From a virus, in the IMG/VR virus record IMGVR_UViG_3300028608_000007, positions 32,001 through 96,000 of that record: DNA of 64,000 nt; one strand, written 5' to 3'. Position numbers and translations under genes: made by a program. The notes below the pieces were generated by a model that was not told the origin of the DNA, did no database searches, and worked only from the letters and a program-made list of their open reading frames with translations. Shown here piece by piece: positions 1-64,000 of this stretch (position 1 is the stretch's first letter; every line of letters begins with the position of its first letter).

Positions 1-1
1 G

Positions 2-292
2 TACATCACCCCTGAGGGTGAGTTTGCAGTGCTGGAGTTCGATCACAAAGACCATGAGTTCTTCTTGCGCATGGATTCGTTACATGACTACCGTAACTGG
101 TGTCAGGTTGAGCGATTCCGCGTAGAAGGCAATCTGTTCTGCGGCGCGTGTCCTTACAAAGGAAACTGTCTGTCGGAACACTTACGCGATGTGAAGTCCT
201 TGGACAACTCCTGTAACGGGTTCCGAGGACTCTTAGACAGGTGGGCTGAACATGCAAGTACAACACCGACAGCGCCTGGAGATCACCCTTGA
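2..292 (+). CDS. Radical SAM/SPASM-like protein, C-terminal fragment (gene starts before window)
   Basis: Frame open from nt 2 (YITPEGEFAVLEFD...); Cys cluster CGACPYKGNC...SCNG typical of SPASM/Twitch auxiliary Fe-S domains. Confidence 0.7.
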   Translation, partial: YITPEGEFAVLEFDHKDHEFFLRMDSLHDYRNWCQVERFRVEGNLFCGACPYKGNCLSEHLRDVKSLDNSCNGFRGLLDRWAEHASTTPTAPGDHP

Positions 293-1268
293 CATCTTTC
301 GAGGGTGTGGTCACTCCTGTGCAGGCTGCATGATTGACAAACAACTAGGGGGTGAGGTTTCAGACATCCCTGAGTTGCTGCTGTTGATCCAAGAGATGGA
401 AGCTGTGGGTTACGTACCCTTTGACTTAGGTGTCGGACCTACAGACTACATGACCTCGAACAACGTACAAGACGTGATGGGCAACGAGACCTTCCAAGAG
501 ATGGCTCAGTTGTTCCATCAGGTGACCTTCAACGCTGCGTTCTTGGAAAAGGATCTGGACAAGTACTCCGAGATGTGCCAAGACATTGATCTGGCGTGTC
601 CCGGTAAGCCTATCCGGTTCCTCATTCCAGCAGCCCCCACCTTCTTCAAGAACGACAAGTTTGGCAACATGATTGAAGCCAAGCTTAATCACTGTAAAGA
701 AGCTTTCCAGTCAGCCTTCTTGAATGAGGCAGGCTTTGTCGTAACGTGTAACCATGAGACGATGGATGAGAACTTCGACCAGTTGATTCGACGCGGGATG
801 GATGTTGAATTCCCAGTGGACAAAGACGACATCCTCAACATTCCGTATGGTCGCTCCAAGAACCTGGACCTAATGGTGTCTCAACGGGTCTTACGTGTCT
901 CCCACGCCATCAGTGAGTTCTATGCAGGGCTTTCTGGTGAGGACGAGCGTCGTCGTAACCCTGATTTGCACTACGACACAGGGACGATGGTTAACTTGTT
1001 GTACACAGGTGGGAAGCTGTATTGGGTTCCCTTCCTTAAAGACGACTGTCCGTTCATTCACGACGAGTTTGTGATCCCAAGGCCCTGGACTATGTCTAAC
1101 CTCTTGCGCGTGCGTAACGAGGCTATGGAGCGTTCTGTAGAGTACCTCAAAGATACCAAGTGTCTTGAGTGTGTACACTTCGCTAGCTGCATGGAGAAGG
1201 GCATCAGCACCATCATGCAGAAGCTGTCGATTCGTGATTGCTTGGTGGGCTTAGATCATGTTTCCTGA
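252..1268 (+). CDS. Radical SAM-like protein with C-terminal Cys cluster
   Basis: N-terminal CxxxCxxC (CGHSCAGC); C-terminal CLECVHFASC; overlaps neighbours. Confidence 0.75.
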   Translation: MQVQHRQRLEITLDIFRGCGHSCAGCMIDKQLGGEVSDIPELLLLIQEMEAVGYVPFDLGVGPTDYMTSNNVQDVMGNETFQEMAQLFHQVTFNAAFLEKDLDKYSEMCQDIDLACPGKPIRFLIPAAPTFFKNDKFGNMIEAKLNHCKEAFQSAFLNEAGFVVTCNHETMDENFDQLIRRGMDVEFPVDKDDILNIPYGRSKNLDLMVSQRVLRVSHAISEFYAGLSGEDERRRNPDLHYDTGTMVNLLYTGGKLYWVPFLKDDCPFIHDEFVIPRPWTMSNLLRVRNEAMERSVEYLKDTKCLECVHFASCMEKGISTIMQKLSIRDCLVGLDHVS

Positions 1269-2295
1269 GCTGATCGGCATGTCCTTAAACCTGAACCTTG
1301 AGATCCTCACCGGGTGTGGGTTCAGTTGTCCTGGCTGTACTGTGGAGAAGAACTTTGCACCGTTCGAGTTACCAGCCGCCGATACACAAGCGCTCGAAGC
1401 TTTCGTACTCGACCTCCGGGCGCAACAGTGGAGGCTCCTCGAGTTCAAAGTCGGGCCCACTGATATTTGTAGTTCTGATAACGGCTTTGCTGCTCTGGGT
1501 CACCCATTAGTCAAAACCTTGGCTCAACATTACAAAGCGTTGAACATCAACCTTGCGATGTTGAGTACTCGAGGCTTTGAAGAGTTAGCGCCGTTGCTCG
1601 ATGCGTTGATGCCCGGTAAGAAGCTCTCTGTGACGGTTCCAATGACGTTGAAGAACATTGGTAACCCAAAGTACCGGGCTGTGTTGAAAGAGCATGTAAC
1701 GTACTTTAAGAGCCTTCTGAAAGAGGTGGACTTTAACCGGGTGTACGCAGGGTTCAACGTGGTCGAGGAAAACCTCACCCACTTGGATCTTGAACACTAC
1801 GAGTTAGCCCACACACTGGACCTAGGTAACGTAGGGATCGTGGTGGAGTTCCCGTTTGCTCACTCACGCCAAGGGTTCAACAACCTCTTGAACGTCGAGA
1901 AGTTCAAACGTGATCTGGCGGTGTACTCTGAGTTCGCTAAAGCGCGAGTCAACACTCAGATGTTCCGTCCTTTGCAACCTGCGATCTTGGAAGGTTTTGA
2001 ATTCACGTACCGAGGCGGTAGTTTGTACACCACTCCGGTACTGATCGAAAACTTCCCAATCTTCCATCCTGACTTTGAGTTACCCAGACCATGGACCTCC
2101 GAGTCTGTATTAGCTTACAAACAGGAGAGATACTACGATAACCTGATCGAGTATGCCGAGCACCCCGAGTGTGGGAATTGCTGTTTCCTCGATCATTGTG
2201 CACGCGGTGACGTCCATCGCATCATGAAACTGATTGGGAAAGACACATGTCTGACAAACACCCGCAATCGGAGCGACCTGTTAATCCCGGAGTAG
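1258..2295 (+). CDS. Radical SAM-like protein with C-terminal Cys cluster (paralog of previous)
   Basis: CGFSCPGC triad; C-terminal CGNCCFLDHC; shares GPTD, F.IPRPWT/F.LPRPWT and LY.GG.LY blocks with 252..1268. Confidence 0.75.
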   Translation: MFPELIGMSLNLNLEILTGCGFSCPGCTVEKNFAPFELPAADTQALEAFVLDLRAQQWRLLEFKVGPTDICSSDNGFAALGHPLVKTLAQHYKALNINLAMLSTRGFEELAPLLDALMPGKKLSVTVPMTLKNIGNPKYRAVLKEHVTYFKSLLKEVDFNRVYAGFNVVEENLTHLDLEHYELAHTLDLGNVGIVVEFPFAHSRQGFNNLLNVEKFKRDLAVYSEFAKARVNTQMFRPLQPAILEGFEFTYRGGSLYTTPVLIENFPIFHPDFELPRPWTSESVLAYKQERYYDNLIEYAEHPECGNCCFLDHCARGDVHRIMKLIGKDTCLTNTRNRSDLLIPE

Positions 2296-2741
2296 AGGGT
2301 AACTTCCCCATCATCTTGGACTATATCAGGTTCCCAGAAAACCTTCCTGACCTAGCTCTCTGTCAAACCAACAAAGAGTTTATCACGGACCCTGAGATCA
2401 ACGACTACGTCACCACCCATCTCTTGTCTCAAGTGCGCGAGAGGGTAAAGGTGGACGAAGGTTACGAGCTACATGCTTGCGCCAATCACGTTCATATCGG
2501 CGACCAAGGGATCAACATCCACGATCATCAACCTCACGCTCTGACGTCTGTCCTCTTCTTGACGCAGTCTGATGGCATGCTGGTCTTGCATGAAGATCCC
2601 GTCACTCCTGGTCAAGCTATCAAGCCTAAACCGGGACGCTTTGTAATCATGAAGGGAACCACGCTCCATCAAGTATTCCCTTCTCCCATGCCTGAACTTC
2701 GAATTACTTTGGTGTCCAACTATGAATGTCGCCGTCCATAA
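2247..2741 (+). CDS. Putative 2OG-Fe(II) oxygenase (cupin/DSBH)
   Basis: IHDHQPHALTSVLFL ... PGRFVIMKGTTLHQV ... RITLVSN: HxH, distal His and terminal Arg pattern. Confidence 0.65.
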   Translation: MSDKHPQSERPVNPGVEGNFPIILDYIRFPENLPDLALCQTNKEFITDPEINDYVTTHLLSQVRERVKVDEGYELHACANHVHIGDQGINIHDHQPHALTSVLFLTQSDGMLVLHEDPVTPGQAIKPKPGRFVIMKGTTLHQVFPSPMPELRITLVSNYECRRP

Positions 2742-3159
2742 GCAGTATCAAGAGTTGTACGCCTCGGTTGTCCAAGAACACTCTGACGACTTCTCGAAGA
2801 TGTTGTTTGTTGAAGACGGAGAGTTGGTGGAGAACGCCAAGCAGTACTTCCTCAAGGCTGAGTTCCCGTTGATCTATCCAGCCAAGTCGATGGCAGTAGC
2901 AGTGATCTACGCTCTGTTGCTGGAAGAGACCTACGCGATCAATCCGTTTGATTCGTTGAAGGACCCTGACTTGTTCTTAGGACAAGACCCCTACTTCGAA
3001 CCGTATGACAAACATCCGAATGAGTACGACCAGTTGCTCGAGTGGGTACTCAGCCATGACAACTGGAAGGAGCTAGGTTGGGCTCCGAAGACCTGTGAGT
3101 ACTTCCGTTTGGAGTGCACCGCAGAAGGCATTCAAGAAGTGATGGAGAACCTCGGATGA
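2722..3159 (+). CDS. Hypothetical protein within rSAM/oxygenase cluster
   Basis: 145-aa ORF translationally coupled on both sides (ATGA overlap at 3156-3159). Confidence 0.7.
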   Translation: MNVAVHKQYQELYASVVQEHSDDFSKMLFVEDGELVENAKQYFLKAEFPLIYPAKSMAVAVIYALLLEETYAINPFDSLKDPDLFLGQDPYFEPYDKHPNEYDQLLEWVLSHDNWKELGWAPKTCEYFRLECTAEGIQEVMENLG

Positions 3160-3716
3160 ACATTATCCAACCTTGGCAGACCCCGCTTGGTCATTCGAAC
3201 TTTGCTCAGTGTTTGGACCTCACCGCACTCAAAGATGAGATCGGTGCGCTGGCACTGATGTCAGACCAAGAAGACGGTGGACAGCGTTACGTCAATGACT
3301 ACTCGACGTTCCCCAACATCGTTCACTTGATCCGTGACATCATCGACCATGAGGTCAAAGAGTACGTCCAGAAAATGTGGGACTACAACCTCGGTGACTT
3401 CCGTCGGGAAACCAACGCCAAGTGGATTCCACCGGGTGAGGGTCTGTACCCGCACTACCACCCTGGTTCACAGATGTCGGCGATCTTCTACCCGGAAGAC
3501 TCTCCATCAGGGTTGGCGATGTTTGATCCACGAGGTAATGCGTGTCGTGGTTATCCCAAACCGATCCGCAATCGCTTCATGGCTCCGCACCTGATCTCTC
3601 CTGCGGCGGGTGATCTGTGGATCTTCCCTTCCTTCGTACAACACAGCGTCTCCTACGTGAAAGAGGACACGCGGCTTTCTATGTTGTGTGAATACTACTT
3701 CTCTGACGAGCGCTAA
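3156..3716 (+). CDS. Putative 2OG-Fe(II) oxygenase (TIGR02466/PF13759-like)
   Basis: HYHPGSQMSAIFYP ... FDPRG ... GDLWIFPSFVQHSV ... RLS; start moved to ATG 3156 overlapping upstream stop. Confidence 0.8.
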   Translation: MNIIQPWQTPLGHSNFAQCLDLTALKDEIGALALMSDQEDGGQRYVNDYSTFPNIVHLIRDIIDHEVKEYVQKMWDYNLGDFRRETNAKWIPPGEGLYPHYHPGSQMSAIFYPEDSPSGLAMFDPRGNACRGYPKPIRNRFMAPHLISPAAGDLWIFPSFVQHSVSYVKEDTRLSMLCEYYFSDER

Positions 3717-3718
3717 CC

Positions 3719-4273
3719 ATGGAACTGATTCAACCCTGGAACACGTCTATCTTCAAAGGTAACGTGTCCCACATGTGCAACGTGGAAGACATCGCTAACG
3801 AGATCCTGACTCTCCACAGTCTGTCTCCACAAGAGTCCACCACCCCTCACAAAGTCACTCCCGAAGAGTTCCCAGCTCTGTGCGACTTCCGCGATCGCGT
3901 CGTGACCAATCTGGTTAAGGAGTTTGCATGGCAGACCATGCACTTCGACTTGACCGAGTTCACTGTCGATACGTTCGGTAAGTGGTTTGCTAAAGGTTCT
4001 GACCTGGCCCCACACGTTCACGGTAGCACTGGTTTCACCACCATCTTCTACCCGGACGATTACGAATCGGGGATGATGATCTTCGACCCTCGTGGGAATG
4101 CTTCGCGTGGCTATCCTCGCAAGATTCGCGACGAACACTTCGCTCCGTACACCGTGTACCCGAAGAAGGGTGACCTGTACATCCTGCCTTCGTTCCTGCA
4201 ACACTACGTGCCGACCGTGAAAGACGATCTGCGCCTGTCGCTGATCAACGACTACATGTTCAAGTCGATCTAG
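3719..4273 (+). CDS. Putative 2OG-Fe(II) oxygenase (tandem paralog)
   Basis: HVHGSTGFTTIFYP ... FDPRGNASRGYP ... GDLYILPSFLQHYV ... RLS. Confidence 0.8.
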   Translation: MELIQPWNTSIFKGNVSHMCNVEDIANEILTLHSLSPQESTTPHKVTPEEFPALCDFRDRVVTNLVKEFAWQTMHFDLTEFTVDTFGKWFAKGSDLAPHVHGSTGFTTIFYPDDYESGMMIFDPRGNASRGYPRKIRDEHFAPYTVYPKKGDLYILPSFLQHYVPTVKDDLRLSLINDYMFKSI

Positions 4274-4276
4274 CTA

Positions 4277-4303
4277 GAGGGCCCTCCGGGGCCCTTTATG
4301 CCG
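4277..4303 (+). terminator. Hairpin terminator + TTTATGCCG tail
   Basis: agggccc-tccg-gggccct followed by tttatgccg. Confidence 0.75.
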
Positions 4304-4310
4304 TCAATCT

Positions 4311-4315
4311 TATGT
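4311..4315 (+). promoter_or_regulatory. Candidate late promoter core (TATGT) for endolysin
   Basis: TATG core as in phiKZ late promoters, about 30 nt upstream of the endolysin ATG; very short motif. Confidence 0.4.
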
Positions 4316-4342
4316 AGACTTTTAATCCTCGAGGGGACCAGT

Positions 4343-5020
4343 ATGTTTCAAGTAACTGATCGAAGCGAGATCAAAAAGACTCAACAGAAGCTTAAAGACC
4401 TCGGCTTCTATGAGGGTAAGGTTGACGGTATTTGGGGTCCTCTGTCACAAGCGGCTCTGGAAGCCTCGCGAGGTGAGAAAGTGGTTAGTCCAGCCTTCGA
4501 CACTACCCGGATTATCTGGGCCAAGAAAGTGTCCAAAGAGTTCATCCTGAAAGTCCGTGACATTGCCAAGAAACTCCAGATGCCCTCTGAAGGTGCAAAC
4601 TGGTTGATGGCGTGTATGGCTTTCGAAACGGGTGAAACCTTCTCACCCACCATCAAGAACGGTGCAGGTGCTCCGTACTACGGTCTGATCCAGTTCGGTG
4701 CGGCTGCGGCTAAAGATGCTGGCACTACGGTCGATGCCCTGCTCAAGATGACTGCTGAGCAACAGCTTGACTACGTGTACAACTTCTTCAAACCGTACAC
4801 CGGTAAGCTCAAGACCCTGAGCGACATCTATATGCGCATCCTGTGGCCCGCTGCTGTTGGTAAGCCAGAAGACTACGTGATCTTCGATGAGAAGGTTCGT
4901 CCTACGGCGTACGTTCAGAACAAAGGTCTGGACATCAACAAGGATGGTAAAGTCACCAAGGCTGAGTGTGCAGCCAAGGTCCAACAAAAATACGAGCGTG
5001 GACAGCAGTTCATCCTCTAA
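4343..5020 (+). CDS. Modular endolysin: N-terminal peptidoglycan-binding domain + lysozyme-like/transglycosylase domain
   Basis: QQKLKDLGFYEGKVDGIWGPLS (PG_binding_1 DGxxG motif); MACMAFETGETF (catalytic Glu), GLIQF; SD gagggg before ATG 4343. Confidence 0.9.
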   Translation: MFQVTDRSEIKKTQQKLKDLGFYEGKVDGIWGPLSQAALEASRGEKVVSPAFDTTRIIWAKKVSKEFILKVRDIAKKLQMPSEGANWLMACMAFETGETFSPTIKNGAGAPYYGLIQFGAAAAKDAGTTVDALLKMTAEQQLDYVYNFFKPYTGKLKTLSDIYMRILWPAAVGKPEDYVIFDEKVRPTAYVQNKGLDINKDGKVTKAECAAKVQQKYERGQQFIL

Positions 5021-5029
5021 GGAATCATC

Positions 5030-6598
5030 ATGGGTGCATTAGCGAGTTACTTCCCTTCTATGGAAGAGGAGTTGCAAGATCCCGAGGACTTTCTAGGTCC
5101 CGGTGCATTAGTAGAAAGTCGAGTGGCTTCGGAACGTGCCGATGACGACGTGCAGGCTCTGAGTGAGATCCATGCTACGTTGGAGTCGCTGTCTGCTTCG
5201 ATGGAAGCTTGTCTGGAAGCTGACCCGTTTACCCCCGTCTTCATCAACCATGCTCTTGACTCGATTGGTCGTCGTACCGGTCTGAGACTGCCTGCGGCTT
5301 CGATGGAAGACGCTTCTGTCTCCATCAGCATGGAAGGGTTAGGTGGTGCACTCAAAGCCATCTGGGACGCTATCGTTAAGGCTGTGAAAGCAGCTCTTAA
5401 AGCGGTGGCTGACTTCTTCCGTCGGATCTATGAGCTGGTTGCTGGTAAGCGCAAGAAGATCGAGGCAGGCTTTGCTAAGGCTAAGAAAGAAGGTGACTCC
5501 ACGCCTTCCAAACTGGCCGACACCAACAACCTGTCGAAGGTCGCTGACTCAGAGATCGAAGCCCTCAAGAAGAAGCTCAAGACCCCTGAGTTGGTCAAGT
5601 GTCGTAAAGACCAACTGGTTGCACTGACTGCTGCGGCAGCCACTGTGATCGACCGGGCTAACATCTTGGATGGTAACCAAACCATCCCTAAAGAAGAGAT
5701 CACTCACGGTGGTGAATCCTTCACCTTCGTGCGTCGTGAAGATGTTAAGCGTGCCAAGTACGTCAAGCTCTGCCAAGCAGGTAATGACTTCATCGCTCAC
5801 GCCAGTGTTGCCGGTGTCTCGCTGGCTGCCCTGAAAGAGCATCGCTGCGAGATCAGCATCGGTGACGTTACCGAAGTGGTCTGGGAGTGTCTGTACCGAG
5901 GCAAAGAGATCCGTGATGTAGGTAACAACGTTTCCGCTGCGGTTCTGGAAATCTCGAGACTGGCCATCGCAAAGATGAAAGGGTACTTCGCTAAGGACCG
6001 CAAAAACACCCCTGGCGACTTCCATTTCAGTAGTCAAAGCGACGCTATGAATGCTGAGGTGTTGGCCAAGTTCGAAGTGGTCCGCAACGAGTTCAAAAGG
6101 ATCACTGGTAAGGATGGTTGGATTCCTGCTGGTCGTCGTGTGGTTAAGTTCCTGGAACCCAAGAACGTTTACCACTTGTTCCCTGAGTCGAATGGGATGC
6201 CAGAGCTTGCTAAGTTCACTGAGAGCGAAGTCTTGCTGAATATCCCAACTTGGTCTGAATCCAAGAAGGCTTCGGATGGCGTGACCTCGCTGCTGATCCT
6301 CAATACGCAGAAGGACGTTATCACCGCCATCAACATCGGCTTTGACCGCGCGTTGGATGAATGGAACGCAGCCATCAAGTGGGTTGCTGAACAAGGACAC
6401 GGTGACAAGACCCCAGTAGTCACCAAGTACTTCACGGACTACTGCAAACTGTTCTTCACCGATATCCAAACTCAGTACAACCGTTTCCTGCGCTCGCAAC
6501 TGGCAATGGAAGGTACAGCGATTCAATGGGCCGAAGTTCTGTCTGGTACCATGGCTCGTCTGGCCGATGCCAAAGATCTCGTTGAGGAACTTGCTTGA
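5030..6598 (+). CDS. phiKZ-like internal head (ejection) protein
   Basis: Acidic propeptide with several S-x-E sites (PSMEE, ASMEA, ASMED, ISMEG), then the amphipathic ALKAIWDAIVKAVKAALKAVADFF typical of phiKZ_IP proteins. Confidence 0.75.
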   Translation: MGALASYFPSMEEELQDPEDFLGPGALVESRVASERADDDVQALSEIHATLESLSASMEACLEADPFTPVFINHALDSIGRRTGLRLPAASMEDASVSISMEGLGGALKAIWDAIVKAVKAALKAVADFFRRIYELVAGKRKKIEAGFAKAKKEGDSTPSKLADTNNLSKVADSEIEALKKKLKTPELVKCRKDQLVALTAAAATVIDRANILDGNQTIPKEEITHGGESFTFVRREDVKRAKYVKLCQAGNDFIAHASVAGVSLAALKEHRCEISIGDVTEVVWECLYRGKEIRDVGNNVSAAVLEISRLAIAKMKGYFAKDRKNTPGDFHFSSQSDAMNAEVLAKFEVVRNEFKRITGKDGWIPAGRRVVKFLEPKNVYHLFPESNGMPELAKFTESEVLLNIPTWSESKKASDGVTSLLILNTQKDVITAINIGFDRALDEWNAAIKWVAEQGHGDKTPVVTKYFTDYCKLFFTDIQTQYNRFLRSQLAMEGTAIQWAEVLSGTMARLADAKDLVEELA

Positions 6599-6637
6599 CG
6601 GCATAAAGGGAGGGCCGAAGCCCTCCCGTTTATGCCC
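6599..6637. terminator. Bidirectional terminator with TTTATGCC on both strands
   Basis: cggcataaa-gggagggc-cgaa-gccctccc-gtttatgccc between convergent genes. Confidence 0.85.
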
Positions 6638-7040
6638 CATTCATACCGAGCAACAGCTTGACAAATTCCCAGCCAGTCTGTAACACGCTATTAAGAGTCT
6701 CCTTATCCCAAGTCCCAAGTTCAGTATCCCAGCTTGCTAGCAAACCAATCACCACCATAGCCAACCCACCCACGACACCGACGGTCTTGAGTATGTTCAC
6801 CCCACGGGATGAGCTTGATTCGACGCCCTCCAAGTTACCAATGTCCATTGTGAGAATAGCGATCTGGACAGAGTCTTCCATCGCTACAATCTTTTCCATG
6901 ACGCCGGAACCGGTGTCAGTCAAGGCAACTTGCTTATCAACGGGGAGATGAAAGTTGCAGATTTGTGCAACCATGTTCCCCCACGAGTAGGTACCAAGAG
7001 TTTGGTTACCGATGGTACCCAGAGCACCTCCGATGTTCAT
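6630..7040 (-). CDS. Membrane protein downstream of spanins (holin candidate)
   Basis: Hydrophobic segment ILKTVGVVGGLAMVVIGLLASW plus C-terminal amphipathic helix; coupled to o-spanin stop. Confidence 0.6.
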   Translation of the reverse strand: MNIGGALGTIGNQTLGTYSWGNMVAQICNFHLPVDKQVALTDTGSGVMEKIVAMEDSVQIAILTMDIGNLEGVESSSSRGVNILKTVGVVGGLAMVVIGLLASWDTELGTWDKETLNSVLQTGWEFVKLLLGMNGA

Positions 7041-7396
7041 TTCGCTTTCCCCTTCTTAGCGATGCGTGCTTGCGTGTCGGCAATCCACTGATTCAGGTCG
7101 TTCGTACGGATGTTACACGAACTGACGTTAGACGTCTGGATCATGTACAGTAGCCCTAATACTTTCAACCGTTCTTCAACCGATAGCTTCAAGAACGCTT
7201 CCTTGGAAGGAGGCGGTTCGACTGAACTTAAAACCAATAACTCACTTGGAGGGTTTGGGAACGTCTCCCGCACCTCGTACACTGTTTCGATACGACTCCC
7301 ACATGCCGTCAATGACAGCAGCGGAAACAGGATCAACAACAGCGGGCGAGCCAATGGTTCCAACAGGCGCTTCTTGAAGCAGAGTGGTAACTTCAT
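7037..7396 (-). CDS. o-spanin (Rz1-like lipoprotein)
   Basis: Signal peptide with lipobox LTAC; Pro-rich FPNPPSELL; C-terminal SSCNIR; start at ATG 7396 inside the i-spanin gene. Confidence 0.8.
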   Translation of the reverse strand: MKLPLCFKKRLLEPLARPLLLILFPLLSLTACGSRIETVYEVRETFPNPPSELLVLSSVEPPPSKEAFLKLSVEERLKVLGLLYMIQTSNVSSCNIRTNDLNQWIADTQARIAKKGKAK

Positions 7397-7679
7397 GTTG
7401 CACCTTTTCTCTTGCGACCGCTTGTGACACGTCTTGCGCTCCCTGTGCTTTACCGTGATCACTTGCAGCCTTGGTATCGATCTGGGTTTGTTCCTTCAAA
7501 CCTTCGACCTCACCTTCCAACCGCTCTCGAGTCTGTTTCAGCTCTTTGACCTCTTTACGGGCCTCAGTAAGGTTCTTCTCGGTCTGCGTATGTTTCCAAT
7601 ACAAACCACCTATCACTGCTACAACCAAGAGCGCTTGGAGGATGTACTTTTTAAACACTTCACCTAAGATCGTCAGCAT
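7242..7679 (-). CDS. i-spanin (Rz-like)
   Basis: N-terminal TM (YILQALLVVAVIGGLYW) followed by coiled coil; overlaps o-spanin in another frame; GGAG SD before ATG 7679. Confidence 0.8.
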   Translation of the reverse strand: MLTILGEVFKKYILQALLVVAVIGGLYWKHTQTEKNLTEARKEVKELKQTRERLEGEVEGLKEQTQIDTKAASDHGKAQGAQDVSQAVAREKVQHEVTTLLQEAPVGTIGSPAVVDPVSAAVIDGMWESYRNSVRGAGDVPKPSK

Positions 7680-8275
7680 AGCACTCCACCCCCACGTAAC
7701 CAATTGATCAACGCAAGGATCTTGTAATACCCAACCGCGATAGCGTCAGTGGAGTGTTCGTCCAGATCTTCGATTCTCTTCCCTGATTCGTTACGGTAGT
7801 TGGGCAATCGCAAGATACCTTGCTGCACCTCTACTTTGTTCTTGCTTTTACCAGGTACCCCGACCGCAATCTTGGCAGAGGGAGGGTCAACTGTATCGAG
7901 GGGCATGTTGATGTCGTAGTTCAAGAGTGCTCGGCGTATAAACACCTTGCACTCCACCAACGCCTCGAAGGCTTGAGGGAATCGTCCTAAGAAAGGAGAT
8001 TCGCAAATCACGCCGTGGGGACACCAAAAACGGAGCCAGTTAATCAGCTCGATCTCGTGGGAATGAAGCTTAGCCCAGCGGGGACCGTGAGTGTCGATGA
8101 CATCAGGGTACTGCCGACTGTTCCTTTCACCACGTAAGGTGTTTGCATCACGCAGGATCACCTCCCCAGTGAAGAGGTCGAGGTCCTGTACAGCAGTCCC
8201 CAAGGTATCAGTACCTGGGTCAATTGAGCCGACACGATAGTATCGGCTGTGCTCTGGGATCAACAACATAACCAA
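7673..8275 (-). CDS. ruvC: RuvC-like Holliday junction resolvase
   Basis: SIDPGT, ICESPF and HSTDAIAVG acidic catalytic motifs. Confidence 0.85.
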   Translation of the reverse strand: MVMLLIPEHSRYYRVGSIDPGTDTLGTAVQDLDLFTGEVILRDANTLRGERNSRQYPDVIDTHGPRWAKLHSHEIELINWLRFWCPHGVICESPFLGRFPQAFEALVECKVFIRRALLNYDINMPLDTVDPPSAKIAVGVPGKSKNKVEVQQGILRLPNYRNESGKRIEDLDEHSTDAIAVGYYKILALINWLRGGGVLC

Positions 8276-9142
8276 TTAACCGTTGTTGGCACTCACGTAG
8301 TTGGAGTCAGACAGCAGAGGCTCGGTAGCACCCAGTTCGATGTCCTGAGTGAAGCCTTTGTTGGTGAACGCCACGGAGTGGTGAGTGGTAATGAAGCTGG
8401 CGATCTGGGCGCAGATCACTTCCTTCATGTTGAAGGTGGTGTTACCCGGACCTTGTACCTGTGCGTTTCTATCTACACCAGATACCATACCGATTTCAGA
8501 AATTACGGCGTAGGCTTCATTGTCGTAGAGGATACGGCAGGCGTTGATCAGTTCCAGCACGTCTTCGGCAGTAAACACGAGGGTGAGGATCTGGGAGGTC
8601 GACAGGTAGTCGCCGGAGGTGGTGATCACACCGGTGTTCGACATGGCTGGCGGCTGAGGGTTCAGGTTAGCCAGAGTCGGTACGTAGTCTTCGGTTTCTT
8701 TCTGCGAACCGTTGACGATGGTGTGGGTAATCGCTGGCGCAGTGTTGGCCATCGAGATACGCTTGAGGTAGTACGCGAAGTAGTTCACGCCACCGATGTT
8801 GACCAACTTACGCAGACCGTAACGCTGACGGGCTACTGGGTCGAGGTCGTTGTCTACACGACGCAGGACGAACGGCAACTGACGATACAGCGCAGCGTCC
8901 CAAGCACGGTGAGGGATAGGACTGGTGTATTGAGCACCGTCGGCACCTACCATGTTCTTGTGACCACCGTTACCAATGCAGTAGTACTGCATCGCAGGGC
9001 GCTCAGCATCACCGAGCTTTTCATCAACGAGAATACCGTGCTTCTCGTTCAGGGTGCTGTGTTCCAGAATAGTTGGTTTCTGGCCCAGCAGCAAAGAGGT
9101 TTGCAGCGATGAACCCCAGATGCTCCGGGTGATAGTCTTCAT
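8276..9142 (-). CDS. Conserved phiKZ-like virion structural protein
   Basis: Start MKTITRSIWG at 9142; late-region synteny; strong phage codon bias. Confidence 0.6.
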   Translation of the reverse strand: MKTITRSIWGSSLQTSLLLGQKPTILEHSTLNEKHGILVDEKLGDAERPAMQYYCIGNGGHKNMVGADGAQYTSPIPHRAWDAALYRQLPFVLRRVDNDLDPVARQRYGLRKLVNIGGVNYFAYYLKRISMANTAPAITHTIVNGSQKETEDYVPTLANLNPQPPAMSNTGVITTSGDYLSTSQILTLVFTAEDVLELINACRILYDNEAYAVISEIGMVSGVDRNAQVQGPGNTTFNMKEVICAQIASFITTHHSVAFTNKGFTQDIELGATEPLLSDSNYVSANNG

Positions 9143-9202
9143 AGATGTGTTCCTGTGGATAGTTGCTAGGCCAAGTGTACGTAAGCCAATACACATTATA
9201 CG

Positions 9203-9230
9203 CGGCATAGAGGGAGGCCTAAGCCTCCCC
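9203..9230 (-). terminator. Hairpin terminator + CTATGCCG tail
   Basis: gggaggc-ctaa-gcctccc with cggcatag on the + strand. Confidence 0.7.
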
Positions 9231-9236
9231 TACACT

Positions 9237-9809
9237 TTAGGCATCCATCAGGGTGACGTTACCAACGTTGCGAGTCGCAGCGAGGTAGTCCAGTTGACCA
9301 CCATTCGGGTCTACAATCTTGATGAAGATACTGCCGCCATTGGAACTCTTCGGCAGGAACCGAGGAGAGTTGTTAGCGATCTTCAACTCCAGCACACCCG
9401 CTACAGTCATCGCCTCGTTGAAGGCAGTAGCGTCAGTCACAGCAGTGCCGGTGGTTGGGTGCAGAACGTCTTGAGCTTCAATCGCCAAACCGTACTGGTT
9501 CTTCATATACGTCGCCATGGTGGCAAACGTGAAGGGGTACGCTGTGGTGAATGGGAACTCCACGTAACCTGCCAACAGAGTGGTAACGTTTGCACGCTTC
9601 CACGTCACAGGCACGGTGCCTTTATAACGACCCGGTACGCCAGAGGTGGCTGTCACTCGAGCTGTCATTGTACAGGTCACTGACTGTCCGTTACCGGTGT
9701 AAGCCAAGTCCAGATGAGCAACGTCCAAGTAGTGGTCGTTGTAATCCTGGAACAGTTTCACCAGCACGTCACTGCCAGTGCTCTTCAAAACTTCACTGAG
9801 TTCTAACAC
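9237..9809 (-). CDS. Putative virion (tail/baseplate-associated) protein
   Basis: GTG start with TAAGGAG SD; beta-rich composition; structural gene cluster. Confidence 0.55.
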   Translation of the reverse strand: MLELSEVLKSTGSDVLVKLFQDYNDHYLDVAHLDLAYTGNGQSVTCTMTARVTATSGVPGRYKGTVPVTWKRANVTTLLAGYVEFPFTTAYPFTFATMATYMKNQYGLAIEAQDVLHPTTGTAVTDATAFNEAMTVAGVLELKIANNSPRFLPKSSNGGSIFIKIVDPNGGQLDYLAATRNVGNVTLMDA

Positions 9810-9820
9810 CGCAGTGCTCC

Positions 9821-11083
9821 TTAAGTCAGTTTGCTCAGGTTGTAGTGAATCATCAGACTACCCCTGAGGTTAGTGCAATATTGATCGTTGAGTTCAATCA
9901 CGGCGATGTAACCCATGAACACGTTGTACGCTTGATCGTACTTACGGTTGAACCCGTTGAAGATTACCTTGGCCCCAAAGAGGTTGTTCTTCGACGCACG
10001 GTTCACACACTTCCAGCGGTTCTCCCCAGTTGCAGCCTCGTTATTAAGGATGAAGTTGAGGAAGTCCACATCAGTGTTGTTGATCGTGAATTCGTAGTCA
10101 GTTGGGAATGCAGTAATCTGCGCTGGGTAATTGTGACCGTGGTACTGACCACCGTTAAGCAGCTCTGGAGGCGACTTGAACGTGATTGGGAACTCAGGCA
10201 GGATCTCACCCAGACGTGAGCTGTAGTAGACCACAAGGTCCCCACCAACGTCTGTACAGTAGTGAGACGACAGCTCGATCACCAACGCTTTGGTTGCTGC
10301 GCTGTTGTATGGAACCAGTCCGTAGTTCTCAACCCGACCGTTGAATTTCACCGTAGCACCGAACAGGTTACGAGGTCCTGGGGTGTTCTGGTATTTCCAC
10401 GTAGTTTGTGTACCGATTGGAAGATCACCGTAGATCACATCCAAGTACTTCGCCAAGGTAACTGCGTCAGTCACAGGTCCTTTACGAATGTCCGTCAGGT
10501 AGATCCCATAGAACAGACCGTCAGTGAACGGTTTACGATGGGTAACGAATGGACGCCCTTGGTTTTCTACTACGTCGATACCGCCGAGGTCGCTTACCTT
10601 CGCCAGTGCTTCCAGGGAATCACGAGGCAGGAGGTTAACTGTCAGCTCACCAATCCAACGTTTAGAGCGAGGTGTTGCCCGGAGGACGTAACCGTGAGCG
10701 TTGGATACTGTAATGATTTCCTCGTAGAAGTCATCACTGTCAAACACGTAGCCATACTCAGCGGTCAGGATGTCCACGAGTTGGGCGGTAGTGGTTGGTA
10801 AGTCCAACGTCAGGTTGATCTTTACACCCTCAAAGAAAGTGCCTAAGTCCAACCGGTTGTAGGTGAAGATTGACTCGCCGGAGAAAGGTACGGGAGCAAA
10901 GGGATCAAAGCTCTTGCGTACTTTCAGCGTCACCTGAGTCTGTCGTCCAGTCAGCGCCGTTACGTCAGCGATCTGGATGATGTCTTCTCGCAAGGTCACA
11001 TTGTTACGTGCCCCTGCAATCTCAAGCAAAGCTGCCGTCGGAGTCAGTTGAAGAAGACCGATCGTGTCTAGCACTGTCCTCAC
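9821..11083 (-). CDS. Putative virion (tail/baseplate-associated) protein
   Basis: Internally duplicated block (NLFGATVKFNG...VIELSSHYCTDVGG / NLFGAKVIFNG...VIELNDQYCTNLRG); true start may be GTG 11074. Confidence 0.6.
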   Translation of the reverse strand: MRTVLDTIGLLQLTPTAALLEIAGARNNVTLREDIIQIADVTALTGRQTQVTLKVRKSFDPFAPVPFSGESIFTYNRLDLGTFFEGVKINLTLDLPTTTAQLVDILTAEYGYVFDSDDFYEEIITVSNAHGYVLRATPRSKRWIGELTVNLLPRDSLEALAKVSDLGGIDVVENQGRPFVTHRKPFTDGLFYGIYLTDIRKGPVTDAVTLAKYLDVIYGDLPIGTQTTWKYQNTPGPRNLFGATVKFNGRVENYGLVPYNSAATKALVIELSSHYCTDVGGDLVVYYSSRLGEILPEFPITFKSPPELLNGGQYHGHNYPAQITAFPTDYEFTINNTDVDFLNFILNNEAATGENRWKCVNRASKNNLFGAKVIFNGFNRKYDQAYNVFMGYIAVIELNDQYCTNLRGSLMIHYNLSKLT

Positions 11084-11149
11084 TCCTTACAAGCAAAAAA
11101 GAAAAGGGCTTGCACACCCCCGAAAGAATGTGCAAGCACCTCGTTAAGG

Positions 11150-14014
11150 TCACTCAGGTGGGTTCAACGTCAGTCCATCAAGTCGGACAAAGGGACGTGG
11201 AGTCAAGACCAAACCAGGCAGACGGGTAATTACTACCATGTCAGCCAGTTCGTTCGAATACTCAAAGCCTTCCATCTCGCCTGACAGTGCCAGATCAGGT
11301 AAAGGTTCACCGTACTCCAGACCTTCCATCAGAGGTTCCAACGACACTGCCGTTTCTTCAAACGGTGTGTAATCGAAACCTTCAACAGTCAGCGGTTGAA
11401 GTGGTTTCGCCTCGCCATACTCGAACCCTTCCATAACAGGATTAAGGTTCAGAGGCTTTCGTCCGGCTGGATAATCAAACCCAGGCATTTCATCGACCAG
11501 TTGCAGGTCTTCTGGTTGTGGACCGTAATCCAGACCCGTCAGATCCGTCTCCAGTTCTTCAACCACCAGCGGTGCTGGGTAATCGAAGCCAGTCTGGTCT
11601 TTGGTCAGAGCTAACTGCTCACCCAGATCCTCGTAATGGAAACCGTCCAACTCTGGGCGGAAATCAATTGGAGGAGGCGCTGCCGGATAGTCGAAACCAT
11701 CCAGATGTTGCAGCTCGATCTTCACTTCGCGGAACGGCGAGTAGTCAAACCCATTGAGCGTCAGAGAGACGATCGGAGGTACACTGTTTGGACTGTAATC
11801 GAAACCATCCAAGTTGACTTTGGTCAACACAGTGTCGATGTGTTTGTATTCGCCGATGTTGTGCGGTGGAGTCTCTGGGTACAGGTATTCTGGTACCGGC
11901 GTCTTGTTGATGACGTCGTCCAGATCCAGCACTTTGATCTCAGGGACCGACAGGTAAACCGTTGGGATAACGTACCGAGTGTGGTAACTGGTGTAGGCAT
12001 CGGCACCGAAGTTCACCGTCGGATCATAACCACCCGAGGAGCGTTCTTCTGCACTGGTAGTCATCTCGAACGTAATGGAATCCAAGTCCGTGATGTCTGT
12101 GTGTTTGCCTGTACCATTCATCCCTTGTACGTAGACGTTGGCACTGTGGACTTTCATTCCACCAGCACCATCACCTGCGGTATCGCCCACACGAATGGCT
12201 GACCAGTTGAGCGCAATCATGTTGGTGCCGCGCAGCTCTTTCAAGAACTGAACGGTGTAACTACTCAGTTGGCCCAACAGACGAATCATGGCGTTCTGGA
12301 GTTCTTCCAGGGAAACCGTGACGTGCAAGCTGGTGCCTGTGCAAAGCGCTAACAGGTTGTTGTACAGCATTTCGAACTCAGGTTGCCCAAAGTTCGTTAC
12401 ATCCAGTTGGTGATCCTTCAACCATTGGTCGTAGGTCACCTTGTCAGCTAAGTTGCACTCCTTGATCATGTACAGGTGGTTTGCTGCTGCTTCTGCTTGG
12501 CCACGCGAGACATGGTGCTCTTGCGTGGTATACAACCAGTTATGCTCTCGCCAAGCAGCGTGGATCTCCACACACTTGTTATAGAAAGCATCAACAGACA
12601 TCACCTTGTCAATGACAGGCTGATCGCGAAGCATCGCGTTGAGCAACGCATCAGAGACGTATTGCTGCTCGGTGATCTTGCGCAAGTCTGCAAAAGTAGG
12701 CAACACCCGACGACGAACAAAGAATGCATCAATGTTCGGAACGTACGGCATCTCCTGTCCCAACGCCCGGTTGAGGGAATAAAGGAACAGAATAAATGCA
12801 TCCTTGGCATTCATCCACACCTGATCACCAGTCAACGGGTTGTCGAAGGAGATAATGGTGGTGTAGAGCCCTTCCGTGGAGAAGTATAACCAGTGGTTCA
12901 ACAATACATCAGAGAACGTGACAGCGTAGTCGTTACTACGGTCAACCACTGAAGACTCGAGGACCTTAGTCTTGAGGCGGTTCTTTGGACTGTTCTTCAT
13001 CAAGTCCGTGACATTGCGAACTTCACGATCCGTCTCGTTGTAGTTACCTGGGGCAATCCCAGACTCACGTTCAACGATTCCTTGGACAGTCCACGTATCT
13101 ACCGGGTTACCGCTCGACAGGCGAGACAGCTCTTTTCGCTTGACCTCTACAGTGGGGTACAAGTTGTCCGGTTGATCACTTACGTTATGATGTAGGTTGT
13201 ATTCCGATACCGGAAGCATCCTTAACGTCATCACCTTCTCGACCAACCAGTCGAACGTGTCCTGCTTACCAGCGTTGCGCTGGATGTACAGAATGTTCCG
13301 GTAGAAGAAGAGCATCTGCTCTTTGGTCATGTGGGTGATGTACTGATCGAGTCGTCCGTGCGACGCTAAGTACTCTCGGATATGGAAGCTGTGTACCTGC
13401 TCCGTCCGACAGTTCTCAAGGCGTGCGTTCTCGATAATCAGTGGGAGTTCCAAATACAGCAACGCTAAGAAGGCGGCCGGGTAAAGGTCGTCAACAATGG
13501 CGTACTCTGGAATGTCCCATCGAGTATAACGGGCATCAATCTTTTCTTGGATCTGGTCAACCAGACCAGTTTCATTCTCCTCTATTAAGGAGCGGTCAAT
13601 CCAGAGGATCTTCCCATCCGGTGCATCAATGGCCGTTTGAAGGTCGACTGGATTGAGGATACCTAAGATCAAGTCCTCTTGGTCTGGGTATCGCTTCACC
13701 AAATCGTTGTAATAGCGAGTCCCGTAAGCGTATGCTCTCAGGGTATCGCGGTGGATCGCAAGCGTCTCGATGTCGAAGGAAATCTCTTGACGAGTCTCCA
13801 ATGACACCACAGTCATCTTAGTGTCGGTTGAGTGATAACGCCCAGCTAAATTCAGATAGTATTTCCATGTGGTAGGATCGTCTACGTTGACGTATACCTT
13901 CTTCTCGGACAGACCTGTATTTATAGCGTTAGCACTCGCTTCACTCTTGATGACAATCGTTTTCGCCATCGTGAGGATGGAGTCCACGTAGAGTCTGTAG
14001 TAAGCGTTGGACAC
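11150..14014 (-). CDS. Large conserved phiKZ-like virion protein with C-terminal repeat array
   Basis: GTG start MSNAYYRLY after GGAGGA SD; divergent from portal; conserved YYLNLAGRYH and YLASHGRLD blocks. Confidence 0.7.
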   Translation of the reverse strand: MSNAYYRLYVDSILTMAKTIVIKSEASANAINTGLSEKKVYVNVDDPTTWKYYLNLAGRYHSTDTKMTVVSLETRQEISFDIETLAIHRDTLRAYAYGTRYYNDLVKRYPDQEDLILGILNPVDLQTAIDAPDGKILWIDRSLIEENETGLVDQIQEKIDARYTRWDIPEYAIVDDLYPAAFLALLYLELPLIIENARLENCRTEQVHSFHIREYLASHGRLDQYITHMTKEQMLFFYRNILYIQRNAGKQDTFDWLVEKVMTLRMLPVSEYNLHHNVSDQPDNLYPTVEVKRKELSRLSSGNPVDTWTVQGIVERESGIAPGNYNETDREVRNVTDLMKNSPKNRLKTKVLESSVVDRSNDYAVTFSDVLLNHWLYFSTEGLYTTIISFDNPLTGDQVWMNAKDAFILFLYSLNRALGQEMPYVPNIDAFFVRRRVLPTFADLRKITEQQYVSDALLNAMLRDQPVIDKVMSVDAFYNKCVEIHAAWREHNWLYTTQEHHVSRGQAEAAANHLYMIKECNLADKVTYDQWLKDHQLDVTNFGQPEFEMLYNNLLALCTGTSLHVTVSLEELQNAMIRLLGQLSSYTVQFLKELRGTNMIALNWSAIRVGDTAGDGAGGMKVHSANVYVQGMNGTGKHTDITDLDSITFEMTTSAEERSSGGYDPTVNFGADAYTSYHTRYVIPTVYLSVPEIKVLDLDDVINKTPVPEYLYPETPPHNIGEYKHIDTVLTKVNLDGFDYSPNSVPPIVSLTLNGFDYSPFREVKIELQHLDGFDYPAAPPPIDFRPELDGFHYEDLGEQLALTKDQTGFDYPAPLVVEELETDLTGLDYGPQPEDLQLVDEMPGFDYPAGRKPLNLNPVMEGFEYGEAKPLQPLTVEGFDYTPFEETAVSLEPLMEGLEYGEPLPDLALSGEMEGFEYSNELADMVVITRLPGLVLTPRPFVRLDGLTLNPPE
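11160..11830 (-). repeat. Protein-level tandem repeat x-G[FL][DEH]Y, 11 copies, period mostly 18 aa
   Basis: LDGFDY, LNGFDY, LDGFDY, LDGFHY, QTGFDY, LTGLDY, MPGFDY, MEGFEY, VEGFDY, MEGLEY, MEGFEY read directly from the translation. Confidence 0.9.
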
Positions 14015-14063
14015 GTCACGGTCCTCCAATCAACTTTCTTAAATTGTCACTGGGAGCGGTAAT

Positions 14064-16949
14064 ATGGGCCCTAACTATGACGCCAACCAGATGCAGATGC
14101 TGGGGCTGGACAGTCAGAAACGGCGTTTCGAAAAACTCGGGCTGTTCAAGAAACGTCCGCTGGCGACCGCTGTCGTAAGTAAGCTGGTCCGGGCCGGTAC
14201 CGATGTACTGGACATCAACACTGGCCAGAACAACCGTGGTGGTGCAGACATGCCCACCTCGGGCTACCTGAACAAAGTCTCGGACACTACCGCGTCTAAC
14301 GTTACTGACGCAGCCAACCTCTACCAGATGCTGCCAGATACCGAACTGGCAGAACAGATTCTGGTCAGTAGTATCCTGTCCCCAAAGGACATGGTAACCA
14401 CAGAACTCAATTACCTCTGTAATGAGACCTCCTTGAAGGGAGACATCACAGGGGTTCTCTTGGCCGTGGTCGAGGAGTTTTTCACCAAAGTCTATAAAAT
14501 AGATCCCCAACTGAAGACGATTCTTTCGGACGTTCTGTTCAAGAAAGGCTCGTACCCAGTTCTGATCATTCCTGAGTCGTCTGTCGATGAAATCATCAAC
14601 GGCGACAAGGCAGGAGTCGGTCTGGAATCCCTGAGTGGGAAGAGTTCGGATCTGTTCAACTATAGCATCGGCATCCTGGGTGACTCGACGATGGAAGACG
14701 GGAAGAAGATCCCGCGCAGCCGTCAACGGGGTATTGGTTTGGAGGATATGAACCAGTACTACACTCAGAACTTCCGCATGCTTCGGCCACGTTTGAAGAA
14801 GGGTAACTTCGACACTCGCATCACTGTGTCGGATAACCCAGACGTTCTGAAAGCGCCATTTGCCCATGAACTGCAACGTCGTCAACATCTGGCGACTACG
14901 TTCCGCAGCCGTGGCTTTGGTATGGAGTCGCAGAACGAAGTCTCTCGTGACGATATCCAGATGTCGTTCTATCGTCCGCGGACCAACCCAATGCGTCCTG
15001 TGGTTGCGATGAAGACCAAGGATCAGATCAAGCGTGCTACCGTGGGACACCCCTTGGTCATGCGTCTGCCGTCCGAGTCGATCATTCCGGTTCACGTTCC
15101 TGGTTCGCCAGAAGAACACATCGGTTACTTCGTGCTCCTCGACCAGACTGGTAACCCAGTTGTGAAGGCCAACCGTTCAGAGTACTACAACGACCTGAAC
15201 ATGAACATGACGATTAACAAGGACATGGCGTCCCAGTTGATCTCTCAAGGCCAACGCACGGTAGAAGGTTACCAACAACGTTCTGACGTGGACACCGAAG
15301 AAGCTACTCGGATCTACGCCCAGCTCGTGGAAGAAGACCTGATTGCTCGTCTGCGCAACGGTATCTACGCTGACAACATCGAGATCTCTCGTCCGTTGGA
15401 AGTGTACCGGATCATGCTGGCGCGTACCTTTGCCAACATGTCCACTCAGTTGCTGTTCGTACCGGCTGAGCTGGTGACTTACTTCGCCTTCGACTACAAC
15501 CGTTGGGGTGTGGGTAAGTCGCTGCTGGAAGACAACAAGATCCTGGCCTCCCTGCGAGTCATGATGATGTTGTCCAACACCATGGCTGCCGTGAAGAACT
15601 CTGTTCCGCACACTGGTCTGAACATTACCCTGGACCCGACTGACCCCGATCCGTCTGGTACCGTGGAGAAACTGGTTCACAACTACACGCAGACTCGTCA
15701 AGCTTCTTACCCTCTGGGTGCGTCGAGTCCTGTGGACATCGTGAACTTCCTCCAGAACGCAGGTGTTGACCTTCATGTAACTGGTTCCCCGGCTTACCCG
15801 GAAACCCGCATGGAAGTTGAAGACCGTCAACGTTCGGTAGCCAAGCCAGACACGGATCTGGAAGACAACCTCAAGAAGCAATTCTTGATGTCGCTGGGTC
15901 TGTCGCCTGAAACGGTGGACAACGGTTACAACGTAGAGTTCGCAGCCAGCATCGTGACCTCCAACCTGTTGCTGACCAAACGAGTGATGCTCTACCAAGA
16001 TCTCTTTACTGAGTTGTTGGGTGAGTTCATTCGCAAGTACGTGTTCAACTCCGGGAACCTGCTCGACAAACTGCGCAAAGCTATTGAAGCCAACCGCAAG
16101 TTGATCGAGGTTGCCGATGGTGAGGAAGCACCAGACACTGAAACGATTCTCCACGAATTCGTGAACGCGATCGCTGTGTCGTTGCCTCGTCCTGACAGCA
16201 TCACTATCGAACGCCAGATGGAAGCCTACGACAAATACGTCGAAGCACTCGAGAAGTGTCTCGAGGCGTACTTCTCCAGCGACTTCCTGGATGGTACTGC
16301 TATGGGTGACCAGCAGGAATCGGTAGACGTTGTGAAAGCAGCTATCCTTGCACACTTCAAGCGTAAGTGGATGCGTGAGAACAACATGATGCCTGAGTTG
16401 GCTGAACTTGCCACGTTCACCGAAGAAGACCACCCGATGATTGACTTGCTCACTGAGCACACTCAACACATCGACGCTATTGGCGCCAGTATCCAAGGGT
16501 ACATGGTAAAAGTAGCAGAAGCCCAAGAAGAGCGTAACAAACTCACCGAAGCAGTAGAAGCCGACAAACACATTGAAGTAGGTGGCGGTGGTGGTGATTA
16601 CGGCTCCTCCGATGACGACTCCAGTGGAGACGACGACGGAATGGGTGATGATGGGATGGGTGACGACGAGTTCGGTGGGGGCGATGAGTTCGACATGGAC
16701 TCTGACACTGGAGGCGATGACTCTGGTGATGATTCCACTGACTCCGACGATGAAAGTCTCGAAGTAGATGACGCAGATGCAGCCGATGCTGCTGACTCCG
16801 GTGGAGACGGCGGTAACGACAATGGTGGGGATACCGATGAGGATATCGGTGAAGAGGGTTCGCCTGACGCTGGTGGTAGCACCGGTTCGCTGAGCGAGTT
16901 CTTGGAATCTACCAAGCAGAAACGTCGCGACAACGAAAACCCGGCATAA
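14064..16949 (+). CDS. Portal protein (phiKZ gp129-like) with acidic C-terminal tail
   Basis: 961 aa; conserved LPSESIIPVHVPG.P..HIGYFVLLD.TGNP block; G-x-E processing sites; synteny with MCP block. Confidence 0.75.
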   Translation: MGPNYDANQMQMLGLDSQKRRFEKLGLFKKRPLATAVVSKLVRAGTDVLDINTGQNNRGGADMPTSGYLNKVSDTTASNVTDAANLYQMLPDTELAEQILVSSILSPKDMVTTELNYLCNETSLKGDITGVLLAVVEEFFTKVYKIDPQLKTILSDVLFKKGSYPVLIIPESSVDEIINGDKAGVGLESLSGKSSDLFNYSIGILGDSTMEDGKKIPRSRQRGIGLEDMNQYYTQNFRMLRPRLKKGNFDTRITVSDNPDVLKAPFAHELQRRQHLATTFRSRGFGMESQNEVSRDDIQMSFYRPRTNPMRPVVAMKTKDQIKRATVGHPLVMRLPSESIIPVHVPGSPEEHIGYFVLLDQTGNPVVKANRSEYYNDLNMNMTINKDMASQLISQGQRTVEGYQQRSDVDTEEATRIYAQLVEEDLIARLRNGIYADNIEISRPLEVYRIMLARTFANMSTQLLFVPAELVTYFAFDYNRWGVGKSLLEDNKILASLRVMMMLSNTMAAVKNSVPHTGLNITLDPTDPDPSGTVEKLVHNYTQTRQASYPLGASSPVDIVNFLQNAGVDLHVTGSPAYPETRMEVEDRQRSVAKPDTDLEDNLKKQFLMSLGLSPETVDNGYNVEFAASIVTSNLLLTKRVMLYQDLFTELLGEFIRKYVFNSGNLLDKLRKAIEANRKLIEVADGEEAPDTETILHEFVNAIAVSLPRPDSITIERQMEAYDKYVEALEKCLEAYFSSDFLDGTAMGDQQESVDVVKAAILAHFKRKWMRENNMMPELAELATFTEEDHPMIDLLTEHTQHIDAIGASIQGYMVKVAEAQEERNKLTEAVEADKHIEVGGGGGDYGSSDDDSSGDDDGMGDDGMGDDEFGGGDEFDMDSDTGGDDSGDDSTDSDDESLEVDDADAADAADSGGDGGNDNGGDTDEDIGEEGSPDAGGSTGSLSEFLESTKQKRRDNENPA

Positions 16950-16958
16950 AAGCCAAAA

Positions 16959-16993
16959 AAAAGAGCCCTGGGAAACCGGGGCTCTTTATGCCG
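16959..16993. terminator. Bidirectional terminator + TTTATGCCG
   Basis: aaagagccctgg-gaaa-ccggggctcttt-atgccg; A-run upstream serves as U-tract for the minus strand. Confidence 0.85.
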
Positions 16994-17422
16994 TCAAACA
17001 GACGACAACATGTTCTTGCGGTTGTCGTCGAGTATTCGCTGACGAGCCAGAGGAGCCACACCCTTGAATACCATAGCTACATCACCATTCGCACAATGAT
17101 CGACGTCGGAGTGCGGTGTGCCAAATGCAAGCTCCAACAACTCAACACACTGATTGATTTCGTGATCGTAAGCTGCCTTCTGGAAGTAGAAGCTTCCACC
17201 AGGTAGGGAGAACAGAACATGGAGGTCATCGGAGTGATGAACGTCATCGTTGATGAACACTACCGTACAGGCCGCCGCAAAACCCAACACGTTCGTCCAG
17301 CGAGCAGATCCACCAAACTGTTTACCCCGACAAAACGGGATGTACTGGAGGACTTCCTCACCGAAAGCTGAGGTGATGTCTACCGTGGGTTCAGGAGTGA
17401 AGTGCATAACGGTTACAGGCAT
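16994..17422 (-). CDS. Hypothetical protein
   Basis: Start MPVTVMHF at 17422 with GGAGGAG SD. Confidence 0.65.
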   Translation of the reverse strand: MPVTVMHFTPEPTVDITSAFGEEVLQYIPFCRGKQFGGSARWTNVLGFAAACTVVFINDDVHHSDDLHVLFSLPGGSFYFQKAAYDHEINQCVELLELAFGTPHSDVDHCANGDVAMVFKGVAPLARQRILDDNRKNMLSSV

Positions 17423-17435
17423 GGCTCCTCCCCCG

Positions 17436-17876
17436 TTAGTGAACGATACGCAGATCAGTGCGACGACTGTGTTCCGCCTGAGCATTACGAACAGCGTCGC
17501 CGCCACCGTCGAACCGCAGGACACAGTTGTCTTTGATCATGTAGCCGTCGATCACATCCACGCTGATGGTGTTACGTACAGCCCTGGCGGTTTCGGCAAC
17601 AACCGGATTACCCGGCTCACCCACCCCGTACAGCACCATGTAGACATCTTTGGAGTGGAAGTGCTGGTCATTTAGGGTGACGATATAGCCGAACTGTTCC
17701 TCGGCTTGTTTCTCACCAGTACTGATGCGCTGGATTTCGAAGTTACCGTGGATGACATCACCACGAAGGTTGAGTCCATCCAATACATCAATGTGGGTAA
17801 CCAGGTCGTTGAGATCTTTCTCGTGGTCCCAGTTTTCCCAGGGAGTACTCTTGAACATCAGGATAGTCAAAGACAT
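17436..17876 (-). CDS. Hypothetical protein
   Basis: Start MSLTILMF at 17876; fills gap in minus-strand operon. Confidence 0.65.
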   Translation of the reverse strand: MSLTILMFKSTPWENWDHEKDLNDLVTHIDVLDGLNLRGDVIHGNFEIQRISTGEKQAEEQFGYIVTLNDQHFHSKDVYMVLYGVGEPGNPVVAETARAVRNTISVDVIDGYMIKDNCVLRFDGGGDAVRNAQAEHSRRTDLRIVH

Positions 17877-17903
17877 ATCGAACCTTCTTAGGCTTTTAGT
17901 TGA

Positions 17904-17932
17904 GGGCATAGTGGGGACCCGAAGGTCCCCAC
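17904..17932 (-). terminator. Hairpin terminator + CTATGCCC tail
   Basis: gtggggacc-cgaa-ggtccccac. Confidence 0.75.
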
Positions 17933-17938
17933 CGTTGC

Positions 17939-20194
17939 TTACAGCTTAACGCTGCGTACCAGTACAGCTTTCAGACCGAGGTAACCCGGCAGGACTTCTA
18001 CCACACGACCATAGCAGTCGATCAGGTAGTGACGGCTGAACTTCACCGACTGCTGCTTGCAACGCTCCAGGATCGCTACACAGGCTGCGTGCAGGTCAGG
18101 CTGGTTCGAAGCTTTGACGATCTGAGCTTGCTCGCCGTAGATCTCAGCAGACCACGGTACGTGGGTAACCGAGAACTTCTCGAAGCGCGCCAGGATCGTA
18201 TTCACCTTGGCCTTGTTTTCGCGAGTCATCTGGTCACCCAACTTGCTCAGGTAGTCCCAGTACTCATCGCCTTTCAGGATGTTGGTGATTGGCTTGATGA
18301 TGTCTTCAGCACGCTCTTGGTTCAGCAGGGTCCACAACAGACCCATTTGATCTTCGAGCAGAGCTTCGCCCAGGGATTCGATGTCAGCCACGAAGTTTTC
18401 GATTTCGAGGGTGTTACCGTAACCCAGGTTGACAGCCAGTGCTTCATTCACACGAGCAGTCAGAGCTTCGTTCAGCACGTTGTACAGACGAGCAGTGATC
18501 TGCTCACGCTCCATGTGATCAGCCAAGAACTTCGCTGCGCCCACGAGGGTTTGCTTCTTGGCCAATTCCAACATCACACCAATCATGGCACCATCAACCG
18601 ACACTGGCTGCATCTCACGGAAGTAGTACTCGCGCACTTTCCCGTCAAAGTTGTCAGCGCCCAGCTTGATGACTTCGTTCAGGCATTTGATCTCGGCTTC
18701 CCGGAAGGAGTGAGCCTCGATTTCCGTCGGAATGATCTTCACCTCAGGATTCTCCACAGGAGTTTCACTGTGATCCTCAGGATCAACAATGACTTGCGGT
18801 TTGTCCAGATCAGCCACTTCACGCCAGTTGGTAGGTACTACCTTCTTGGTTTCATCCAGTTGGTAAGGCTTACGCTGACGGATTTCGTGTTGCAGATACT
18901 CCATCTGTTCCATTTCTTTCTCCTCGATAACCTTAACGATTTCCTTCACAACGAAGGTGCCGTCGGCTTGAGGAGCACGAACGTGGAACTTCATGTGGGT
19001 GAGAGGGTTGAACGCTTCTGGCCATGGAACATCAACATTCCAGGTCAGGTCCCAGCCGCTGGAGTGAGCCGGACGGATCTCGCTACCGTTTTGCAGGCGT
19101 ACGTAGTCGTATGGACGATCCTCGTTGATCGAGTTCAGATCCACTTTACTTTGTAGGCTTGCATCACCGACAACTTGAGCCTGTACAGGTTCGACCAGCG
19201 GTTCAGGGGTGAGCGCCGCTTGTGCCCGTTGTTGTTCTACGCGTGCAGCGAATTCTTGCTGCTGCTTGTTCACGGGTGCTTGTTGCACGTTGGTAGTCCC
19301 GAAGTCATTGAACATTTCCTCAACAACACCGTTGGGGCTTCCCGTAGGCTGCACTGGCCCTTGAGAACTACGGCCACGAGAGGCCACAAAGGCGTTGGAG
19401 GCTGGAGCCGGGGTTTCCTGTTGCGCCTGCTGTGGAGCTGGATCAACTCCTTGCGGGCGCAGGGCCGTCCGTCCTTTATACCCGGAGTTGGGGTTTTCGT
19501 AGACTGAGTTAACCTGCGCGATGGTGCTTTGGGTATTGGCAAAACGACCCCAGTTGATGTTGGGGTTCCCTGCTGGTGCAGCACCGCCACCAGTGTAGGG
19601 CCAGCCACTACCTTGTCGCGCAGCTTGGAACGAGGATTGCTGTTGCTGGTTTCCAGGCCAGGCACTTGCTTGTGGTTGGTTGTTGTTGGGCCAGCTACCT
19701 TGGAAGGATTGCTGGGGTTGGGACAACTGCTGTACTGCTTGAGCCAACTGCTCTTGACGCATCAGCAGGCGCTGGATCTCGGCTTCGATACCGATCCCCA
19801 TCATCTGCTTAACCATCGGGTTTTGCTGCGCGATAGTCGCCGTGTAGCAAGTGACGATCTCATTCGCAGCATTCGCCACGATTTGCTCCTGCGACTGACC
19901 TTGGCTAGCGGGCAGTTTCGCCATAGCCTCAGCCAGTTGCGTGGTGCTGTTGAGCAGAGTCAGATACGTGTCGTTCTGCCAGGCGTTGTCCGACGCCATG
20001 TTGAACATGTAGCAACGCAGAGGGTTCTTCTGCGCATTGTCTTGCAGCAGTTTGATCACGTACCCGTTTACGATAGCAGGGAACTGATTCTGGAAAGGAA
20101 TCTGATACGGTGCGCCCTGTACGTAAAACGTAGGGTTTGGCTCATTAGCAGAGTACTGCTTGCCCATGTTGTTGGATTGGTTAAAGAACGACAT
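17939..20194 (-). CDS. Conserved core-block protein with Q/N/P/G-rich low-complexity region
   Basis: About 750 aa; start MSFFNQS with GGTGGAG SD; directly downstream of the nvRNAP subunit gene. Confidence 0.75.
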   Translation of the reverse strand: MSFFNQSNNMGKQYSANEPNPTFYVQGAPYQIPFQNQFPAIVNGYVIKLLQDNAQKNPLRCYMFNMASDNAWQNDTYLTLLNSTTQLAEAMAKLPASQGQSQEQIVANAANEIVTCYTATIAQQNPMVKQMMGIGIEAEIQRLLMRQEQLAQAVQQLSQPQQSFQGSWPNNNQPQASAWPGNQQQQSSFQAARQGSGWPYTGGGAAPAGNPNINWGRFANTQSTIAQVNSVYENPNSGYKGRTALRPQGVDPAPQQAQQETPAPASNAFVASRGRSSQGPVQPTGSPNGVVEEMFNDFGTTNVQQAPVNKQQQEFAARVEQQRAQAALTPEPLVEPVQAQVVGDASLQSKVDLNSINEDRPYDYVRLQNGSEIRPAHSSGWDLTWNVDVPWPEAFNPLTHMKFHVRAPQADGTFVVKEIVKVIEEKEMEQMEYLQHEIRQRKPYQLDETKKVVPTNWREVADLDKPQVIVDPEDHSETPVENPEVKIIPTEIEAHSFREAEIKCLNEVIKLGADNFDGKVREYYFREMQPVSVDGAMIGVMLELAKKQTLVGAAKFLADHMEREQITARLYNVLNEALTARVNEALAVNLGYGNTLEIENFVADIESLGEALLEDQMGLLWTLLNQERAEDIIKPITNILKGDEYWDYLSKLGDQMTRENKAKVNTILARFEKFSVTHVPWSAEIYGEQAQIVKASNQPDLHAACVAILERCKQQSVKFSRHYLIDCYGRVVEVLPGYLGLKAVLVRSVKL

Positions 20195-20209
20195 CTGGGT
20201 TAACTCCAC

Positions 20210-21871
20210 CTAAGCGTATTTTGTAAATTGGATTCGTCGTTGTACGTTGTCAATCAGTTCACGGAACTTCTCGTTCCTGACAACACGATAAGAATCATCG
20301 TATTGAACGTAAGGCGAAATGCGCGTACGCCCACTCGGGCTCGCCTTAGGTAGGTTGTTGTAACTTCCCACCTCTACAATCGACGAGTGCAACAATTTGG
20401 ACGCATCACCAGCAGAAGACTTCCCGCTGTTGCGACCGTTACCAGTAGCGCTGGTCTGTGGGACCAGGTTCGACGTGATCTTGAAGTACAGGTTATCCCC
20501 TGGGCTGGAGACGCCTGCAACCTCGCCGTGCTGCCGGTTGATCTTCATGATCGCATCTACAGTCAGGTTACGCCGTAGTGCACTGTTGATTTCCTCTTTT
20601 ACTTTTGGTTTCCGTACCGCCTTCTGCAAGGCGAATTTGAAGTGAGAGATAGCCTTGTTGATATCGAACAAAGCGTAACGCAATACCATCAACTCCTTGT
20701 CGTACATCGTGGACTCAACGTTGTCCGACTGGATGACCATCTCTGAAAGCGCTCCAATGATGAACGCGAACAGTTGGTATATGTCATTTGCGTGGATATT
20801 CTCACTGAGAAGGTCCAACCGCGATCGTTCGTCCAGGGACTCATCCAAAGACTCGATGTGGTTGTCAATCTCGTCTGCCAGTTTACCTTCACTTTGCCCT
20901 GGGCCGAAGATCAGGTGCCCCAGCAGAATACGCCAGAATCGGGTGCTCTCAATGAACTCAGGTTCTACACGCTGCGGGAAATGATCCGTAACGTAGAAGA
21001 ATCCGGCCACCAAACCGATGTTCTGGGTAGTCCAAGCCGTACGGCGAATTGCTAAGCGGATATTCGTGGGAATGTATCCGCTGCGACGAACACCCCGAAG
21101 GCTTCGTGGACAGAGCTGCTTGGAACCGCAGATCAGCCATTCTTCCTTCGGGTAGATGTCATAGTTGATCTCGTCGGGGTATCCAACGAAAACATCCGTG
21201 TTTGACATCATCTTAAACGCCTGGCTAACCCCATACTTGCTAAAGAGGTAATGCGCCATCGTGTGTTTCGCTGTGATGCGATTTCTGTTTCCGGTTCCCT
21301 GCGCAGGGTTACGATTATAGACCGTGGCCCATGCCACGTTCGCCGTTTCGTTCCAACTCGTCTCTAAGCCACCTTCTTCGATGTCATAGATACGGAACGT
21401 GTGATCCAACCGCTCGAAGGTAAGTTTCGTTACCTGGAGTGGAATAAAGATCGTGTTAACACCGTAGCTGATTGCACGGTCGGCCAGTACAGGACTGATC
21501 GAGAACGTACTGCCACGGATTGTGATCAAGCCAGCCTGAGTCATGTATGGCAAGTACATGTGCGGTTCGTACATAGGTTCCCCATTGTACGTGAACCGAT
21601 ACTTCATCAAGAACAGATTGTTCCGCGCGATGTCAAACACCGGCTTCCCGCTCCGCTTCGGCGTAACCACGTTGTACTCTTCCTGAGGTGTACAGCGTGT
21701 GCATCCCTCATAACGCAACCCTGGTGGGAAGCTTTTAGAGATGCTCCTGAACAACCCATCCACATGACGCTCAACAACACGCATCTGCTCTACGGCTAGG
21801 CCTCTCATGACCTTTTCATTCATGCGCGGAATGGCCTTCTCATGAATCCGGCCAAATAGGAGGTTATCCAT
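20210..21871 (-). CDS. Non-virion RNA polymerase beta-subunit fragment (phiKZ gp123-like)
   Basis: C-terminal LHSSIVEVGS...PKASPSGRTRISPY resembling the rpoB H.S.YG...P/fork region; position two genes downstream of MCP. Confidence 0.75.
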   Translation of the reverse strand: MDNLLFGRIHEKAIPRMNEKVMRGLAVEQMRVVERHVDGLFRSISKSFPPGLRYEGCTRCTPQEEYNVVTPKRSGKPVFDIARNNLFLMKYRFTYNGEPMYEPHMYLPYMTQAGLITIRGSTFSISPVLADRAISYGVNTIFIPLQVTKLTFERLDHTFRIYDIEEGGLETSWNETANVAWATVYNRNPAQGTGNRNRITAKHTMAHYLFSKYGVSQAFKMMSNTDVFVGYPDEINYDIYPKEEWLICGSKQLCPRSLRGVRRSGYIPTNIRLAIRRTAWTTQNIGLVAGFFYVTDHFPQRVEPEFIESTRFWRILLGHLIFGPGQSEGKLADEIDNHIESLDESLDERSRLDLLSENIHANDIYQLFAFIIGALSEMVIQSDNVESTMYDKELMVLRYALFDINKAISHFKFALQKAVRKPKVKEEINSALRRNLTVDAIMKINRQHGEVAGVSSPGDNLYFKITSNLVPQTSATGNGRNSGKSSAGDASKLLHSSIVEVGSYNNLPKASPSGRTRISPYVQYDDSYRVVRNEKFRELIDNVQRRIQFTKYA

Positions 21872-21899
21872 TGTTGCTAATGCCCCATTCTTCTAACAA

Positions 21900-23072
21900 C
21901 TACTTGAATGCTAGAAAGATAGCCGCAAGTCCAGTTGCAATGGCGGGAACCCACTTGAGAAACTCCGAAGAGTCTTTTCTCGCATAACTGCGTTCTTCGT
22001 AGTGGTCTTTGCGCTCGAGAGACGAAATTGCTCGCAAGTGCTCTACTCGAGTCTGTTCCTCTTTTAGCCTGGCGCTAGCCTCGTTGATACGAGCTTCCTC
22101 CAGCTTCCACCTGTGCTCCTGCGCTTTACGGTCACTTTCCTCCGCGACGCGCCTTTCCTCGATGTTGCGTTTCCATTCCTCATGCTCTTGATCGCGTTGT
22201 AGACGCTCCATGCGAAGTCGATGCTCCGTCTCCTTCAACTCATGGGCATACTGATCAAGCTCACGTTTCCTCTCAGCAGCAATGTCTCCCATTACCATTG
22301 CTTCTTCGTAGGACTTAAACATTCCCAAGAATTCCTCAGCTTCTGGGAAGGCGAAGAAATCTGACCTAGGTGCACCGACTCCCCCTTGTTCGGAAACAGG
22401 CGCTGTGGATGCTCGATAGACTCCAGACTTTCGACCGGGGTCTTTCGTGGGCTGCACTAGGAAGATCTCTTTGTTGATGTTAATGAAACGAGGTCCGAAG
22501 ATGTCTTCATTGTCGACAATCTGTAGGAAGTACCCCACCGCTCCCACGGTGTTGATCGTTTCGTTTTCAGCTACGAGGCGGTTGCGAATTCCTTCCATAC
22601 TGAAAGGATGATGCGGGACATAACCCCCTTGCATCGTGGAAACCACGACGTCAAGGTTTACAAGGTATAATGATCCTCCAGATGCGGCTACATCAGCCTC
22701 ATCAACACCGTAGTCCACTTGGGCATGACACTGTCCCATTCGCTGTCGCACACTTCCCTGAAGGACGGCATCTCTCAACGCACGCATTCCATCAGAGGTA
22801 GCATTTGATAAGCGGTCTACGTCGATTTTTACACCGGAACGATACTTGATCGTGTATCGCACGATGAATTTGTTAAGAGCCTTGACATTCATAGGTTGAA
22901 TAGTCAGGGGCATACCAGAACGGTCAACTAATGTAACGGGAACTCTAAACCCGTTATAAAACTCCTTCTCTATGGAAAGTTGTGCACCGGGACCTAATTC
23001 AAGTGCACCAGGCACTTCGGTCAGGGTTGCTTCTCGGTTTATCAGTTGGTTGTTGTGGATATATTGGCTCAT
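21900..23072 (-). CDS. Conserved hypothetical protein, C-terminal coiled coil + hydrophobic tail
   Basis: E/R-rich heptads then FLKWVPAIATGLAAIFLAFK; early-type promoter upstream. Confidence 0.75.
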   Translation of the reverse strand: MSQYIHNNQLINREATLTEVPGALELGPGAQLSIEKEFYNGFRVPVTLVDRSGMPLTIQPMNVKALNKFIVRYTIKYRSGVKIDVDRLSNATSDGMRALRDAVLQGSVRQRMGQCHAQVDYGVDEADVAASGGSLYLVNLDVVVSTMQGGYVPHHPFSMEGIRNRLVAENETINTVGAVGYFLQIVDNEDIFGPRFININKEIFLVQPTKDPGRKSGVYRASTAPVSEQGGVGAPRSDFFAFPEAEEFLGMFKSYEEAMVMGDIAAERKRELDQYAHELKETEHRLRMERLQRDQEHEEWKRNIEERRVAEESDRKAQEHRWKLEEARINEASARLKEEQTRVEHLRAISSLERKDHYEERSYARKDSSEFLKWVPAIATGLAAIFLAFK

Positions 23073-23148
23073 AGGTTCACACTGACAATAGGGAAGATCT
23101 ATTTTGTCTTTTGGTAGAACGTGCGATTCCTCTGTGGTTGGTCACTTT

Positions 23149-23177
23149 GATAATATACACTTCAAATAGGTTTCAAT
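23149..23177 (-). promoter_or_regulatory. Early (virion RNAP-type) promoter
   Basis: Minus strand ATTGAAA-N13-TATATTATC. Confidence 0.7.
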
Positions 23178-23182
23178 AAAGG

Positions 23183-23340
23183 CGGCATAAAAAGAAGGAA
23201 TTCCTCCTGAGCCCGAAAGCTCAGGAGGGTTCCTTTGAGTCCCCACTTAAAGGACACTCCAAAGGAGCCGAAGCTCCTAAGGAGGTGTAACCAACCGTAG
23301 ACCAGGAAGTCTAGTGGTTGTGACCAGTTCAGCCAACGGT
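23183..23340 (-). terminator. Tandem hairpins/terminator downstream of MCP
   Basis: Hairpins GGAGC-TTCG-GCTCC and CCTCCTGAGC-TTTCGG-GCTCAGGAGG followed by TTTTTATGCCG. Confidence 0.8.
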
Positions 23341-23343
23341 CGC

Positions 23344-25527
23344 TTACGGTTGCTCTTGAGTGGCAACAACGATTTTGTTGGTGAGAACTTTGTCCAACCC
23401 CTTCACTTTGATCACTGCCATGGCTGGCAGGTGGTTGATGTGGAGGTTACGCGGTTGCACCATGGCTTCTGGGTAGGTGCCGCCGTCACGCTGAACCATC
23501 ATGCTGGAAGCCAGCTCAGGAATCCACGCGTGCACACCGAAGGTGAGCGGGTCGATGCCTTCGGATTGACCCATGCGGGTCAGACCGATGATGATGGTGT
23601 CCTTCATACGGAAGTCGAAGGAGGACTCGATTTGGTACTCTGGGAACGCGATACCGAAGGTGCGGCTGTCGCCGACAACCATCAGGTGACGTTGCAGAAC
23701 CACGTCGGTACCGATCAGCAGCTTCGGCTGTTGCGAGCCAGTTACGGCAGCGTTCAGCGCAGGCTGGTAGCCGGTGTCGCGGTACATGCGGTAGGACACG
23801 TCACGAATGGCGTTAACCAGGATGGCGTTGATGTCCTGGGCACGGTCCATGTCACGGATGGAGTTGATCTCTTGCTCCAGATCGATTTCCTTCTCTTCGA
23901 AGAAAGGTTTGATCAGGAAGCGACCAACACCTTCCACTTCAGGGATGGTGTCCTGGCGTTTCACGGCCTTGGCGTACGACTTCAGGGTTTCTGCGTAGTT
24001 CAACAGGCGGGTAACCGCGTTGTTGGTGTTACGCACGCGCACGGCGTTGATCAGCATTTCCAGGTCGCGAGCGTCGCGGTTCGAACCGGCCGGGGAAGGC
24101 GCGGAGATCGGAGCACCCAGCGGGATGTGGAAACGGAAGGTGCGATCGTTGGTATCCAGCAGCAGACCACGAGTACGACGGTTGCTGTTGGTACGAGCGG
24201 CCTTCAGATCGTAAGCAACGACCTTGGCGTCTTTCAGGGACAGCACGATTGGAGCACCAGCGCCGGAGACCAGGCTGATTTCTTTGCCGTCAGCATCGAT
24301 GATGCTGTCAACGGTTACAGGCGAGCTGTAAACGCGACCGTTGCCGAGCTGGGTGTCGAAGTCGCCGTTCAGGTTCACAGCCAGGCGTACGGTGACGTTG
24401 GCAGTGGTGATGGCGGCCAGCAGGGTCGGAGCAACACCAGCGGTGGTGAGAGTGTCTTTGTCCAGGACCAGGTCAGCGGTCTTGAAGTTCAGGTTCATCT
24501 CACGGTTGGCGCCTTCAACCGACTTCACGAAGTGGCTGCGGGCCAGACGGCTGGTCACGTACTTCACAGCTTCGCCGTCGGCGAGCTGGATGTAGATGTT
24601 TTCCAGACCGATCGAGTTGTCGATCGCGTCGGTGTGGTCGATGATGCCAGCGCCGATCAGACCTGGGTGCTGCGACAGGCCCAGCAGGTTCAGCTCGACG
24701 TTGATGGCCAGAGGCGCGGTCGGTACGTCGATGTTCGAGATGCGGCGAACGGTCGGAGCGACCAGTGCGGCGTCGATGAACTTGTCAGCGTTGCCGCCGT
24801 TGGCGAGAACGACTGGGATCAGGCTGGTGGATTCGTCGGCCAGGATTTTGTGGTCCATGGCAGCTTCGACCAGGTTCTTACGGTTCCAGTCAGTCACCTT
24901 ACCGGTGTTGCTGTGCTGGATGGCGTTGTGAACCAGGGTACGGCGAACGGTGATGTCCAGGCCACCTTGCTCCGGCGGTACGACAGTAGTCGGGTACCAC
25001 ATTTCGGAGAAGCTGTCTTGAACAGCCGCTTTCACGTTGAAGACGATGGAGTAAGGCAGGAACTTGGCCAGCTCACGTTCGTCGAACGATTCCAGGGAAG
25101 GAGTGTCACGGGTGTCAACGACACCAGCAGCACCGCTCGAACCGATGTCAACAACGTTGTCACCGGAAGCCTGGGAACGCATGGCGACTTCGGCGTATTC
25201 GGCCGGGTTACCAGCAGCCATTGCGGCGATCGCACCGGCTTGCAGTTGGGTGTCGGTCAGGTCTTCTTCGCCGTCGTCTTCGCCTTCACCGTCTTCCAGG
25301 GAAGGGCGCAGGGCTGCGAAAGCGTCTTTGATCTCACGACCGATGTCCTTGGCGCGGCGGTCCAGTTCAGCGAACTGGCCTTCGTCCAGGGACTCCATGG
25401 AGATCAGTTGACCGGTGATGTCCTTGGAAGCAATGTCCGTGCCTTGGGTAGCGATGGTCTGACGCAGGGCAGACAGGACGTTGTTCAGAGGCGAACCAGC
25501 AGAGCCTTTGAATTTCAGAAATGACAT
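23344..25527 (-). CDS. Major capsid protein (phiKZ gp120-like)
   Basis: 727 aa; extreme high-expression codon bias; propeptide with ISMES/PSLED/PSLES protease sites; YSIVFNVKAAVQD.F.E.WYPT and QPRNLHINHLP blocks. Confidence 0.9.
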   Translation of the reverse strand: MSFLKFKGSAGSPLNNVLSALRQTIATQGTDIASKDITGQLISMESLDEGQFAELDRRAKDIGREIKDAFAALRPSLEDGEGEDDGEEDLTDTQLQAGAIAAMAAGNPAEYAEVAMRSQASGDNVVDIGSSGAAGVVDTRDTPSLESFDERELAKFLPYSIVFNVKAAVQDSFSEMWYPTTVVPPEQGGLDITVRRTLVHNAIQHSNTGKVTDWNRKNLVEAAMDHKILADESTSLIPVVLANGGNADKFIDAALVAPTVRRISNIDVPTAPLAINVELNLLGLSQHPGLIGAGIIDHTDAIDNSIGLENIYIQLADGEAVKYVTSRLARSHFVKSVEGANREMNLNFKTADLVLDKDTLTTAGVAPTLLAAITTANVTVRLAVNLNGDFDTQLGNGRVYSSPVTVDSIIDADGKEISLVSGAGAPIVLSLKDAKVVAYDLKAARTNSNRRTRGLLLDTNDRTFRFHIPLGAPISAPSPAGSNRDARDLEMLINAVRVRNTNNAVTRLLNYAETLKSYAKAVKRQDTIPEVEGVGRFLIKPFFEEKEIDLEQEINSIRDMDRAQDINAILVNAIRDVSYRMYRDTGYQPALNAAVTGSQQPKLLIGTDVVLQRHLMVVGDSRTFGIAFPEYQIESSFDFRMKDTIIIGLTRMGQSEGIDPLTFGVHAWIPELASSMMVQRDGGTYPEAMVQPRNLHINHLPAMAVIKVKGLDKVLTNKIVVATQEQP

Positions 25528-25696
25528 ATCGATGTGTCCTTTTTACTTTCACGAAAGTACAAGTGGGGTGGAATCGGCACGCTGCCTTACCAGTTGCGAC
25601 TAAACAACGGTATCGGTTATAGCTGCTATATAATTAAACATTTACAGCAAACCGAGTTGCAGAGTCATTGAAACATAAAATACGTATTTACGTACT

Positions 25697-26239
25697 TCAA
25701 GGTTTACCGAGAGAATTTAAGTACTCCCGGAAGAAGTCGGAACGGGCGACGTTAGCCAACCCAGTAGCGATAACCCAACGGGTCATCAGCTCGTCCAAGA
25801 AGGTCTCTCCGTTGACATAGGGAGATTCGCCCATCTGTCCTAAGATAGGTGTAACAATTAACGTATCAGATTCGACTGACTTAACGGTGAGTGTGTACTC
25901 ATCGTTGGTTGTATCGTCACGACCCAGCCAGGCTTCATCAGCATTGTAGCCTTGAGCAGCCTTGGCGCGCATGTAGTCAACGATCTGACTGATCTTGCGA
26001 TACCTATCTTCTGAACCCTTCGGAGGGTCACACAGAAGTAAGGTGCAGGTCGACGGGAAGGTCTCTGCAAAGGCACGAGTGAACAGTGCTTCACGCTTCT
26101 CGTTGAGCAGGACATATTTGGCTACATCCTCAGGGGATAGTATAGCCTGCAACTGGTGGAAGTCGTTGACCGTTGCCAGATCGACTTTAGCGTATTCCAG
26201 GGCTTTCATAAGCCACAGGGGTACCAAGACTACTCTCAT
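25697..26239 (-). CDS. Conserved virion protein upstream of MCP (phiKZ gp119-like)
   Basis: Synteny between DnaB and MCP; 180 aa. Confidence 0.6.
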   Translation of the reverse strand: MRVVLVPLWLMKALEYAKVDLATVNDFHQLQAILSPEDVAKYVLLNEKREALFTRAFAETFPSTCTLLLCDPPKGSEDRYRKISQIVDYMRAKAAQGYNADEAWLGRDDTTNDEYTLTVKSVESDTLIVTPILGQMGESPYVNGETFLDELMTRWVIATGLANVARSDFFREYLNSLGKP

Positions 26240-26269
26240 TTATACAGACTCCGCGTTAGGAAAACCGTG

Positions 26270-27820
26270 ATGGATGAAAAACTGCTATTGATACAGGTGA
26301 TCACTCTCCTGTATCGAGAAAGCCAACTGGAGACTCGGAACTCAAACTCGAGCGAGTTGGCTGCCTCTGTTGTGGCCACTGTCCGTATCCCAGAAACGGC
26401 AATGGAGGCCGACCGCGGACGTGAATCGCTCAAGGCTCTGAGAAACACCGCATTGGCGATGATCTCTAATCCTCCGAGCCAGGATTATGACAGGACTATC
26501 CTGCTTCAAAAGATACGTGTAAACGTTGGGGACGAGGACGAGCTGTATCAAGCGTTCGAAGCTGCAACTCACCCCATCGAAAACGAAATCTGGTTGAAGA
26601 AGGCGATCCTCGAGTATCGTGCTGAACTGAACGCGTACATGAACCGCGCACAGATCACCGAGATCTTGAAGCAAGCGTATTCAGCGTCCACCTTTAATCC
26701 CCACAGTGTTGACTGGAAGAATTTCGTCCACGACATTATGGGTAACCTTGAACCGCTGGCTCAAATGCAGACAGTGGAACAGAACCCTGCGATTGTAGGC
26801 TCTGTAGACCTCGATGACGACGAAGCTGTGATGGCCCTGATGAACCAGGCGCAGGAAGAGCTTTCGACCAATGGCGTGCTTCGTACGGGCTGGCAGGGCG
26901 TTAACCGGATGTGTGGTGACCAGGACGGCTTCCGTCGTGGTGAGTTCATCCTGCTGGGTGCGCTGCAACACAACTTTAAAACTGGTTTTACGCTGAACCT
27001 GTTTAAACAGTTCGGCTTGTACAACCGACCGTACATGCGTGACCCGTCGAAGAAACCACTGCTCCTGCACATTTCCGCAGAGAACAACCTCATCGACAAC
27101 GTCATGCAACTCTACGTCTCTATTAAGGAGAACGAAACAGGCGAAGCAGTGTCGATCCGTGGCGTGGATCAGAAAGAGGCTGCTGCGTACGTTAAGAGCC
27201 GCATGATGGGTAACGGCTACCACATCCGCATGTTGCGAGTGGACCCGTCTCTATTCAGCTACCGCGACCTGTTCGACTTGATCACCAAGTACGAGTCGGA
27301 AGGTTTCGAAGTTCACTGCTGTGTGTTCGACTACCTGAACATGATCTCGAAGAAGGGCTGCCAACAAGGTCCTCACGGCTTCGAGACACGCGACCTCGTA
27401 CGTCGTGTGCGTAACTTCACTGCACCCCGTGGCATTACCTTCATTACTCCCCATCAGCTCTCTACGCAAGCCAAAGAGCTGGTACGGCAACAGATCGAGA
27501 ACTTCGTTCAAGAGATTGCCAACAAAGGCTACTACGACTCCTGCCGAACGGTCGACCAAGAGGTTGACATGGAGATCACGATTCACATCGAGAAATTCAA
27601 CGGCGAGAGCTACCTCACTATCCAACGCGGTAAACACCGTAAGGTTACGATCACCCCTGAGAAAGATCTGTACTGCGTTCTGAAGTTCGAGAAGATTGGT
27701 AACATCCCTGACGACTACGGTAAAGCAGACCGCACCCTTAAGAAAGTGGGCGGGCGACCAGAGTCGGATGGTGGCAACGCAAACGTCTGGTGGGATTCGC
27801 ACGAGAAGATGGCTGCATAG
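26270..27820 (+). CDS. dnaB: DnaB-like replicative helicase (phiKZ gp118-like)
   Basis: LRTGWQGVN...GF.RGEF, Walker A variant GALQHNFKTG, Walker B VFDYL, TPHQLS, LTIQRGKHR; start MDEKLL at 26270. Confidence 0.9.
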   Translation: MDEKLLLIQVITLLYRESQLETRNSNSSELAASVVATVRIPETAMEADRGRESLKALRNTALAMISNPPSQDYDRTILLQKIRVNVGDEDELYQAFEAATHPIENEIWLKKAILEYRAELNAYMNRAQITEILKQAYSASTFNPHSVDWKNFVHDIMGNLEPLAQMQTVEQNPAIVGSVDLDDDEAVMALMNQAQEELSTNGVLRTGWQGVNRMCGDQDGFRRGEFILLGALQHNFKTGFTLNLFKQFGLYNRPYMRDPSKKPLLLHISAENNLIDNVMQLYVSIKENETGEAVSIRGVDQKEAAAYVKSRMMGNGYHIRMLRVDPSLFSYRDLFDLITKYESEGFEVHCCVFDYLNMISKKGCQQGPHGFETRDLVRRVRNFTAPRGITFITPHQLSTQAKELVRQQIENFVQEIANKGYYDSCRTVDQEVDMEITIHIEKFNGESYLTIQRGKHRKVTITPEKDLYCVLKFEKIGNIPDDYGKADRTLKKVGGRPESDGGNANVWWDSHEKMAA

Positions 27821-27859
27821 GCCAAAACAAGCAAAAAAAAAAGAGTCTAACGCGGACTC

Positions 27860-27903
27860 AGAGTGAGAGAGCCGAAGCTCTCTCACTCACCCTTATTATG
27901 CCC
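27860..27903. terminator. Terminator between convergent genes
   Basis: gagtgagagagc-cgaa-gctctctcactc then ccttattatgcccc. Confidence 0.85.
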
Positions 27904-28237
27904 CTTCTTTTCCGAGCTGCATGTGCAACGCGAAGTAGGCTTGGCGCACAGCGTCTTCAAACGTGTGAGACCAGACCGTTACTTCTTCGCCGTCTTCTTC
28001 TACCGGAAGGCAGGTGATCTGAACGATGCGATCAACTTCCAACATGGCGTGAACCACGTCGTCGGACAACCCAGCAACCGTTTGCAGATGCTCAACGGCA
28101 TCTTCAATGGTGGACTTGGGATTGTCACGGTGTTCATTGATCAGGATGGTCACAGAGCCCGAGGTGAGATCCTGGATGTCAGCCAGCATCAATTCCAGAG
28201 TCAGTTCGGCTTCTTCTGGTGCACTGTTATCCATCAT
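27896..28237 (-). CDS. Hypothetical protein (acidic)
   Basis: Coupled operon, ATGA overlap. Confidence 0.65.
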   Translation of the reverse strand: MMDNSAPEEAELTLELMLADIQDLTSGSVTILINEHRDNPKSTIEDAVEHLQTVAGLSDDVVHAMLEVDRIVQITCLPVEEDGEEVTVWSHTFEDAVRQAYFALHMQLGKEGA

Positions 28238-28608
28238 TCTTCGGCACTCGCTTGACGGACTACGGTGGGACGCATGAAGATGTCCTCGAGGTAGTCATTG
28301 GTTTCTTGCATTTCTTTCAGCGTGGCCGAACGAGTGAGGTACTCGAGTACCCGGAAGGTGACCTGGAAAGTTTCACCGTCTTCTTCACCACGAACGTGAT
28401 AGCCCATGTGACGAAGCTTCTTGATCATGCCAGCAATGCTGACGTCCTTGATACGGTCGGTTTTGGTAACCCCTTCCCGCAGTTCGCTACGAGTGAACTC
28501 GATGGTGATGTCGCTGGTGACGCCCAGCTTGATCAGGAGTTCGAAGCGATCGCAGATCAGGGAGTTGATGTGGTCGGCCAGGTCTTTGGTTTTAACAGCT
28601 ACGGACAT
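28234..28608 (-). CDS. Hypothetical protein
   Basis: GGAAAG SD; phage codon bias. Confidence 0.65.
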   Translation of the reverse strand: MSVAVKTKDLADHINSLICDRFELLIKLGVTSDITIEFTRSELREGVTKTDRIKDVSIAGMIKKLRHMGYHVRGEEDGETFQVTFRVLEYLTRSATLKEMQETNDYLEDIFMRPTVVRQASAEE

Positions 28609-28629
28609 TACTTACTTTCCTTCTGAGGA

Positions 28630-28926
28630 TTATTTCTTAGGTTCTAGGACAACGATCTCGGTGCCCCGTTTTATTTTCAGGGCGTAGTTCCCTGGGATGA
28701 AACACAATGCTTCACTACTGGACGTAGCTTTAGCCCGGCGAGGAACACCGGTTTGTTCTGATAGGACTTCGATCACAGTAGTGACCGTACGCATCATTGC
28801 ACCTTGCGGTAACAACATGTAGTACGTTTCTTGGATCGTGCCGTATCGCGCGTGGTTAGAGCAAGAAGCTCTAACCCATTCGTTACGAGGAAAACTTCCG
28901 TTATCCTCCTTACCTGCCTCGTTCAC
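28630..28926 (-). CDS. Hypothetical protein
   Basis: Overlaps upstream stop. Confidence 0.55.
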   Translation of the reverse strand: MNEAGKEDNGSFPRNEWVRASCSNHARYGTIQETYYMLLPQGAMMRTVTTVIEVLSEQTGVPRRAKATSSSEALCFIPGNYALKIKRGTEIVVLEPKK

Positions 28927-29201
28927 TCGCCACGGCCTGGGTAGTGGGCAACCAGTTCGTACAGCTCAACTGGTTTCTCGTCGATTGCCAGTTCAGTTGG
29001 AATCACCGGAACGACCTTGACGTTGGGAACGTAGGTCATGCTGGTCATCACCGAACGGCTGTGATCGTAGGTGTCTACTGGACCGGTAATGGTATCGCGG
29101 ACCAGAGCCCCGTAGCCGACAGCCATTGCTTCGGTTTTGGATTTGGCCGTTTGGTCAATTACTACCCAGCCTTTCTTAACTTCGTTATTTACTTGAGACA
29201 T
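28923..29201 (-). CDS. Hypothetical early protein
   Basis: GGAGGT SD; first gene after early promoter at 29.27 kb. Confidence 0.7.
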   Translation of the reverse strand: MSQVNNEVKKGWVVIDQTAKSKTEAMAVGYGALVRDTITGPVDTYDHSRSVMTSMTYVPNVKVVPVIPTELAIDEKPVELYELVAHYPGRGE

Positions 29202-29260
29202 CGTTTACCTCCTAAGGTACTTAAGTTGTTGTAAACAGGTTTAGATTAGTCTAATCTGTT

Positions 29261-29295
29261 CACCTAGGTAATATACACTTGAGATTTGTTTCAAT
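29261..29295 (-). promoter_or_regulatory. Early promoter
   Basis: Minus strand ATTGAAA-N13-TATATTACCTAGGTG; contains the exact phiKZ early core TATATTAC. Confidence 0.8.
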
Positions 29296-29490
29296 CGGTA
29301 TCTTTCTACTTTTCCCCTGTATGTCCCGAGTTTTGTAATTTCGTACATACCACACCTAAGTTAATGAGAGCGATATGATATCGCCTCACGGGGAATTAAT
29401 AACAACACGCAACTAGGATAACGTACCAATGGAAGCGCTAATACGCGATTACCAAGGAGCACGTCACCGGGGAGCTACAGGGTGGCGTAA

Positions 29491-29865
29491 ATGGGCAATC
29501 GCATCGGTACAGTAAACGTAACACCCGCTACACCCGAAACACCAATCACTGCTGTAAAACCCCAAACGGGATGGCTAACTGAAAGTCTGGCTCTGGCGGT
29601 TGCAAGCTCTAACCTGCTTCGACACCCCCTGTGCTACGCGGATTTGAAACACCGCAGTTGTGAAACCAGCCAAACAGAACATGGTCGCTTTGTAGAGACG
29701 CCCCTGAGGCTCCACGAAGGAATGCTTCTGTCTATCTTGTCGGGTCCGCATCATCCGTTGCTAAGGCAAGCTTATGCAAATACCCGTAATTATGTGAGAG
29801 AGTTCCTCGAACTTTCACAACCGGTGTTCCCGTGGCCAATGGGCATAAAAGCCCAAATGCTCTAG
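29491..29865 (+). CDS. Uncertain ORF (124 aa); region may instead be non-coding
   Basis: Open frame, but atypical codon usage and stop lies inside the terminator stem. Confidence 0.3.
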   Translation: MGNRIGTVNVTPATPETPITAVKPQTGWLTESLALAVASSNLLRHPLCYADLKHRSCETSQTEHGRFVETPLRLHEGMLLSILSGPHHPLLRQAYANTRNYVREFLELSQPVFPWPMGIKAQML

Positions 29866-29912
29866 CATCCTTCTTCGGAGGGATGCTAGAGCAGTCACGG
29901 TTCTTTATGCCG
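29857..29912. terminator. Long bidirectional hairpin terminator + TTTATGCCG
   Basis: tgctctagcatcc-ttcttcggag-ggatgctagagca; gggcataaaa on the left, tttatgccg on the right. Confidence 0.85.
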
Positions 29913-30330
29913 TCAGCTTCTTTTTAGGGATGCCAGCGTGTGGGAACAGTCGCAGGGTAGTTGCGTACCCATAGGTGTTCCCACTATAACCGTGGGTCTT
30001 TGGTAGATGCACTTCGAACACTGTAACACCGCACTCCTTGAACTTACGCTCCAGATAGGAGCCCAAGGAGACGATGAGGTCAATCTCTTTGTGTTCTGCG
30101 GCCGAGTGTAGGTTGCCGTTCACCTCCATTTGAAAATATTGCTTCCTGGTTGCAAAACCATCGGCCTTCTTGTTGTAAGAAAAGAACCCTACAGCGTCCA
30201 TCCCCTGATGATTAGGGGCCTCTGCTAACAAGATGATCTTGGTGTTGTCGGTTAAAGCTAGGCCATCTCTACGCTCCACCGCTGCTTCAATGGTTGCCAT
30301 CTCGCGTACTCCATATCCCATTGATGACAA
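29905..30330 (-). CDS. Hypothetical protein
   Basis: 141-aa ORF ending at terminator; start uncertain (30330 or 30300). Confidence 0.5.
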   Translation of the reverse strand: MSSMGYGVREMATIEAAVERRDGLALTDNTKIILLAEAPNHQGMDAVGFFSYNKKADGFATRKQYFQMEVNGNLHSAAEHKEIDLIVSLGSYLERKFKECGVTVFEVHLPKTHGYSGNTYGYATTLRLFPHAGIPKKKLTA

Positions 30331-30421
30331 GAGAAACTCGGGGAGTTTTTCTATTGTGTTAAGTGTTGGCAGTTACACCTCGGTTTTGTAATAGGGTGCT
30401 TCCTGCTCACACAATAGGGGT

Positions 30422-30916
30422 TTATGCCATCATTTGACTTTGAGCCCACAACGACTCTTGTTCACGTTTGGCAGGATCGTTAGATGGTTCAGTCACATTG
30501 AAGGTGATCTGATACAGCTTAACCGCGTTGTAGATAGTCGCAGCGGTGACTTCTGGGACTTCGAGTACCTTCATAGCCTCGAGCAATACCAGATCCGCCT
30601 GCGGCCTTGTAATGCGTTTAGGAACGCCGTCGACAGTGACCGACAGATACTCACAGAGAATGTCGTGAACTACCGCAGCCTGACCGTAAGCTCCCCATGG
30701 TGGAATGATCGACCAGAACGCCCGTGGTACCGAGGCACCGTCAGTCAGATAGCCCGCAGGAACATCGACCCACTGATTGCTACCCTTAGCCCCAAGGTAA
30801 TAGCGAAACCCCTTCATAACGCGCCAGTAGTCCTTACCGAGGCGTTTACTGGCTTCATGGTCGTAAGTAACCATCAGCTCAGCATCGAACTTTGTAAACC
30901 CTAGCAGTTGTGTCAT
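30422..30916 (-). CDS. DUF1353 family protein
   Basis: VPAGYLTDGASVPRAFWSIIPPWGAYGQAAVVHDILC signature. Confidence 0.85.
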   Translation of the reverse strand: MTQLLGFTKFDAELMVTYDHEASKRLGKDYWRVMKGFRYYLGAKGSNQWVDVPAGYLTDGASVPRAFWSIIPPWGAYGQAAVVHDILCEYLSVTVDGVPKRITRPQADLVLLEAMKVLEVPEVTAATIYNAVKLYQITFNVTEPSNDPAKREQESLWAQSQMMA

Positions 30917-31055
30917 GTTAGCCCCATGCTTTATATAGCTCGTAGAGACTCCAGGTCACCACGAACGTGATAAACAAACTATGTCCCCAATAGAAGCTCA
31001 AGTCCCTTTTAGTCATTGGAACTTACCTCAATAATTACAGACATAAGAATGGGGC

Positions 31056-31087
31056 AAAAAAAAAAAGAGGGGCCGAAGCCCCCCTCT
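31056..31087 (-). terminator. Intrinsic terminator
   Basis: agaggggc-cgaa-gcccccctct with poly-A on + (U-tract on -). Confidence 0.8.
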
Positions 31088-31088
31088 G

Positions 31089-31478
31089 TCAATGTACCGT
31101 AGTCGGCGCGTAGAACACACGTTCACCTTGGCGGTATTCCTGCAAGTGCAGGCGTTTCCACGGGATCACGTTTCCAGCTTCCATTTGCTCGAGCAACTCA
31201 GGGTTGGTGTTATGCAGCGAGATCGGATTGCCGTAAGGCTTGAGTGCCTCAACCAGCGCAGGGTCCGTCATTACTTCCAACGACACCTTGCGACGGTTCT
31301 TGACCTCACGGGAGGTCGTGATGCGATCGATGAGTCCGAGCTGTTGAAATTTGATGTTGAAATACACGTATCCACCGGACGCTTTCTTCACCGCCACATA
31401 CGGCAGGTTAGGATCGAACATTCCAGTTTCAATACCCACGGGAACTGCCACTTCACGGCGCAGACTAAGCAGGCTCAT
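31089..31478 (-). CDS. Hypothetical protein
   Basis: Coupled to DHFR. Confidence 0.6.
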   Translation of the reverse strand: MSLLSLRREVAVPVGIETGMFDPNLPYVAVKKASGGYVYFNIKFQQLGLIDRITTSREVKNRRKVSLEVMTDPALVEALKPYGNPISLHNTNPELLEQMEAGNVIPWKRLHLQEYRQGERVFYAPTTVH

Positions 31479-32058
31479 CTTTGATCACCTTTCGTTCCAA
31501 TACGTTAATGTCGAATTTAACATCCTGGGTGTGGAATGTGATATCCCACTCCAGGGGATTCCATTCGGGAAAATACGTATCGCACTGGTAAGTACCGTGG
31601 ACAGTGGTCAAGCACATCTCCTCGACCAAATCCTTTTCCAGTACCTCAGCGTAAAGCTGTGCCCCTCCAATTACCACGGGGTTGCCTAAATCAACCCCAA
31701 GTGCGCGACTCCAATTTTCCCTTACGGCATCGCAAAGCTGGAACGCATGTTCCAGATCACGAGCCACATACAGCCCGAAGCGCAGGTAGTCTCTGACGTA
31801 GTCTTTCCCCGACAATACGATCAGAGCCCGGCCTGGTAGCAACGGTTGTTTCTCACTGCCCCACGATTCATCTGCGGGGAGCTTCTTACGCGCGATCAGG
31901 GAGTCGACGGTCTTACTCCCAGCGATCACGATTTTCCCGTAGGTGTAGTTGTAGAAGTTTCTCAAGTCTTCTGGACATTCCCACGGGAGATTATTGTTGA
32001 GTCCGATGCCCCGTTCAGCATCCATCGCCGCAATCAGATTCACTTTCCGCTTGTGCAT
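31465..32058 (-). CDS. folA: Dihydrofolate reductase
   Basis: LIAAMD..RGIG.NN.LPW..PED, LLPGR..IVLS, VIGGAQLY, DTYFPEW. Confidence 0.9.
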   Translation of the reverse strand: MHKRKVNLIAAMDAERGIGLNNNLPWECPEDLRNFYNYTYGKIVIAGSKTVDSLIARKKLPADESWGSEKQPLLPGRALIVLSGKDYVRDYLRFGLYVARDLEHAFQLCDAVRENWSRALGVDLGNPVVIGGAQLYAEVLEKDLVEEMCLTTVHGTYQCDTYFPEWNPLEWDITFHTQDVKFDINVLERKVIKDEPA

Positions 32059-32716
32059 TCTTTAAAGCCTCGACCTGACGCTCAGGCGCGTAGTAAAAGG
32101 TAGGCGTCTCCCGGTCTTCAGAGACCAGCTCAGTCAGGAACAGTGGTTCGTTCTTCTTGAGTTCTAGACCCCAGTGTTTAGGGGAACCGCTGTAGCCGTA
32201 CTTGCTGAACATCAGAATGTCAGCAGTCAGCACAACAGGTTCATGCGGCACTTGGACGTAGTGTTTGGTAGGATCTTCTTTGCAGATCTCTATTTCATAT
32301 GGCACACGAATTTCTTTATACGCATCCCACAGTAGGTCTTTGCAGATAGCAGTCCACAGTTCCGCTTCGTTGTCACGAGCCCAGTGGAAATCTTCCACCG
32401 ATTCGTAACGTACGCAAACAGGAATGGCTTCTTCTTCACGGAGGATAGCCATCCCGCAGTACGCATCGATCTTACCGATCTCAGCAGCAGGCAGTGCGTA
32501 GTACAGGTATTCGTCAATGAACAGCATCAATTCTTTCAAGGAGTCGGAATGAGTCTTCCGGTCCATGATGGGTTTGAGGATTGCTCGAGCAACGATGCCC
32601 TCAGTTTGTTTCTTTTTAGCCATTTTCAAGGCTTTCTTCTGAACTTCCTTGAAACCATGATTCTTGTGAGTCAGGGCCAGAATCAACAGAGTATCCAGAT
32701 CGCCGAACTTTTCCAC
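32015..32716 (-). CDS. Hypothetical protein
   Basis: 233-aa ORF in minus-strand operon. Confidence 0.6.
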   Translation of the reverse strand: MEKFGDLDTLLILALTHKNHGFKEVQKKALKMAKKKQTEGIVARAILKPIMDRKTHSDSLKELMLFIDEYLYYALPAAEIGKIDAYCGMAILREEEAIPVCVRYESVEDFHWARDNEAELWTAICKDLLWDAYKEIRVPYEIEICKEDPTKHYVQVPHEPVVLTADILMFSKYGYSGSPKHWGLELKKNEPLFLTELVSEDRETPTFYYAPERQVEALKNAQAESESDCGDGC

Positions 32717-32793
32717 GTTTACTACCTTAATAAGTCTTAGCTCTTCTAAGAGCGGGAGTTAGAGTGGGGCCCCAAAGGACCCCGTGGTATTAC

Positions 32794-33771
32794 CTAGATC
32801 TTTGCCAGCCAGTGATCACGAGGAACACGGACCGACGCCGAGTTGGTGTGGCCACCACCGCCCAGTGCTGTTGCGATTGCTTCGCAGTCGGCAGCATTAG
32901 GGTTGTCGCGGCTCGAGTTAAAACGGAACACACGTGCGTCTGCCGTATCGAAGTAACTCATCACCAAGGAGTGTTCCGTGGTGTAACGATCGTTCAGCGC
33001 ACTGTACAGCGGTTTCGGTGCATTGAACATCGGTACATCGATCAGGACGATAGGTTCAGAACCATCGACCGTTTCAATAGTACCTGTGAAGTTACGACGA
33101 GTTTCACGAGCGTACCAATCCAGCAGGTTGTTGTCGCTACGTTCCAGCACTTCCCCTGCATCAATCAGGTTCTGCGCAGGCAACAGCGACAGGGCTTCCC
33201 ACTGGAGCAGATCCGCTTCGGTATTGCTGGTCAGGAATGCAGCACAAGCACGGCTGTACCTGCGACTACCCGGAACCTTGAAACGGAACAGGTCGGCATC
33301 ACCCGACATGGTTACGATGGTTGGTTCTGGAGCAGACGCGCCGTTGAAGAACTTCCACGCCAGTTGAGCACCGGATTCGTAGATGTCTACGTACAGCTTG
33401 AGGTTTGGTGGATTCACCTCGTAAGGCATTGCGCCTTCGTAAGGTTTACCCATGTCCTCGGCGATGTTGAACGCCTGCTGAGCAGCGCTGGTTTCGCTGT
33501 TCAACGCGGTGTACATCTTTTCAGTGGTCTTGTGGTGGTCAATGACGATCACCAGTTCAGCCACTTTACACAGTTCCCGCAACACCGAGATCGGGTAGGA
33601 GAAGTCCAGGATGTAAAGGATCTCGCCCCGCTCAATCTTCGGTGGAGCTTCGCCATATTCGGCGGACACGAAAGTTGCATGGGGGAGCCGTTGATGAGCA
33701 ACCCAAGCGGCTGTGATCCCATCAACGCAGTTCCGGTGGTAGACCACCGTTGTTTTTGCTGGTTCAGTCAT
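32794..33771 (-). CDS. DHH/DHHA1 family phosphoesterase (NrnB-like)
   Basis: YHRNCVDG, YILDFS, IDHHKT, GGGGH motifs; GGAGGG SD before ATG 33771. Confidence 0.85.
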   Translation of the reverse strand: MTEPAKTTVVYHRNCVDGITAAWVAHQRLPHATFVSAEYGEAPPKIERGEILYILDFSYPISVLRELCKVAELVIVIDHHKTTEKMYTALNSETSAAQQAFNIAEDMGKPYEGAMPYEVNPPNLKLYVDIYESGAQLAWKFFNGASAPEPTIVTMSGDADLFRFKVPGSRRYSRACAAFLTSNTEADLLQWEALSLLPAQNLIDAGEVLERSDNNLLDWYARETRRNFTGTIETVDGSEPIVLIDVPMFNAPKPLYSALNDRYTTEHSLVMSYFDTADARVFRFNSSRDNPNAADCEAIATALGGGGHTNSASVRVPRDHWLAKI

Positions 33772-33787
33772 ATCCCCTCCTAGGGAT

Positions 33788-34195
33788 TCAAAGATCGACG
33801 TCCTTCCACTCACGAGTAATTCCCCCGATTTCATGATCTGAAATGACGTACATCACTGAGATATCCGCCTTTGTTGGATGGTGGAAGCCAAACAAGAAGT
33901 ACGGACTTTCACTCATATACACCAGAGTATCCCCATACTGCGGGGTCCTCCGGGCAACCTCAACGCCAATAATGCGTTCAGGCCACTGTTGGTGATGAAA
34001 CTGACCTACTGTGCAATCCACGGCGTGTTGGCCCAACTCTGGTAACGGCGCTTGGTCACCGCAGTCAGCAAAGAACACAGGACGGTTGTCAGGAGTTACA
34101 TAGCCAAACTCAATGTTGGGAATGGACAACGCTCCCGCCAAAGTGTCTTGGGCTTCCTGAAAACTATCGTGAACGTCACCTGGTTGACGGATCAA
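33788..34195 (-). CDS. Hypothetical protein
   Basis: Probable TTG start overlapping upstream TGA (TTGA); ORF track start 34279 is an extension. Confidence 0.5.
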   Translation of the reverse strand: MIRQPGDVHDSFQEAQDTLAGALSIPNIEFGYVTPDNRPVFFADCGDQAPLPELGQHAVDCTVGQFHHQQWPERIIGVEVARRTPQYGDTLVYMSESPYFLFGFHHPTKADISVMYVISDHEIGGITREWKDVDL

Positions 34196-34611
34196 GCGTT
34201 TTGTGGTTGTTCGCACAGGATTGCATGCCCCATCGGATAGGCCTCTATATAGGCAGTTAACAGTTTGAGCCACAACCACGGGTTATCAAACCCAGGACTG
34301 TAGCCTGCACCACCCGGTGCTGGAAACTGCGTTTTGACCCTGAGGAATTCCTCGTACAGGTCTTTGCGGTACTCCAAGAAGATCGTCTTCGAAGCCCGGT
34401 GGAAATGAATCTCCAGACCGGTAGCCTCAATCCGCTTGAAGTACAGCGTGTACTCCTTACCATCAACTGTCACGGTGCCACTGTGCACGTGCTGATCCCG
34501 GAAGCGTGGGATCAGAAGTTTCTGGATGAGTTGTGAAAACAGAAACGAGGTTGCCGACGTTAGAGTTTCATGGGTTTGCATGGCACGTTCCATCAGGTAT
34601 ACGTTTGTCAT
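34192..34611 (-). CDS. Hypothetical protein
   Basis: Start MTNVYLM at 34611. Confidence 0.55.
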   Translation of the reverse strand: MTNVYLMERAMQTHETLTSATSFLFSQLIQKLLIPRFRDQHVHSGTVTVDGKEYTLYFKRIEATGLEIHFHRASKTIFLEYRKDLYEEFLRVKTQFPAPGGAGYSPGFDNPWLWLKLLTAYIEAYPMGHAILCEQPQNA

Positions 34612-34899
34612 TCTTCGGTTCCCCTTGCATGGCGGAGCGATCAAAGAAATCGCCCCCAATGAATGGTACTACCGCTCCAGACAGCACGCCGTCCAGCAAG
34701 TTCTTGTATGCTGGCAGACGCTCCTTGAAGGTTCGAACTCGGGTAGCGCCACCACTTCTTCCGATGTGGTAATCCGAAATCACTACCGTACCTGCCGGAT
34801 CAAAGAAGTCAGCTTCGACATCAATGACCCGACTTTCCCTTGCAAACGGCATGGGTTGTTTATTACGACCTCCCATGTAAACCTTTTTCTTCTTCATCA

Positions 34900-34900
<1 letters not shown>
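34568..34900 (-). CDS. Short protein with N-terminal metallophosphoesterase-like motifs (possibly truncated)
   Basis: VISDYHIG and GGDFFD motifs but no GNH(D/E) or later His motifs. Confidence 0.45.
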
Positions 34901-36984
<2,084 letters not shown>

Positions 36985-36999
36985 TCAACCCCTTGGTAC

Positions 37000-38187
37000 T
37001 TATTTGACCAGGTTAGCGCCGCCGAGGTAATCAGCATCGAAGTCAGCGTTACTGGCATCGAGTTTCAGACGGGTGACGCGTTCGAACATGGTGGAGTGGA
37101 AGTAACGTGGTTCGCTACCGTAGCTGTCCAGACGAACCGGTTCGAACGGATCGTACTTGGAGAAGCTCAGTTGCAGAGCCAGCAGGTCGCCTTTCGGAGA
37201 CGCGTTGTGGCCACGGCCGCCGTAGCCGTAATCGCGCTCGTTGAAGTAGTTCTTGACCCCGACTTCGAGCACGATGATGTGTTCTTCTGGGTTCAGGATC
37301 GAACGCAGTACATCACCACGCTTGAGTTCTTCCACCGGCAGAGTCGCAGCAATGCGGTCAGCCAGTTCCAGAGTAGCCTCGAAACTGCTGGCTTTCTGGA
37401 AGTCGCGAGCCTTCTTCTCAACCGAGTCGAAGTCGAACGGCTGGATCAGGATACCGTTGAAGCCAGCGTACCGCTCTGGTTGGTCTACGTCGTACACATC
37501 GTAGTGGAACGGATGTGCGTGTTGCGGGAAGTAGACCCCGTTCTTCTGGTTGAAGTCAAAGGCCTTGGTGACTGCCTTGACATCACCATTGATCCAGACC
37601 ATCGCGGTCATTTCGACGCCGAAGTAGCGCGCCCAGCGAACCAGCGACTTGTTACGGCTACCACCAGCGTGGTAGTTTTCAGCGGTCCAGATCTGACCCT
37701 TGGCAACCTCGATGGTGCGCAGAGCATCGAGGGACTGACCAACGATCAGCTTGGCGGTTTCGACTTCGTGCAGGTTGGACAAGGCTTCGGTCTCGGCTTT
37801 CGGATTGACTTCGTTCAGTGCGGTGTAGCCACCCAGTTCTGCACGGGTGGGGTGATGCAGCGCTGGGTTGTGTTCTGCCGCTGCTTTGTCAGCAGGGCGA
37901 GCCATGGCGCCAGCTTGTGGACGGTGAGCAGCGAGCTTGGCCAGGTCAGTCAGGTTTTCACCATCTTTGACCTGAACCGGTTCAGGACCTTTCGGTTGAG
38001 CGCCGGTGGCGCCAGCAGCCGCTTCGGATTTCAGCTTGTCCTCGGCAATCTGTGCAGCAGTGCGACGGGTGCGAGGTTTCTTTTCAGCAGCAGGTTTCTT
38101 GGCCGCAGGTTTGGTAGCCGGTTTTGCAGCAGCTTTAGTGGCTGGCTTGGCGGCAGGGGTTTTAGCGGCGGTATCTTTAGTAGCCAT
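37000..38187 (-). CDS. Protein with N-terminal Ala/Lys/Pro histone-H1/AlgP-like tail
   Basis: TAAKTPAAKPATKAAAKPATKPAAKKPAAEKKPRTRR; strong high-expression codon bias. Confidence 0.75.
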   Translation of the reverse strand: MATKDTAAKTPAAKPATKAAAKPATKPAAKKPAAEKKPRTRRTAAQIAEDKLKSEAAAGATGAQPKGPEPVQVKDGENLTDLAKLAAHRPQAGAMARPADKAAAEHNPALHHPTRAELGGYTALNEVNPKAETEALSNLHEVETAKLIVGQSLDALRTIEVAKGQIWTAENYHAGGSRNKSLVRWARYFGVEMTAMVWINGDVKAVTKAFDFNQKNGVYFPQHAHPFHYDVYDVDQPERYAGFNGILIQPFDFDSVEKKARDFQKASSFEATLELADRIAATLPVEELKRGDVLRSILNPEEHIIVLEVGVKNYFNERDYGYGGRGHNASPKGDLLALQLSFSKYDPFEPVRLDSYGSEPRYFHSTMFERVTRLKLDASNADFDADYLGGANLVK

Positions 38188-38200
38188 CGTAGGCATTTCC

Positions 38201-38452
38201 TTACTGGTGTGGGTAGTGGTACATGTTGCGGACAGTGGAGACTTGATGATTCAGTTCCATGCCCAAGTATTGTTGGTGAATCGTTTGGTCAGCTTGGGAA
38301 AGCAGACTCAGAGCTTGACAGGCTTCTGTTGCGGTGTTAGGTGGGAAGAGCATGATAGCTTTCCCGGCTTTCGTGGTGAAACGGGTTTGCGGATAGAGCC
38401 TTACCAACAAGTCTACCGCATCTCGTACTTGTGTGGTGTCAAGCATTGGCAT
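38201..38452 (-). CDS. Hypothetical protein
   Basis: GGAGAG SD; 83 aa. Confidence 0.55.
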   Translation of the reverse strand: MPMLDTTQVRDAVDLLVRLYPQTRFTTKAGKAIMLFPPNTATEACQALSLLSQADQTIHQQYLGMELNHQVSTVRNMYHYPHQ

Positions 38453-38564
38453 GGATTACTCTCCTTAGAGCAGATGCCATAAGGATGGGAATAAAAGCCC
38501 CCATCCTTATTCTTTTTATAGAACAGGTTTATTTAGGCAATTGATAGCCCAAGGGTGTTAGGTT

Positions 38565-39971
38565 TTACTTGCGCAGCTTAGGGTCCCATTGAGTACCCTC
38601 GAGAAGGTAGTCCAGTTTCCCATCGGCTGCTTCTTGCATAGCTTGTTCAGCATCAGCGATTTCTTCCGGTGTAGCAACAACAGGCGGGAGCCCTACATCA
38701 CTGATATCTTCCAGATCGCCCAAGCTTTCTCTCCTGATTCTGCGCTTAACACGCTCAGCCAGTCCAGGATCAACGTTCTCCGCCAGAAGTTGATCGATCG
38801 TAACTTGTTGCTCAGGAGTAGGTTGCGGTAGACGTCCTTCGTACGGATCGCCGTATTTCTCCCAGTGTTCCCGAAGAGGGTTCTTGCTGTGATCCAGCTT
38901 GTAACCATCGCCCGGCTTCGATACGTGTGGGGGAAACTCGTAATCGTCAGGGATAACCCGTACTTCTACGCCTTTGTCCACGATCTGACCCTCAAGTGGT
39001 TTCTCTTTGGGTTCACCCAGGTGGTACTCGACATTTCCTTCACTATCCAGAGACTCACGGATCAGAATCCCGTAGTTTCGACGGTTCAGGTTCTCGTCCA
39101 AATCCATCACTGGGGAAACGACTTCACCCTCGATCGGTACATTGCGCTTGGAGAGAGCAGCAACTTTGAAGAGGTCGAGCATTCCGTTTTCACCGAGCAA
39201 CCCGGACTTCTGCATGATGCGATCCACTTCACCGTCGAGGTGTTCCCCTTCGATACCATAGACCTCAGGACACAGGTTGGTCTCAGGGATTGGGTCATGT
39301 GGGATGTAATCCCCTTTCACCGGTCCCGTCAGGATGCTCATGAAGTCAATGTCACGTAGATCACGCTTGACGCCGTCTTCACCCACAGCGTAGGCAGTGA
39401 CCTTTGGGAGGAATTCCCCACCTTTGATAGTGCGGTCGAGAGCGCCTTCTTCGTAATGTTTCAGACGATCCATAGAACCCGGTGCGTAGATATTCCGCGC
39501 ATCCCGCAAACGCATGGCAGGTAACGTACGTAGACTCACGTTACTGGACTCGGTAATGTACCCCGCTTCTTTCAACTTGTCGTACTGGTGTTGGGCGAAG
39601 ATGTAGTGATCTTCGTGGGTTTCAGGGATGATCGGAACCATGCGATCTGGCGGTACTACGGAATAACCGCTGATAGGACTAGCGAAGATGCCGCTGTACA
39701 CATCAGACGGACCGCCACGCAGCAACGCCACTTGGTCGTATTGGTTTTGGGAAATCAGACCTTGGTCCAACCATTCCTTCAACATCGGGTCAGGAGTGTG
39801 GTTCTCCCGCCGTTTGTTGATGTAGGAGTCGATAAGCTTGAACTCCTCGCGCATGGCGTAATCGTTGTACCAGAAGAAGTAGTCGTCCAGCACCTGAGTC
39901 AGAATGTGATCTGGCAGGCCGGTCATGTTGAATGGATCGAACTTTGGAATTTGGTGAGCACCGATTTTCAT
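38565..39971 (-). CDS. Hypothetical acidic protein (FDPFN..GLPDHI motif)
   Basis: 468 aa; GGAGA SD. Confidence 0.75.
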   Translation of the reverse strand: MKIGAHQIPKFDPFNMTGLPDHILTQVLDDYFFWYNDYAMREEFKLIDSYINKRRENHTPDPMLKEWLDQGLISQNQYDQVALLRGGPSDVYSGIFASPISGYSVVPPDRMVPIIPETHEDHYIFAQHQYDKLKEAGYITESSNVSLRTLPAMRLRDARNIYAPGSMDRLKHYEEGALDRTIKGGEFLPKVTAYAVGEDGVKRDLRDIDFMSILTGPVKGDYIPHDPIPETNLCPEVYGIEGEHLDGEVDRIMQKSGLLGENGMLDLFKVAALSKRNVPIEGEVVSPVMDLDENLNRRNYGILIRESLDSEGNVEYHLGEPKEKPLEGQIVDKGVEVRVIPDDYEFPPHVSKPGDGYKLDHSKNPLREHWEKYGDPYEGRLPQPTPEQQVTIDQLLAENVDPGLAERVKRRIRRESLGDLEDISDVGLPPVVATPEEIADAEQAMQEAADGKLDYLLEGTQWDPKLRK

Positions 39972-39999
39972 TATAGATCTCCTTAGACCTTAAGTTTAG

Positions 40000-40350
40000 T
40001 TAGCCGATGATAGCGCCGAAGCGGATCTCACCGTCTTTGGTGTTTTCGTTAACCCAGTTCTGAATGAACTGGCGTTCTTGATCCACGAGGAAGTCGTAGA
40101 CTACAGCGCGTTCGATATGGTCAGGCAAACCCGATTGGTTGAACGGGTCAAACCCAACCATTACCACACGAGTAACAACGTTACGCATGGGCTTGTGCTG
40201 GTTCTTGGTGCGCTTGAATTGAACACCCTTGATTTCAGGGATTTCGATTCCAGCTTCGCGGAACTCTCGAGCTTTGCGTTCGATGTAAGCTTTGTCAGGT
40301 GGGAACCCTGGATTGTAGACCCCACCTTTCCAGCCGCGTACATTAGACAT
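40000..40350 (-). CDS. Hypothetical protein (FDPFN..GLPDHI motif)
   Basis: 116 aa; coupled to upstream gene. Confidence 0.65.
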   Translation of the reverse strand: MSNVRGWKGGVYNPGFPPDKAYIERKAREFREAGIEIPEIKGVQFKRTKNQHKPMRNVVTRVVMVGFDPFNQSGLPDHIERAVVYDFLVDQERQFIQNWVNENTKDGEIRFGAIIG

Positions 40351-40720
40351 TGAAAGTATCTCCTGGGTAGTCTACAGAAAGGGATGGGGTTATTGCGTAA
40401 GGTTGTCCTTGGATCACAACCAAACCAGGAGTGGGTCTGGAATGGTGGAGTAAAGCCTCACGAACTTCCAGGACATCCGCGTCATCGTAGACGGAGTCAG
40501 GGAGTTCGAAGTCTTTCTTTAGCACATTACCCAGACGCACTACCTCGTCCAAGTCCATGTTGCCGACACCGGCTTTGATCTGATCCATCACTCGACGCTG
40601 GACGCTCTCAGGGAATTGATCCCCGGCAGCCTTACGTACCAGTTCGATGATGTGACACCGGGCGACGAACTCTACAACCGTACCCAGTGTGAAATTCTTG
40701 AAGTGCTTCATCGCGTCCAT
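40343..40720 (-). CDS. Hypothetical early protein
   Basis: First gene after TATATTAC promoter at 40.76 kb. Confidence 0.65.
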   Translation of the reverse strand: MDAMKHFKNFTLGTVVEFVARCHIIELVRKAAGDQFPESVQRRVMDQIKAGVGNMDLDEVVRLGNVLKKDFELPDSVYDDADVLEVREALLHHSRPTPGLVVIQGQPYAITPSLSVDYPGDTFNV

Positions 40721-40760
40721 AATTGATCTCCGTAGATCGAAAGGTTAGGTAGCTCATGGG

Positions 40761-40782
40761 GGTAATATATACTTGAAATTCA
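40761..40782 (-). promoter_or_regulatory. Early promoter core
   Basis: Minus strand TCAAGTATATATTACC (exact TATATTAC). Confidence 0.7.
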
Positions 40783-40929
40783 GTTGTTTCCAGTCAGTCT
40801 AAAACTACATAAGTCCTGTCTCCTATGTCAGTTCCGCGTAGTGTTTTCAAACCCAGTTTTGAGAACCTAATGTTATAGTCACGGACAACTTTTAGTCCTT
40901 CGTACAGCCCAAAGTTCAAGGTTAGAACC

Positions 40930-43437
40930 ATGATTCGAGAGATGATCAAATTCGACGGCACTCGTGAGCCGTTCATTGCAGAAAAGCCTGCTCGCTGGAC
41001 GCAATGGGGTGCCCGAAAGCTCGGTAAACGCGTGGACTGGCCGAGTATTCTCGCAGAAGCAGTAAATGAATGTCCTCCTGTCCTGTCCACTCTGGACTTC
41101 CAGGAGAAGCTGGTAGACGTGACCCTTCGTGGTGAGTCGTGGGCACACTACCTGATGGCCGGTCGCCTTTATGCCCCGCTTATCGCAAAGAAGACCTTCG
41201 GTAACGAGATTCCGACTGTACAGGAACTCCACCACCGCATGGCCGATCGTGGCTATATGTACCTCCTGGACTACTCTGATGCTGAGTACGCCGAGGTTCA
41301 GAAGCTGATCGACCACAAGAAAGACCAGACTTACCCGCACTTCCGCAGTGAGTACATCTACAAGAAGTACGCTCTGCAAAACCGCATCGGTTCCAGCAAG
41401 GAAGTCTTCGAGACTCCTCAGTTCGTGTACATGCGCATGGCTATGGCTCTCTCCGAAGATCAGCCGCGTGATCGTCGTATGCGTGACGTAGCCAAGTTCT
41501 ACGAGCACCTTTCCGACGCCCGCATCAACGCCCCGACTCCGAACTACGTGAACCTGGGTACTCCACTACGTGGCTTCGCTTCTTGCTGCATCTACAGCAA
41601 CGAAGACACCGCTGCCTCCATCGGTATCGGTCTGCACATCGCTTACACCATGACCTACATGTCCGCAGGTTGTGGTACTCACCTGAACACTCGTTCGCTG
41701 GGTGACCCTGTCCGTGGTGGCATGATCCGTCACCAAGGCAAACTGCCGTACGCTCGTGCTACCAAAGCCATGGTTGAAGCCAACCTGCAAAATGGTCGTG
41801 GTGGCGCTGATACCCTGACCTGGCAGTTGCACGATCCAGAAAACGAAACCATGCTGCAACTTCAGAACCCGATGTCGACTGTGGACAAGCAGATCCGTGG
41901 TATCGACTACTCGGTGACCGTCTCGAAGTTCATCGCACGTTTCGCTGGTGCCAAAGGCAAGCTGTTCAAGTTCAACAGCTTCACCGCACCAGACCTGTAC
42001 GACGCGTTCTACTCCGGCGACTTCTCGCTGTTTGAAGAACTGTACGCCAAGTACGAAGCTGACCCGCTGTTCGTCAAGGACTACTTCAACGCTCGTGAGC
42101 TGATCCTGGTAGCCCTGACAGAAGCCCTGGAAACTGGTCGTTACTACCTGACCTGGGCTGACGAGATGAATCGTCACACCCCGTTCTACGATTCGATCTT
42201 CGCTTCCAACCTGTGCCAAGAAATCATGCTGCCTCAGCGTGGTTACGCCCACATGATGGACCTGTACCAAACTTCGTCGGTTGGCTACATCCGCCTGACC
42301 ACTACCGACGGTCAGCGCATGGAACTCGAAGCACCGCAGAAGGTGTGGGTAGACCGCGAGCTGGGTATGGACATGCCTATCGGGCGTATTGCTCGACCGG
42401 CTATTGCTGCGATCGAACTGCAACCAGGTGAGTCGTTCCGTACCGTGAAGGACGGTCTGACCTACGTCGTTGGTACCGTGGACGAAATCAAGCGCGAACC
42501 AGAAGTTGCCATGTGCAACATCGGTGGCGTGGTTCCGGCCAACATCGAGAGCGACGAGCAGTGGGCTGAGGTTGCCTACTACACCCTGCTGATGATCGAC
42601 ATCTGCATTCACAAAGCTGAGTACGAGCTGCCGCACATCGGCTACACGTCCAAGGCTCGTATGAACGCTGGTGTGGGCCTGATGGGTGTTGCTACCTGGA
42701 TGGCGAAGAACAACCTGAAGTACTCGACGCAGGAAGGCAAGAACGCGCTGTTCCACCTCGACGAAACGCACATGTACCACCTGATCACTCAGTCGATCAA
42801 GTTGGGCAAAGAGCGTGGCAATGCCGAGTGGATGCACCGCACCAAGTGGCCAGAAGGCTACCTGCCGCAAGACAGTGCCAACCAGAACGTTCTGGAACTG
42901 GTCACCGTCAAACCTGCACGTGACTGGGCTCCGGTTCGTCAAGCGCTGATCGAAAACGAAGGGATGCGCTTCTCCTGCGTCAACTCCCACATGCCAGGTG
43001 AATCCAGCTCGAAAGCTGCTGGTCAACCAAATGGTCGCTACCCTGTTCGTGACGTCGTCATGACCAAGACCGACAACGGCATCGTGTCGCGTTGGGCTGC
43101 ACCGGAAGGCGACATCTGGGGTGATCGTTACGAGATCGCATGGGACCTGGATTACACCCACCAGATCGACAGCTACGCCGTCGGCCAGTACTGGTGTGAC
43201 CAAGGCATGTCCGCTGACCAATGGCGTCGCCTGCCACCAGGTGAAACCGTAGGTTCGGCAGAACTGCTGCAAGGGTTCTTCCGCATGACCAAGTACGGCT
43301 TCAAATCACGCTACTACTACAACACGCTGACCACCGCTCCGAAGCGGATGGAGAACGGCGAAATCGTGATGGTCGAAGTGCGCAACACCGACTCTGCTCC
43401 AGAAGCAGACTGCGGGGCCGGTGGCTGCAAGATGTAA
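40930..43437 (+). CDS. nrdA: Ribonucleotide reductase class Ia alpha subunit with internal insertion
   Basis: ATP-cone-like N terminus, PTPNYVN.GT, ASCC, ASNLCQEI (catalytic N-C-E), AMCN, MPGESSS, C-terminal CGAGGC. Confidence 0.97.
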   Translation: MIREMIKFDGTREPFIAEKPARWTQWGARKLGKRVDWPSILAEAVNECPPVLSTLDFQEKLVDVTLRGESWAHYLMAGRLYAPLIAKKTFGNEIPTVQELHHRMADRGYMYLLDYSDAEYAEVQKLIDHKKDQTYPHFRSEYIYKKYALQNRIGSSKEVFETPQFVYMRMAMALSEDQPRDRRMRDVAKFYEHLSDARINAPTPNYVNLGTPLRGFASCCIYSNEDTAASIGIGLHIAYTMTYMSAGCGTHLNTRSLGDPVRGGMIRHQGKLPYARATKAMVEANLQNGRGGADTLTWQLHDPENETMLQLQNPMSTVDKQIRGIDYSVTVSKFIARFAGAKGKLFKFNSFTAPDLYDAFYSGDFSLFEELYAKYEADPLFVKDYFNARELILVALTEALETGRYYLTWADEMNRHTPFYDSIFASNLCQEIMLPQRGYAHMMDLYQTSSVGYIRLTTTDGQRMELEAPQKVWVDRELGMDMPIGRIARPAIAAIELQPGESFRTVKDGLTYVVGTVDEIKREPEVAMCNIGGVVPANIESDEQWAEVAYYTLLMIDICIHKAEYELPHIGYTSKARMNAGVGLMGVATWMAKNNLKYSTQEGKNALFHLDETHMYHLITQSIKLGKERGNAEWMHRTKWPEGYLPQDSANQNVLELVTVKPARDWAPVRQALIENEGMRFSCVNSHMPGESSSKAAGQPNGRYPVRDVVMTKTDNGIVSRWAAPEGDIWGDRYEIAWDLDYTHQIDSYAVGQYWCDQGMSADQWRRLPPGETVGSAELLQGFFRMTKYGFKSRYYYNTLTTAPKRMENGEIVMVEVRNTDSAPEADCGAGGCKM

Positions 43438-43492
43438 TTGATAGGGGCTCTCTCGGGAGCCCCGACACTTAACGAACATTAGGGTAAAGGTA

Positions 43493-44662
43493 GTGACCAA
43501 ACCAATTATGCTGGAGATGGGTTTTCCCACAACTCCACCTGTAATCGACCAACACATCTTCAACGTTTACAAAAACGACTATCAGAACACCAGCCTGTTG
43601 CTTGGGGAGCCTGGCGGTCTGTTCGATACCGTGAACAAACAGTTCCCAGATGTCTGGAAGCTGTACAAGACCATGAAGTCGCTGGACTGGGACGAAAACG
43701 AACTACCGTTCACGTCCTGTAACGCTGAGTTCAAGAACCCACTGCTGCGCACCAAGTCGCAGAAGATGATCAAGTCGTTGGCTTGGCAATGGGAAGCAGA
43801 CTCGGTAGCGTCGCGCAGCATCAGCCACATCGTCAGCCTGTTCAACCCAGCACCTGAGCTGTGGGCAGCTTGGCAGCGTATCTCCGACAACGAAGTGGTT
43901 CACGCCGCTACGTACTCCGAGATCGTTCGTGCCTCCTTCGACAACCCACGTGAAGTACTCGACAAGATCCTCGAGATCACCGAAGCCATGCAGCGTCTGG
44001 AATCGGTTGCCCGAGAGATGCGCTGGATTCGTGAACGTGGTTTGAAGTTCCAACTGGGCTTGGTGCCGAACGACCAAGAAACCTACAACGCGATCTTCAT
44101 GTTTGCGTTCGTGATGCTGGTGCTGGAACGTCTCCAGTTCATGGCGTCGTTTGCTGTGACCTTCGCACTGGCGGCAGAAGACCTGTTTATCCCAATCGGG
44201 AAGATGGTTCAGAAGATCGCCCAAGACGAATACGAAGTACACACCGCGCTGGACTTCACCGTCCTTTATATGGAGATGCAAACCGAGCGTGGGCAAATCG
44301 CCTACCAGGAACTGCGTCCTCGTATGAACGCGTTGCTGAACGAAGTCATCGCCACCGAAATGAACTGGTCCGATTTCGTCTTCCTGGACGACGAGACTGG
44401 CAACTACGTGGAAGACCTCAAGTACTGCAACCGCAAGCAGCTCAAGGACTTCGTACTGTTCAACGGTACCTTCATTGCCCGTTCGATGCGACTGGACATG
44501 GAGTACCCACAAATCGAAAACCTCCCGCTCCACTACATGAAGACCTGGATGAACATGGGTGATACCCAGCCTTCTCCACAAGAGCAAGCCAATGCTCAGT
44601 ACAAGGTCAACGTGGTCGTGCGTGATGACGCCGAAGTGGAGTTTGACCTGAGTGGATTCTGA
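43493..44662 (+). CDS. nrdB: Ribonucleotide reductase class Ia beta subunit
   Basis: WQWEADS, NEVVHAATYS (iron ligands + radical Tyr), LERLQFMASF, QDEYEVH. Confidence 0.95.
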   Translation: MTKPIMLEMGFPTTPPVIDQHIFNVYKNDYQNTSLLLGEPGGLFDTVNKQFPDVWKLYKTMKSLDWDENELPFTSCNAEFKNPLLRTKSQKMIKSLAWQWEADSVASRSISHIVSLFNPAPELWAAWQRISDNEVVHAATYSEIVRASFDNPREVLDKILEITEAMQRLESVAREMRWIRERGLKFQLGLVPNDQETYNAIFMFAFVMLVLERLQFMASFAVTFALAAEDLFIPIGKMVQKIAQDEYEVHTALDFTVLYMEMQTERGQIAYQELRPRMNALLNEVIATEMNWSDFVFLDDETGNYVEDLKYCNRKQLKDFVLFNGTFIARSMRLDMEYPQIENLPLHYMKTWMNMGDTQPSPQEQANAQYKVNVVVRDDAEVEFDLSGF

Positions 44663-44672
44663 GGCACGGCTT

Positions 44673-44795
44673 ATGGAAGAGTTGACTAAGTTATCGTTGT
44701 TGGTGTTGGCGGTAGGTGTGTCGATCTTTGCAACTGCTTTGTGGTTGTTCTTCCGTGATGTAAAGAGTGAAGGAAGAAAGAATGGAACATCATGA
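44673..44795 (+). CDS. Small single-pass membrane protein (40 aa, absent from ORF track)
   Basis: MEELTKLSLLVLAVGVSIFATALWLFFRDVKSEGRKNGTS. Confidence 0.5.
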   Translation: MEELTKLSLLVLAVGVSIFATALWLFFRDVKSEGRKNGTS

Positions 44796-44895
44796 GTTTG
44801 GCGTGGCACACGTCATTCTTGTTGTAATGGTTGTAGGGGTCTTGTTACTTAAGGTCTCCGACTTTTGGAAAGGACGCAAAAATGGGAATCGGTGA
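44782..44895 (+). CDS. Small single-pass membrane protein (37 aa, absent from ORF track)
   Basis: MEHHEFGVAHVILVVMVVGVLLLKVSDFWKGRKNGNR; GAAGGA SD; overlaps both neighbours. Confidence 0.5.
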   Translation: MEHHEFGVAHVILVVMVVGVLLLKVSDFWKGRKNGNR

Positions 44896-45151
44896 AAACT
44901 CATTCGACGTCATTCGTGGTTTGCGCATCATCATTGAGTGCAACCACTATCCCATCCGACCTGAACATCGCGACGGCGAACTCACCTTCGAAGGCGGTTC
45001 TACGTGGTATTTCAAGATCATCAATGGCCTGTGCATCCCAAGTGATGTGAAAGAGTTGTTCAATGTACACGGTATTGGTTTGGTCATTGCCAAACAGTTT
45101 GGTGCCGAGTCCTGTAAATTCTACGGTGACCGTAACGGCTTCCTGACATAA
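44882..45151 (+). CDS. Hypothetical protein
   Basis: AAGGA SD; ends at terminator. Confidence 0.6.
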   Translation: MGIGENSFDVIRGLRIIIECNHYPIRPEHRDGELTFEGGSTWYFKIINGLCIPSDVKELFNVHGIGLVIAKQFGAESCKFYGDRNGFLT

Positions 45152-45191
45152 AAAAAAAAGAAGGGGTGCGAGCCCCTTCTTTTTTATGCCG
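45150..45191. terminator. Bidirectional terminator + TTTATGCCG
   Basis: aaaaaagaagggg-tgcgag-ccccttcttttttatgccg. Confidence 0.85.
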
Positions 45192-45196
45192 CCTGT

Positions 45197-45826
45197 TTAG
45201 GACGGCATCAGTTCACAGCGGTGAGACAGGTAGTAGAAGTTCGGATCTCGATTTGGATGTACTTCACGCAATGCGATATTGAACCGCACACCTTCCACTC
45301 GCTCAGTCTTGTAGGTGTGTCGCATGGCTTTCTGGAGACAGAGGATCAGGTTGAAGCAATCCTGTTTGTCAGAAGGCAAGCGGGAGAAGCCACGATCAAT
45401 GTCGAGGAACTTCGCCAGGTGTGCAGCAGCCCAATGTCGAATGGTGGAGTCGTACTCCATGTCGGCGATTTCTGGACGATCAGCGCACAGGTAATCGTAA
45501 CCGTGATTCACGGCATCCCACGTAGCACGACGAGGGAGGATCACGATGTGATGATCGAAGTCATCCTGCGCGTGGAAGAAAGCACCACGAATGTGGATGT
45601 TGCGGTTGGAGAGACAGGTGGGGTAACGACGCACGTGGTTCGCCAACTCGTCTTCTACGCGGGCCTGAACCCGATCAAAGGTGGTGGCGTTATGCATCCG
45701 GGCCTCGGGCCGAGCCAACTTGTTGTAGTGACTGTGCAGTTCTGCCAGACGAGCCAGATCTACATCGTTCAGGGTATCGCCACCGTCTACAGACAGGGTG
45801 ATGTCAACACGGTTAAAACCAGCCAT
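45197..45826 (-). CDS. Hypothetical protein
   Basis: GGAGGG SD; coupled. Confidence 0.65.
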   Translation of the reverse strand: MAGFNRVDITLSVDGGDTLNDVDLARLAELHSHYNKLARPEARMHNATTFDRVQARVEDELANHVRRYPTCLSNRNIHIRGAFFHAQDDFDHHIVILPRRATWDAVNHGYDYLCADRPEIADMEYDSTIRHWAAAHLAKFLDIDRGFSRLPSDKQDCFNLILCLQKAMRHTYKTERVEGVRFNIALREVHPNRDPNFYYLSHRCELMPS

Positions 45827-46344
45827 TATTTACCCTCCTTAGGGCATTGCATGAATTGAACGTCAGCGTGACCACCAGCGGTCACAGTTGGTACGATGTA
45901 GTACATGGTGTGGTGCTTGATAATTACATAAGACTGACCCACGTTAGCTCGCATCTGGTGATACAGCGAATCAGTCAACTTGATGCGGTATTTGTGGGAA
46001 CCGATCAACAACAGAGAAGTGGCACCTGCACCCAACTTCTCATCTTCGATCTTGTCATCCATCAGGTAACCGCCGTAGACCACAGTCGCCGGATAGAGAC
46101 CGACTGTCTTGCGGTTGGTGCGCGACATCACCATCGCTTGGAACTCACCCACGATTTTATCGTTAGGGTGAGACTGGACGTCGATGACGTTTTCCTCAGG
46201 CTCTGGTTTGGGCTTACGCTTTTCATCCAGAACTTTTTGAAGCATCGCGATCTGTTCTTCGAGAGCTTTCTCGGACCAGTCTTTGTAATCGTGGCCGCAA
46301 CGGCACGGTGTATCCCAGCATTTAACGCAGTCAGACATTCCCAT
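45826..46344 (-). CDS. Hypothetical protein with N-terminal Cys motif
   Basis: CVKCWDTPCRCGH putative metal-binding motif. Confidence 0.65.
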   Translation of the reverse strand: MGMSDCVKCWDTPCRCGHDYKDWSEKALEEQIAMLQKVLDEKRKPKPEPEENVIDVQSHPNDKIVGEFQAMVMSRTNRKTVGLYPATVVYGGYLMDDKIEDEKLGAGATSLLLIGSHKYRIKLTDSLYHQMRANVGQSYVIIKHHTMYYIVPTVTAGGHADVQFMQCPKEGK

Positions 46345-47071
46345 CGGAGGGTTCCTTTCGAATGGTTACGAGAACAGTGAAGGTAGTTATGTCCCGATCT
46401 TCCGAAGACATCGAGAGCCGCCACTGATTTTTCTTCTCACGGAATCGAACAGCCTTGTTACAGAGGGAGACGAAGAACTTCACGCCTCCCGTCGAATAAT
46501 CTCGCGCTACACCCCGAGTCTTGGCCAAAGGGAGTTGACGCACTGGGACCATGGTCTGTCCCTTGTTGATCCCTACCAGTTTGGCAGAGACCACTTCACA
46601 ACCAGGGTAAAGAGTCGACAGGTTGACGCTGTCATTACGAGGAACGACAACCCGCTTGACTTTGAGGTACGGTTTCTTGGTGGTACGTTTTCCTTCTTTC
46701 TTACGGAGTGGTTGCATCCATCGCCCATAAACCTTCATTAACTGTTCATAGGTAAGGATAACGGGAGGACCCAGTTCAGGCCAAGGGAAGTCAGTCGCAT
46801 TGCACTGCTTGAATGTGACCTCGGTATCCTTGAGGAAGGCTGCTTTCTCAGGACCAGACCAACGTGCCAGCACCTGTGGACAGGAACCGAAACGCTTGAA
46901 GAACATCACTTGGGTGTTAGGGTGGTTTTCAAAACCTTTGTGGTAGGTGCGCATTACCACAAAGATACTACTGCGACCAACTAGCCACGCTTTGACGTTT
47001 GCCTTGGCCTCCACGTGAAGTGCTCGTGGTTGGGCGAAGTAGCGACGGATGTGGGGATGCTGTGGGATCAT
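46331..47071 (-). CDS. Hypothetical basic protein
   Basis: Coupled operon; K/R-rich patch. Confidence 0.6.
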   Translation of the reverse strand: MIPQHPHIRRYFAQPRALHVEAKANVKAWLVGRSSIFVVMRTYHKGFENHPNTQVMFFKRFGSCPQVLARWSGPEKAAFLKDTEVTFKQCNATDFPWPELGPPVILTYEQLMKVYGRWMQPLRKKEGKRTTKKPYLKVKRVVVPRNDSVNLSTLYPGCEVVSAKLVGINKGQTMVPVRQLPLAKTRGVARDYSTGGVKFFVSLCNKAVRFREKKNQWRLSMSSEDRDITTFTVLVTIRKEPSDGNV

Positions 47072-47409
47072 CGTGCACCTTTAGAGCGTTGGGTCAGTAG
47101 TTGGATTTCGCGAGGTATCGAACGAGCAGACGGAATGACTGCCATGTAGTAAGTGCCCCCGAAGAACGTTACCTTGACCACTGTACCCGGAACCAGTTTC
47201 CACGCCTCAGCATGTTTCGCTTTGACGTAGTACAAACGACCGTTCAACATCACGATGGCCGTTTCCTGGAACTTGCTGACCTTGATACCAGAGATCTCAC
47301 CGCGATCAACTTCACGAGCACCACGCTGACGTGCCAAATCCATTGGGATATTCATGTCAGCTTCACGCGGGTCATTTACAACAGTGTTACGACCATACTT
47401 CGAGGACAT
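47068..47409 (-). CDS. Hypothetical protein
   Basis: AGGAG SD; coupled. Confidence 0.6.
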   Translation of the reverse strand: MSSKYGRNTVVNDPREADMNIPMDLARQRGAREVDRGEISGIKVSKFQETAIVMLNGRLYYVKAKHAEAWKLVPGTVVKVTFFGGTYYMAVIPSARSIPREIQLLTQRSKGAR

Positions 47410-47436
47410 CTAAACAACTCCTTGTAGTTACTGCTC

Positions 47437-47952
47437 TTATTTTCCCTTCTGAGGGAAACGTTTGTTCAGTTCTTCGACAATCTCAGGGATTGACAAAATG
47501 TGGACGGGTGCCGGGCCTTCACGCAGGGTGTCCTTGGCCAGACAGATTGCATTGCGGATGTCATCATTGTGAACATCCATTGCGGCGTACAGTACCTCTT
47601 CGGTTTCCACATAGTTACCGCGGATACCGACTACACCTGGACCCCACGGGATTACCCGCTTGGCCAAGCTTGCTTTCTTCCCAACCGAGGTCTCAGCACG
47701 GGTCCATTCTTCGATGCGACCAGAGTGAGTGATCAGCCAGCCACGCAGGGCACCCTCGCCACAGTTCTCGAAAGAATTATCACCATCGAGGTAGGCGATC
47801 AGGTTAAACGCGTTAGCAGCCAGCGGTACCAAGAAACCGTGTTTGGTGTACAGGGCATCTGTCGTCAGCTTCATACGCAAGCCGTTTACACGGTAGAGGT
47901 CAGAGATAAAAGCGATCTCGTTACCGTTCATCAGGATGAAGTTGTCGTTCAT
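47437..47952 (-). CDS. Hypothetical protein
   Basis: Coupled to upstream stop. Confidence 0.6.
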   Translation of the reverse strand: MNDNFILMNGNEIAFISDLYRVNGLRMKLTTDALYTKHGFLVPLAANAFNLIAYLDGDNSFENCGEGALRGWLITHSGRIEEWTRAETSVGKKASLAKRVIPWGPGVVGIRGNYVETEEVLYAAMDVHNDDIRNAICLAKDTLREGPAPVHILSIPEIVEELNKRFPQKGK

Positions 47953-48533
47953 TTGCTAGCCTTGGCTTTACGTGGAGTTGGAACCTTACGCGGGAACTTC
48001 TTCAGATCGGACAACACGTAGTAGTCACAACCCATCCCACACGTTGCCGTTTGTTTGTTCAACCGGTTGATCATATCAACAGCGCCCAGACCCGCCTTGT
48101 GGTAGGTATTGGCGAAATTGATCTCAGAACCCGTACAGTGGAATCGAGTGATGTCCTCAGCCCGCACTGTCAGTTCCTTCTTGTCTTCATCGTAACAGAT
48201 GAACCACAAGTTCTCAGCGGTACAGACATACAGACGCCTTGCGTTCCCAACGGCATAACCGGTCAGGACCATGGCTTCCTCATCGGTGAACTCCAATGGG
48301 TTGCCTTCGTCATAGCTCAAATAAAAAGCAGTGAGTCGCGCCGTGAGCAACGTGCGAATCAACGCCACGTCAACGGGAAGTGGATCAGAACCCACAATAC
48401 CGATAACGAAACGTTTCTCGTCTTCGATGTGCAGTTTGAGTCCCGGTTCGCGATACTCAACACGAGTACCACAATTCACCAACATCTGTTTATCGGCAGC
48501 GATTACGCCGTCCTTGATTACAACCATCGACAT
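47949..48533 (-). CDS. HslV/proteasome-beta-like Ntn-hydrolase fold protein (divergent)
   Basis: MSMVVIKDGVIAADKQ ... IGIVGS ... CTGSEINFA ... AGLGAVD ... TCGMG matches the MTTIA.DG..AADS..GSG..A...GA.A.EA pattern. Confidence 0.6.
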   Translation of the reverse strand: MSMVVIKDGVIAADKQMLVNCGTRVEYREPGLKLHIEDEKRFVIGIVGSDPLPVDVALIRTLLTARLTAFYLSYDEGNPLEFTDEEAMVLTGYAVGNARRLYVCTAENLWFICYDEDKKELTVRAEDITRFHCTGSEINFANTYHKAGLGAVDMINRLNKQTATCGMGCDYYVLSDLKKFPRKVPTPRKAKASK

Positions 48534-48601
48534 CTACTTGACTCCCTTGAGTAACGGCATAGAGAGTGAGGCTGCGTGGGCCTCACTCCTTGAGCCTAAG
48601 C

Positions 48602-48871
48602 TTAGGCCTGGACGCGTTGTTCCAGGCAGCCAGTGCGACCGGCCTTCTTGGCTGGCGCGTAGCTTGGGTGTTCCGAACCTTTCAGGCTGCCATCAGCGAG
48701 GAAGTTCAGCTTAGTGCCGACCACGGTATCTTTCGGCAGTTGACCGTCTTTGATCTCGAGTTCGATCAGATCGTTCTTGTCGTTCATGACGGTGAGCTTG
48801 GCACCAGCCACTTTGACGAAGGTCAGGGTGGTGTCTTTTTCCAGCGCTTGAGTCAGTTGCATGAACAGCAT
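48602..48871 (-). CDS. Small early protein
   Basis: AAGGA SD; high-expression codons; downstream of promoter-like site. Confidence 0.6.
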   Translation of the reverse strand: MLFMQLTQALEKDTTLTFVKVAGAKLTVMNDKNDLIELEIKDGQLPKDTVVGTKLNFLADGSLKGSEHPSYAPAKKAGRTGCLEQRVQA

Positions 48872-48910
48872 TCCTTTTCTAAAAGGTTTTAGGTTGGTGG
48901 TGTTGCATCT

Positions 48911-48940
48911 GGATAGTATATATCCGAGATCTTTTTAATT
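48911..48940 (-). promoter_or_regulatory. Early promoter (degenerate)
   Basis: AATTAAA-N13-TATACTATCC. Confidence 0.45.
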
Positions 48941-49789
48941 CGTACTGATCGGATCTTCCTTTGCCAAGTCTGGTCGGTAGTTCCGTTGGATCAGCTTGAA
49001 CTTGAGAATACGGCGGATACCTTTGACTTCACCATCGGGGTAAACCATCATTCCCGAACGATCAGGGTCGGTGTAACGGATGAAGACCACCGGATGACTG
49101 CTGCCTTCTTGAATCAGGTCACCGTTTTCAAAGTGATCCGATTTCAGGTATTCGTTGTACTCCCGGAGCAACTTCTCTTCCTGCTCTTCGCGGAAAGACT
49201 TGTAGTACGGGTCAGGTTCCCAACTGGCGGACATGTTCGGAATGATGCTGGCGGTCCCGTAAATGGCGTAATAAGTGAACGCGTAATAATGCGGGACATC
49301 ACGGGCCTGTTGATGCAAACCGATGATCTTGAACGGCAGCTCTGGCCAACCTTTGTCTTCGGAGTGGCGCAACTTGTGGAACACCCCGGTGGTGGTCAGG
49401 TAGATAGGGTTGTTTGAATGGGTGCAGTGACCCAAGAACAAACGTTTACCCCGAAACTCTTCCCGGTTCTTGTCCATCTGGTGGTAGTTAGCCGCCAGTC
49501 TACGGTTAAAGTCGTAGTTATGCAGGAGCAGCTCATGATTCCCTGCATCCAAGAACTCTACTCGTGCCTTGGAAGGAATCTCGATAGAAAAGTTCCCCTC
49601 ACGACCCGGCATGAAGTAATGCATCCGGTTTTCTTTGAAGTCGAACTGGGTAACGTAGTAGATCTGGTCGCCACCCTGTTCGGTGATGTCTTGGTGAACC
49701 CGAATGCGAACAAAGCTTCCGCATTCTTTCAACTCACGCACAGCACGCCGCAAGTCGTTCTTAAATAGCTGATCCCACAATGAGCGCAT
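48935..49789 (-). CDS. Hypothetical protein
   Basis: Start MRSLWDQL with AAGGAAGGA SD. Confidence 0.7.
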   Translation of the reverse strand: MRSLWDQLFKNDLRRAVRELKECGSFVRIRVHQDITEQGGDQIYYVTQFDFKENRMHYFMPGREGNFSIEIPSKARVEFLDAGNHELLLHNYDFNRRLAANYHQMDKNREEFRGKRLFLGHCTHSNNPIYLTTTGVFHKLRHSEDKGWPELPFKIIGLHQQARDVPHYYAFTYYAIYGTASIIPNMSASWEPDPYYKSFREEQEEKLLREYNEYLKSDHFENGDLIQEGSSHPVVFIRYTDPDRSGMMVYPDGEVKGIRRILKFKLIQRNYRPDLAKEDPISTN

Positions 49790-49832
49790 AGTTCCTTCCT
49801 TAAGGTGTGGCGGGGACGAACCCCGCCGAAGT

Positions 49833-50423
49833 TTAGAAGAGGTTGTAGCGAACACCGTCGATATCCTTGTAGCACGCGTCTACGAGAGAATCGATGATAT
49901 TCCGAGCCTTCGTCAGCGACTCTCGCTGTTCGGCTTCTATAAGCACCGGAATGTAAGTGTACCGCAACTTGTTTCCAAAACGCCCCGTGACGTAATGTTC
50001 ACAAATCCACTTCGGTGAGTACTTCTGCATGTCGAGATGCTGTCCGATCCCACTCCACCACGTAGGGTCATCAAACACCTTGGGGTCTACAGGTACAACC
50101 ACGTCGATCTTGGGGATACCGCGATCCATTTCGATCGGTGCACGGGTCACTCGCTTACAACTCATCGGGAGCATTTTCTCTCCTCTATAAGTGTAGTGAG
50201 GTCTGTAAAAGTAGACTCCATTTTGATACTGAGTCAGGGGCAGGTCAATGCCTTCGAAGATTGGTGTGTCTTCGCAATCGAATTCGAACTTGTAGATTGC
50301 CTCATTGACCTTGGGTTTGACGTGGTTGTGATAGCGGTACAACGTAAGCTGGGCGTAGTTGCCAAACTCATAGTCGTCGTCAATTACCGCCATCATGTTG
50401 AGTGCGCCAAAAAGGGTGAGCAT
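49833..50423 (-). CDS. Hypothetical protein (paralog of next)
   Basis: WW...KYSPKWIC..Y...Y.PV block. Confidence 0.65.
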   Translation of the reverse strand: MLTLFGALNMMAVIDDDYEFGNYAQLTLYRYHNHVKPKVNEAIYKFEFDCEDTPIFEGIDLPLTQYQNGVYFYRPHYTYRGEKMLPMSCKRVTRAPIEMDRGIPKIDVVVPVDPKVFDDPTWWSGIGQHLDMQKYSPKWICEHYVTGRFGNKLRYTYIPVLIEAEQRESLTKARNIIDSLVDACYKDIDGVRYNLF

Positions 50424-50431
50424 AAGTCACC

Positions 50432-51058
50432 TCACAGATCCAGCAGGTCAATTTCCTGGTTGGTGCCGTGGTCGAGGAAAACGCCTTCCAGTTGGTCACC
50501 CACACGGGAAAGGCCTTCGATCAGATCCTTGACTACTTGGGTCAGCACACGTTCGTCAATCGAGACGGGAACGTAGTCGATACGAACCTTGTCTTCACCG
50601 ATGATACTGTGCAGGTAACCCCTACACATGAACTTCGGCTTATAACGCGCTACCAGATTGGCAAGATCGTTCGAGTTCCACCAGTACTCGTTCTTGAGTA
50701 TGTCCTTGTCGTCGACCACAGCCACCATAGTCAAGCGTGGGATAGTGGGGTCATCGATGTTCGACTTGGCGACCGTGCGGATTTCCTTGACCAACATGGG
50801 GTCGCCACGGAAGGTGTAGAAACCACCGTGATCGTGACGGTAGAACCCAGGCTCGAGATCGTCGAGGCGCTTGTCCTTGGGGATCTCGAGCATCTGCTCT
50901 TTGGTCAGGTCGAACTGGAGTTCCACGACCTTTTCATCGAGCTGCTGGTAAGTACGGCAAGCCTTGGCGGTATCGCGCAGGCGCAGGTGCAACTCAGGCT
51001 TGGTGTAGATGTGCTTGAGGTCGTTGAACTGATTGACGCACAGATACGCTTTGATCAT
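50432..51058 (-). CDS. Hypothetical protein (paralog of previous)
   Basis: WW...RYKPKFMC..Y...YVPV block; start ATG 51058 after GGAGG SD. Confidence 0.65.
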   Translation of the reverse strand: MIKAYLCVNQFNDLKHIYTKPELHLRLRDTAKACRTYQQLDEKVVELQFDLTKEQMLEIPKDKRLDDLEPGFYRHDHGGFYTFRGDPMLVKEIRTVAKSNIDDPTIPRLTMVAVVDDKDILKNEYWWNSNDLANLVARYKPKFMCRGYLHSIIGEDKVRIDYVPVSIDERVLTQVVKDLIEGLSRVGDQLEGVFLDHGTNQEIDLLDL

Positions 51059-51624
51059 GACGCAGCCTCCTGTTCTTTGATGACCCAACCACGCTCCGTA
51101 CGGGTATGGTTTTGGTCGAGGTAGTTGGTCCACTCGCCGCGTTGGCAGAAGCGGAGTTGATACACCTTGTCGTCCAACAAGATGGCTGAGTTGGTGAAAG
51201 CAAAGATCGACTTCTGAGGGATCTTGTACTTGTTCATCAACTTGGTCAGTGCACCGTTCTTGAACTCTTCCCGGCTACGACGGAAAGCATCACGCACGGT
51301 TTCGCCTTCACGTGGTTCCGGCAGCACGACTGGACGCTCGATCCAGGCCTTGAGTTCCGCCGACTCTTCGTCAGTCAGAACCAACACGTAGGTCTGCGTC
51401 TTCTCGCGGTTGTGGTGCAGGGAGTTCAACAGAGTAGCCAAGCGAGCATCGAGTTCGATACCGATCGGCAGACCTTCTTCAACGTCACGCCACAGATAGT
51501 CGATTGGGTAGCTACGACCCAACGGGAGCAGTTGTTGCCAACGACCCCAGTTTGACTCGCAGTCGGCGATGATGAAGTTGACAGGCATCAAGCCTGGAAT
51601 GGTTTCGGCTTGCATGCTCATCAT
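51055..51624 (-). CDS. Hypothetical protein
   Basis: ATGA coupling; GGAGG SD. Confidence 0.7.
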   Translation of the reverse strand: MMSMQAETIPGLMPVNFIIADCESNWGRWQQLLPLGRSYPIDYLWRDVEEGLPIGIELDARLATLLNSLHHNREKTQTYVLVLTDEESAELKAWIERPVVLPEPREGETVRDAFRRSREEFKNGALTKLMNKYKIPQKSIFAFTNSAILLDDKVYQLRFCQRGEWTNYLDQNHTRTERGWVIKEQEAAS

Positions 51625-52184
51625 TTGGCCTCCAGCATGATCAGGTTGTCACGGGGAACCAGCAGGTACATGTCGTGACCCCAGCTTTCAGGGTTCATGG
51701 CAAAACCAATGTGCTCTTGGCGACGGATGATTTTACCGACCATCGACTTGTCCACCGAGAACGACTTGGTCTGCGGGGAATTGCCTTTCTCGCCGTAGCG
51801 ATAGTCGACGATCTGTTGGGCTTCGAAGACACCCAGGTATTCAAAGCCAGCACGAGACAACACGATCATTACCGCAGCAGTGATTTCTGCGTTGTAGTTA
51901 CGCAGGTCCAACTGGTTCATGATCGCCGAACGCGACTCCGGGTAACCGAAGTAGCAGTTCATCCCTTCCTTCTTGAACACCGTCAGGTTGGTGACCTCAC
52001 CTGGCATGTTCATCGCTTGCAGGAAGCTGCGATCGAAACCACGGAAGAACACGTCATCCGCAGCCCAATCGAGAATCACGTTGTTGACGAACTGGTTGGG
52101 GTCGAAAGGTTCCATTCCTTTATAGTCACGGTGGTCGCCACCGAGCCGGGCGAGTTCTACTACTTTTTGGCTGAGCTTCTGCAT
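51621..52184 (-). CDS. Hypothetical early protein
   Basis: GGAGAAG SD; first gene after early promoter. Confidence 0.7.
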   Translation of the reverse strand: MQKLSQKVVELARLGGDHRDYKGMEPFDPNQFVNNVILDWAADDVFFRGFDRSFLQAMNMPGEVTNLTVFKKEGMNCYFGYPESRSAIMNQLDLRNYNAEITAAVMIVLSRAGFEYLGVFEAQQIVDYRYGEKGNSPQTKSFSVDKSMVGKIIRRQEHIGFAMNPESWGHDMYLLVPRDNLIMLEAK

Positions 52185-52233
52185 TACTTCTTCTCCATCT
52201 TTGGATGTGGTTAGTTAAACCCCAGTAGAGTTG

Positions 52234-52268
52234 CACCTAGATGATATATTTCTATTTTGAATTTCAAT
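52234..52268 (-). promoter_or_regulatory. Early promoter
   Basis: ATTGAAA-N13-TATATCATCTAGGTG. Confidence 0.75.
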
Positions 52269-52275
52269 CAAGGGC

Positions 52276-52314
52276 AAAAAAAAGAAGGGTGGCGAGCCCT
52301 TCTTTCTTATGCCG
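52276..52314. terminator. Terminator + TTATGCCG
   Basis: aaagaaggg-tggcgag-cccttcttt-cttatgccg with A-run. Confidence 0.8.
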
Positions 52315-52857
52315 TCAATCTGAGACAATGTCGGAGATCACGTCCCCGATGTCATCTAAGACTGACGAACTACTGGATGAACTATCGGAACCCTTCTTGC
52401 GACGGAACCAGTTCTTGAAACGTTGCCAACGACTGAGCGGCTTTGGCGGTGGTGCATTCTTTCTCACGAGTTCTTCCCAAAGGATCAACATTTGCTCCCC
52501 TTTCAGGAAGCGGCAATCAATGTCACTTACCGTCAACATTGGGATGTGCGCCATACCGGAGAACGCAATCGTTACGGTTGCCCCATAGCGATCCTCGTCC
52601 TCTACCATCACCAACATCTTCCAACCCGTGATGTCGATGAAGGACATGGCTTGAAACTCAATGGGTTCTTCAAAATCCCATTTCCAGTCCCCTGCTTTCA
52701 AAACAGGATAGTGGTCAGGGAATTCCTTATAGAAACCCATCAGGGTCCACACCACGCGCATGACGTCTGTGTGCTTGAGGTAGTACACCCCGACTCGATC
52801 GTATTGGTGAGTCAGCTCCCTCACTGTTTTTGTGTGGCGGATCTTGATCTTTGTCAA
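52315..52857 (-). CDS. Hypothetical protein with Ser-rich C-terminus
   Basis: TTG start; ends KKGSDSSSSSSSVLDDIGDVISDIVSD. Confidence 0.6.
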   Translation of the reverse strand: MTKIKIRHTKTVRELTHQYDRVGVYYLKHTDVMRVVWTLMGFYKEFPDHYPVLKAGDWKWDFEEPIEFQAMSFIDITGWKMLVMVEDEDRYGATVTIAFSGMAHIPMLTVSDIDCRFLKGEQMLILWEELVRKNAPPPKPLSRWQRFKNWFRRKKGSDSSSSSSSVLDDIGDVISDIVSD

Positions 52858-53060
52858 TGTGTGATCCCCGGTCTGTGGGAGAAGTTACATAGCCAAACCA
52901 GCCAGAGGCACAACTCCGCAATTCCAAGACTTACCCAAAACCCCGAATAAAACTCAAAACGTCGCATGACGTGTTGTACGAAACCTTCTTCGGCAGGACG
53001 ACGAATCGACCAAGCCAGAGAAAGGATAACGTTGAAGAGGCCTAGGTAAATGATTTCCAT
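52854..53060 (-). CDS. Small two-TM membrane protein
   Basis: Two hydrophobic segments; AAGGAG SD. Confidence 0.6.
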   Translation of the reverse strand: MEIIYLGLFNVILSLAWSIRRPAEEGFVQHVMRRFEFYSGFWVSLGIAELCLWLVWLCNFSHRPGITH

Positions 53061-53091
53061 AGTTAGGTCTTTGGCTCCTTAGCCAGTTAGA

Positions 53092-53226
53092 TTACGCGAA
53101 AGCCTGATGCAACGCATAGCTCACGCATGTAAGGATAAACAAAAGGTTGGCTGCAACAAAGGCTGCGTTACGCTGACGATCCCGACGACGGGCGTGAATG
53201 CGGGTGACCAGAGGGTTGGCTAGCAT
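53092..53226 (-). CDS. Small membrane protein (44 aa)
   Basis: MLANPLVTRIHARRRDRQRNAAFVAANLLFILTCVSYALHQAFA; ATG one base after upstream TAA. Confidence 0.5.
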   Translation of the reverse strand: MLANPLVTRIHARRRDRQRNAAFVAANLLFILTCVSYALHQAFA

Positions 53227-53227
53227 C

Positions 53228-53497
53228 TTAGCGACCACTCGGACGTTGGGCGCACTCAAAGGTGCGGATGGTAGTGATGACGACATCGTAGCCGCCACCG
53301 CTCCCAGGGATAGTCTTTCTGGAAGTCTGCGACCAAACGCCTTCCTTACTAGTGGCACCGTAGCCAAAGAGACTTTTAGCCGTGAATTCACAAGGAATAC
53401 CAATACTGCTCTTAACTGGGAAATTCGTGGTTGATACAGCAACCCCAACTGGACTTAATACAGTAGTAGTGAGGATACCAACAAGTAGTGTGGACAT
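53228..53497 (-). CDS. Hypothetical protein (possible signal peptide)
   Basis: AAGGAAAG SD; hydrophobic N terminus. Confidence 0.5.
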   Translation of the reverse strand: MSTLLVGILTTTVLSPVGVAVSTTNFPVKSSIGIPCEFTAKSLFGYGATSKEGVWSQTSRKTIPGSGGGYDVVITTIRTFECAQRPSGR

Positions 53498-53551
53498 GCT
53501 TCTTTCCTTTCTGAAGGATATAAGAGGCCGTCCCGAAGGACGGCCCAGGGT

Positions 53552-54601
53552 TTATTCGTCAGTGCCTTCGGCTTCGTAACCAATGGCGTTTTCACGCTTA
53601 CCGTTTTTGGAGATGTCGCAGTCGACGCGTTCACTGTAGTAGCCGTTGGAAGAACCCATCCAGCGAACCACGACCATACCCTTCAAACCGCCGAAGCGAT
53701 AGAAAGTCCAGGTTTCGGATTCATGTTCCAATTCGCCATCTCCGTACGTCGGTGAATGGCTGGCTGCCTCTGCAATGATCAGAGGGCGACCGATCAAGTC
53801 CATGAAGTCACCTTCAATGTCTTCGATGTAGACGCTCTCGCAGCAGTTTTGTTCGTGCTGGAACATTGCGGTGGTACCGTCAGACATTACGAACATCAGA
53901 CGGTCGAATGTCACGTCGTCGAGGTTACGTTCGATCGGTACCCCGTCGATCGTTGCGACATTCCGGTCAGGGTAGCAAACCGGCTTCTCGTCGGAATCGG
54001 TTGGATACAGAACCACCTGAGATACAACCGCACCTTTGAGCAACGCTTCGATCTTGGTGTATTCGACCTCGTTACCCTTGGTGCGACGGATGGACTCGTA
54101 GTCGACAGGAGATTTCTCTTCTACGTCTTCGATCAATTCACCTTCCAGCGCAGCCTCGACAACCGCAGGAACTGGTGGCTCTTCGTTCACGATCGGCTTT
54201 GGTTCGCCACCGTTCTCTGCGATGGTTCTGACCGCATGTCGGAATACCGCCAACTTGCGCCGTACTTCGTCTGGAATCGCCAACAGGTCAGACGGGGTAA
54301 TCACACCGTACTTGGCCAGGATGCGTTCGAGAGCTGCTTCCATCTCGATATCCCAACGGCTAGCCATGACGAGCACAACAACCTCGAACGGCGTCTTGAG
54401 TCCGAAGGCTTCTGCCACGGTAGGTTCGCAACGACACTCGATGCGGTAGGCGTCGTTCTCCTGGATGACCGCCATTCCTTCGTGACGCATCTCTTTGATA
54501 CCCTTGCGAGCAAGGACGCCCAACAGTTCGGCGGTGATCTCTTGTCCGATCTGTACCAACAACTCGTTATCTTGCATGCGTTTGATCAACTGCTGGTCCA
54601 T
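53552..54601 (-). CDS. Hypothetical protein with widespread phage C-terminal domain (DUF7448-like)
   Basis: HEQNCCESVYIEDIEGD..DLIG.P...AE ... TWTFY ... RWMGSSNGYYSE. Confidence 0.7.
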   Translation of the reverse strand: MDQQLIKRMQDNELLVQIGQEITAELLGVLARKGIKEMRHEGMAVIQENDAYRIECRCEPTVAEAFGLKTPFEVVVLVMASRWDIEMEAALERILAKYGVITPSDLLAIPDEVRRKLAVFRHAVRTIAENGGEPKPIVNEEPPVPAVVEAALEGELIEDVEEKSPVDYESIRRTKGNEVEYTKIEALLKGAVVSQVVLYPTDSDEKPVCYPDRNVATIDGVPIERNLDDVTFDRLMFVMSDGTTAMFQHEQNCCESVYIEDIEGDFMDLIGRPLIIAEAASHSPTYGDGELEHESETWTFYRFGGLKGMVVVRWMGSSNGYYSERVDCDISKNGKRENAIGYEAEGTDE

Positions 54602-54619
54602 CTGAGGACTCCTAATAAA

Positions 54620-54646
54620 GGCATAGCCGGGCTCCCGAAGGAGCCC
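54620..54646 (-). terminator. Hairpin + CTATGCC tail
   Basis: gggctcc-cgaa-ggagccc. Confidence 0.7.
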
Positions 54647-54653
54647 AAGCTAC

Positions 54654-55973
54654 TTAAACGATGATGTGCGGGATGAAGCGTTCGTTCTTCCACGACAAAG
54701 TGGGCGATTCGAATTCACGAATGCACAGCGTTGCGGCAGTCGAGTCGAACATGTCATCACGGTCTTCCACTGCATCCGGCACCATGAACATACCGATGAT
54801 GAAGTTGTTGCGACCTTCAACCTGACCCGGTGGGCAGTACGCTTGGTAAACGCAGTCGTCGGTGTACGGACCTTCGGACTCGTGGACCAGTTCGTTCTCG
54901 TCACCGAACACCTTGACATTGGACGACATGCGACCAACCTTAGGCTTCTGTACGTACGACATACCCGAAGCAATGAAGTGGTCAGGCGTGGTGTAGGTAG
55001 CCAGAGTAGCTACGTCATCCCACTGGCAACCGTAACCCGCTGGGTCCGATTCACGCAGGTAGGTGATGTAGGCCCAGATACCTTTGTTCGAAGCGAACCA
55101 ACGCCAAGCAGGCTCGAGGAAGGTGACGTTGTTGGCCCAGTACTGCCAGTCTTGATAACCTTGCGGGAAGTTCTCAACCATCTCTTCCCACGGCGACAGG
55201 GCGAACACCACGTCCAGACGCTTGTCACCGATGCACCACGGTTTCTCACGACAAGCGTGATCGTAGTCGATGTCGGAGAAGTCAGCGAACAGGGTGGTGT
55301 TGTTCTGACCCAGAATCTGAGCCAGCGTTTCCGACGTCACCATGTCTTCGAAGCTGTCTTTCTCGAACAGGACGCCGATGTAGCCTGGTACCTGCCCCAT
55401 TTCTTCGAGTTCGTGGATCAGCGTATGCCAGAACATATTGAGCTGGTCTTCCTCGTCACCGGTGAACTGTTTGCACAGCTCGGTTTGGAGGTTGACCGAT
55501 TCGAACAACATGGTCGGGGTATCGCCATTGAACTCGTAGATACCTTTGACGGTTTCCGTCACTGGGTCGAATGCCGCATCGAAACGACCGTACAGCGACT
55601 GGCGAGCCGAAGTGTGGCTACGGAAGGTGTGCTTCGCGTAGTCGATGAAGAACGGGTGTTTGCGCAGGAAGTCGCAACCCATGAACTCCATGATGGTGCT
55701 ATGGGATTCATTGAACAGGCGACCTACTGCATCTACCAGTTGGGCGTAAGCACGCTCGAAATGCGTTTCCAGACCAGCGCACGATTCGTGCTTGATGGTG
55801 TAGAATGGCATCGCTTGCTGGTTGTCGAGGAAGTAACGGAAATAATCAGTTACGTCTTCTTTGAACGTCGCGTCGGCGATAGCGCCTTCACGATAGAAAC
55901 CTTGAGACCAAGGCAACTCTTCAACCATGATTTTGTTCAGGTTGAAGTCGATCTTCCTTTTCAGACATTGCAT
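54654..55973 (-). CDS. Glutathionylspermidine-synthase-like ATP-grasp ligase (YgiC/YjfC family)
   Basis: SLYGRFD, EFNGDTPTMLFES, LEPAW...SNKG, YVQKPKVGR...NV, VYQ. Confidence 0.9.
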   Translation of the reverse strand: MQCLKRKIDFNLNKIMVEELPWSQGFYREGAIADATFKEDVTDYFRYFLDNQQAMPFYTIKHESCAGLETHFERAYAQLVDAVGRLFNESHSTIMEFMGCDFLRKHPFFIDYAKHTFRSHTSARQSLYGRFDAAFDPVTETVKGIYEFNGDTPTMLFESVNLQTELCKQFTGDEEDQLNMFWHTLIHELEEMGQVPGYIGVLFEKDSFEDMVTSETLAQILGQNNTTLFADFSDIDYDHACREKPWCIGDKRLDVVFALSPWEEMVENFPQGYQDWQYWANNVTFLEPAWRWFASNKGIWAYITYLRESDPAGYGCQWDDVATLATYTTPDHFIASGMSYVQKPKVGRMSSNVKVFGDENELVHESEGPYTDDCVYQAYCPPGQVEGRNNFIIGMFMVPDAVEDRDDMFDSTAATLCIREFESPTLSWKNERFIPHIIV

Positions 55974-55975
55974 AC

Positions 55976-56581
55976 TTAGCTACTCGCCGAACCGTGGGAA
56001 GCTGCACGCGCACTGCTACCGGACATTACGCCGGTGGAGCGGGACGACATGACAGTCGAGGACATTTTGGATTGGAAGTTAGGCGACGAACGCACACTGC
56101 TACGTGCCGAGTTCATCATCATGGTGGTGTTCGCAGAACTGACGGAGTTCATGCGACGACGACGCTCGTCTTCAGCGTAGGTACTGCGACCGATCGGCTG
56201 ATAACGTTGCGAGTAGTTGTTCATACCGCCCATGCTGTTCATAGCCGAAGCCAACATGTAGCCAGCAGCCATACCGCCCAACAGAGGCCAGATCGTGTCA
56301 GAGTTTTGACCGTCTGCGGTCTCCTTCACGATGTGGACTTGTTTCTCGCCTTTCTCGTTGTACGAGAAGTAGACGTCTTTGACCGAGGGGTCTTTCGACT
56401 GAAGTTCAGCGAGGGTTCTCTTACGATCTTCCTCATCGGACGCCAGAGTTTGACGGACCTGCTTTTGTGCCTCATCTTCGACGTAAGCACGCTCTTCGTC
56501 AGCAGAGGGTTGCGCTGGTTCACAGCCAGTCAGTGCAGCAGAAGCGGCGATGGCCAACAACGCGAGTTTGGTTTTATCCAT
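55976..56581 (-). CDS. YgiB/DUF1190-like lipoprotein
   Basis: Lipobox LTGC; WPLLGGMAAGYML segment; Ser/Arg-rich tail; directly upstream of the GspS-like gene. Confidence 0.75.
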   Translation of the reverse strand: MDKTKLALLAIAASAALTGCEPAQPSADEERAYVEDEAQKQVRQTLASDEEDRKRTLAELQSKDPSVKDVYFSYNEKGEKQVHIVKETADGQNSDTIWPLLGGMAAGYMLASAMNSMGGMNNYSQRYQPIGRSTYAEDERRRRMNSVSSANTTMMMNSARSSVRSSPNFQSKMSSTVMSSRSTGVMSGSSARAASHGSASS

Positions 56582-56640
56582 GGAACAAAAGCCTTGATAT
56601 AAATAGAAAGGGAAAGGGAGCCCGAAGACTCCCCGCAGAA

Positions 56641-56886
56641 TCAAGTAGCCATCGGAGAGAACGAGTCAATGACGATTACTGCTTGTCCTGGCTCTTTCAG
56701 CTTCTGGCGAAACGCAGCAATGAATGCCTGCGCGTCAAACGGAGGGATATCTTTGAAATGCTGTTCCATACGGTGTATCACCTCAGCAGTGTGCTGCGGC
56801 GTAGTGTCGTAGAAACCGGCAGTGATATCCACCTGCACTTGATTCTTGTCCCGTGTATTTTGAAACAGATCGAAGACGTTCGACAT
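56641..56886 (-). CDS. Hypothetical protein (81 aa)
   Basis: ATG overlaps thyA stop (TGATG); GGCGG SD. Confidence 0.55.
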   Translation of the reverse strand: MSNVFDLFQNTRDKNQVQVDITAGFYDTTPQHTAEVIHRMEQHFKDIPPFDAQAFIAAFRQKLKEPGQAVIVIDSFSPMAT

Positions 56887-58550
56887 CAGACCGCCGCCGC
56901 TGGGAATTCGATCTTGCCTGCGTGTTTGTAACCCACCACCTCGATGTCTTCCATTTTGAAGTCGAAGATATTCTTGATGTTGGGGTTCAAACGGATGGTT
57001 GGGCGGGAGTCCTTCACAGGTTCCTGATCCAGCCACTTGAGCACCGCAGGCCACTGGTTCTCGTAGATATGGCAATCACCACCGGTCCAAGTAAAGGTAT
57101 CGGTAGCATGACCAGTCACTTGAGCGACCATGTGAGTCAACATGGCGTACTGTACCACGTTGAAAGGATGACCCAGCGGTACGTCGTTACTGCGCATGTA
57201 CAGATGCGACGACAGCTTGCGGGTTGGCACCTTGGCGTCGTCCAAGAACTGGAAGACTTCAGGGCGCTGTTTGAACTCGTGTTCATGGCGACGATCGTCG
57301 TGCATTACCGCCATGCTCAGAGCTTCTTCGGACATGTGCTCGAAGCCAGCAGGTTTATACGTACCCAGCCACTCCAGTCGCTCACGCACCGACATCGGCT
57401 TGGAGAAGAATTGACACAGAGTGTGACAAGGACGCAGCGCCATGTCTTCCAGCTCAGCCACGTTCCACGCCGTCAGGATAATACCCCGGTCGTCAGGATT
57501 GTTGGTGAGTTGGTCGATGATTTTCTGCACCTGGTCGATTTCACGCTTCACAGCGATCTCTTCGGTTTCAGTGGAGTTACCCAGCGCCCACTCGTAACCC
57601 TTCTTCTCCATCTCGCGGAACGCATCGTAGTTTTCCACGATACGGATGTCTGACCAACGCCGCCACTGATGCTGGTAGATCTTCGGCAGTTCACCAGCGG
57701 TCAAGTACTGCGTAGCCACACCCATCTGCTCAGCCCAGGTGTAGAACTTGTCGACCAGTGGAGAGTCGTCGGCAATGGTGCCAACAATTGCGCTAAACAA
57801 CGCCAGTAGACGAGAAGTGTCTTTGCCGGTGTGCTCAGCCACGATTGCTTTGAGCGTACGGTGCATCTCGCCAGTGGTAAGGTTGGCGAAGTACGTGATG
57901 AACTCAACCAACAGACCCGCGTCGTGGAAGCTGCGAGAGATCTCCTGAATCGACAGGTGACGGTATTCAGCAGTCGATGCTTTAACCCACGAATCCCAGA
58001 TACCGATTTTGTGCTTCTTGAGGAAGCGCACGTTGGTATCACCCGACAGCATCCAGAGCAGTTCACCCTTGATACCGAAGTTCCAGTTGAACTTGGTGGA
58101 GATCGACGGCAGTTGGCCCATGGAAATATCCACGGTATAGGACTGGCTATTAATAGCACGAGAGCGCACACCAGTGCGAGTCTCGCTGTCCACACCGTGT
58201 TCCATAATCCGCAGGACCAGATCACGGACATGGTCGTCCACGGTTCTTGGGCCCGACAGATCAGGAATCAACTTGCCTGGAGTCCACTGTCGTTTCATGC
58301 GCTGTTCCAGCCGCCACAGTTTGGCCGAGACCTCGGGACGGAACTCGAATGGAATGCGTGCGTTGTCCAAGGCACACATAGCGTCGCCTACTTGCATCGG
58401 GTCGTTCAGGTCAGCCATAGCCGCCATGTAGTTACCCGACTCACCCAGCAGCAACATCCGCTGAGCAAAGGTGTAGAAATTCAGCGAGCTGTTGTCGTGT
58501 TCTTCAATCAGTTTGCGTGCAGTGCGCATGCGTTCATTCAAGTCTTTCAT
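56886..58550 (-). CDS. thyA: Thymidylate synthase with N-terminal extension and two insertions
   Basis: TRTG, ELLWMLSG.TN, IWDSW, QWRRW, NPDDR, MALRPCH, YMRSND, GHPFN, GDCHIY. Confidence 0.95.
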   Translation of the reverse strand: MKDLNERMRTARKLIEEHDNSSLNFYTFAQRMLLLGESGNYMAAMADLNDPMQVGDAMCALDNARIPFEFRPEVSAKLWRLEQRMKRQWTPGKLIPDLSGPRTVDDHVRDLVLRIMEHGVDSETRTGVRSRAINSQSYTVDISMGQLPSISTKFNWNFGIKGELLWMLSGDTNVRFLKKHKIGIWDSWVKASTAEYRHLSIQEISRSFHDAGLLVEFITYFANLTTGEMHRTLKAIVAEHTGKDTSRLLALFSAIVGTIADDSPLVDKFYTWAEQMGVATQYLTAGELPKIYQHQWRRWSDIRIVENYDAFREMEKKGYEWALGNSTETEEIAVKREIDQVQKIIDQLTNNPDDRGIILTAWNVAELEDMALRPCHTLCQFFSKPMSVRERLEWLGTYKPAGFEHMSEEALSMAVMHDDRRHEHEFKQRPEVFQFLDDAKVPTRKLSSHLYMRSNDVPLGHPFNVVQYAMLTHMVAQVTGHATDTFTWTGGDCHIYENQWPAVLKWLDQEPVKDSRPTIRLNPNIKNIFDFKMEDIEVVGYKHAGKIEFPAAAV

Positions 58551-58559
58551 CTTCTGTCC

Positions 58560-58760
58560 TTACAGAACTTTGACGGCGGAGGTACCACGGATTACCGTGT
58601 GACCGTGCGTCGGAATGTTGTTATGGTCCATCGCCTTTACCAGAGCCTGGTCGTAGGGATAACCGTCGTTCTCGAACTTCTGAATCTCAGCCTTCCAGTT
58701 GGACTGCTGTTTGAACAGACCCAGACGTTCTTGATGAACGAGTTTACGCTTCTTCTGCAT
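58560..58760 (-). CDS. Small basic protein (66 aa)
   Basis: Start MQKKRK with GGAGAAG SD. Confidence 0.55.
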   Translation of the reverse strand: MQKKRKLVHQERLGLFKQQSNWKAEIQKFENDGYPYDQALVKAMDHNNIPTHGHTVIRGTSAVKVL

Positions 58761-59571
58761 ATTTCTTCTCCACGAAACTGTACAGGAAGTTGAAGGTTTC
58801 AAAGAACACCATACCAAGGTCGGCGTAGGTGAAATTGGCGCGAGGGACATCGTCGGAAGAACCGGTCACCAGTTCCCACTCTTTGAGATCGTTATCCCAC
58901 GTGAGGCTATGGGACAGACCCAATTCGAGGCAGAGCTTGTGGACCTCTCGGGAGAAGTCACCGAATGCCTTATGGGAAGGGCCGTCCATCTTCGGTACGC
59001 TGGTAGGCTTGGCCAGATTCCAGCGACGAGCATTCAGCCAAATCTCTGGGCGCTCAGGCGGAGTACCCTGCCAACCCAAGGTGATCGGTTTGCTGGTCAG
59101 GAAGCCCATCATGTCGAACACCGCTGTCATTGGGTTACTGCGGCTCACACCCTCAACACGAGTCAGCCAAGCACGCACCAAATCGAATTCGAAAATGGCG
59201 TAACCTGGATCGTCGTACACGAAGCAATGTTGAACCGCTTCGATGAAGTCCTGTAAGTGGGTGAAGTAGTCTTCGGTACTTTCCAGTTTGACGATACCGG
59301 TCAGTGCTGGCTTGACGTCTTTATCCGTGGCGTAGTGACCCATCGGGGAGTTGTTGACAGTTACAGTGAACATCGCCAACTGCATGTCTTTCTTGGTGTT
59401 GTAGCTACCGGTCACTCGGATCGGATAAGGCTTGCCGGACGGATCGCACAACTCGATTTTGCCGAGGTCGTTCGTTTGCCAGTCGAACTTGGTCAGGCGC
59501 TCGTCCTTGGATAGGTTGAGCAACATACCTGGGATAACGGTACCGATTTGGGTCATCATGTTTGCATACAC
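58744..59571 (-). CDS. Hypothetical protein
   Basis: 275 aa; N-terminal half resembles the upstream gene. Confidence 0.65.
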   Translation of the reverse strand: MYANMMTQIGTVIPGMLLNLSKDERLTKFDWQTNDLGKIELCDPSGKPYPIRVTGSYNTKKDMQLAMFTVTVNNSPMGHYATDKDVKPALTGIVKLESTEDYFTHLQDFIEAVQHCFVYDDPGYAIFEFDLVRAWLTRVEGVSRSNPMTAVFDMMGFLTSKPITLGWQGTPPERPEIWLNARRWNLAKPTSVPKMDGPSHKAFGDFSREVHKLCLELGLSHSLTWDNDLKEWELVTGSSDDVPRANFTYADLGMVFFETFNFLYSFVEKKYAEEA

Positions 59572-59580
59572 CTTCTGAGG

Positions 59581-59997
59581 TTAGAGAACTACGTAAGCGA
59601 CGGACTGATCGAGGATGTGGCCCATCATAGACGCCTTGTGGGCGTGTTGGTCTTTCAGGCTTTCATAGATGAAGCACGCTTGGAGCGCATCCAGGAAAGT
59701 TTCCACCATGCTGTATACGTCGCCTGGGTCTTGGTAGTTACCCACGTATACAGCAGATTCCCAGCCTTCTGGAAAGTTTTGTTCCTTAAGGACTGGACTG
59801 TAGACATTGATCAGTACAATGATCATGCCGGTGTTCTTTGGACGCGTGAAGGTTACAACGATCTCACGCGTCCGCCCTGTTTCCTCATGGTTCAGTTCAA
59901 TCAAGGGACCGAGAGGTTGCACCTGACGGAAGCCTTCGACGTTCTGCATGTGGTAACGAAGTAATTGGGGGCTCAGGGTTGTTTCTACTTTTAGCAT
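59581..59997 (-). CDS. Hypothetical early protein
   Basis: First gene after early promoter. Confidence 0.65.
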   Translation of the reverse strand: MLKVETTLSPQLLRYHMQNVEGFRQVQPLGPLIELNHEETGRTREIVVTFTRPKNTGMIIVLINVYSPVLKEQNFPEGWESAVYVGNYQDPGDVYSMVETFLDALQACFIYESLKDQHAHKASMMGHILDQSVAYVVL

Positions 59998-60034
59998 CTT
60001 TACCTTCTCAGGAAGAATTGACAGGCATTACTTC

Positions 60035-60068
60035 AACTAGATGATATACGCTTGTAATACTTTTAAAT
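60035..60068 (-). promoter_or_regulatory. Early promoter
   Basis: ATTTAAA-N13-TATATCATCTAG. Confidence 0.7.
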
Positions 60069-60070
60069 CG

Positions 60071-60103
60071 GGGCATAAAGGTAGGCCCGAAGGCCCACCT
60101 TTA
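60071..60103 (-). terminator. Terminator + TTTATGCCC
   Basis: aaaggtaggcc-cgaa-ggcccaccttt with gggcataaa. Confidence 0.75.
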
Positions 60104-60111
60104 TTCAGCAC

Positions 60112-61746
60112 TTAGTCGGAAGACGACGAGCTGCTATCGGAGCTGCTGGAACCGCCGGAATCACCACCACCGACGTCAGCATCGCGATGCGGCGCTGGGT
60201 CGTAACGGAATGGAGCTTCGTCAACGTGAGCGAACTCAGGTCGCTGACCGCGAGCGTAGACCTTGTCACCAGCAACGTTGTCACCGGAACCCGAGTGGGA
60301 CTGCTGGATGTTGCGCTCGTGTGCAGTAACTGCTGCGAGTTGCAGTTCAGGGTTCAGTTCGATCGGACGAGACAGACCACGACCGATTTCCGGGTTGTCG
60401 CCGTAGTTGACGTTCAGGCCACCGTCAGCACGACGCTCTACCGATTCTGGCAGACGGACTTCTTCATCGACTGGTTCTTCGTCCAGGTCATCCGGCAGGT
60501 CGCCGTCTTCTTCCTGCTCGAGTTCACAACCGTCTTCACCGGTTTCGATTTCAGGTTCGTCAACAGCCACCGGATCGCCTTTCAGCGCAGCCCACTGAGC
60601 ATTCACCTCTGCCTTGATGGCAGCGATGGTTTGATCAGGTGCAGGGTCGGCTGGGTCCAGCGCGATCACGATAGCCTTGCGGCCGTCGATCGGGTGGTTG
60701 ATGTAACCGTCGAAGAACGCCTTGCCTTCACGTTCGGTAACCAATTCACCGTCTTCGAGTTTCCAGTTCAGCAGATCGAATTGGCTCGATTCCAGGTAAG
60801 CGTTGGCCACTTCCAGCGACAGCGGTTGAGCAGGCTGTTGAGCAATACGCTCAGCTTCCAGACGAGTAGCCAGAGCGATATCGTCTTGCTCTTGGGCTTC
60901 GGCTGCTGCCTTGGCGCGTTCTTCAGCCGCCATGCGGATCAGGTTGTCAGCCAGGATGTACGACCAGCGTTCGAGGTTGAAGCCCGACGCAGGGTCAACG
61001 ATTTCTTCCAGCGTGTGCCAGCCGACAGTCAGCAGTTCAGCTTCACGGCACTCGACGTCGATGTGTGGAGGAACACCGATCGAGTAGACGATACCCAGGT
61101 GCTGTTGGCCCACTGCGTTGAAGTCGTCACGGATGAAGCCTTCTTGGGAGAAGGTGATCGCGGTGTCGCGTACCAGTTCCTGGAAGGTCTTGCCGCCCCA
61201 GATGAACTCTTCATCCAGTTCGTCGATCAGACTGGAGATCAGAGCTTCTTTGGCGTTCAGGGTCCAGTTCGGGTAGAAGCGCATGGACTGAGCTTCAGGG
61301 TGGCCACCACCGCCGATGGAGTGGTTACCGGCCAGCAGTTGTTCACCGACCTGCTTGGTGCGCTGGTAGATGAAGAACTCGATCTGGTTTTTGGCTTCGT
61401 TGTAACGGTGGATCAGGGCGTACGGAATCGGGTGACGGAAGAGGTTGGATTCTTCCAGGCGACGACGACGGGTGATCACAGCGTCCAGCTTGATGCGCTC
61501 GAAGCGCTCGGACAGCACGTCACGGGTGTGGTCGTTGTGGTACTCGAGACCTTGGACGGTAAACTCGGCGTCGATGGAGTCACGCCAGAAACCGATGACC
61601 ATGCGGTCTTTCGGATCGACTTCCTCATGACCGAACTCAACCGGCATTTGCAGGCTGATGTCTTCGGGAGTCATGTTGTGTGGATTCGGAGCAGTGGTCG
61701 GATCTACGGCTTCCATACCAGCATACTGGCTCAGAACGTTAGACAT
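60112..61746 (-). CDS. Nudix-fold (COG4112-like) domain protein with acidic and Ser/Gly-rich C-terminus
   Basis: PIPYALI..FIYQR...GE..L.G..SIG.GGH ... DELDEE ... HLGIVY; start MSNVLSQY at 61746. Confidence 0.75.
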   Translation of the reverse strand: MSNVLSQYAGMEAVDPTTAPNPHNMTPEDISLQMPVEFGHEEVDPKDRMVIGFWRDSIDAEFTVQGLEYHNDHTRDVLSERFERIKLDAVITRRRRLEESNLFRHPIPYALIHRYNEAKNQIEFFIYQRTKQVGEQLLAGNHSIGGGGHPEAQSMRFYPNWTLNAKEALISSLIDELDEEFIWGGKTFQELVRDTAITFSQEGFIRDDFNAVGQQHLGIVYSIGVPPHIDVECREAELLTVGWHTLEEIVDPASGFNLERWSYILADNLIRMAAEERAKAAAEAQEQDDIALATRLEAERIAQQPAQPLSLEVANAYLESSQFDLLNWKLEDGELVTEREGKAFFDGYINHPIDGRKAIVIALDPADPAPDQTIAAIKAEVNAQWAALKGDPVAVDEPEIETGEDGCELEQEEDGDLPDDLDEEPVDEEVRLPESVERRADGGLNVNYGDNPEIGRGLSRPIELNPELQLAAVTAHERNIQQSHSGSGDNVAGDKVYARGQRPEFAHVDEAPFRYDPAPHRDADVGGGDSGGSSSSDSSSSSSD

Positions 61747-61787
61747 GAAAGGTTCCTTTTCAGGTTTACGGTTATTACGACACAGGA

Positions 61788-62396
61788 TCACTCGACCCTG
61801 TTAGAAAATACTCGGAGAATGCGCTGACAGTAATCACAGTCACAATCGCCTTCGTGAGCACGACGTTCGTTCTCTTTGATCTCGGCCAGATAACGAGCAT
61901 CACGTTCCACACGAGCTTGCAGCACCTTGTTACGGATGCCGTCGAAGAACGCAGTCATCTCTTCGTCAGACACGGCTGGCTTGTAGCCGCACATGTCTTT
62001 GGCGTAACGGAACATACCCTCGATCAGCTCACGCATCTTGCGTTCCAGATCAGAAGGGAATCCGCCACGGAATTGAGACGGTGTGTTCAACGACCACTGC
62101 ACAGGAAGGTTCGGGTCGTCGTAATCGTGGATGGTAATCGACCAACGGTGGTCGTGGAAATCGTCACCCACTTTAAAGAAGAACACTACGTTGTTGCAAT
62201 CAGCATCGCCGTAGTAGTTGTAGTCATGGAACGGTTCGTAATACTTGCGTCCACGGAAACTGGTGGTGCGCAGTTCCAGCTTACCCCACGGCGTAGGGAC
62301 ACTCCACAGTAGATCACGAGGCAACGGAACTTTCCTGAGTCGGTCCAGTTGTTGAGCGTAGAAATGAAGTGTTGCACTACTTTCCGAGAAAGCCAT
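61788..62396 (-). CDS. Hypothetical protein
   Basis: GGAGG SD before ATG 62396; C-terminal HEGDCDCDYC. Confidence 0.65.
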   Translation of the reverse strand: MAFSESSATLHFYAQQLDRLRKVPLPRDLLWSVPTPWGKLELRTTSFRGRKYYEPFHDYNYYGDADCNNVVFFFKVGDDFHDHRWSITIHDYDDPNLPVQWSLNTPSQFRGGFPSDLERKMRELIEGMFRYAKDMCGYKPAVSDEEMTAFFDGIRNKVLQARVERDARYLAEIKENERRAHEGDCDCDYCQRILRVFSNRVE

Positions 62397-62446
62397 AAAA
62401 CCTCCGAACATAAAAGGCAGGCCAAAGCCTGCCTCTATGCTGTTAC

Positions 62447-64000
62447 TTAGTAGGTGGCGCCGCCAAGGCGTTCACGCATTTCGCCCAGGGTAGTGCGCTT
62501 GGTGAAATGACCGTTGCGGTACACGGACTTCAACTCACCCGACGAAGTAGCCAGGGTATCGAACGACATGTCCTGCTCTTGAGCCAGAACGTAGTTGCCG
62601 TCAACCAGGTCTACACGCAGGAAGCCTTTGGCAGACTTCTTCGCGGTTTCGCCTTCGGTGGCTGGCGCTTTGTACAGGTCGATGAGGGTGTCGTCGATCT
62701 GGATCGCAGTGCCTTTGATAGCTTGGCCGAAGGTGTCGCGGGTGATGTACTGGTAGGTGTAGCTACCAATACCGAGGACAACGTTGCCGGAAGCGAACTG
62801 TTTCTTCGCCAGACGACGCATGATCTCTTCGGTACGTTGCACAGTGATGCTGTCACCGTAGATCAGGCCGATGTGTTCGTCCAGCAGACGGTAGCCTTCT
62901 GGAGTAGTGGTACCACCGAAGGTTTCCCACAGGCATTCCACAGCGCCTTTCTCTTCCGAGGTCAGCTCGTGAGCGACGATGTGGTAACCGCACTGGTAGC
63001 GACCGGTCAGATCGTATTCCAGTTCGATCTCCATCGACTTGAGGAAGCCGTAGATCATTGGCTTCACTGGGTCGTGGGTTTCCATTGGCAGACGCTCAGG
63101 CGACAGCTTACGGGTAGTAGTAGTCATGGCCTGGAAGGACTCAACCACCGAACGACCAGCACGTTCGAGGATGTCGGCGTCCAGTTCGTCCCACGAACGG
63201 TTGCGATTACGGTGCAGCGCATCGGTAGCCTTGAACAGCGTACCATCGGAGTTGCGGAAGTAGATGTGCTTGCGACGACCGTCATCACGACCACGGCGGT
63301 ACATCATCTGCTCAGCTTCTTCCTGGGTGAAGATCTCAGCACCACAGATGATCTCAACCGGATCACCCGAGTCGGGACGGATCACGACTTTGGCCAGACC
63401 GAGGCTGTCTTTCGGACGCGACAGAATCACGTCTTTCAGTTCAGGAACGATCTTGGTCACGACGCCCCAGAAGTCGAACGAGTCCGACACCAAAGCCACA
63501 GCACCGTTCGGGTAGACCTCGGTGATCAGACGCTTGAAGAAGCGCTTCTCGGCTTCCAGGCGCATGCGCTTGTAGCCTTCCTCGTCAACCTTCTGGTCGT
63601 TCTCACGCAGCTTCTCCAGCTCGTAGTGCAGCTCGGAGAGGATGTTGGCCGTAGCAACGGCGTGTTCGGTAGCTGGAATCGAGCAGGCCACGAACTCCTT
63701 CTCTACGTTCGCGCCGTAGTAGTCTTCGGCGTAGTCGATCGCAGGGATGGTGTCAGTGCCGCAGAAGGCCAGCAGGTGACCGAACGAACCGCGAACGTCT
63801 TCCAGACCGATACCACGGAACGAGAAGTCGTGACCCTGGACGTCGACGAACTCTTTCGGAGTACCGGTGATCAACGCCCAGTGTTTCAGGACGCGACGGT
63901 ATTCGAAAGCGATGGTCGAACAGGTGACGATTTTCCAGATCAACGACGACATCGAGGTTTCGAGGTAGTTCGTGAACCAGTAGAAGTCGGGGTGGGTGTT
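62447..64000 (-). CDS. nadV: Nicotinamide phosphoribosyltransferase (5' end outside window)
   Basis: FYWFTNYLET, HDFSFRG, GTDTIPA, SIPATEH, VSDSFD, RPDSGDP, IYGDSIT, LGIGSYTYQ..RDT, KKSAKG; frame open to nt 64000. Confidence 0.93.
   Translation of the reverse strand, partial: NTHPDFYWFTNYLETSMSSLIWKIVTCSTIAFEYRRVLKHWALITGTPKEFVDVQGHDFSFRGIGLEDVRGSFGHLLAFCGTDTIPAIDYAEDYYGANVEKEFVACSIPATEHAVATANILSELHYELEKLRENDQKVDEEGYKRMRLEAEKRFFKRLITEVYPNGAVALVSDSFDFWGVVTKIVPELKDVILSRPKDSLGLAKVVIRPDSGDPVEIICGAEIFTQEEAEQMMYRRGRDDGRRKHIYFRNSDGTLFKATDALHRNRNRSWDELDADILERAGRSVVESFQAMTTTTRKLSPERLPMETHDPVKPMIYGFLKSMEIELEYDLTGRYQCGYHIVAHELTSEEKGAVECLWETFGGTTTPEGYRLLDEHIGLIYGDSITVQRTEEIMRRLAKKQFASGNVVLGIGSYTYQYITRDTFGQAIKGTAIQIDDTLIDLYKAPATEGETAKKSAKGFLRVDLVDGNYVLAQEQDMSFDTLATSSGELKSVYRNGHFTKRTTLGEMRERLGGATY

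Follow-up and report, generated by a model that had tools for sequence, protein, structure and literature searches.

The maturation of peptides, and of a few proteins, by radical SAM (rSAM) enzymes is well established in bacteria. For PqqE, with its partner PqqD, and for other rSAM maturases, a small substrate-binding partner is either a separate protein or fused to the enzyme, depending on the genome. A related organization is found in the HXS antiphage system, which comprises the effector HxsA, the rSAM enzymes HxsB and HxsC and the small partner HxsD (Li et al., Nat Commun 2026, PMC13128918). Here we analyze a viral locus within a stretch of 64,000 nucleotides (positions 32,001 to 96,000 of IMG/VR record IMGVR_UViG_3300028608_000007), referred to as the window, together with the genes upstream of it, one of which encodes a small protein with a tail of three Cys-His units (the tailed protein; see Table 1). 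As in HXS, a whole protein, in our case a candidate, and not a short peptide would be the substrate of more than one rSAM enzyme (PMC13128918). Moreover, the site modified in HXS lies in a His-x-Ser motif (PMC13128918), one of which is contained in each Cys-His-x-Ser unit of the tail, and the pairing of HxsC with HxsD has a counterpart in that of rSAM-D with u145. The present units differ in having an invariant Cys and being followed by a C-terminal RGRR, the loci have four to six rSAM enzymes as well as oxygenases, and the system belongs to a phage, its product going into virions and not, as in HXS, into the periplasm. Membership of HXS was considered and rejected, as the HxsB and HxsC models gave 26 and 18 bits (cut-offs 370 and 268; TIGR03976-03979), and no HxsD match was found for u145, u156, u247 or u351 and no HxsA match for the tailed protein.

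Three other described systems come close to individual components. In structure, rSAM-E comes closest to the maturase anSMEcpe (PDB 4K36-4K39), and anSME is the best NCBIfam match of rSAM-A; like anSME, the enzymes of the locus are around 320-360 aa in length, do without a leader-binding domain and would have a folded protein as their substrate. An assignment as anaerobic sulfatase maturase (TIGR03942) was nevertheless discarded, the best score being 47 bits (cut-off 349) and the C/S-x-P/A-x-R motif being absent from the tail. Unlike anSME and other minimal rSAM/SPASM maturases (SuiB, CteB, ChlB, PapB), rSAM-D, rSAM-E and rSAM-F have four auxiliary Cys and not seven or eight. The radical SAM peptide epimerase YydG/EpeE (PDB 8AI1-8AI6), of similar size and with a single auxiliary cluster, is, by family profile (E 2e-9), the nearest relative of rSAM-D that has a solved structure, in a match limited to the N-terminal 130 residues (NCBIfam 24 bits, cut-off 300), and is also among the top Foldseek matches of rSAM-E. 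Finally, u145 resembles PqqD in that it is a separate protein or part of a fusion depending on the genome, and differs from it in being all-helical and not recognisably a winged-helix RRE: its model has no clear structural neighbour in the PDB (best Z 3.7).

The cassette and its conservation

Seven plus-strand reading frames were found at positions 2-4273 of the window, exactly where an earlier note on this DNA had placed them. They are tightly coupled, with spacings of -41, -11, -49, -20, -4 and +2 nt, thus overlapping or separated by at most 2 nt, and end in a strong hairpin that immediately precedes the lysin gene. The note had described them as a seven-gene cluster; the coupling and the hairpin hold, but the cluster is not self-contained, as the window edge cuts a larger cassette of 16 genes (genome 24885-36273), six of which are of rSAM type. 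The cassette starts directly after the tail-fibre genes, and since the seven genes are its 3' half they do not form a unit of their own. The GC-rich closing hairpin (AGGGCCC-tccg-GGGCCCT) has a dG of -21.9 kcal/mol (z -3.4; one out of 200 shuffles folded as well) and was missed by a simple terminator scan because its T-run is short. A twin of this hairpin occurs 2.2 kb upstream of the window, between rSAM-B and rSAM-C.

Table 1. Features of the window and of the preceding part of the genome
Feature	Window position	Genome position	Strand	Description
Tailed protein		26430-26984		184 aa; 5 kb before the window; tail CHTS-CHDN-CHCA-RGRR
Twin hairpin		29787-29815		between rSAM-B and rSAM-C
rSAM-D	2-292	31333-32292	+	C-terminal 96 codons in the window; whole gene 319 aa, start 667 nt before the window
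rSAM-E	252-1268		+	338 aa; atypical radical-SAM-fold protein, paralogue of rSAM-F
rSAM-F	1258-2295		+	345 aa; second atypical radical-SAM-fold paralogue
cupB	2247-2741		+	164 aa; short cupin/2OG-oxygenase-like; add-on in 17 of 94 loci
u145	2722-3159		+	145 aa; phrog_20737 match, E 1e-35
ox1	3156-3716		+	186 aa; PF13759/TIGR02466-type Fe(II)/2OG oxygenase
ox2	3719-4273		+	184 aa; paralogue of ox1, 38% identity
Closing hairpin	4278-4295 (core), 4273-4301 (extended)		+	GC-rich
TATGCCGTC	4297-4305			overlaps the 3' end of the closing hairpin (4273-4301)

To make an inventory of related cassettes, 94 loci were fetched using the tailed protein as query. The core consists, in the common order, of a cupin, rSAM-A, the tailed protein, u247, u351, rSAM-B, rSAM-C, rSAM-D and u145, after which the order continues with an oxygenase. 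Within the window, rSAM-D (truncated by the window edge; present in 73 of the 94 loci) and u145 belong to this core. The order recurs in jumbo phages, in contigs of marine T4-like phages and in MAGs of Bdellovibrionota. In both phage lineages the cassette lies directly behind the tail-fibre genes. The rSAM-E/rSAM-F pair and cupB are add-ons, chiefly of the jumbo-phage clade, with relatives of the pair in some marine-phage and Bdellovibrionota loci too; more explicitly, rSAM-F-like genes are present in RSL2 as well as in loci of Bdellovibrionota. The cassette of phage Atu_ph07 is reduced, lacking an oxygenase and having u145 apart. No published description of the cassette was found in the literature searched; papers on DT01, S13 and 332-Vera merely list its genes, one of them with the words 'highly unusual'.

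We propose, at a probability of roughly 0.6, that the seven genes are the downstream half of a late-expressed cassette that modifies the C-terminal tail of a small virion protein post-translationally.

Enzymes of the window

The three presumed rSAM/SPASM-like products of the window indeed share a CxxxCxxC motif near the N-terminus, invariant in the families of rSAM-D, rSAM-E and rSAM-F; the SPASM label does not apply to them, considering their four C-terminal Cys. It does fit rSAM-A, rSAM-B and rSAM-C upstream, with seven to eight C-terminal Cys, of which rSAM-A reaches the TIGR04085 cut-off (28.7 vs 27). Taken together, rSAM-A to rSAM-D resemble peptide and protein maturases (anSME, PapB, cyclophane formers and YydG).

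The rSAM-D sequence combines CxxxCxxC, a Phe before the third Cys, GGE and four C-terminal Cys (CxxCx5C..C); the residues invariant in the family are C15, C19, C22, G60-G61-E62, C270, C273, C279 and C294. Against NCBIfam it gave weak matches to many rSAM families, all far below the cut-offs. The u145 protein is very acidic (pI 4.3), has a predicted model of high confidence (pLDDT 90.9) and carries the invariant motifs YPAKS and DPYF. Its gene adjoins that of rSAM-D in 44 loci with a median overlap of 21 nt, and natural fusions were observed in which u145 is C-terminal (at least 11 protein clusters) or N-terminal (one cluster). Being fused to rSAM-D-type enzymes in both orders, u145 is on sequence grounds a partner domain of rSAM-D, an assignment that is new here and that provides a concrete first pair for reconstitution. 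The two would constitute a two-component core enzyme, with rSAM-D as catalytic subunit containing one auxiliary cluster and u145 as detachable partner domain, probably holding the basic His/Arg-rich tail.

Inserted between rSAM-D and u145, and away from the tailed protein, rSAM-E and rSAM-F might serve another substrate. They could, with cupB and perhaps ox1 and ox2, act on the large tail fibres with NNPH..TKAQVGLG repeats, leaving only rSAM-D and u145 to the tailed protein. These fibres are repeat-rich, like many rSAM substrates, and in a phmmer census nearly all loci that encode them carry both rSAM-E and rSAM-F (exceptions: L006 and L020, both cut by a contig end, L075, and RSL2, the latter with rSAM-F only). 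This association is confounded by descent, because the loci belong to one jumbo-phage clade, and E-like or F-like genes also occur without repeat fibres in marine-phage and Bdellovibrionota loci (L024, L044, L049, L052, L053, L086, L090-L093 and L095). Considering in addition that Cys is absent from the repeats, as is any unusual invariant motif, we regard the fibres as an unlikely substrate.

Over their full length rSAM-E and rSAM-F are 24% identical (E 3e-28), and in both families an N-terminal CxxxCxGC, four C-terminal Cys and a GPxD are invariant. SAM is normally contacted by two motifs, the GGE and an aromatic residue preceding the third Cys; in rSAM-E and rSAM-F their places are taken, family-wide, by GPxD and Gly, respectively, and because of both replacements the two proteins may not cleave SAM. 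Neither showed a Pfam match at E <= 1 (including PF04055) or an NCBIfam match. The AF2 model of rSAM-E (pLDDT 88.9) has a partial TIM-barrel fold resembling anSME, SuiB and ChlB; its top Foldseek matches are almost all rSAM enzymes and VIA-align gave a Z of 14.9 for anSMEcpe (293 of 338 residues aligned) and of 13.8 for SuiB. The assignment of the pair as rSAM thus draws on the Cys motif and on the predicted fold of rSAM-E. That they would be mere Fe-S scaffolds or electron-transfer partners of the canonical enzymes agrees with the replaced motifs, with a profile comparison to rSAM-D in which only the cluster loop aligned (12% probability) and with the fact that no curated model recognises them. 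Nevertheless, we consider this improbable, as the three cluster Cys and the four auxiliary Cys are all invariant, the anSME match spans most of the rSAM-E model and the pair is kept intact in at least 20 jumbo-phage loci. Within the proposed tail modification they may carry out an additional step or act as Fe-S helpers.

Three cupin oxygenases had been recognised in the window by the earlier note. This stands for ox1 and ox2, which pass the Pfam cut-off of 27 for PF13759 (40 and 27.5 bits) and do not reach that of TIGR02466 (27.6 and 13.8 bits; cut-off 62.5), whereas cupB stays below cut-off (PF13640, 23.5 bits; PF13759, 18.1 bits). All three keep the pattern of metal-binding and 2OG-binding residues: H100-x-H102, H163 and R173-x-S are invariant in ox1, and H92-x-H94, H141 and R152 in cupB. 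The H-x-H, the distal His and the R-x-S ten residues on are invariant in 33 oxygenase sequences, and the second metal ligand is His, neither Asp nor Glu. The ox1 relatives 3bvc and 2rg4 are uncharacterised structural-genomics proteins. The enzymes may perform O2-dependent steps, such as the hydroxylation of tail residues. The two PF13759 oxygenases are near-core in phages and missing from the Bdellovibrionota copies, so that the basic product does not depend on them. As radical SAM enzymes are sensitive to oxygen and 2OG oxygenases require O2, a single shared pathway is awkward.

The tailed virion protein as candidate substrate

The last 16 residues of the tailed protein are almost invariant and consist of three units of the Cys-His-x-Ser type followed by RGRR. 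Across homologues the tail retains its three Cys-His pairs, the first Ser and R-x-R-R, while identity in the body drops to 24-33%. Three cultured phages, DT01, RSL2 and Atu_ph07, share this tail, and the protein is always accompanied by enzymes of the cassette. In Atu_ph07 the homologue, gp170 (31.89 kDa), was identified in purified virions by 8 unique peptides (35% coverage), and the rSAM, cupin and u247 homologues of its cassette were not in the list of virion proteins; given the reduced cassette of this phage, the virion evidence comes from a distant version. The finished protein would be built into the particle near the fibres, with the enzymes remaining in the cell. The earlier note had suggested annotating the upstream region for a Cys-rich fibre or short precursor, and the candidate that lies there is the tailed protein. 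The core of its idea, a multi-step pathway probably acting on a virion protein encoded before the window, is supported by the linkage of the invariant tail to the enzymes and by the presence of the homologue in virions. The tail-fibre gene that it had named as an example is probably not the substrate, this being more likely the small separate protein.

The short invariant C-terminus also allows the tail to be seen as a core peptide, cleaved off once modified to yield a small product (a cofactor, a metal-binding peptide or a toxin), with the body serving only as a large leader. Mycofactocin-type precursors likewise have a short C-terminal core stretch, the combination of rSAM enzymes and oxygenases recalls PQQ biosynthesis, metals are readily bound by Cys and His, and u247, u351 and u156, which have no assigned function, could include a protease. 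We think this improbable as well, since the body has its own invariant residues in homologues of 180-300 aa, the peptides of the Atu_ph07 homologue place it in the particle, and the cassette is located among structural genes. In family profile searches no protease, exporter or RRE family was detected in the cassette, and the u145 fold has no clear RRE match. That the genes would modify DNA bases or make a small molecule without any protein, as in nucleobase hypermodification pathways, which include rSAM enzymes and 2OG oxygenases, is brought to mind by a dihydrofolate reductase gene inserted in the RSL2 cassette and is very improbable, as no nucleotide- or sugar-handling family was detected among the 16 genes, the enzymes are always accompanied by the tailed protein, even on bacterial chromosomes, and the rSAM kinship is with peptide and protein maturases.

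If the tail is indeed the substrate, the chemistry could be a cross-linking or an oxidation of Cys, His and Ser residues. Tentatively, the rSAM set may, in phages and predatory Bdellovibrionota, install covalent cross-links in the Cys-His tail of a protein of the particle or of the attack apparatus, locking it into an SDS-resistant assembly at the fibre or baseplate. As a side observation, the 31.9-kDa homologue of Atu_ph07 had its highest abundance in the uppermost slice of the gel, together with proteins of 87-139 kDa, which may be taken as a hint in this direction.

Significance for phage and predator biology

In the literature searched, no virus has been described that devotes four to nine rSAM enzymes plus oxygenases to a protein of its own particle. 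If the cross-links exist they would, to our knowledge, be the first enzyme-made radical cross-link in a virus particle, with rSAM-D/u145 as a new type of two-component maturase and rSAM-E/rSAM-F as a new subfamily of radical SAM proteins in which the binding of SAM is altered. More generally, modification of the tail would add enzymatic post-translational chemistry to the biology of phage tails and fibres, which could bear on adsorption, host range and particle stability, and would give enzymologists a small collection of new radical SAM enzymes together with a defined substrate of 16 residues. It would also connect the particles of phages to the machinery with which predatory bacteria attack.

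Extent and composition of the cassette

Positions 2-4273 of the window carry seven ORFs, all on the + strand, whose neighbouring ends overlap or nearly touch, followed by a hairpin and a lysin gene. Given these ORF positions, the tight spacing, the closing hairpin and the lysin gene, the earlier note was correct, as far as it went, in observing seven coupled genes here, which it proposed to form a tailoring cluster of radical SAM (rSAM) enzymes and 2OG oxygenases. The feature is real and larger than it had described: the genes stand, but the unit extends upstream of them, as the window edge cuts a cassette of 16 genes. Reading of the upstream genome placed this cassette at genome positions 24885-36273 in a single + strand run, with six of the 16 genes of the rSAM type and four of the cupin/oxygenase type (ox1, ox2, cupB and an upstream cupin). 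ORFs without assigned function are denoted u145, u156, u247 and u351. The cassette is preceded by three tail-fibre/virion-structural genes (phrog_2163, phrog_13857 and phrog_11065). The window covers bases 32001-96000 of the source record, an IMG/VR entry of 180,543 bp with an estimated completeness of 65%.

Features of the cassette in genomic order (window coordinates unless 'genome' is stated)
Feature	Position	Strand	Length	Remarks
Cupin/JmjC-like protein			169 aa	upstream of the window
rSAM-A			344 aa	upstream of the window
Tailed protein			184 aa	upstream of the window; C-terminal end CHTSCHDNCHCARGRR
u247				upstream of the window
u351				upstream of the window
rSAM-B			337 aa	upstream of the window
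Internal hairpin	genome 29787-29815 (L002:13787-13815)			between rSAM-B and rSAM-C, 2.2 kb upstream of the window; dG -26.5, z -4.7
rSAM-C			363 aa	upstream of the window
u156				upstream of the window
rSAM-D, C-terminal part	2-292	+		3' end of a 319-aa gene extending into the window
rSAM-E	252-1268	+	338 aa
rSAM-F	1258-2295	+	345 aa
cupB	2247-2741	+	164 aa
u145	2722-3159	+	145 aa
ox1	3156-3716	+	186 aa
ox2	3719-4273	+	184 aa
ox2-side hairpin	core 4278-4295			GC-rich, directly 3' of the ox2 stop codon; dG -21.9 kcal/mol, z -3.4

The ox2-side hairpin is followed by TTATGCCGTC and has a twin inside the cassette, a GC-rich hairpin of 13 bp followed by TTTGTGCCGTC; in the comparison of the twins, the stretch 3' of the ox2-side hairpin is given as TTTATGCCGTC. 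The two hairpins bound the second half of the cassette (rSAM-C, u156 and the seven window genes), and the cassette may therefore comprise two transcription or RNA-stability units. For the lysin gene (4343-5020) the probable start codon is ATG 4343, with a GAGGGG ribosome site ahead; this start was preferred over one at 4298, which lies just past the core stem of the hairpin and inside its extended stem. The lysin combines PG_binding_1 with a lytic domain and resembles a gene of Pseudomonas phage pPa_SNUABM_DT01 (DT01) annotated there as transglycosylase, and the next gene encodes a phiKZ-type internal head protein. Megablast with the first 8 kb as query found nothing matching in the phage collection.

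Conservation across phages and bacteria

The small Cys-His-tailed protein encoded upstream of the window (the 'tailed protein') was used to fetch 80 loci from IMG/VR and 10 from bacterial genome assemblies, and all ORFs were typed with HMMs made for the cassette's own gene families. Among the 94 loci, many of which are cut by contig ends, we found the tailed protein in 94, u247 in 91, rSAM-A in 90, rSAM-B in 84, rSAM-C in 81, the cupin in 78, u351 in 74, rSAM-D in 73 and u145 in 66; ox1-type and ox2-type genes were each found in 47, rSAM-E and rSAM-F each in 28, cupB in 17 and u156 in 2. The genes are linked in relatives and not scattered, their order being nearly constant over the 94 loci. 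DT01 has the same block gene for gene; RSL2, a Ralstonia phage, and its relatives have a variant, and Agrobacterium phage Atu_ph07 has a reduced form.

Five loci derive from Bdellovibrionota MAGs. All five possess rSAM-A, the tailed protein and u247, while rSAM-B, rSAM-C, rSAM-D and u145 are present in most; E-like or F-like enzymes were recovered as well, a cupin was not, and family HMM typing yielded no convincing oxygenase match. In one of them (L093) the neighbours are ordinary bacterial genes (FabH, an AMP-binding enzyme and a B12-rSAM). Considering the locus counts and the Bdellovibrionota gene content, rSAM-D and u145 are classed as universal core and ox1/ox2 as near-core in phages, with rSAM-E, rSAM-F and cupB as add-ons, chiefly of the jumbo-phage clade.

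Several observations concern the surroundings of the cassette. On a marine phage contig a tryptophan-halogenase-family gene (L038:4850-6427; phrog_2928, E 1.7e-144) lies around 2 kb upstream, and in a Bdellovibrio MAG the bacterial copy has, around 3 kb upstream on the same contig, a gene (L092:4427-5548) whose product contains Peptidase_S74, the domain that serves as intramolecular chaperone in fibres and tailspikes. For the tailed protein, the closest relative is P0001 (90% identity), located on a 241,743-bp contig labelled Streptomyces sp. CHB9.2; this contig is probably a jumbo-phage genome within that assembly. The fibre C-terminal domain phrog_22593 was rejected as common to both lineages, as marine phages have it upstream of their cassette and jumbo-phage fibres do not contain it. 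At the RSL2 cassette site, after a YomR-like gene, Ralstonia phages RP12 and RP31, which are relatives of RSL2, encode a 537-aa rSAM protein and anSME-like, MoaA-like and MgoB-like proteins (PMC5468394, supplementary tables); the site is suggestive of a hot spot for the exchange of modification cassettes. Because their rSAM set differs, the RP12/RP31 proteome tables have no bearing on the present cassette.

Enzymes of the window and the partner domain of rSAM-D

rSAM-D keeps the CxxxCxxC motif, a Phe ahead of the third Cys, GGE and four C-terminal Cys, and the closest solved relative of its family profile is the peptide epimerase YydG/EpeE (E 2e-9). rSAM-E and rSAM-F are paralogues (24% identity, E 3e-28) that match no Pfam or NCBIfam model. 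In 31 E/F sequences CxxxCxGC is kept, as are GPxD and four C-terminal Cys. The confident AlphaFold2 model of rSAM-E (pLDDT 88.9, pTM 0.88) ranked EpeE, viperin, SuiB, SkfB and anSME highest in Foldseek, and VIA-align gave a Z of 14.9 to anSMEcpe over 293 residues, with SuiB and ChlB next; judged by this model, its neighbours belong to the radical SAM maturases of peptides and proteins. From the motif survey and the model, E and F would thus possess the radical SAM fold and clusters minus two usual SAM contacts. A profile of the pair gave just a weak match to the MiaB cluster loop among PDB sequences (E 0.17), and hhalign against rSAM-D aligned the cluster loop alone (12% probability). Fused E/F forms of at least 640 aa were not found, which is weak evidence.

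The protein u145 (phrog_20737) is strongly conserved, YPAKS and DPYF being invariant motifs; with a pI of 4.3 and a net charge of -17 it is also very acidic. Its confident model (pLDDT 90.9) is all-helical and has no convincing neighbour among solved structures; Foldseek gave nothing better than E 1, a wide VIA-align search a best Z of 3.7 and the ESM Atlas nothing usable, and a likeness to winged helices was discarded as resting on weak, untrustworthy rows. The gene lies directly 3' of rSAM-D in 44 loci, with a median overlap of 21 nt; the jumbo clade has E, F and cupB between the two. A profile search recovered longer relatives of 410-463 aa that contain a Radical_SAM domain, such as P0044, in which residues 3-302 correspond to rSAM-D (45% identity, E 5e-91) and 310-449 to u145 (46%, E 5e-40). 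When 1.84 billion representatives were searched exhaustively, 292 family members emerged, the majority of them free-standing and 135-165 aa long. The best 150 of these included seven rSAM-D-u145 fusions and one (P0106) in the reverse order; in every such fusion the family HMMs typed the rSAM part as rSAM-D. No start Met stands at the junction in P0040, P0044 and P0045, which excludes read-through of two genes for these. Among viral contigs, a scan for such fusions returned unfused relatives only. Given natural fusions in both orders, we conclude that u145 is the partner domain of rSAM-D and probably grips the basic tail of the tailed protein.

Both ox1 and ox2 score above the PF13759 threshold and keep H-x-H, the distal His and R-x-S; their solved relatives are solely uncharacterised structural-genomics proteins. 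The shorter cupB is related to them and conserves these residues too. In one contig a 291-aa protein (P0041) joins the cupB family (residues 8-142) to u145 (142-275), which could be genuine or reflect a frameshift in a single assembly. The upstream cupin exceeds the Cupin_2 and JmjC_2 thresholds and keeps HxD..H and a Lys. As JmjC_2 includes ribosomal-protein His/Arg hydroxylases, hydroxylation of His or Arg in the tail is a reasonable guess, and no more.

Candidate substrate and relation to known systems

The earlier note advised looking upstream for a Cys-rich fibre or a short precursor. What was found is the 184-aa tailed protein, the probable substrate of the cassette, which is separate from the fibre genes. 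Its last 16 residues are near-invariant in an alignment of 24 homologues (33-90% identity), and 95 such proteins from the 94 loci follow the pattern C-H-x-S, C-H-x-[S/N], C-H-x-[S/A/N], R-[G/S/A/T]-R-R, with two exceptions (L013 and L075). Like-ended homologues include DT01 gp065, RSL2 ORF068 and Atu_ph07 gp170. The sub-clade of this phage has CHDN as unit 2 and CHCA as unit 3; a tie between the extra Cys of CHCA and E/F was dismissed, as DT01 and others combine E, F and cupB with canonical tails. The ESM Atlas gave matches to the tailed protein at chance level only.

Atu_ph07 gp170 is part of the virion proteome (31.89 kDa, 8 unique peptides, 35% coverage; PMC6102473, Supplementary Table S5). 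The mass computed from the locus (L085:4983-5873) is likewise 31.89 kDa, so that the numbering agrees between locus and proteome. Absent from the virion table are the rSAM homologues gp165, gp168 and gp171, the cupin gp172 and the u247 homologue gp169 (PMC6102473). Within the gel, gp170 was detected in slices 1-9, with its highest abundance in slice 1, whose other proteins are 87-139 kDa (PMC6102473); this is only a hint of an SDS-stable or covalently linked assembly.

The described system nearest in logic is the bacterial antiphage system HXS, where the effector, a protein, undergoes maturation at His-x-Ser through two rSAM enzymes and one small partner (PMC13128918), but the cassette fell outside HXS at each point tested. 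By fold and profile the nearest enzymes are anSME and YydG/EpeE, although the scores approach no family cut-off. The DT01 paper gives a gene list only ('six radical SAM genes'), the S13 paper only lists the cassette genes, as accessory proteins, and the 332-Vera paper lists eight rSAM genes in the structural cluster as 'highly unusual'. Literature searches on radical SAM in jumbo phages, Chimalliviridae, virions or cyanophages, or on RGRR, returned no paper that describes the cassette or its tail motif. Maturation of a protein by radical SAM enzymes is already known as a kind; the cassette itself is undescribed in the literature searched. Its best-supported reading, to which we assign a probability of around 0.6, is a protein-maturation set for a virion protein.
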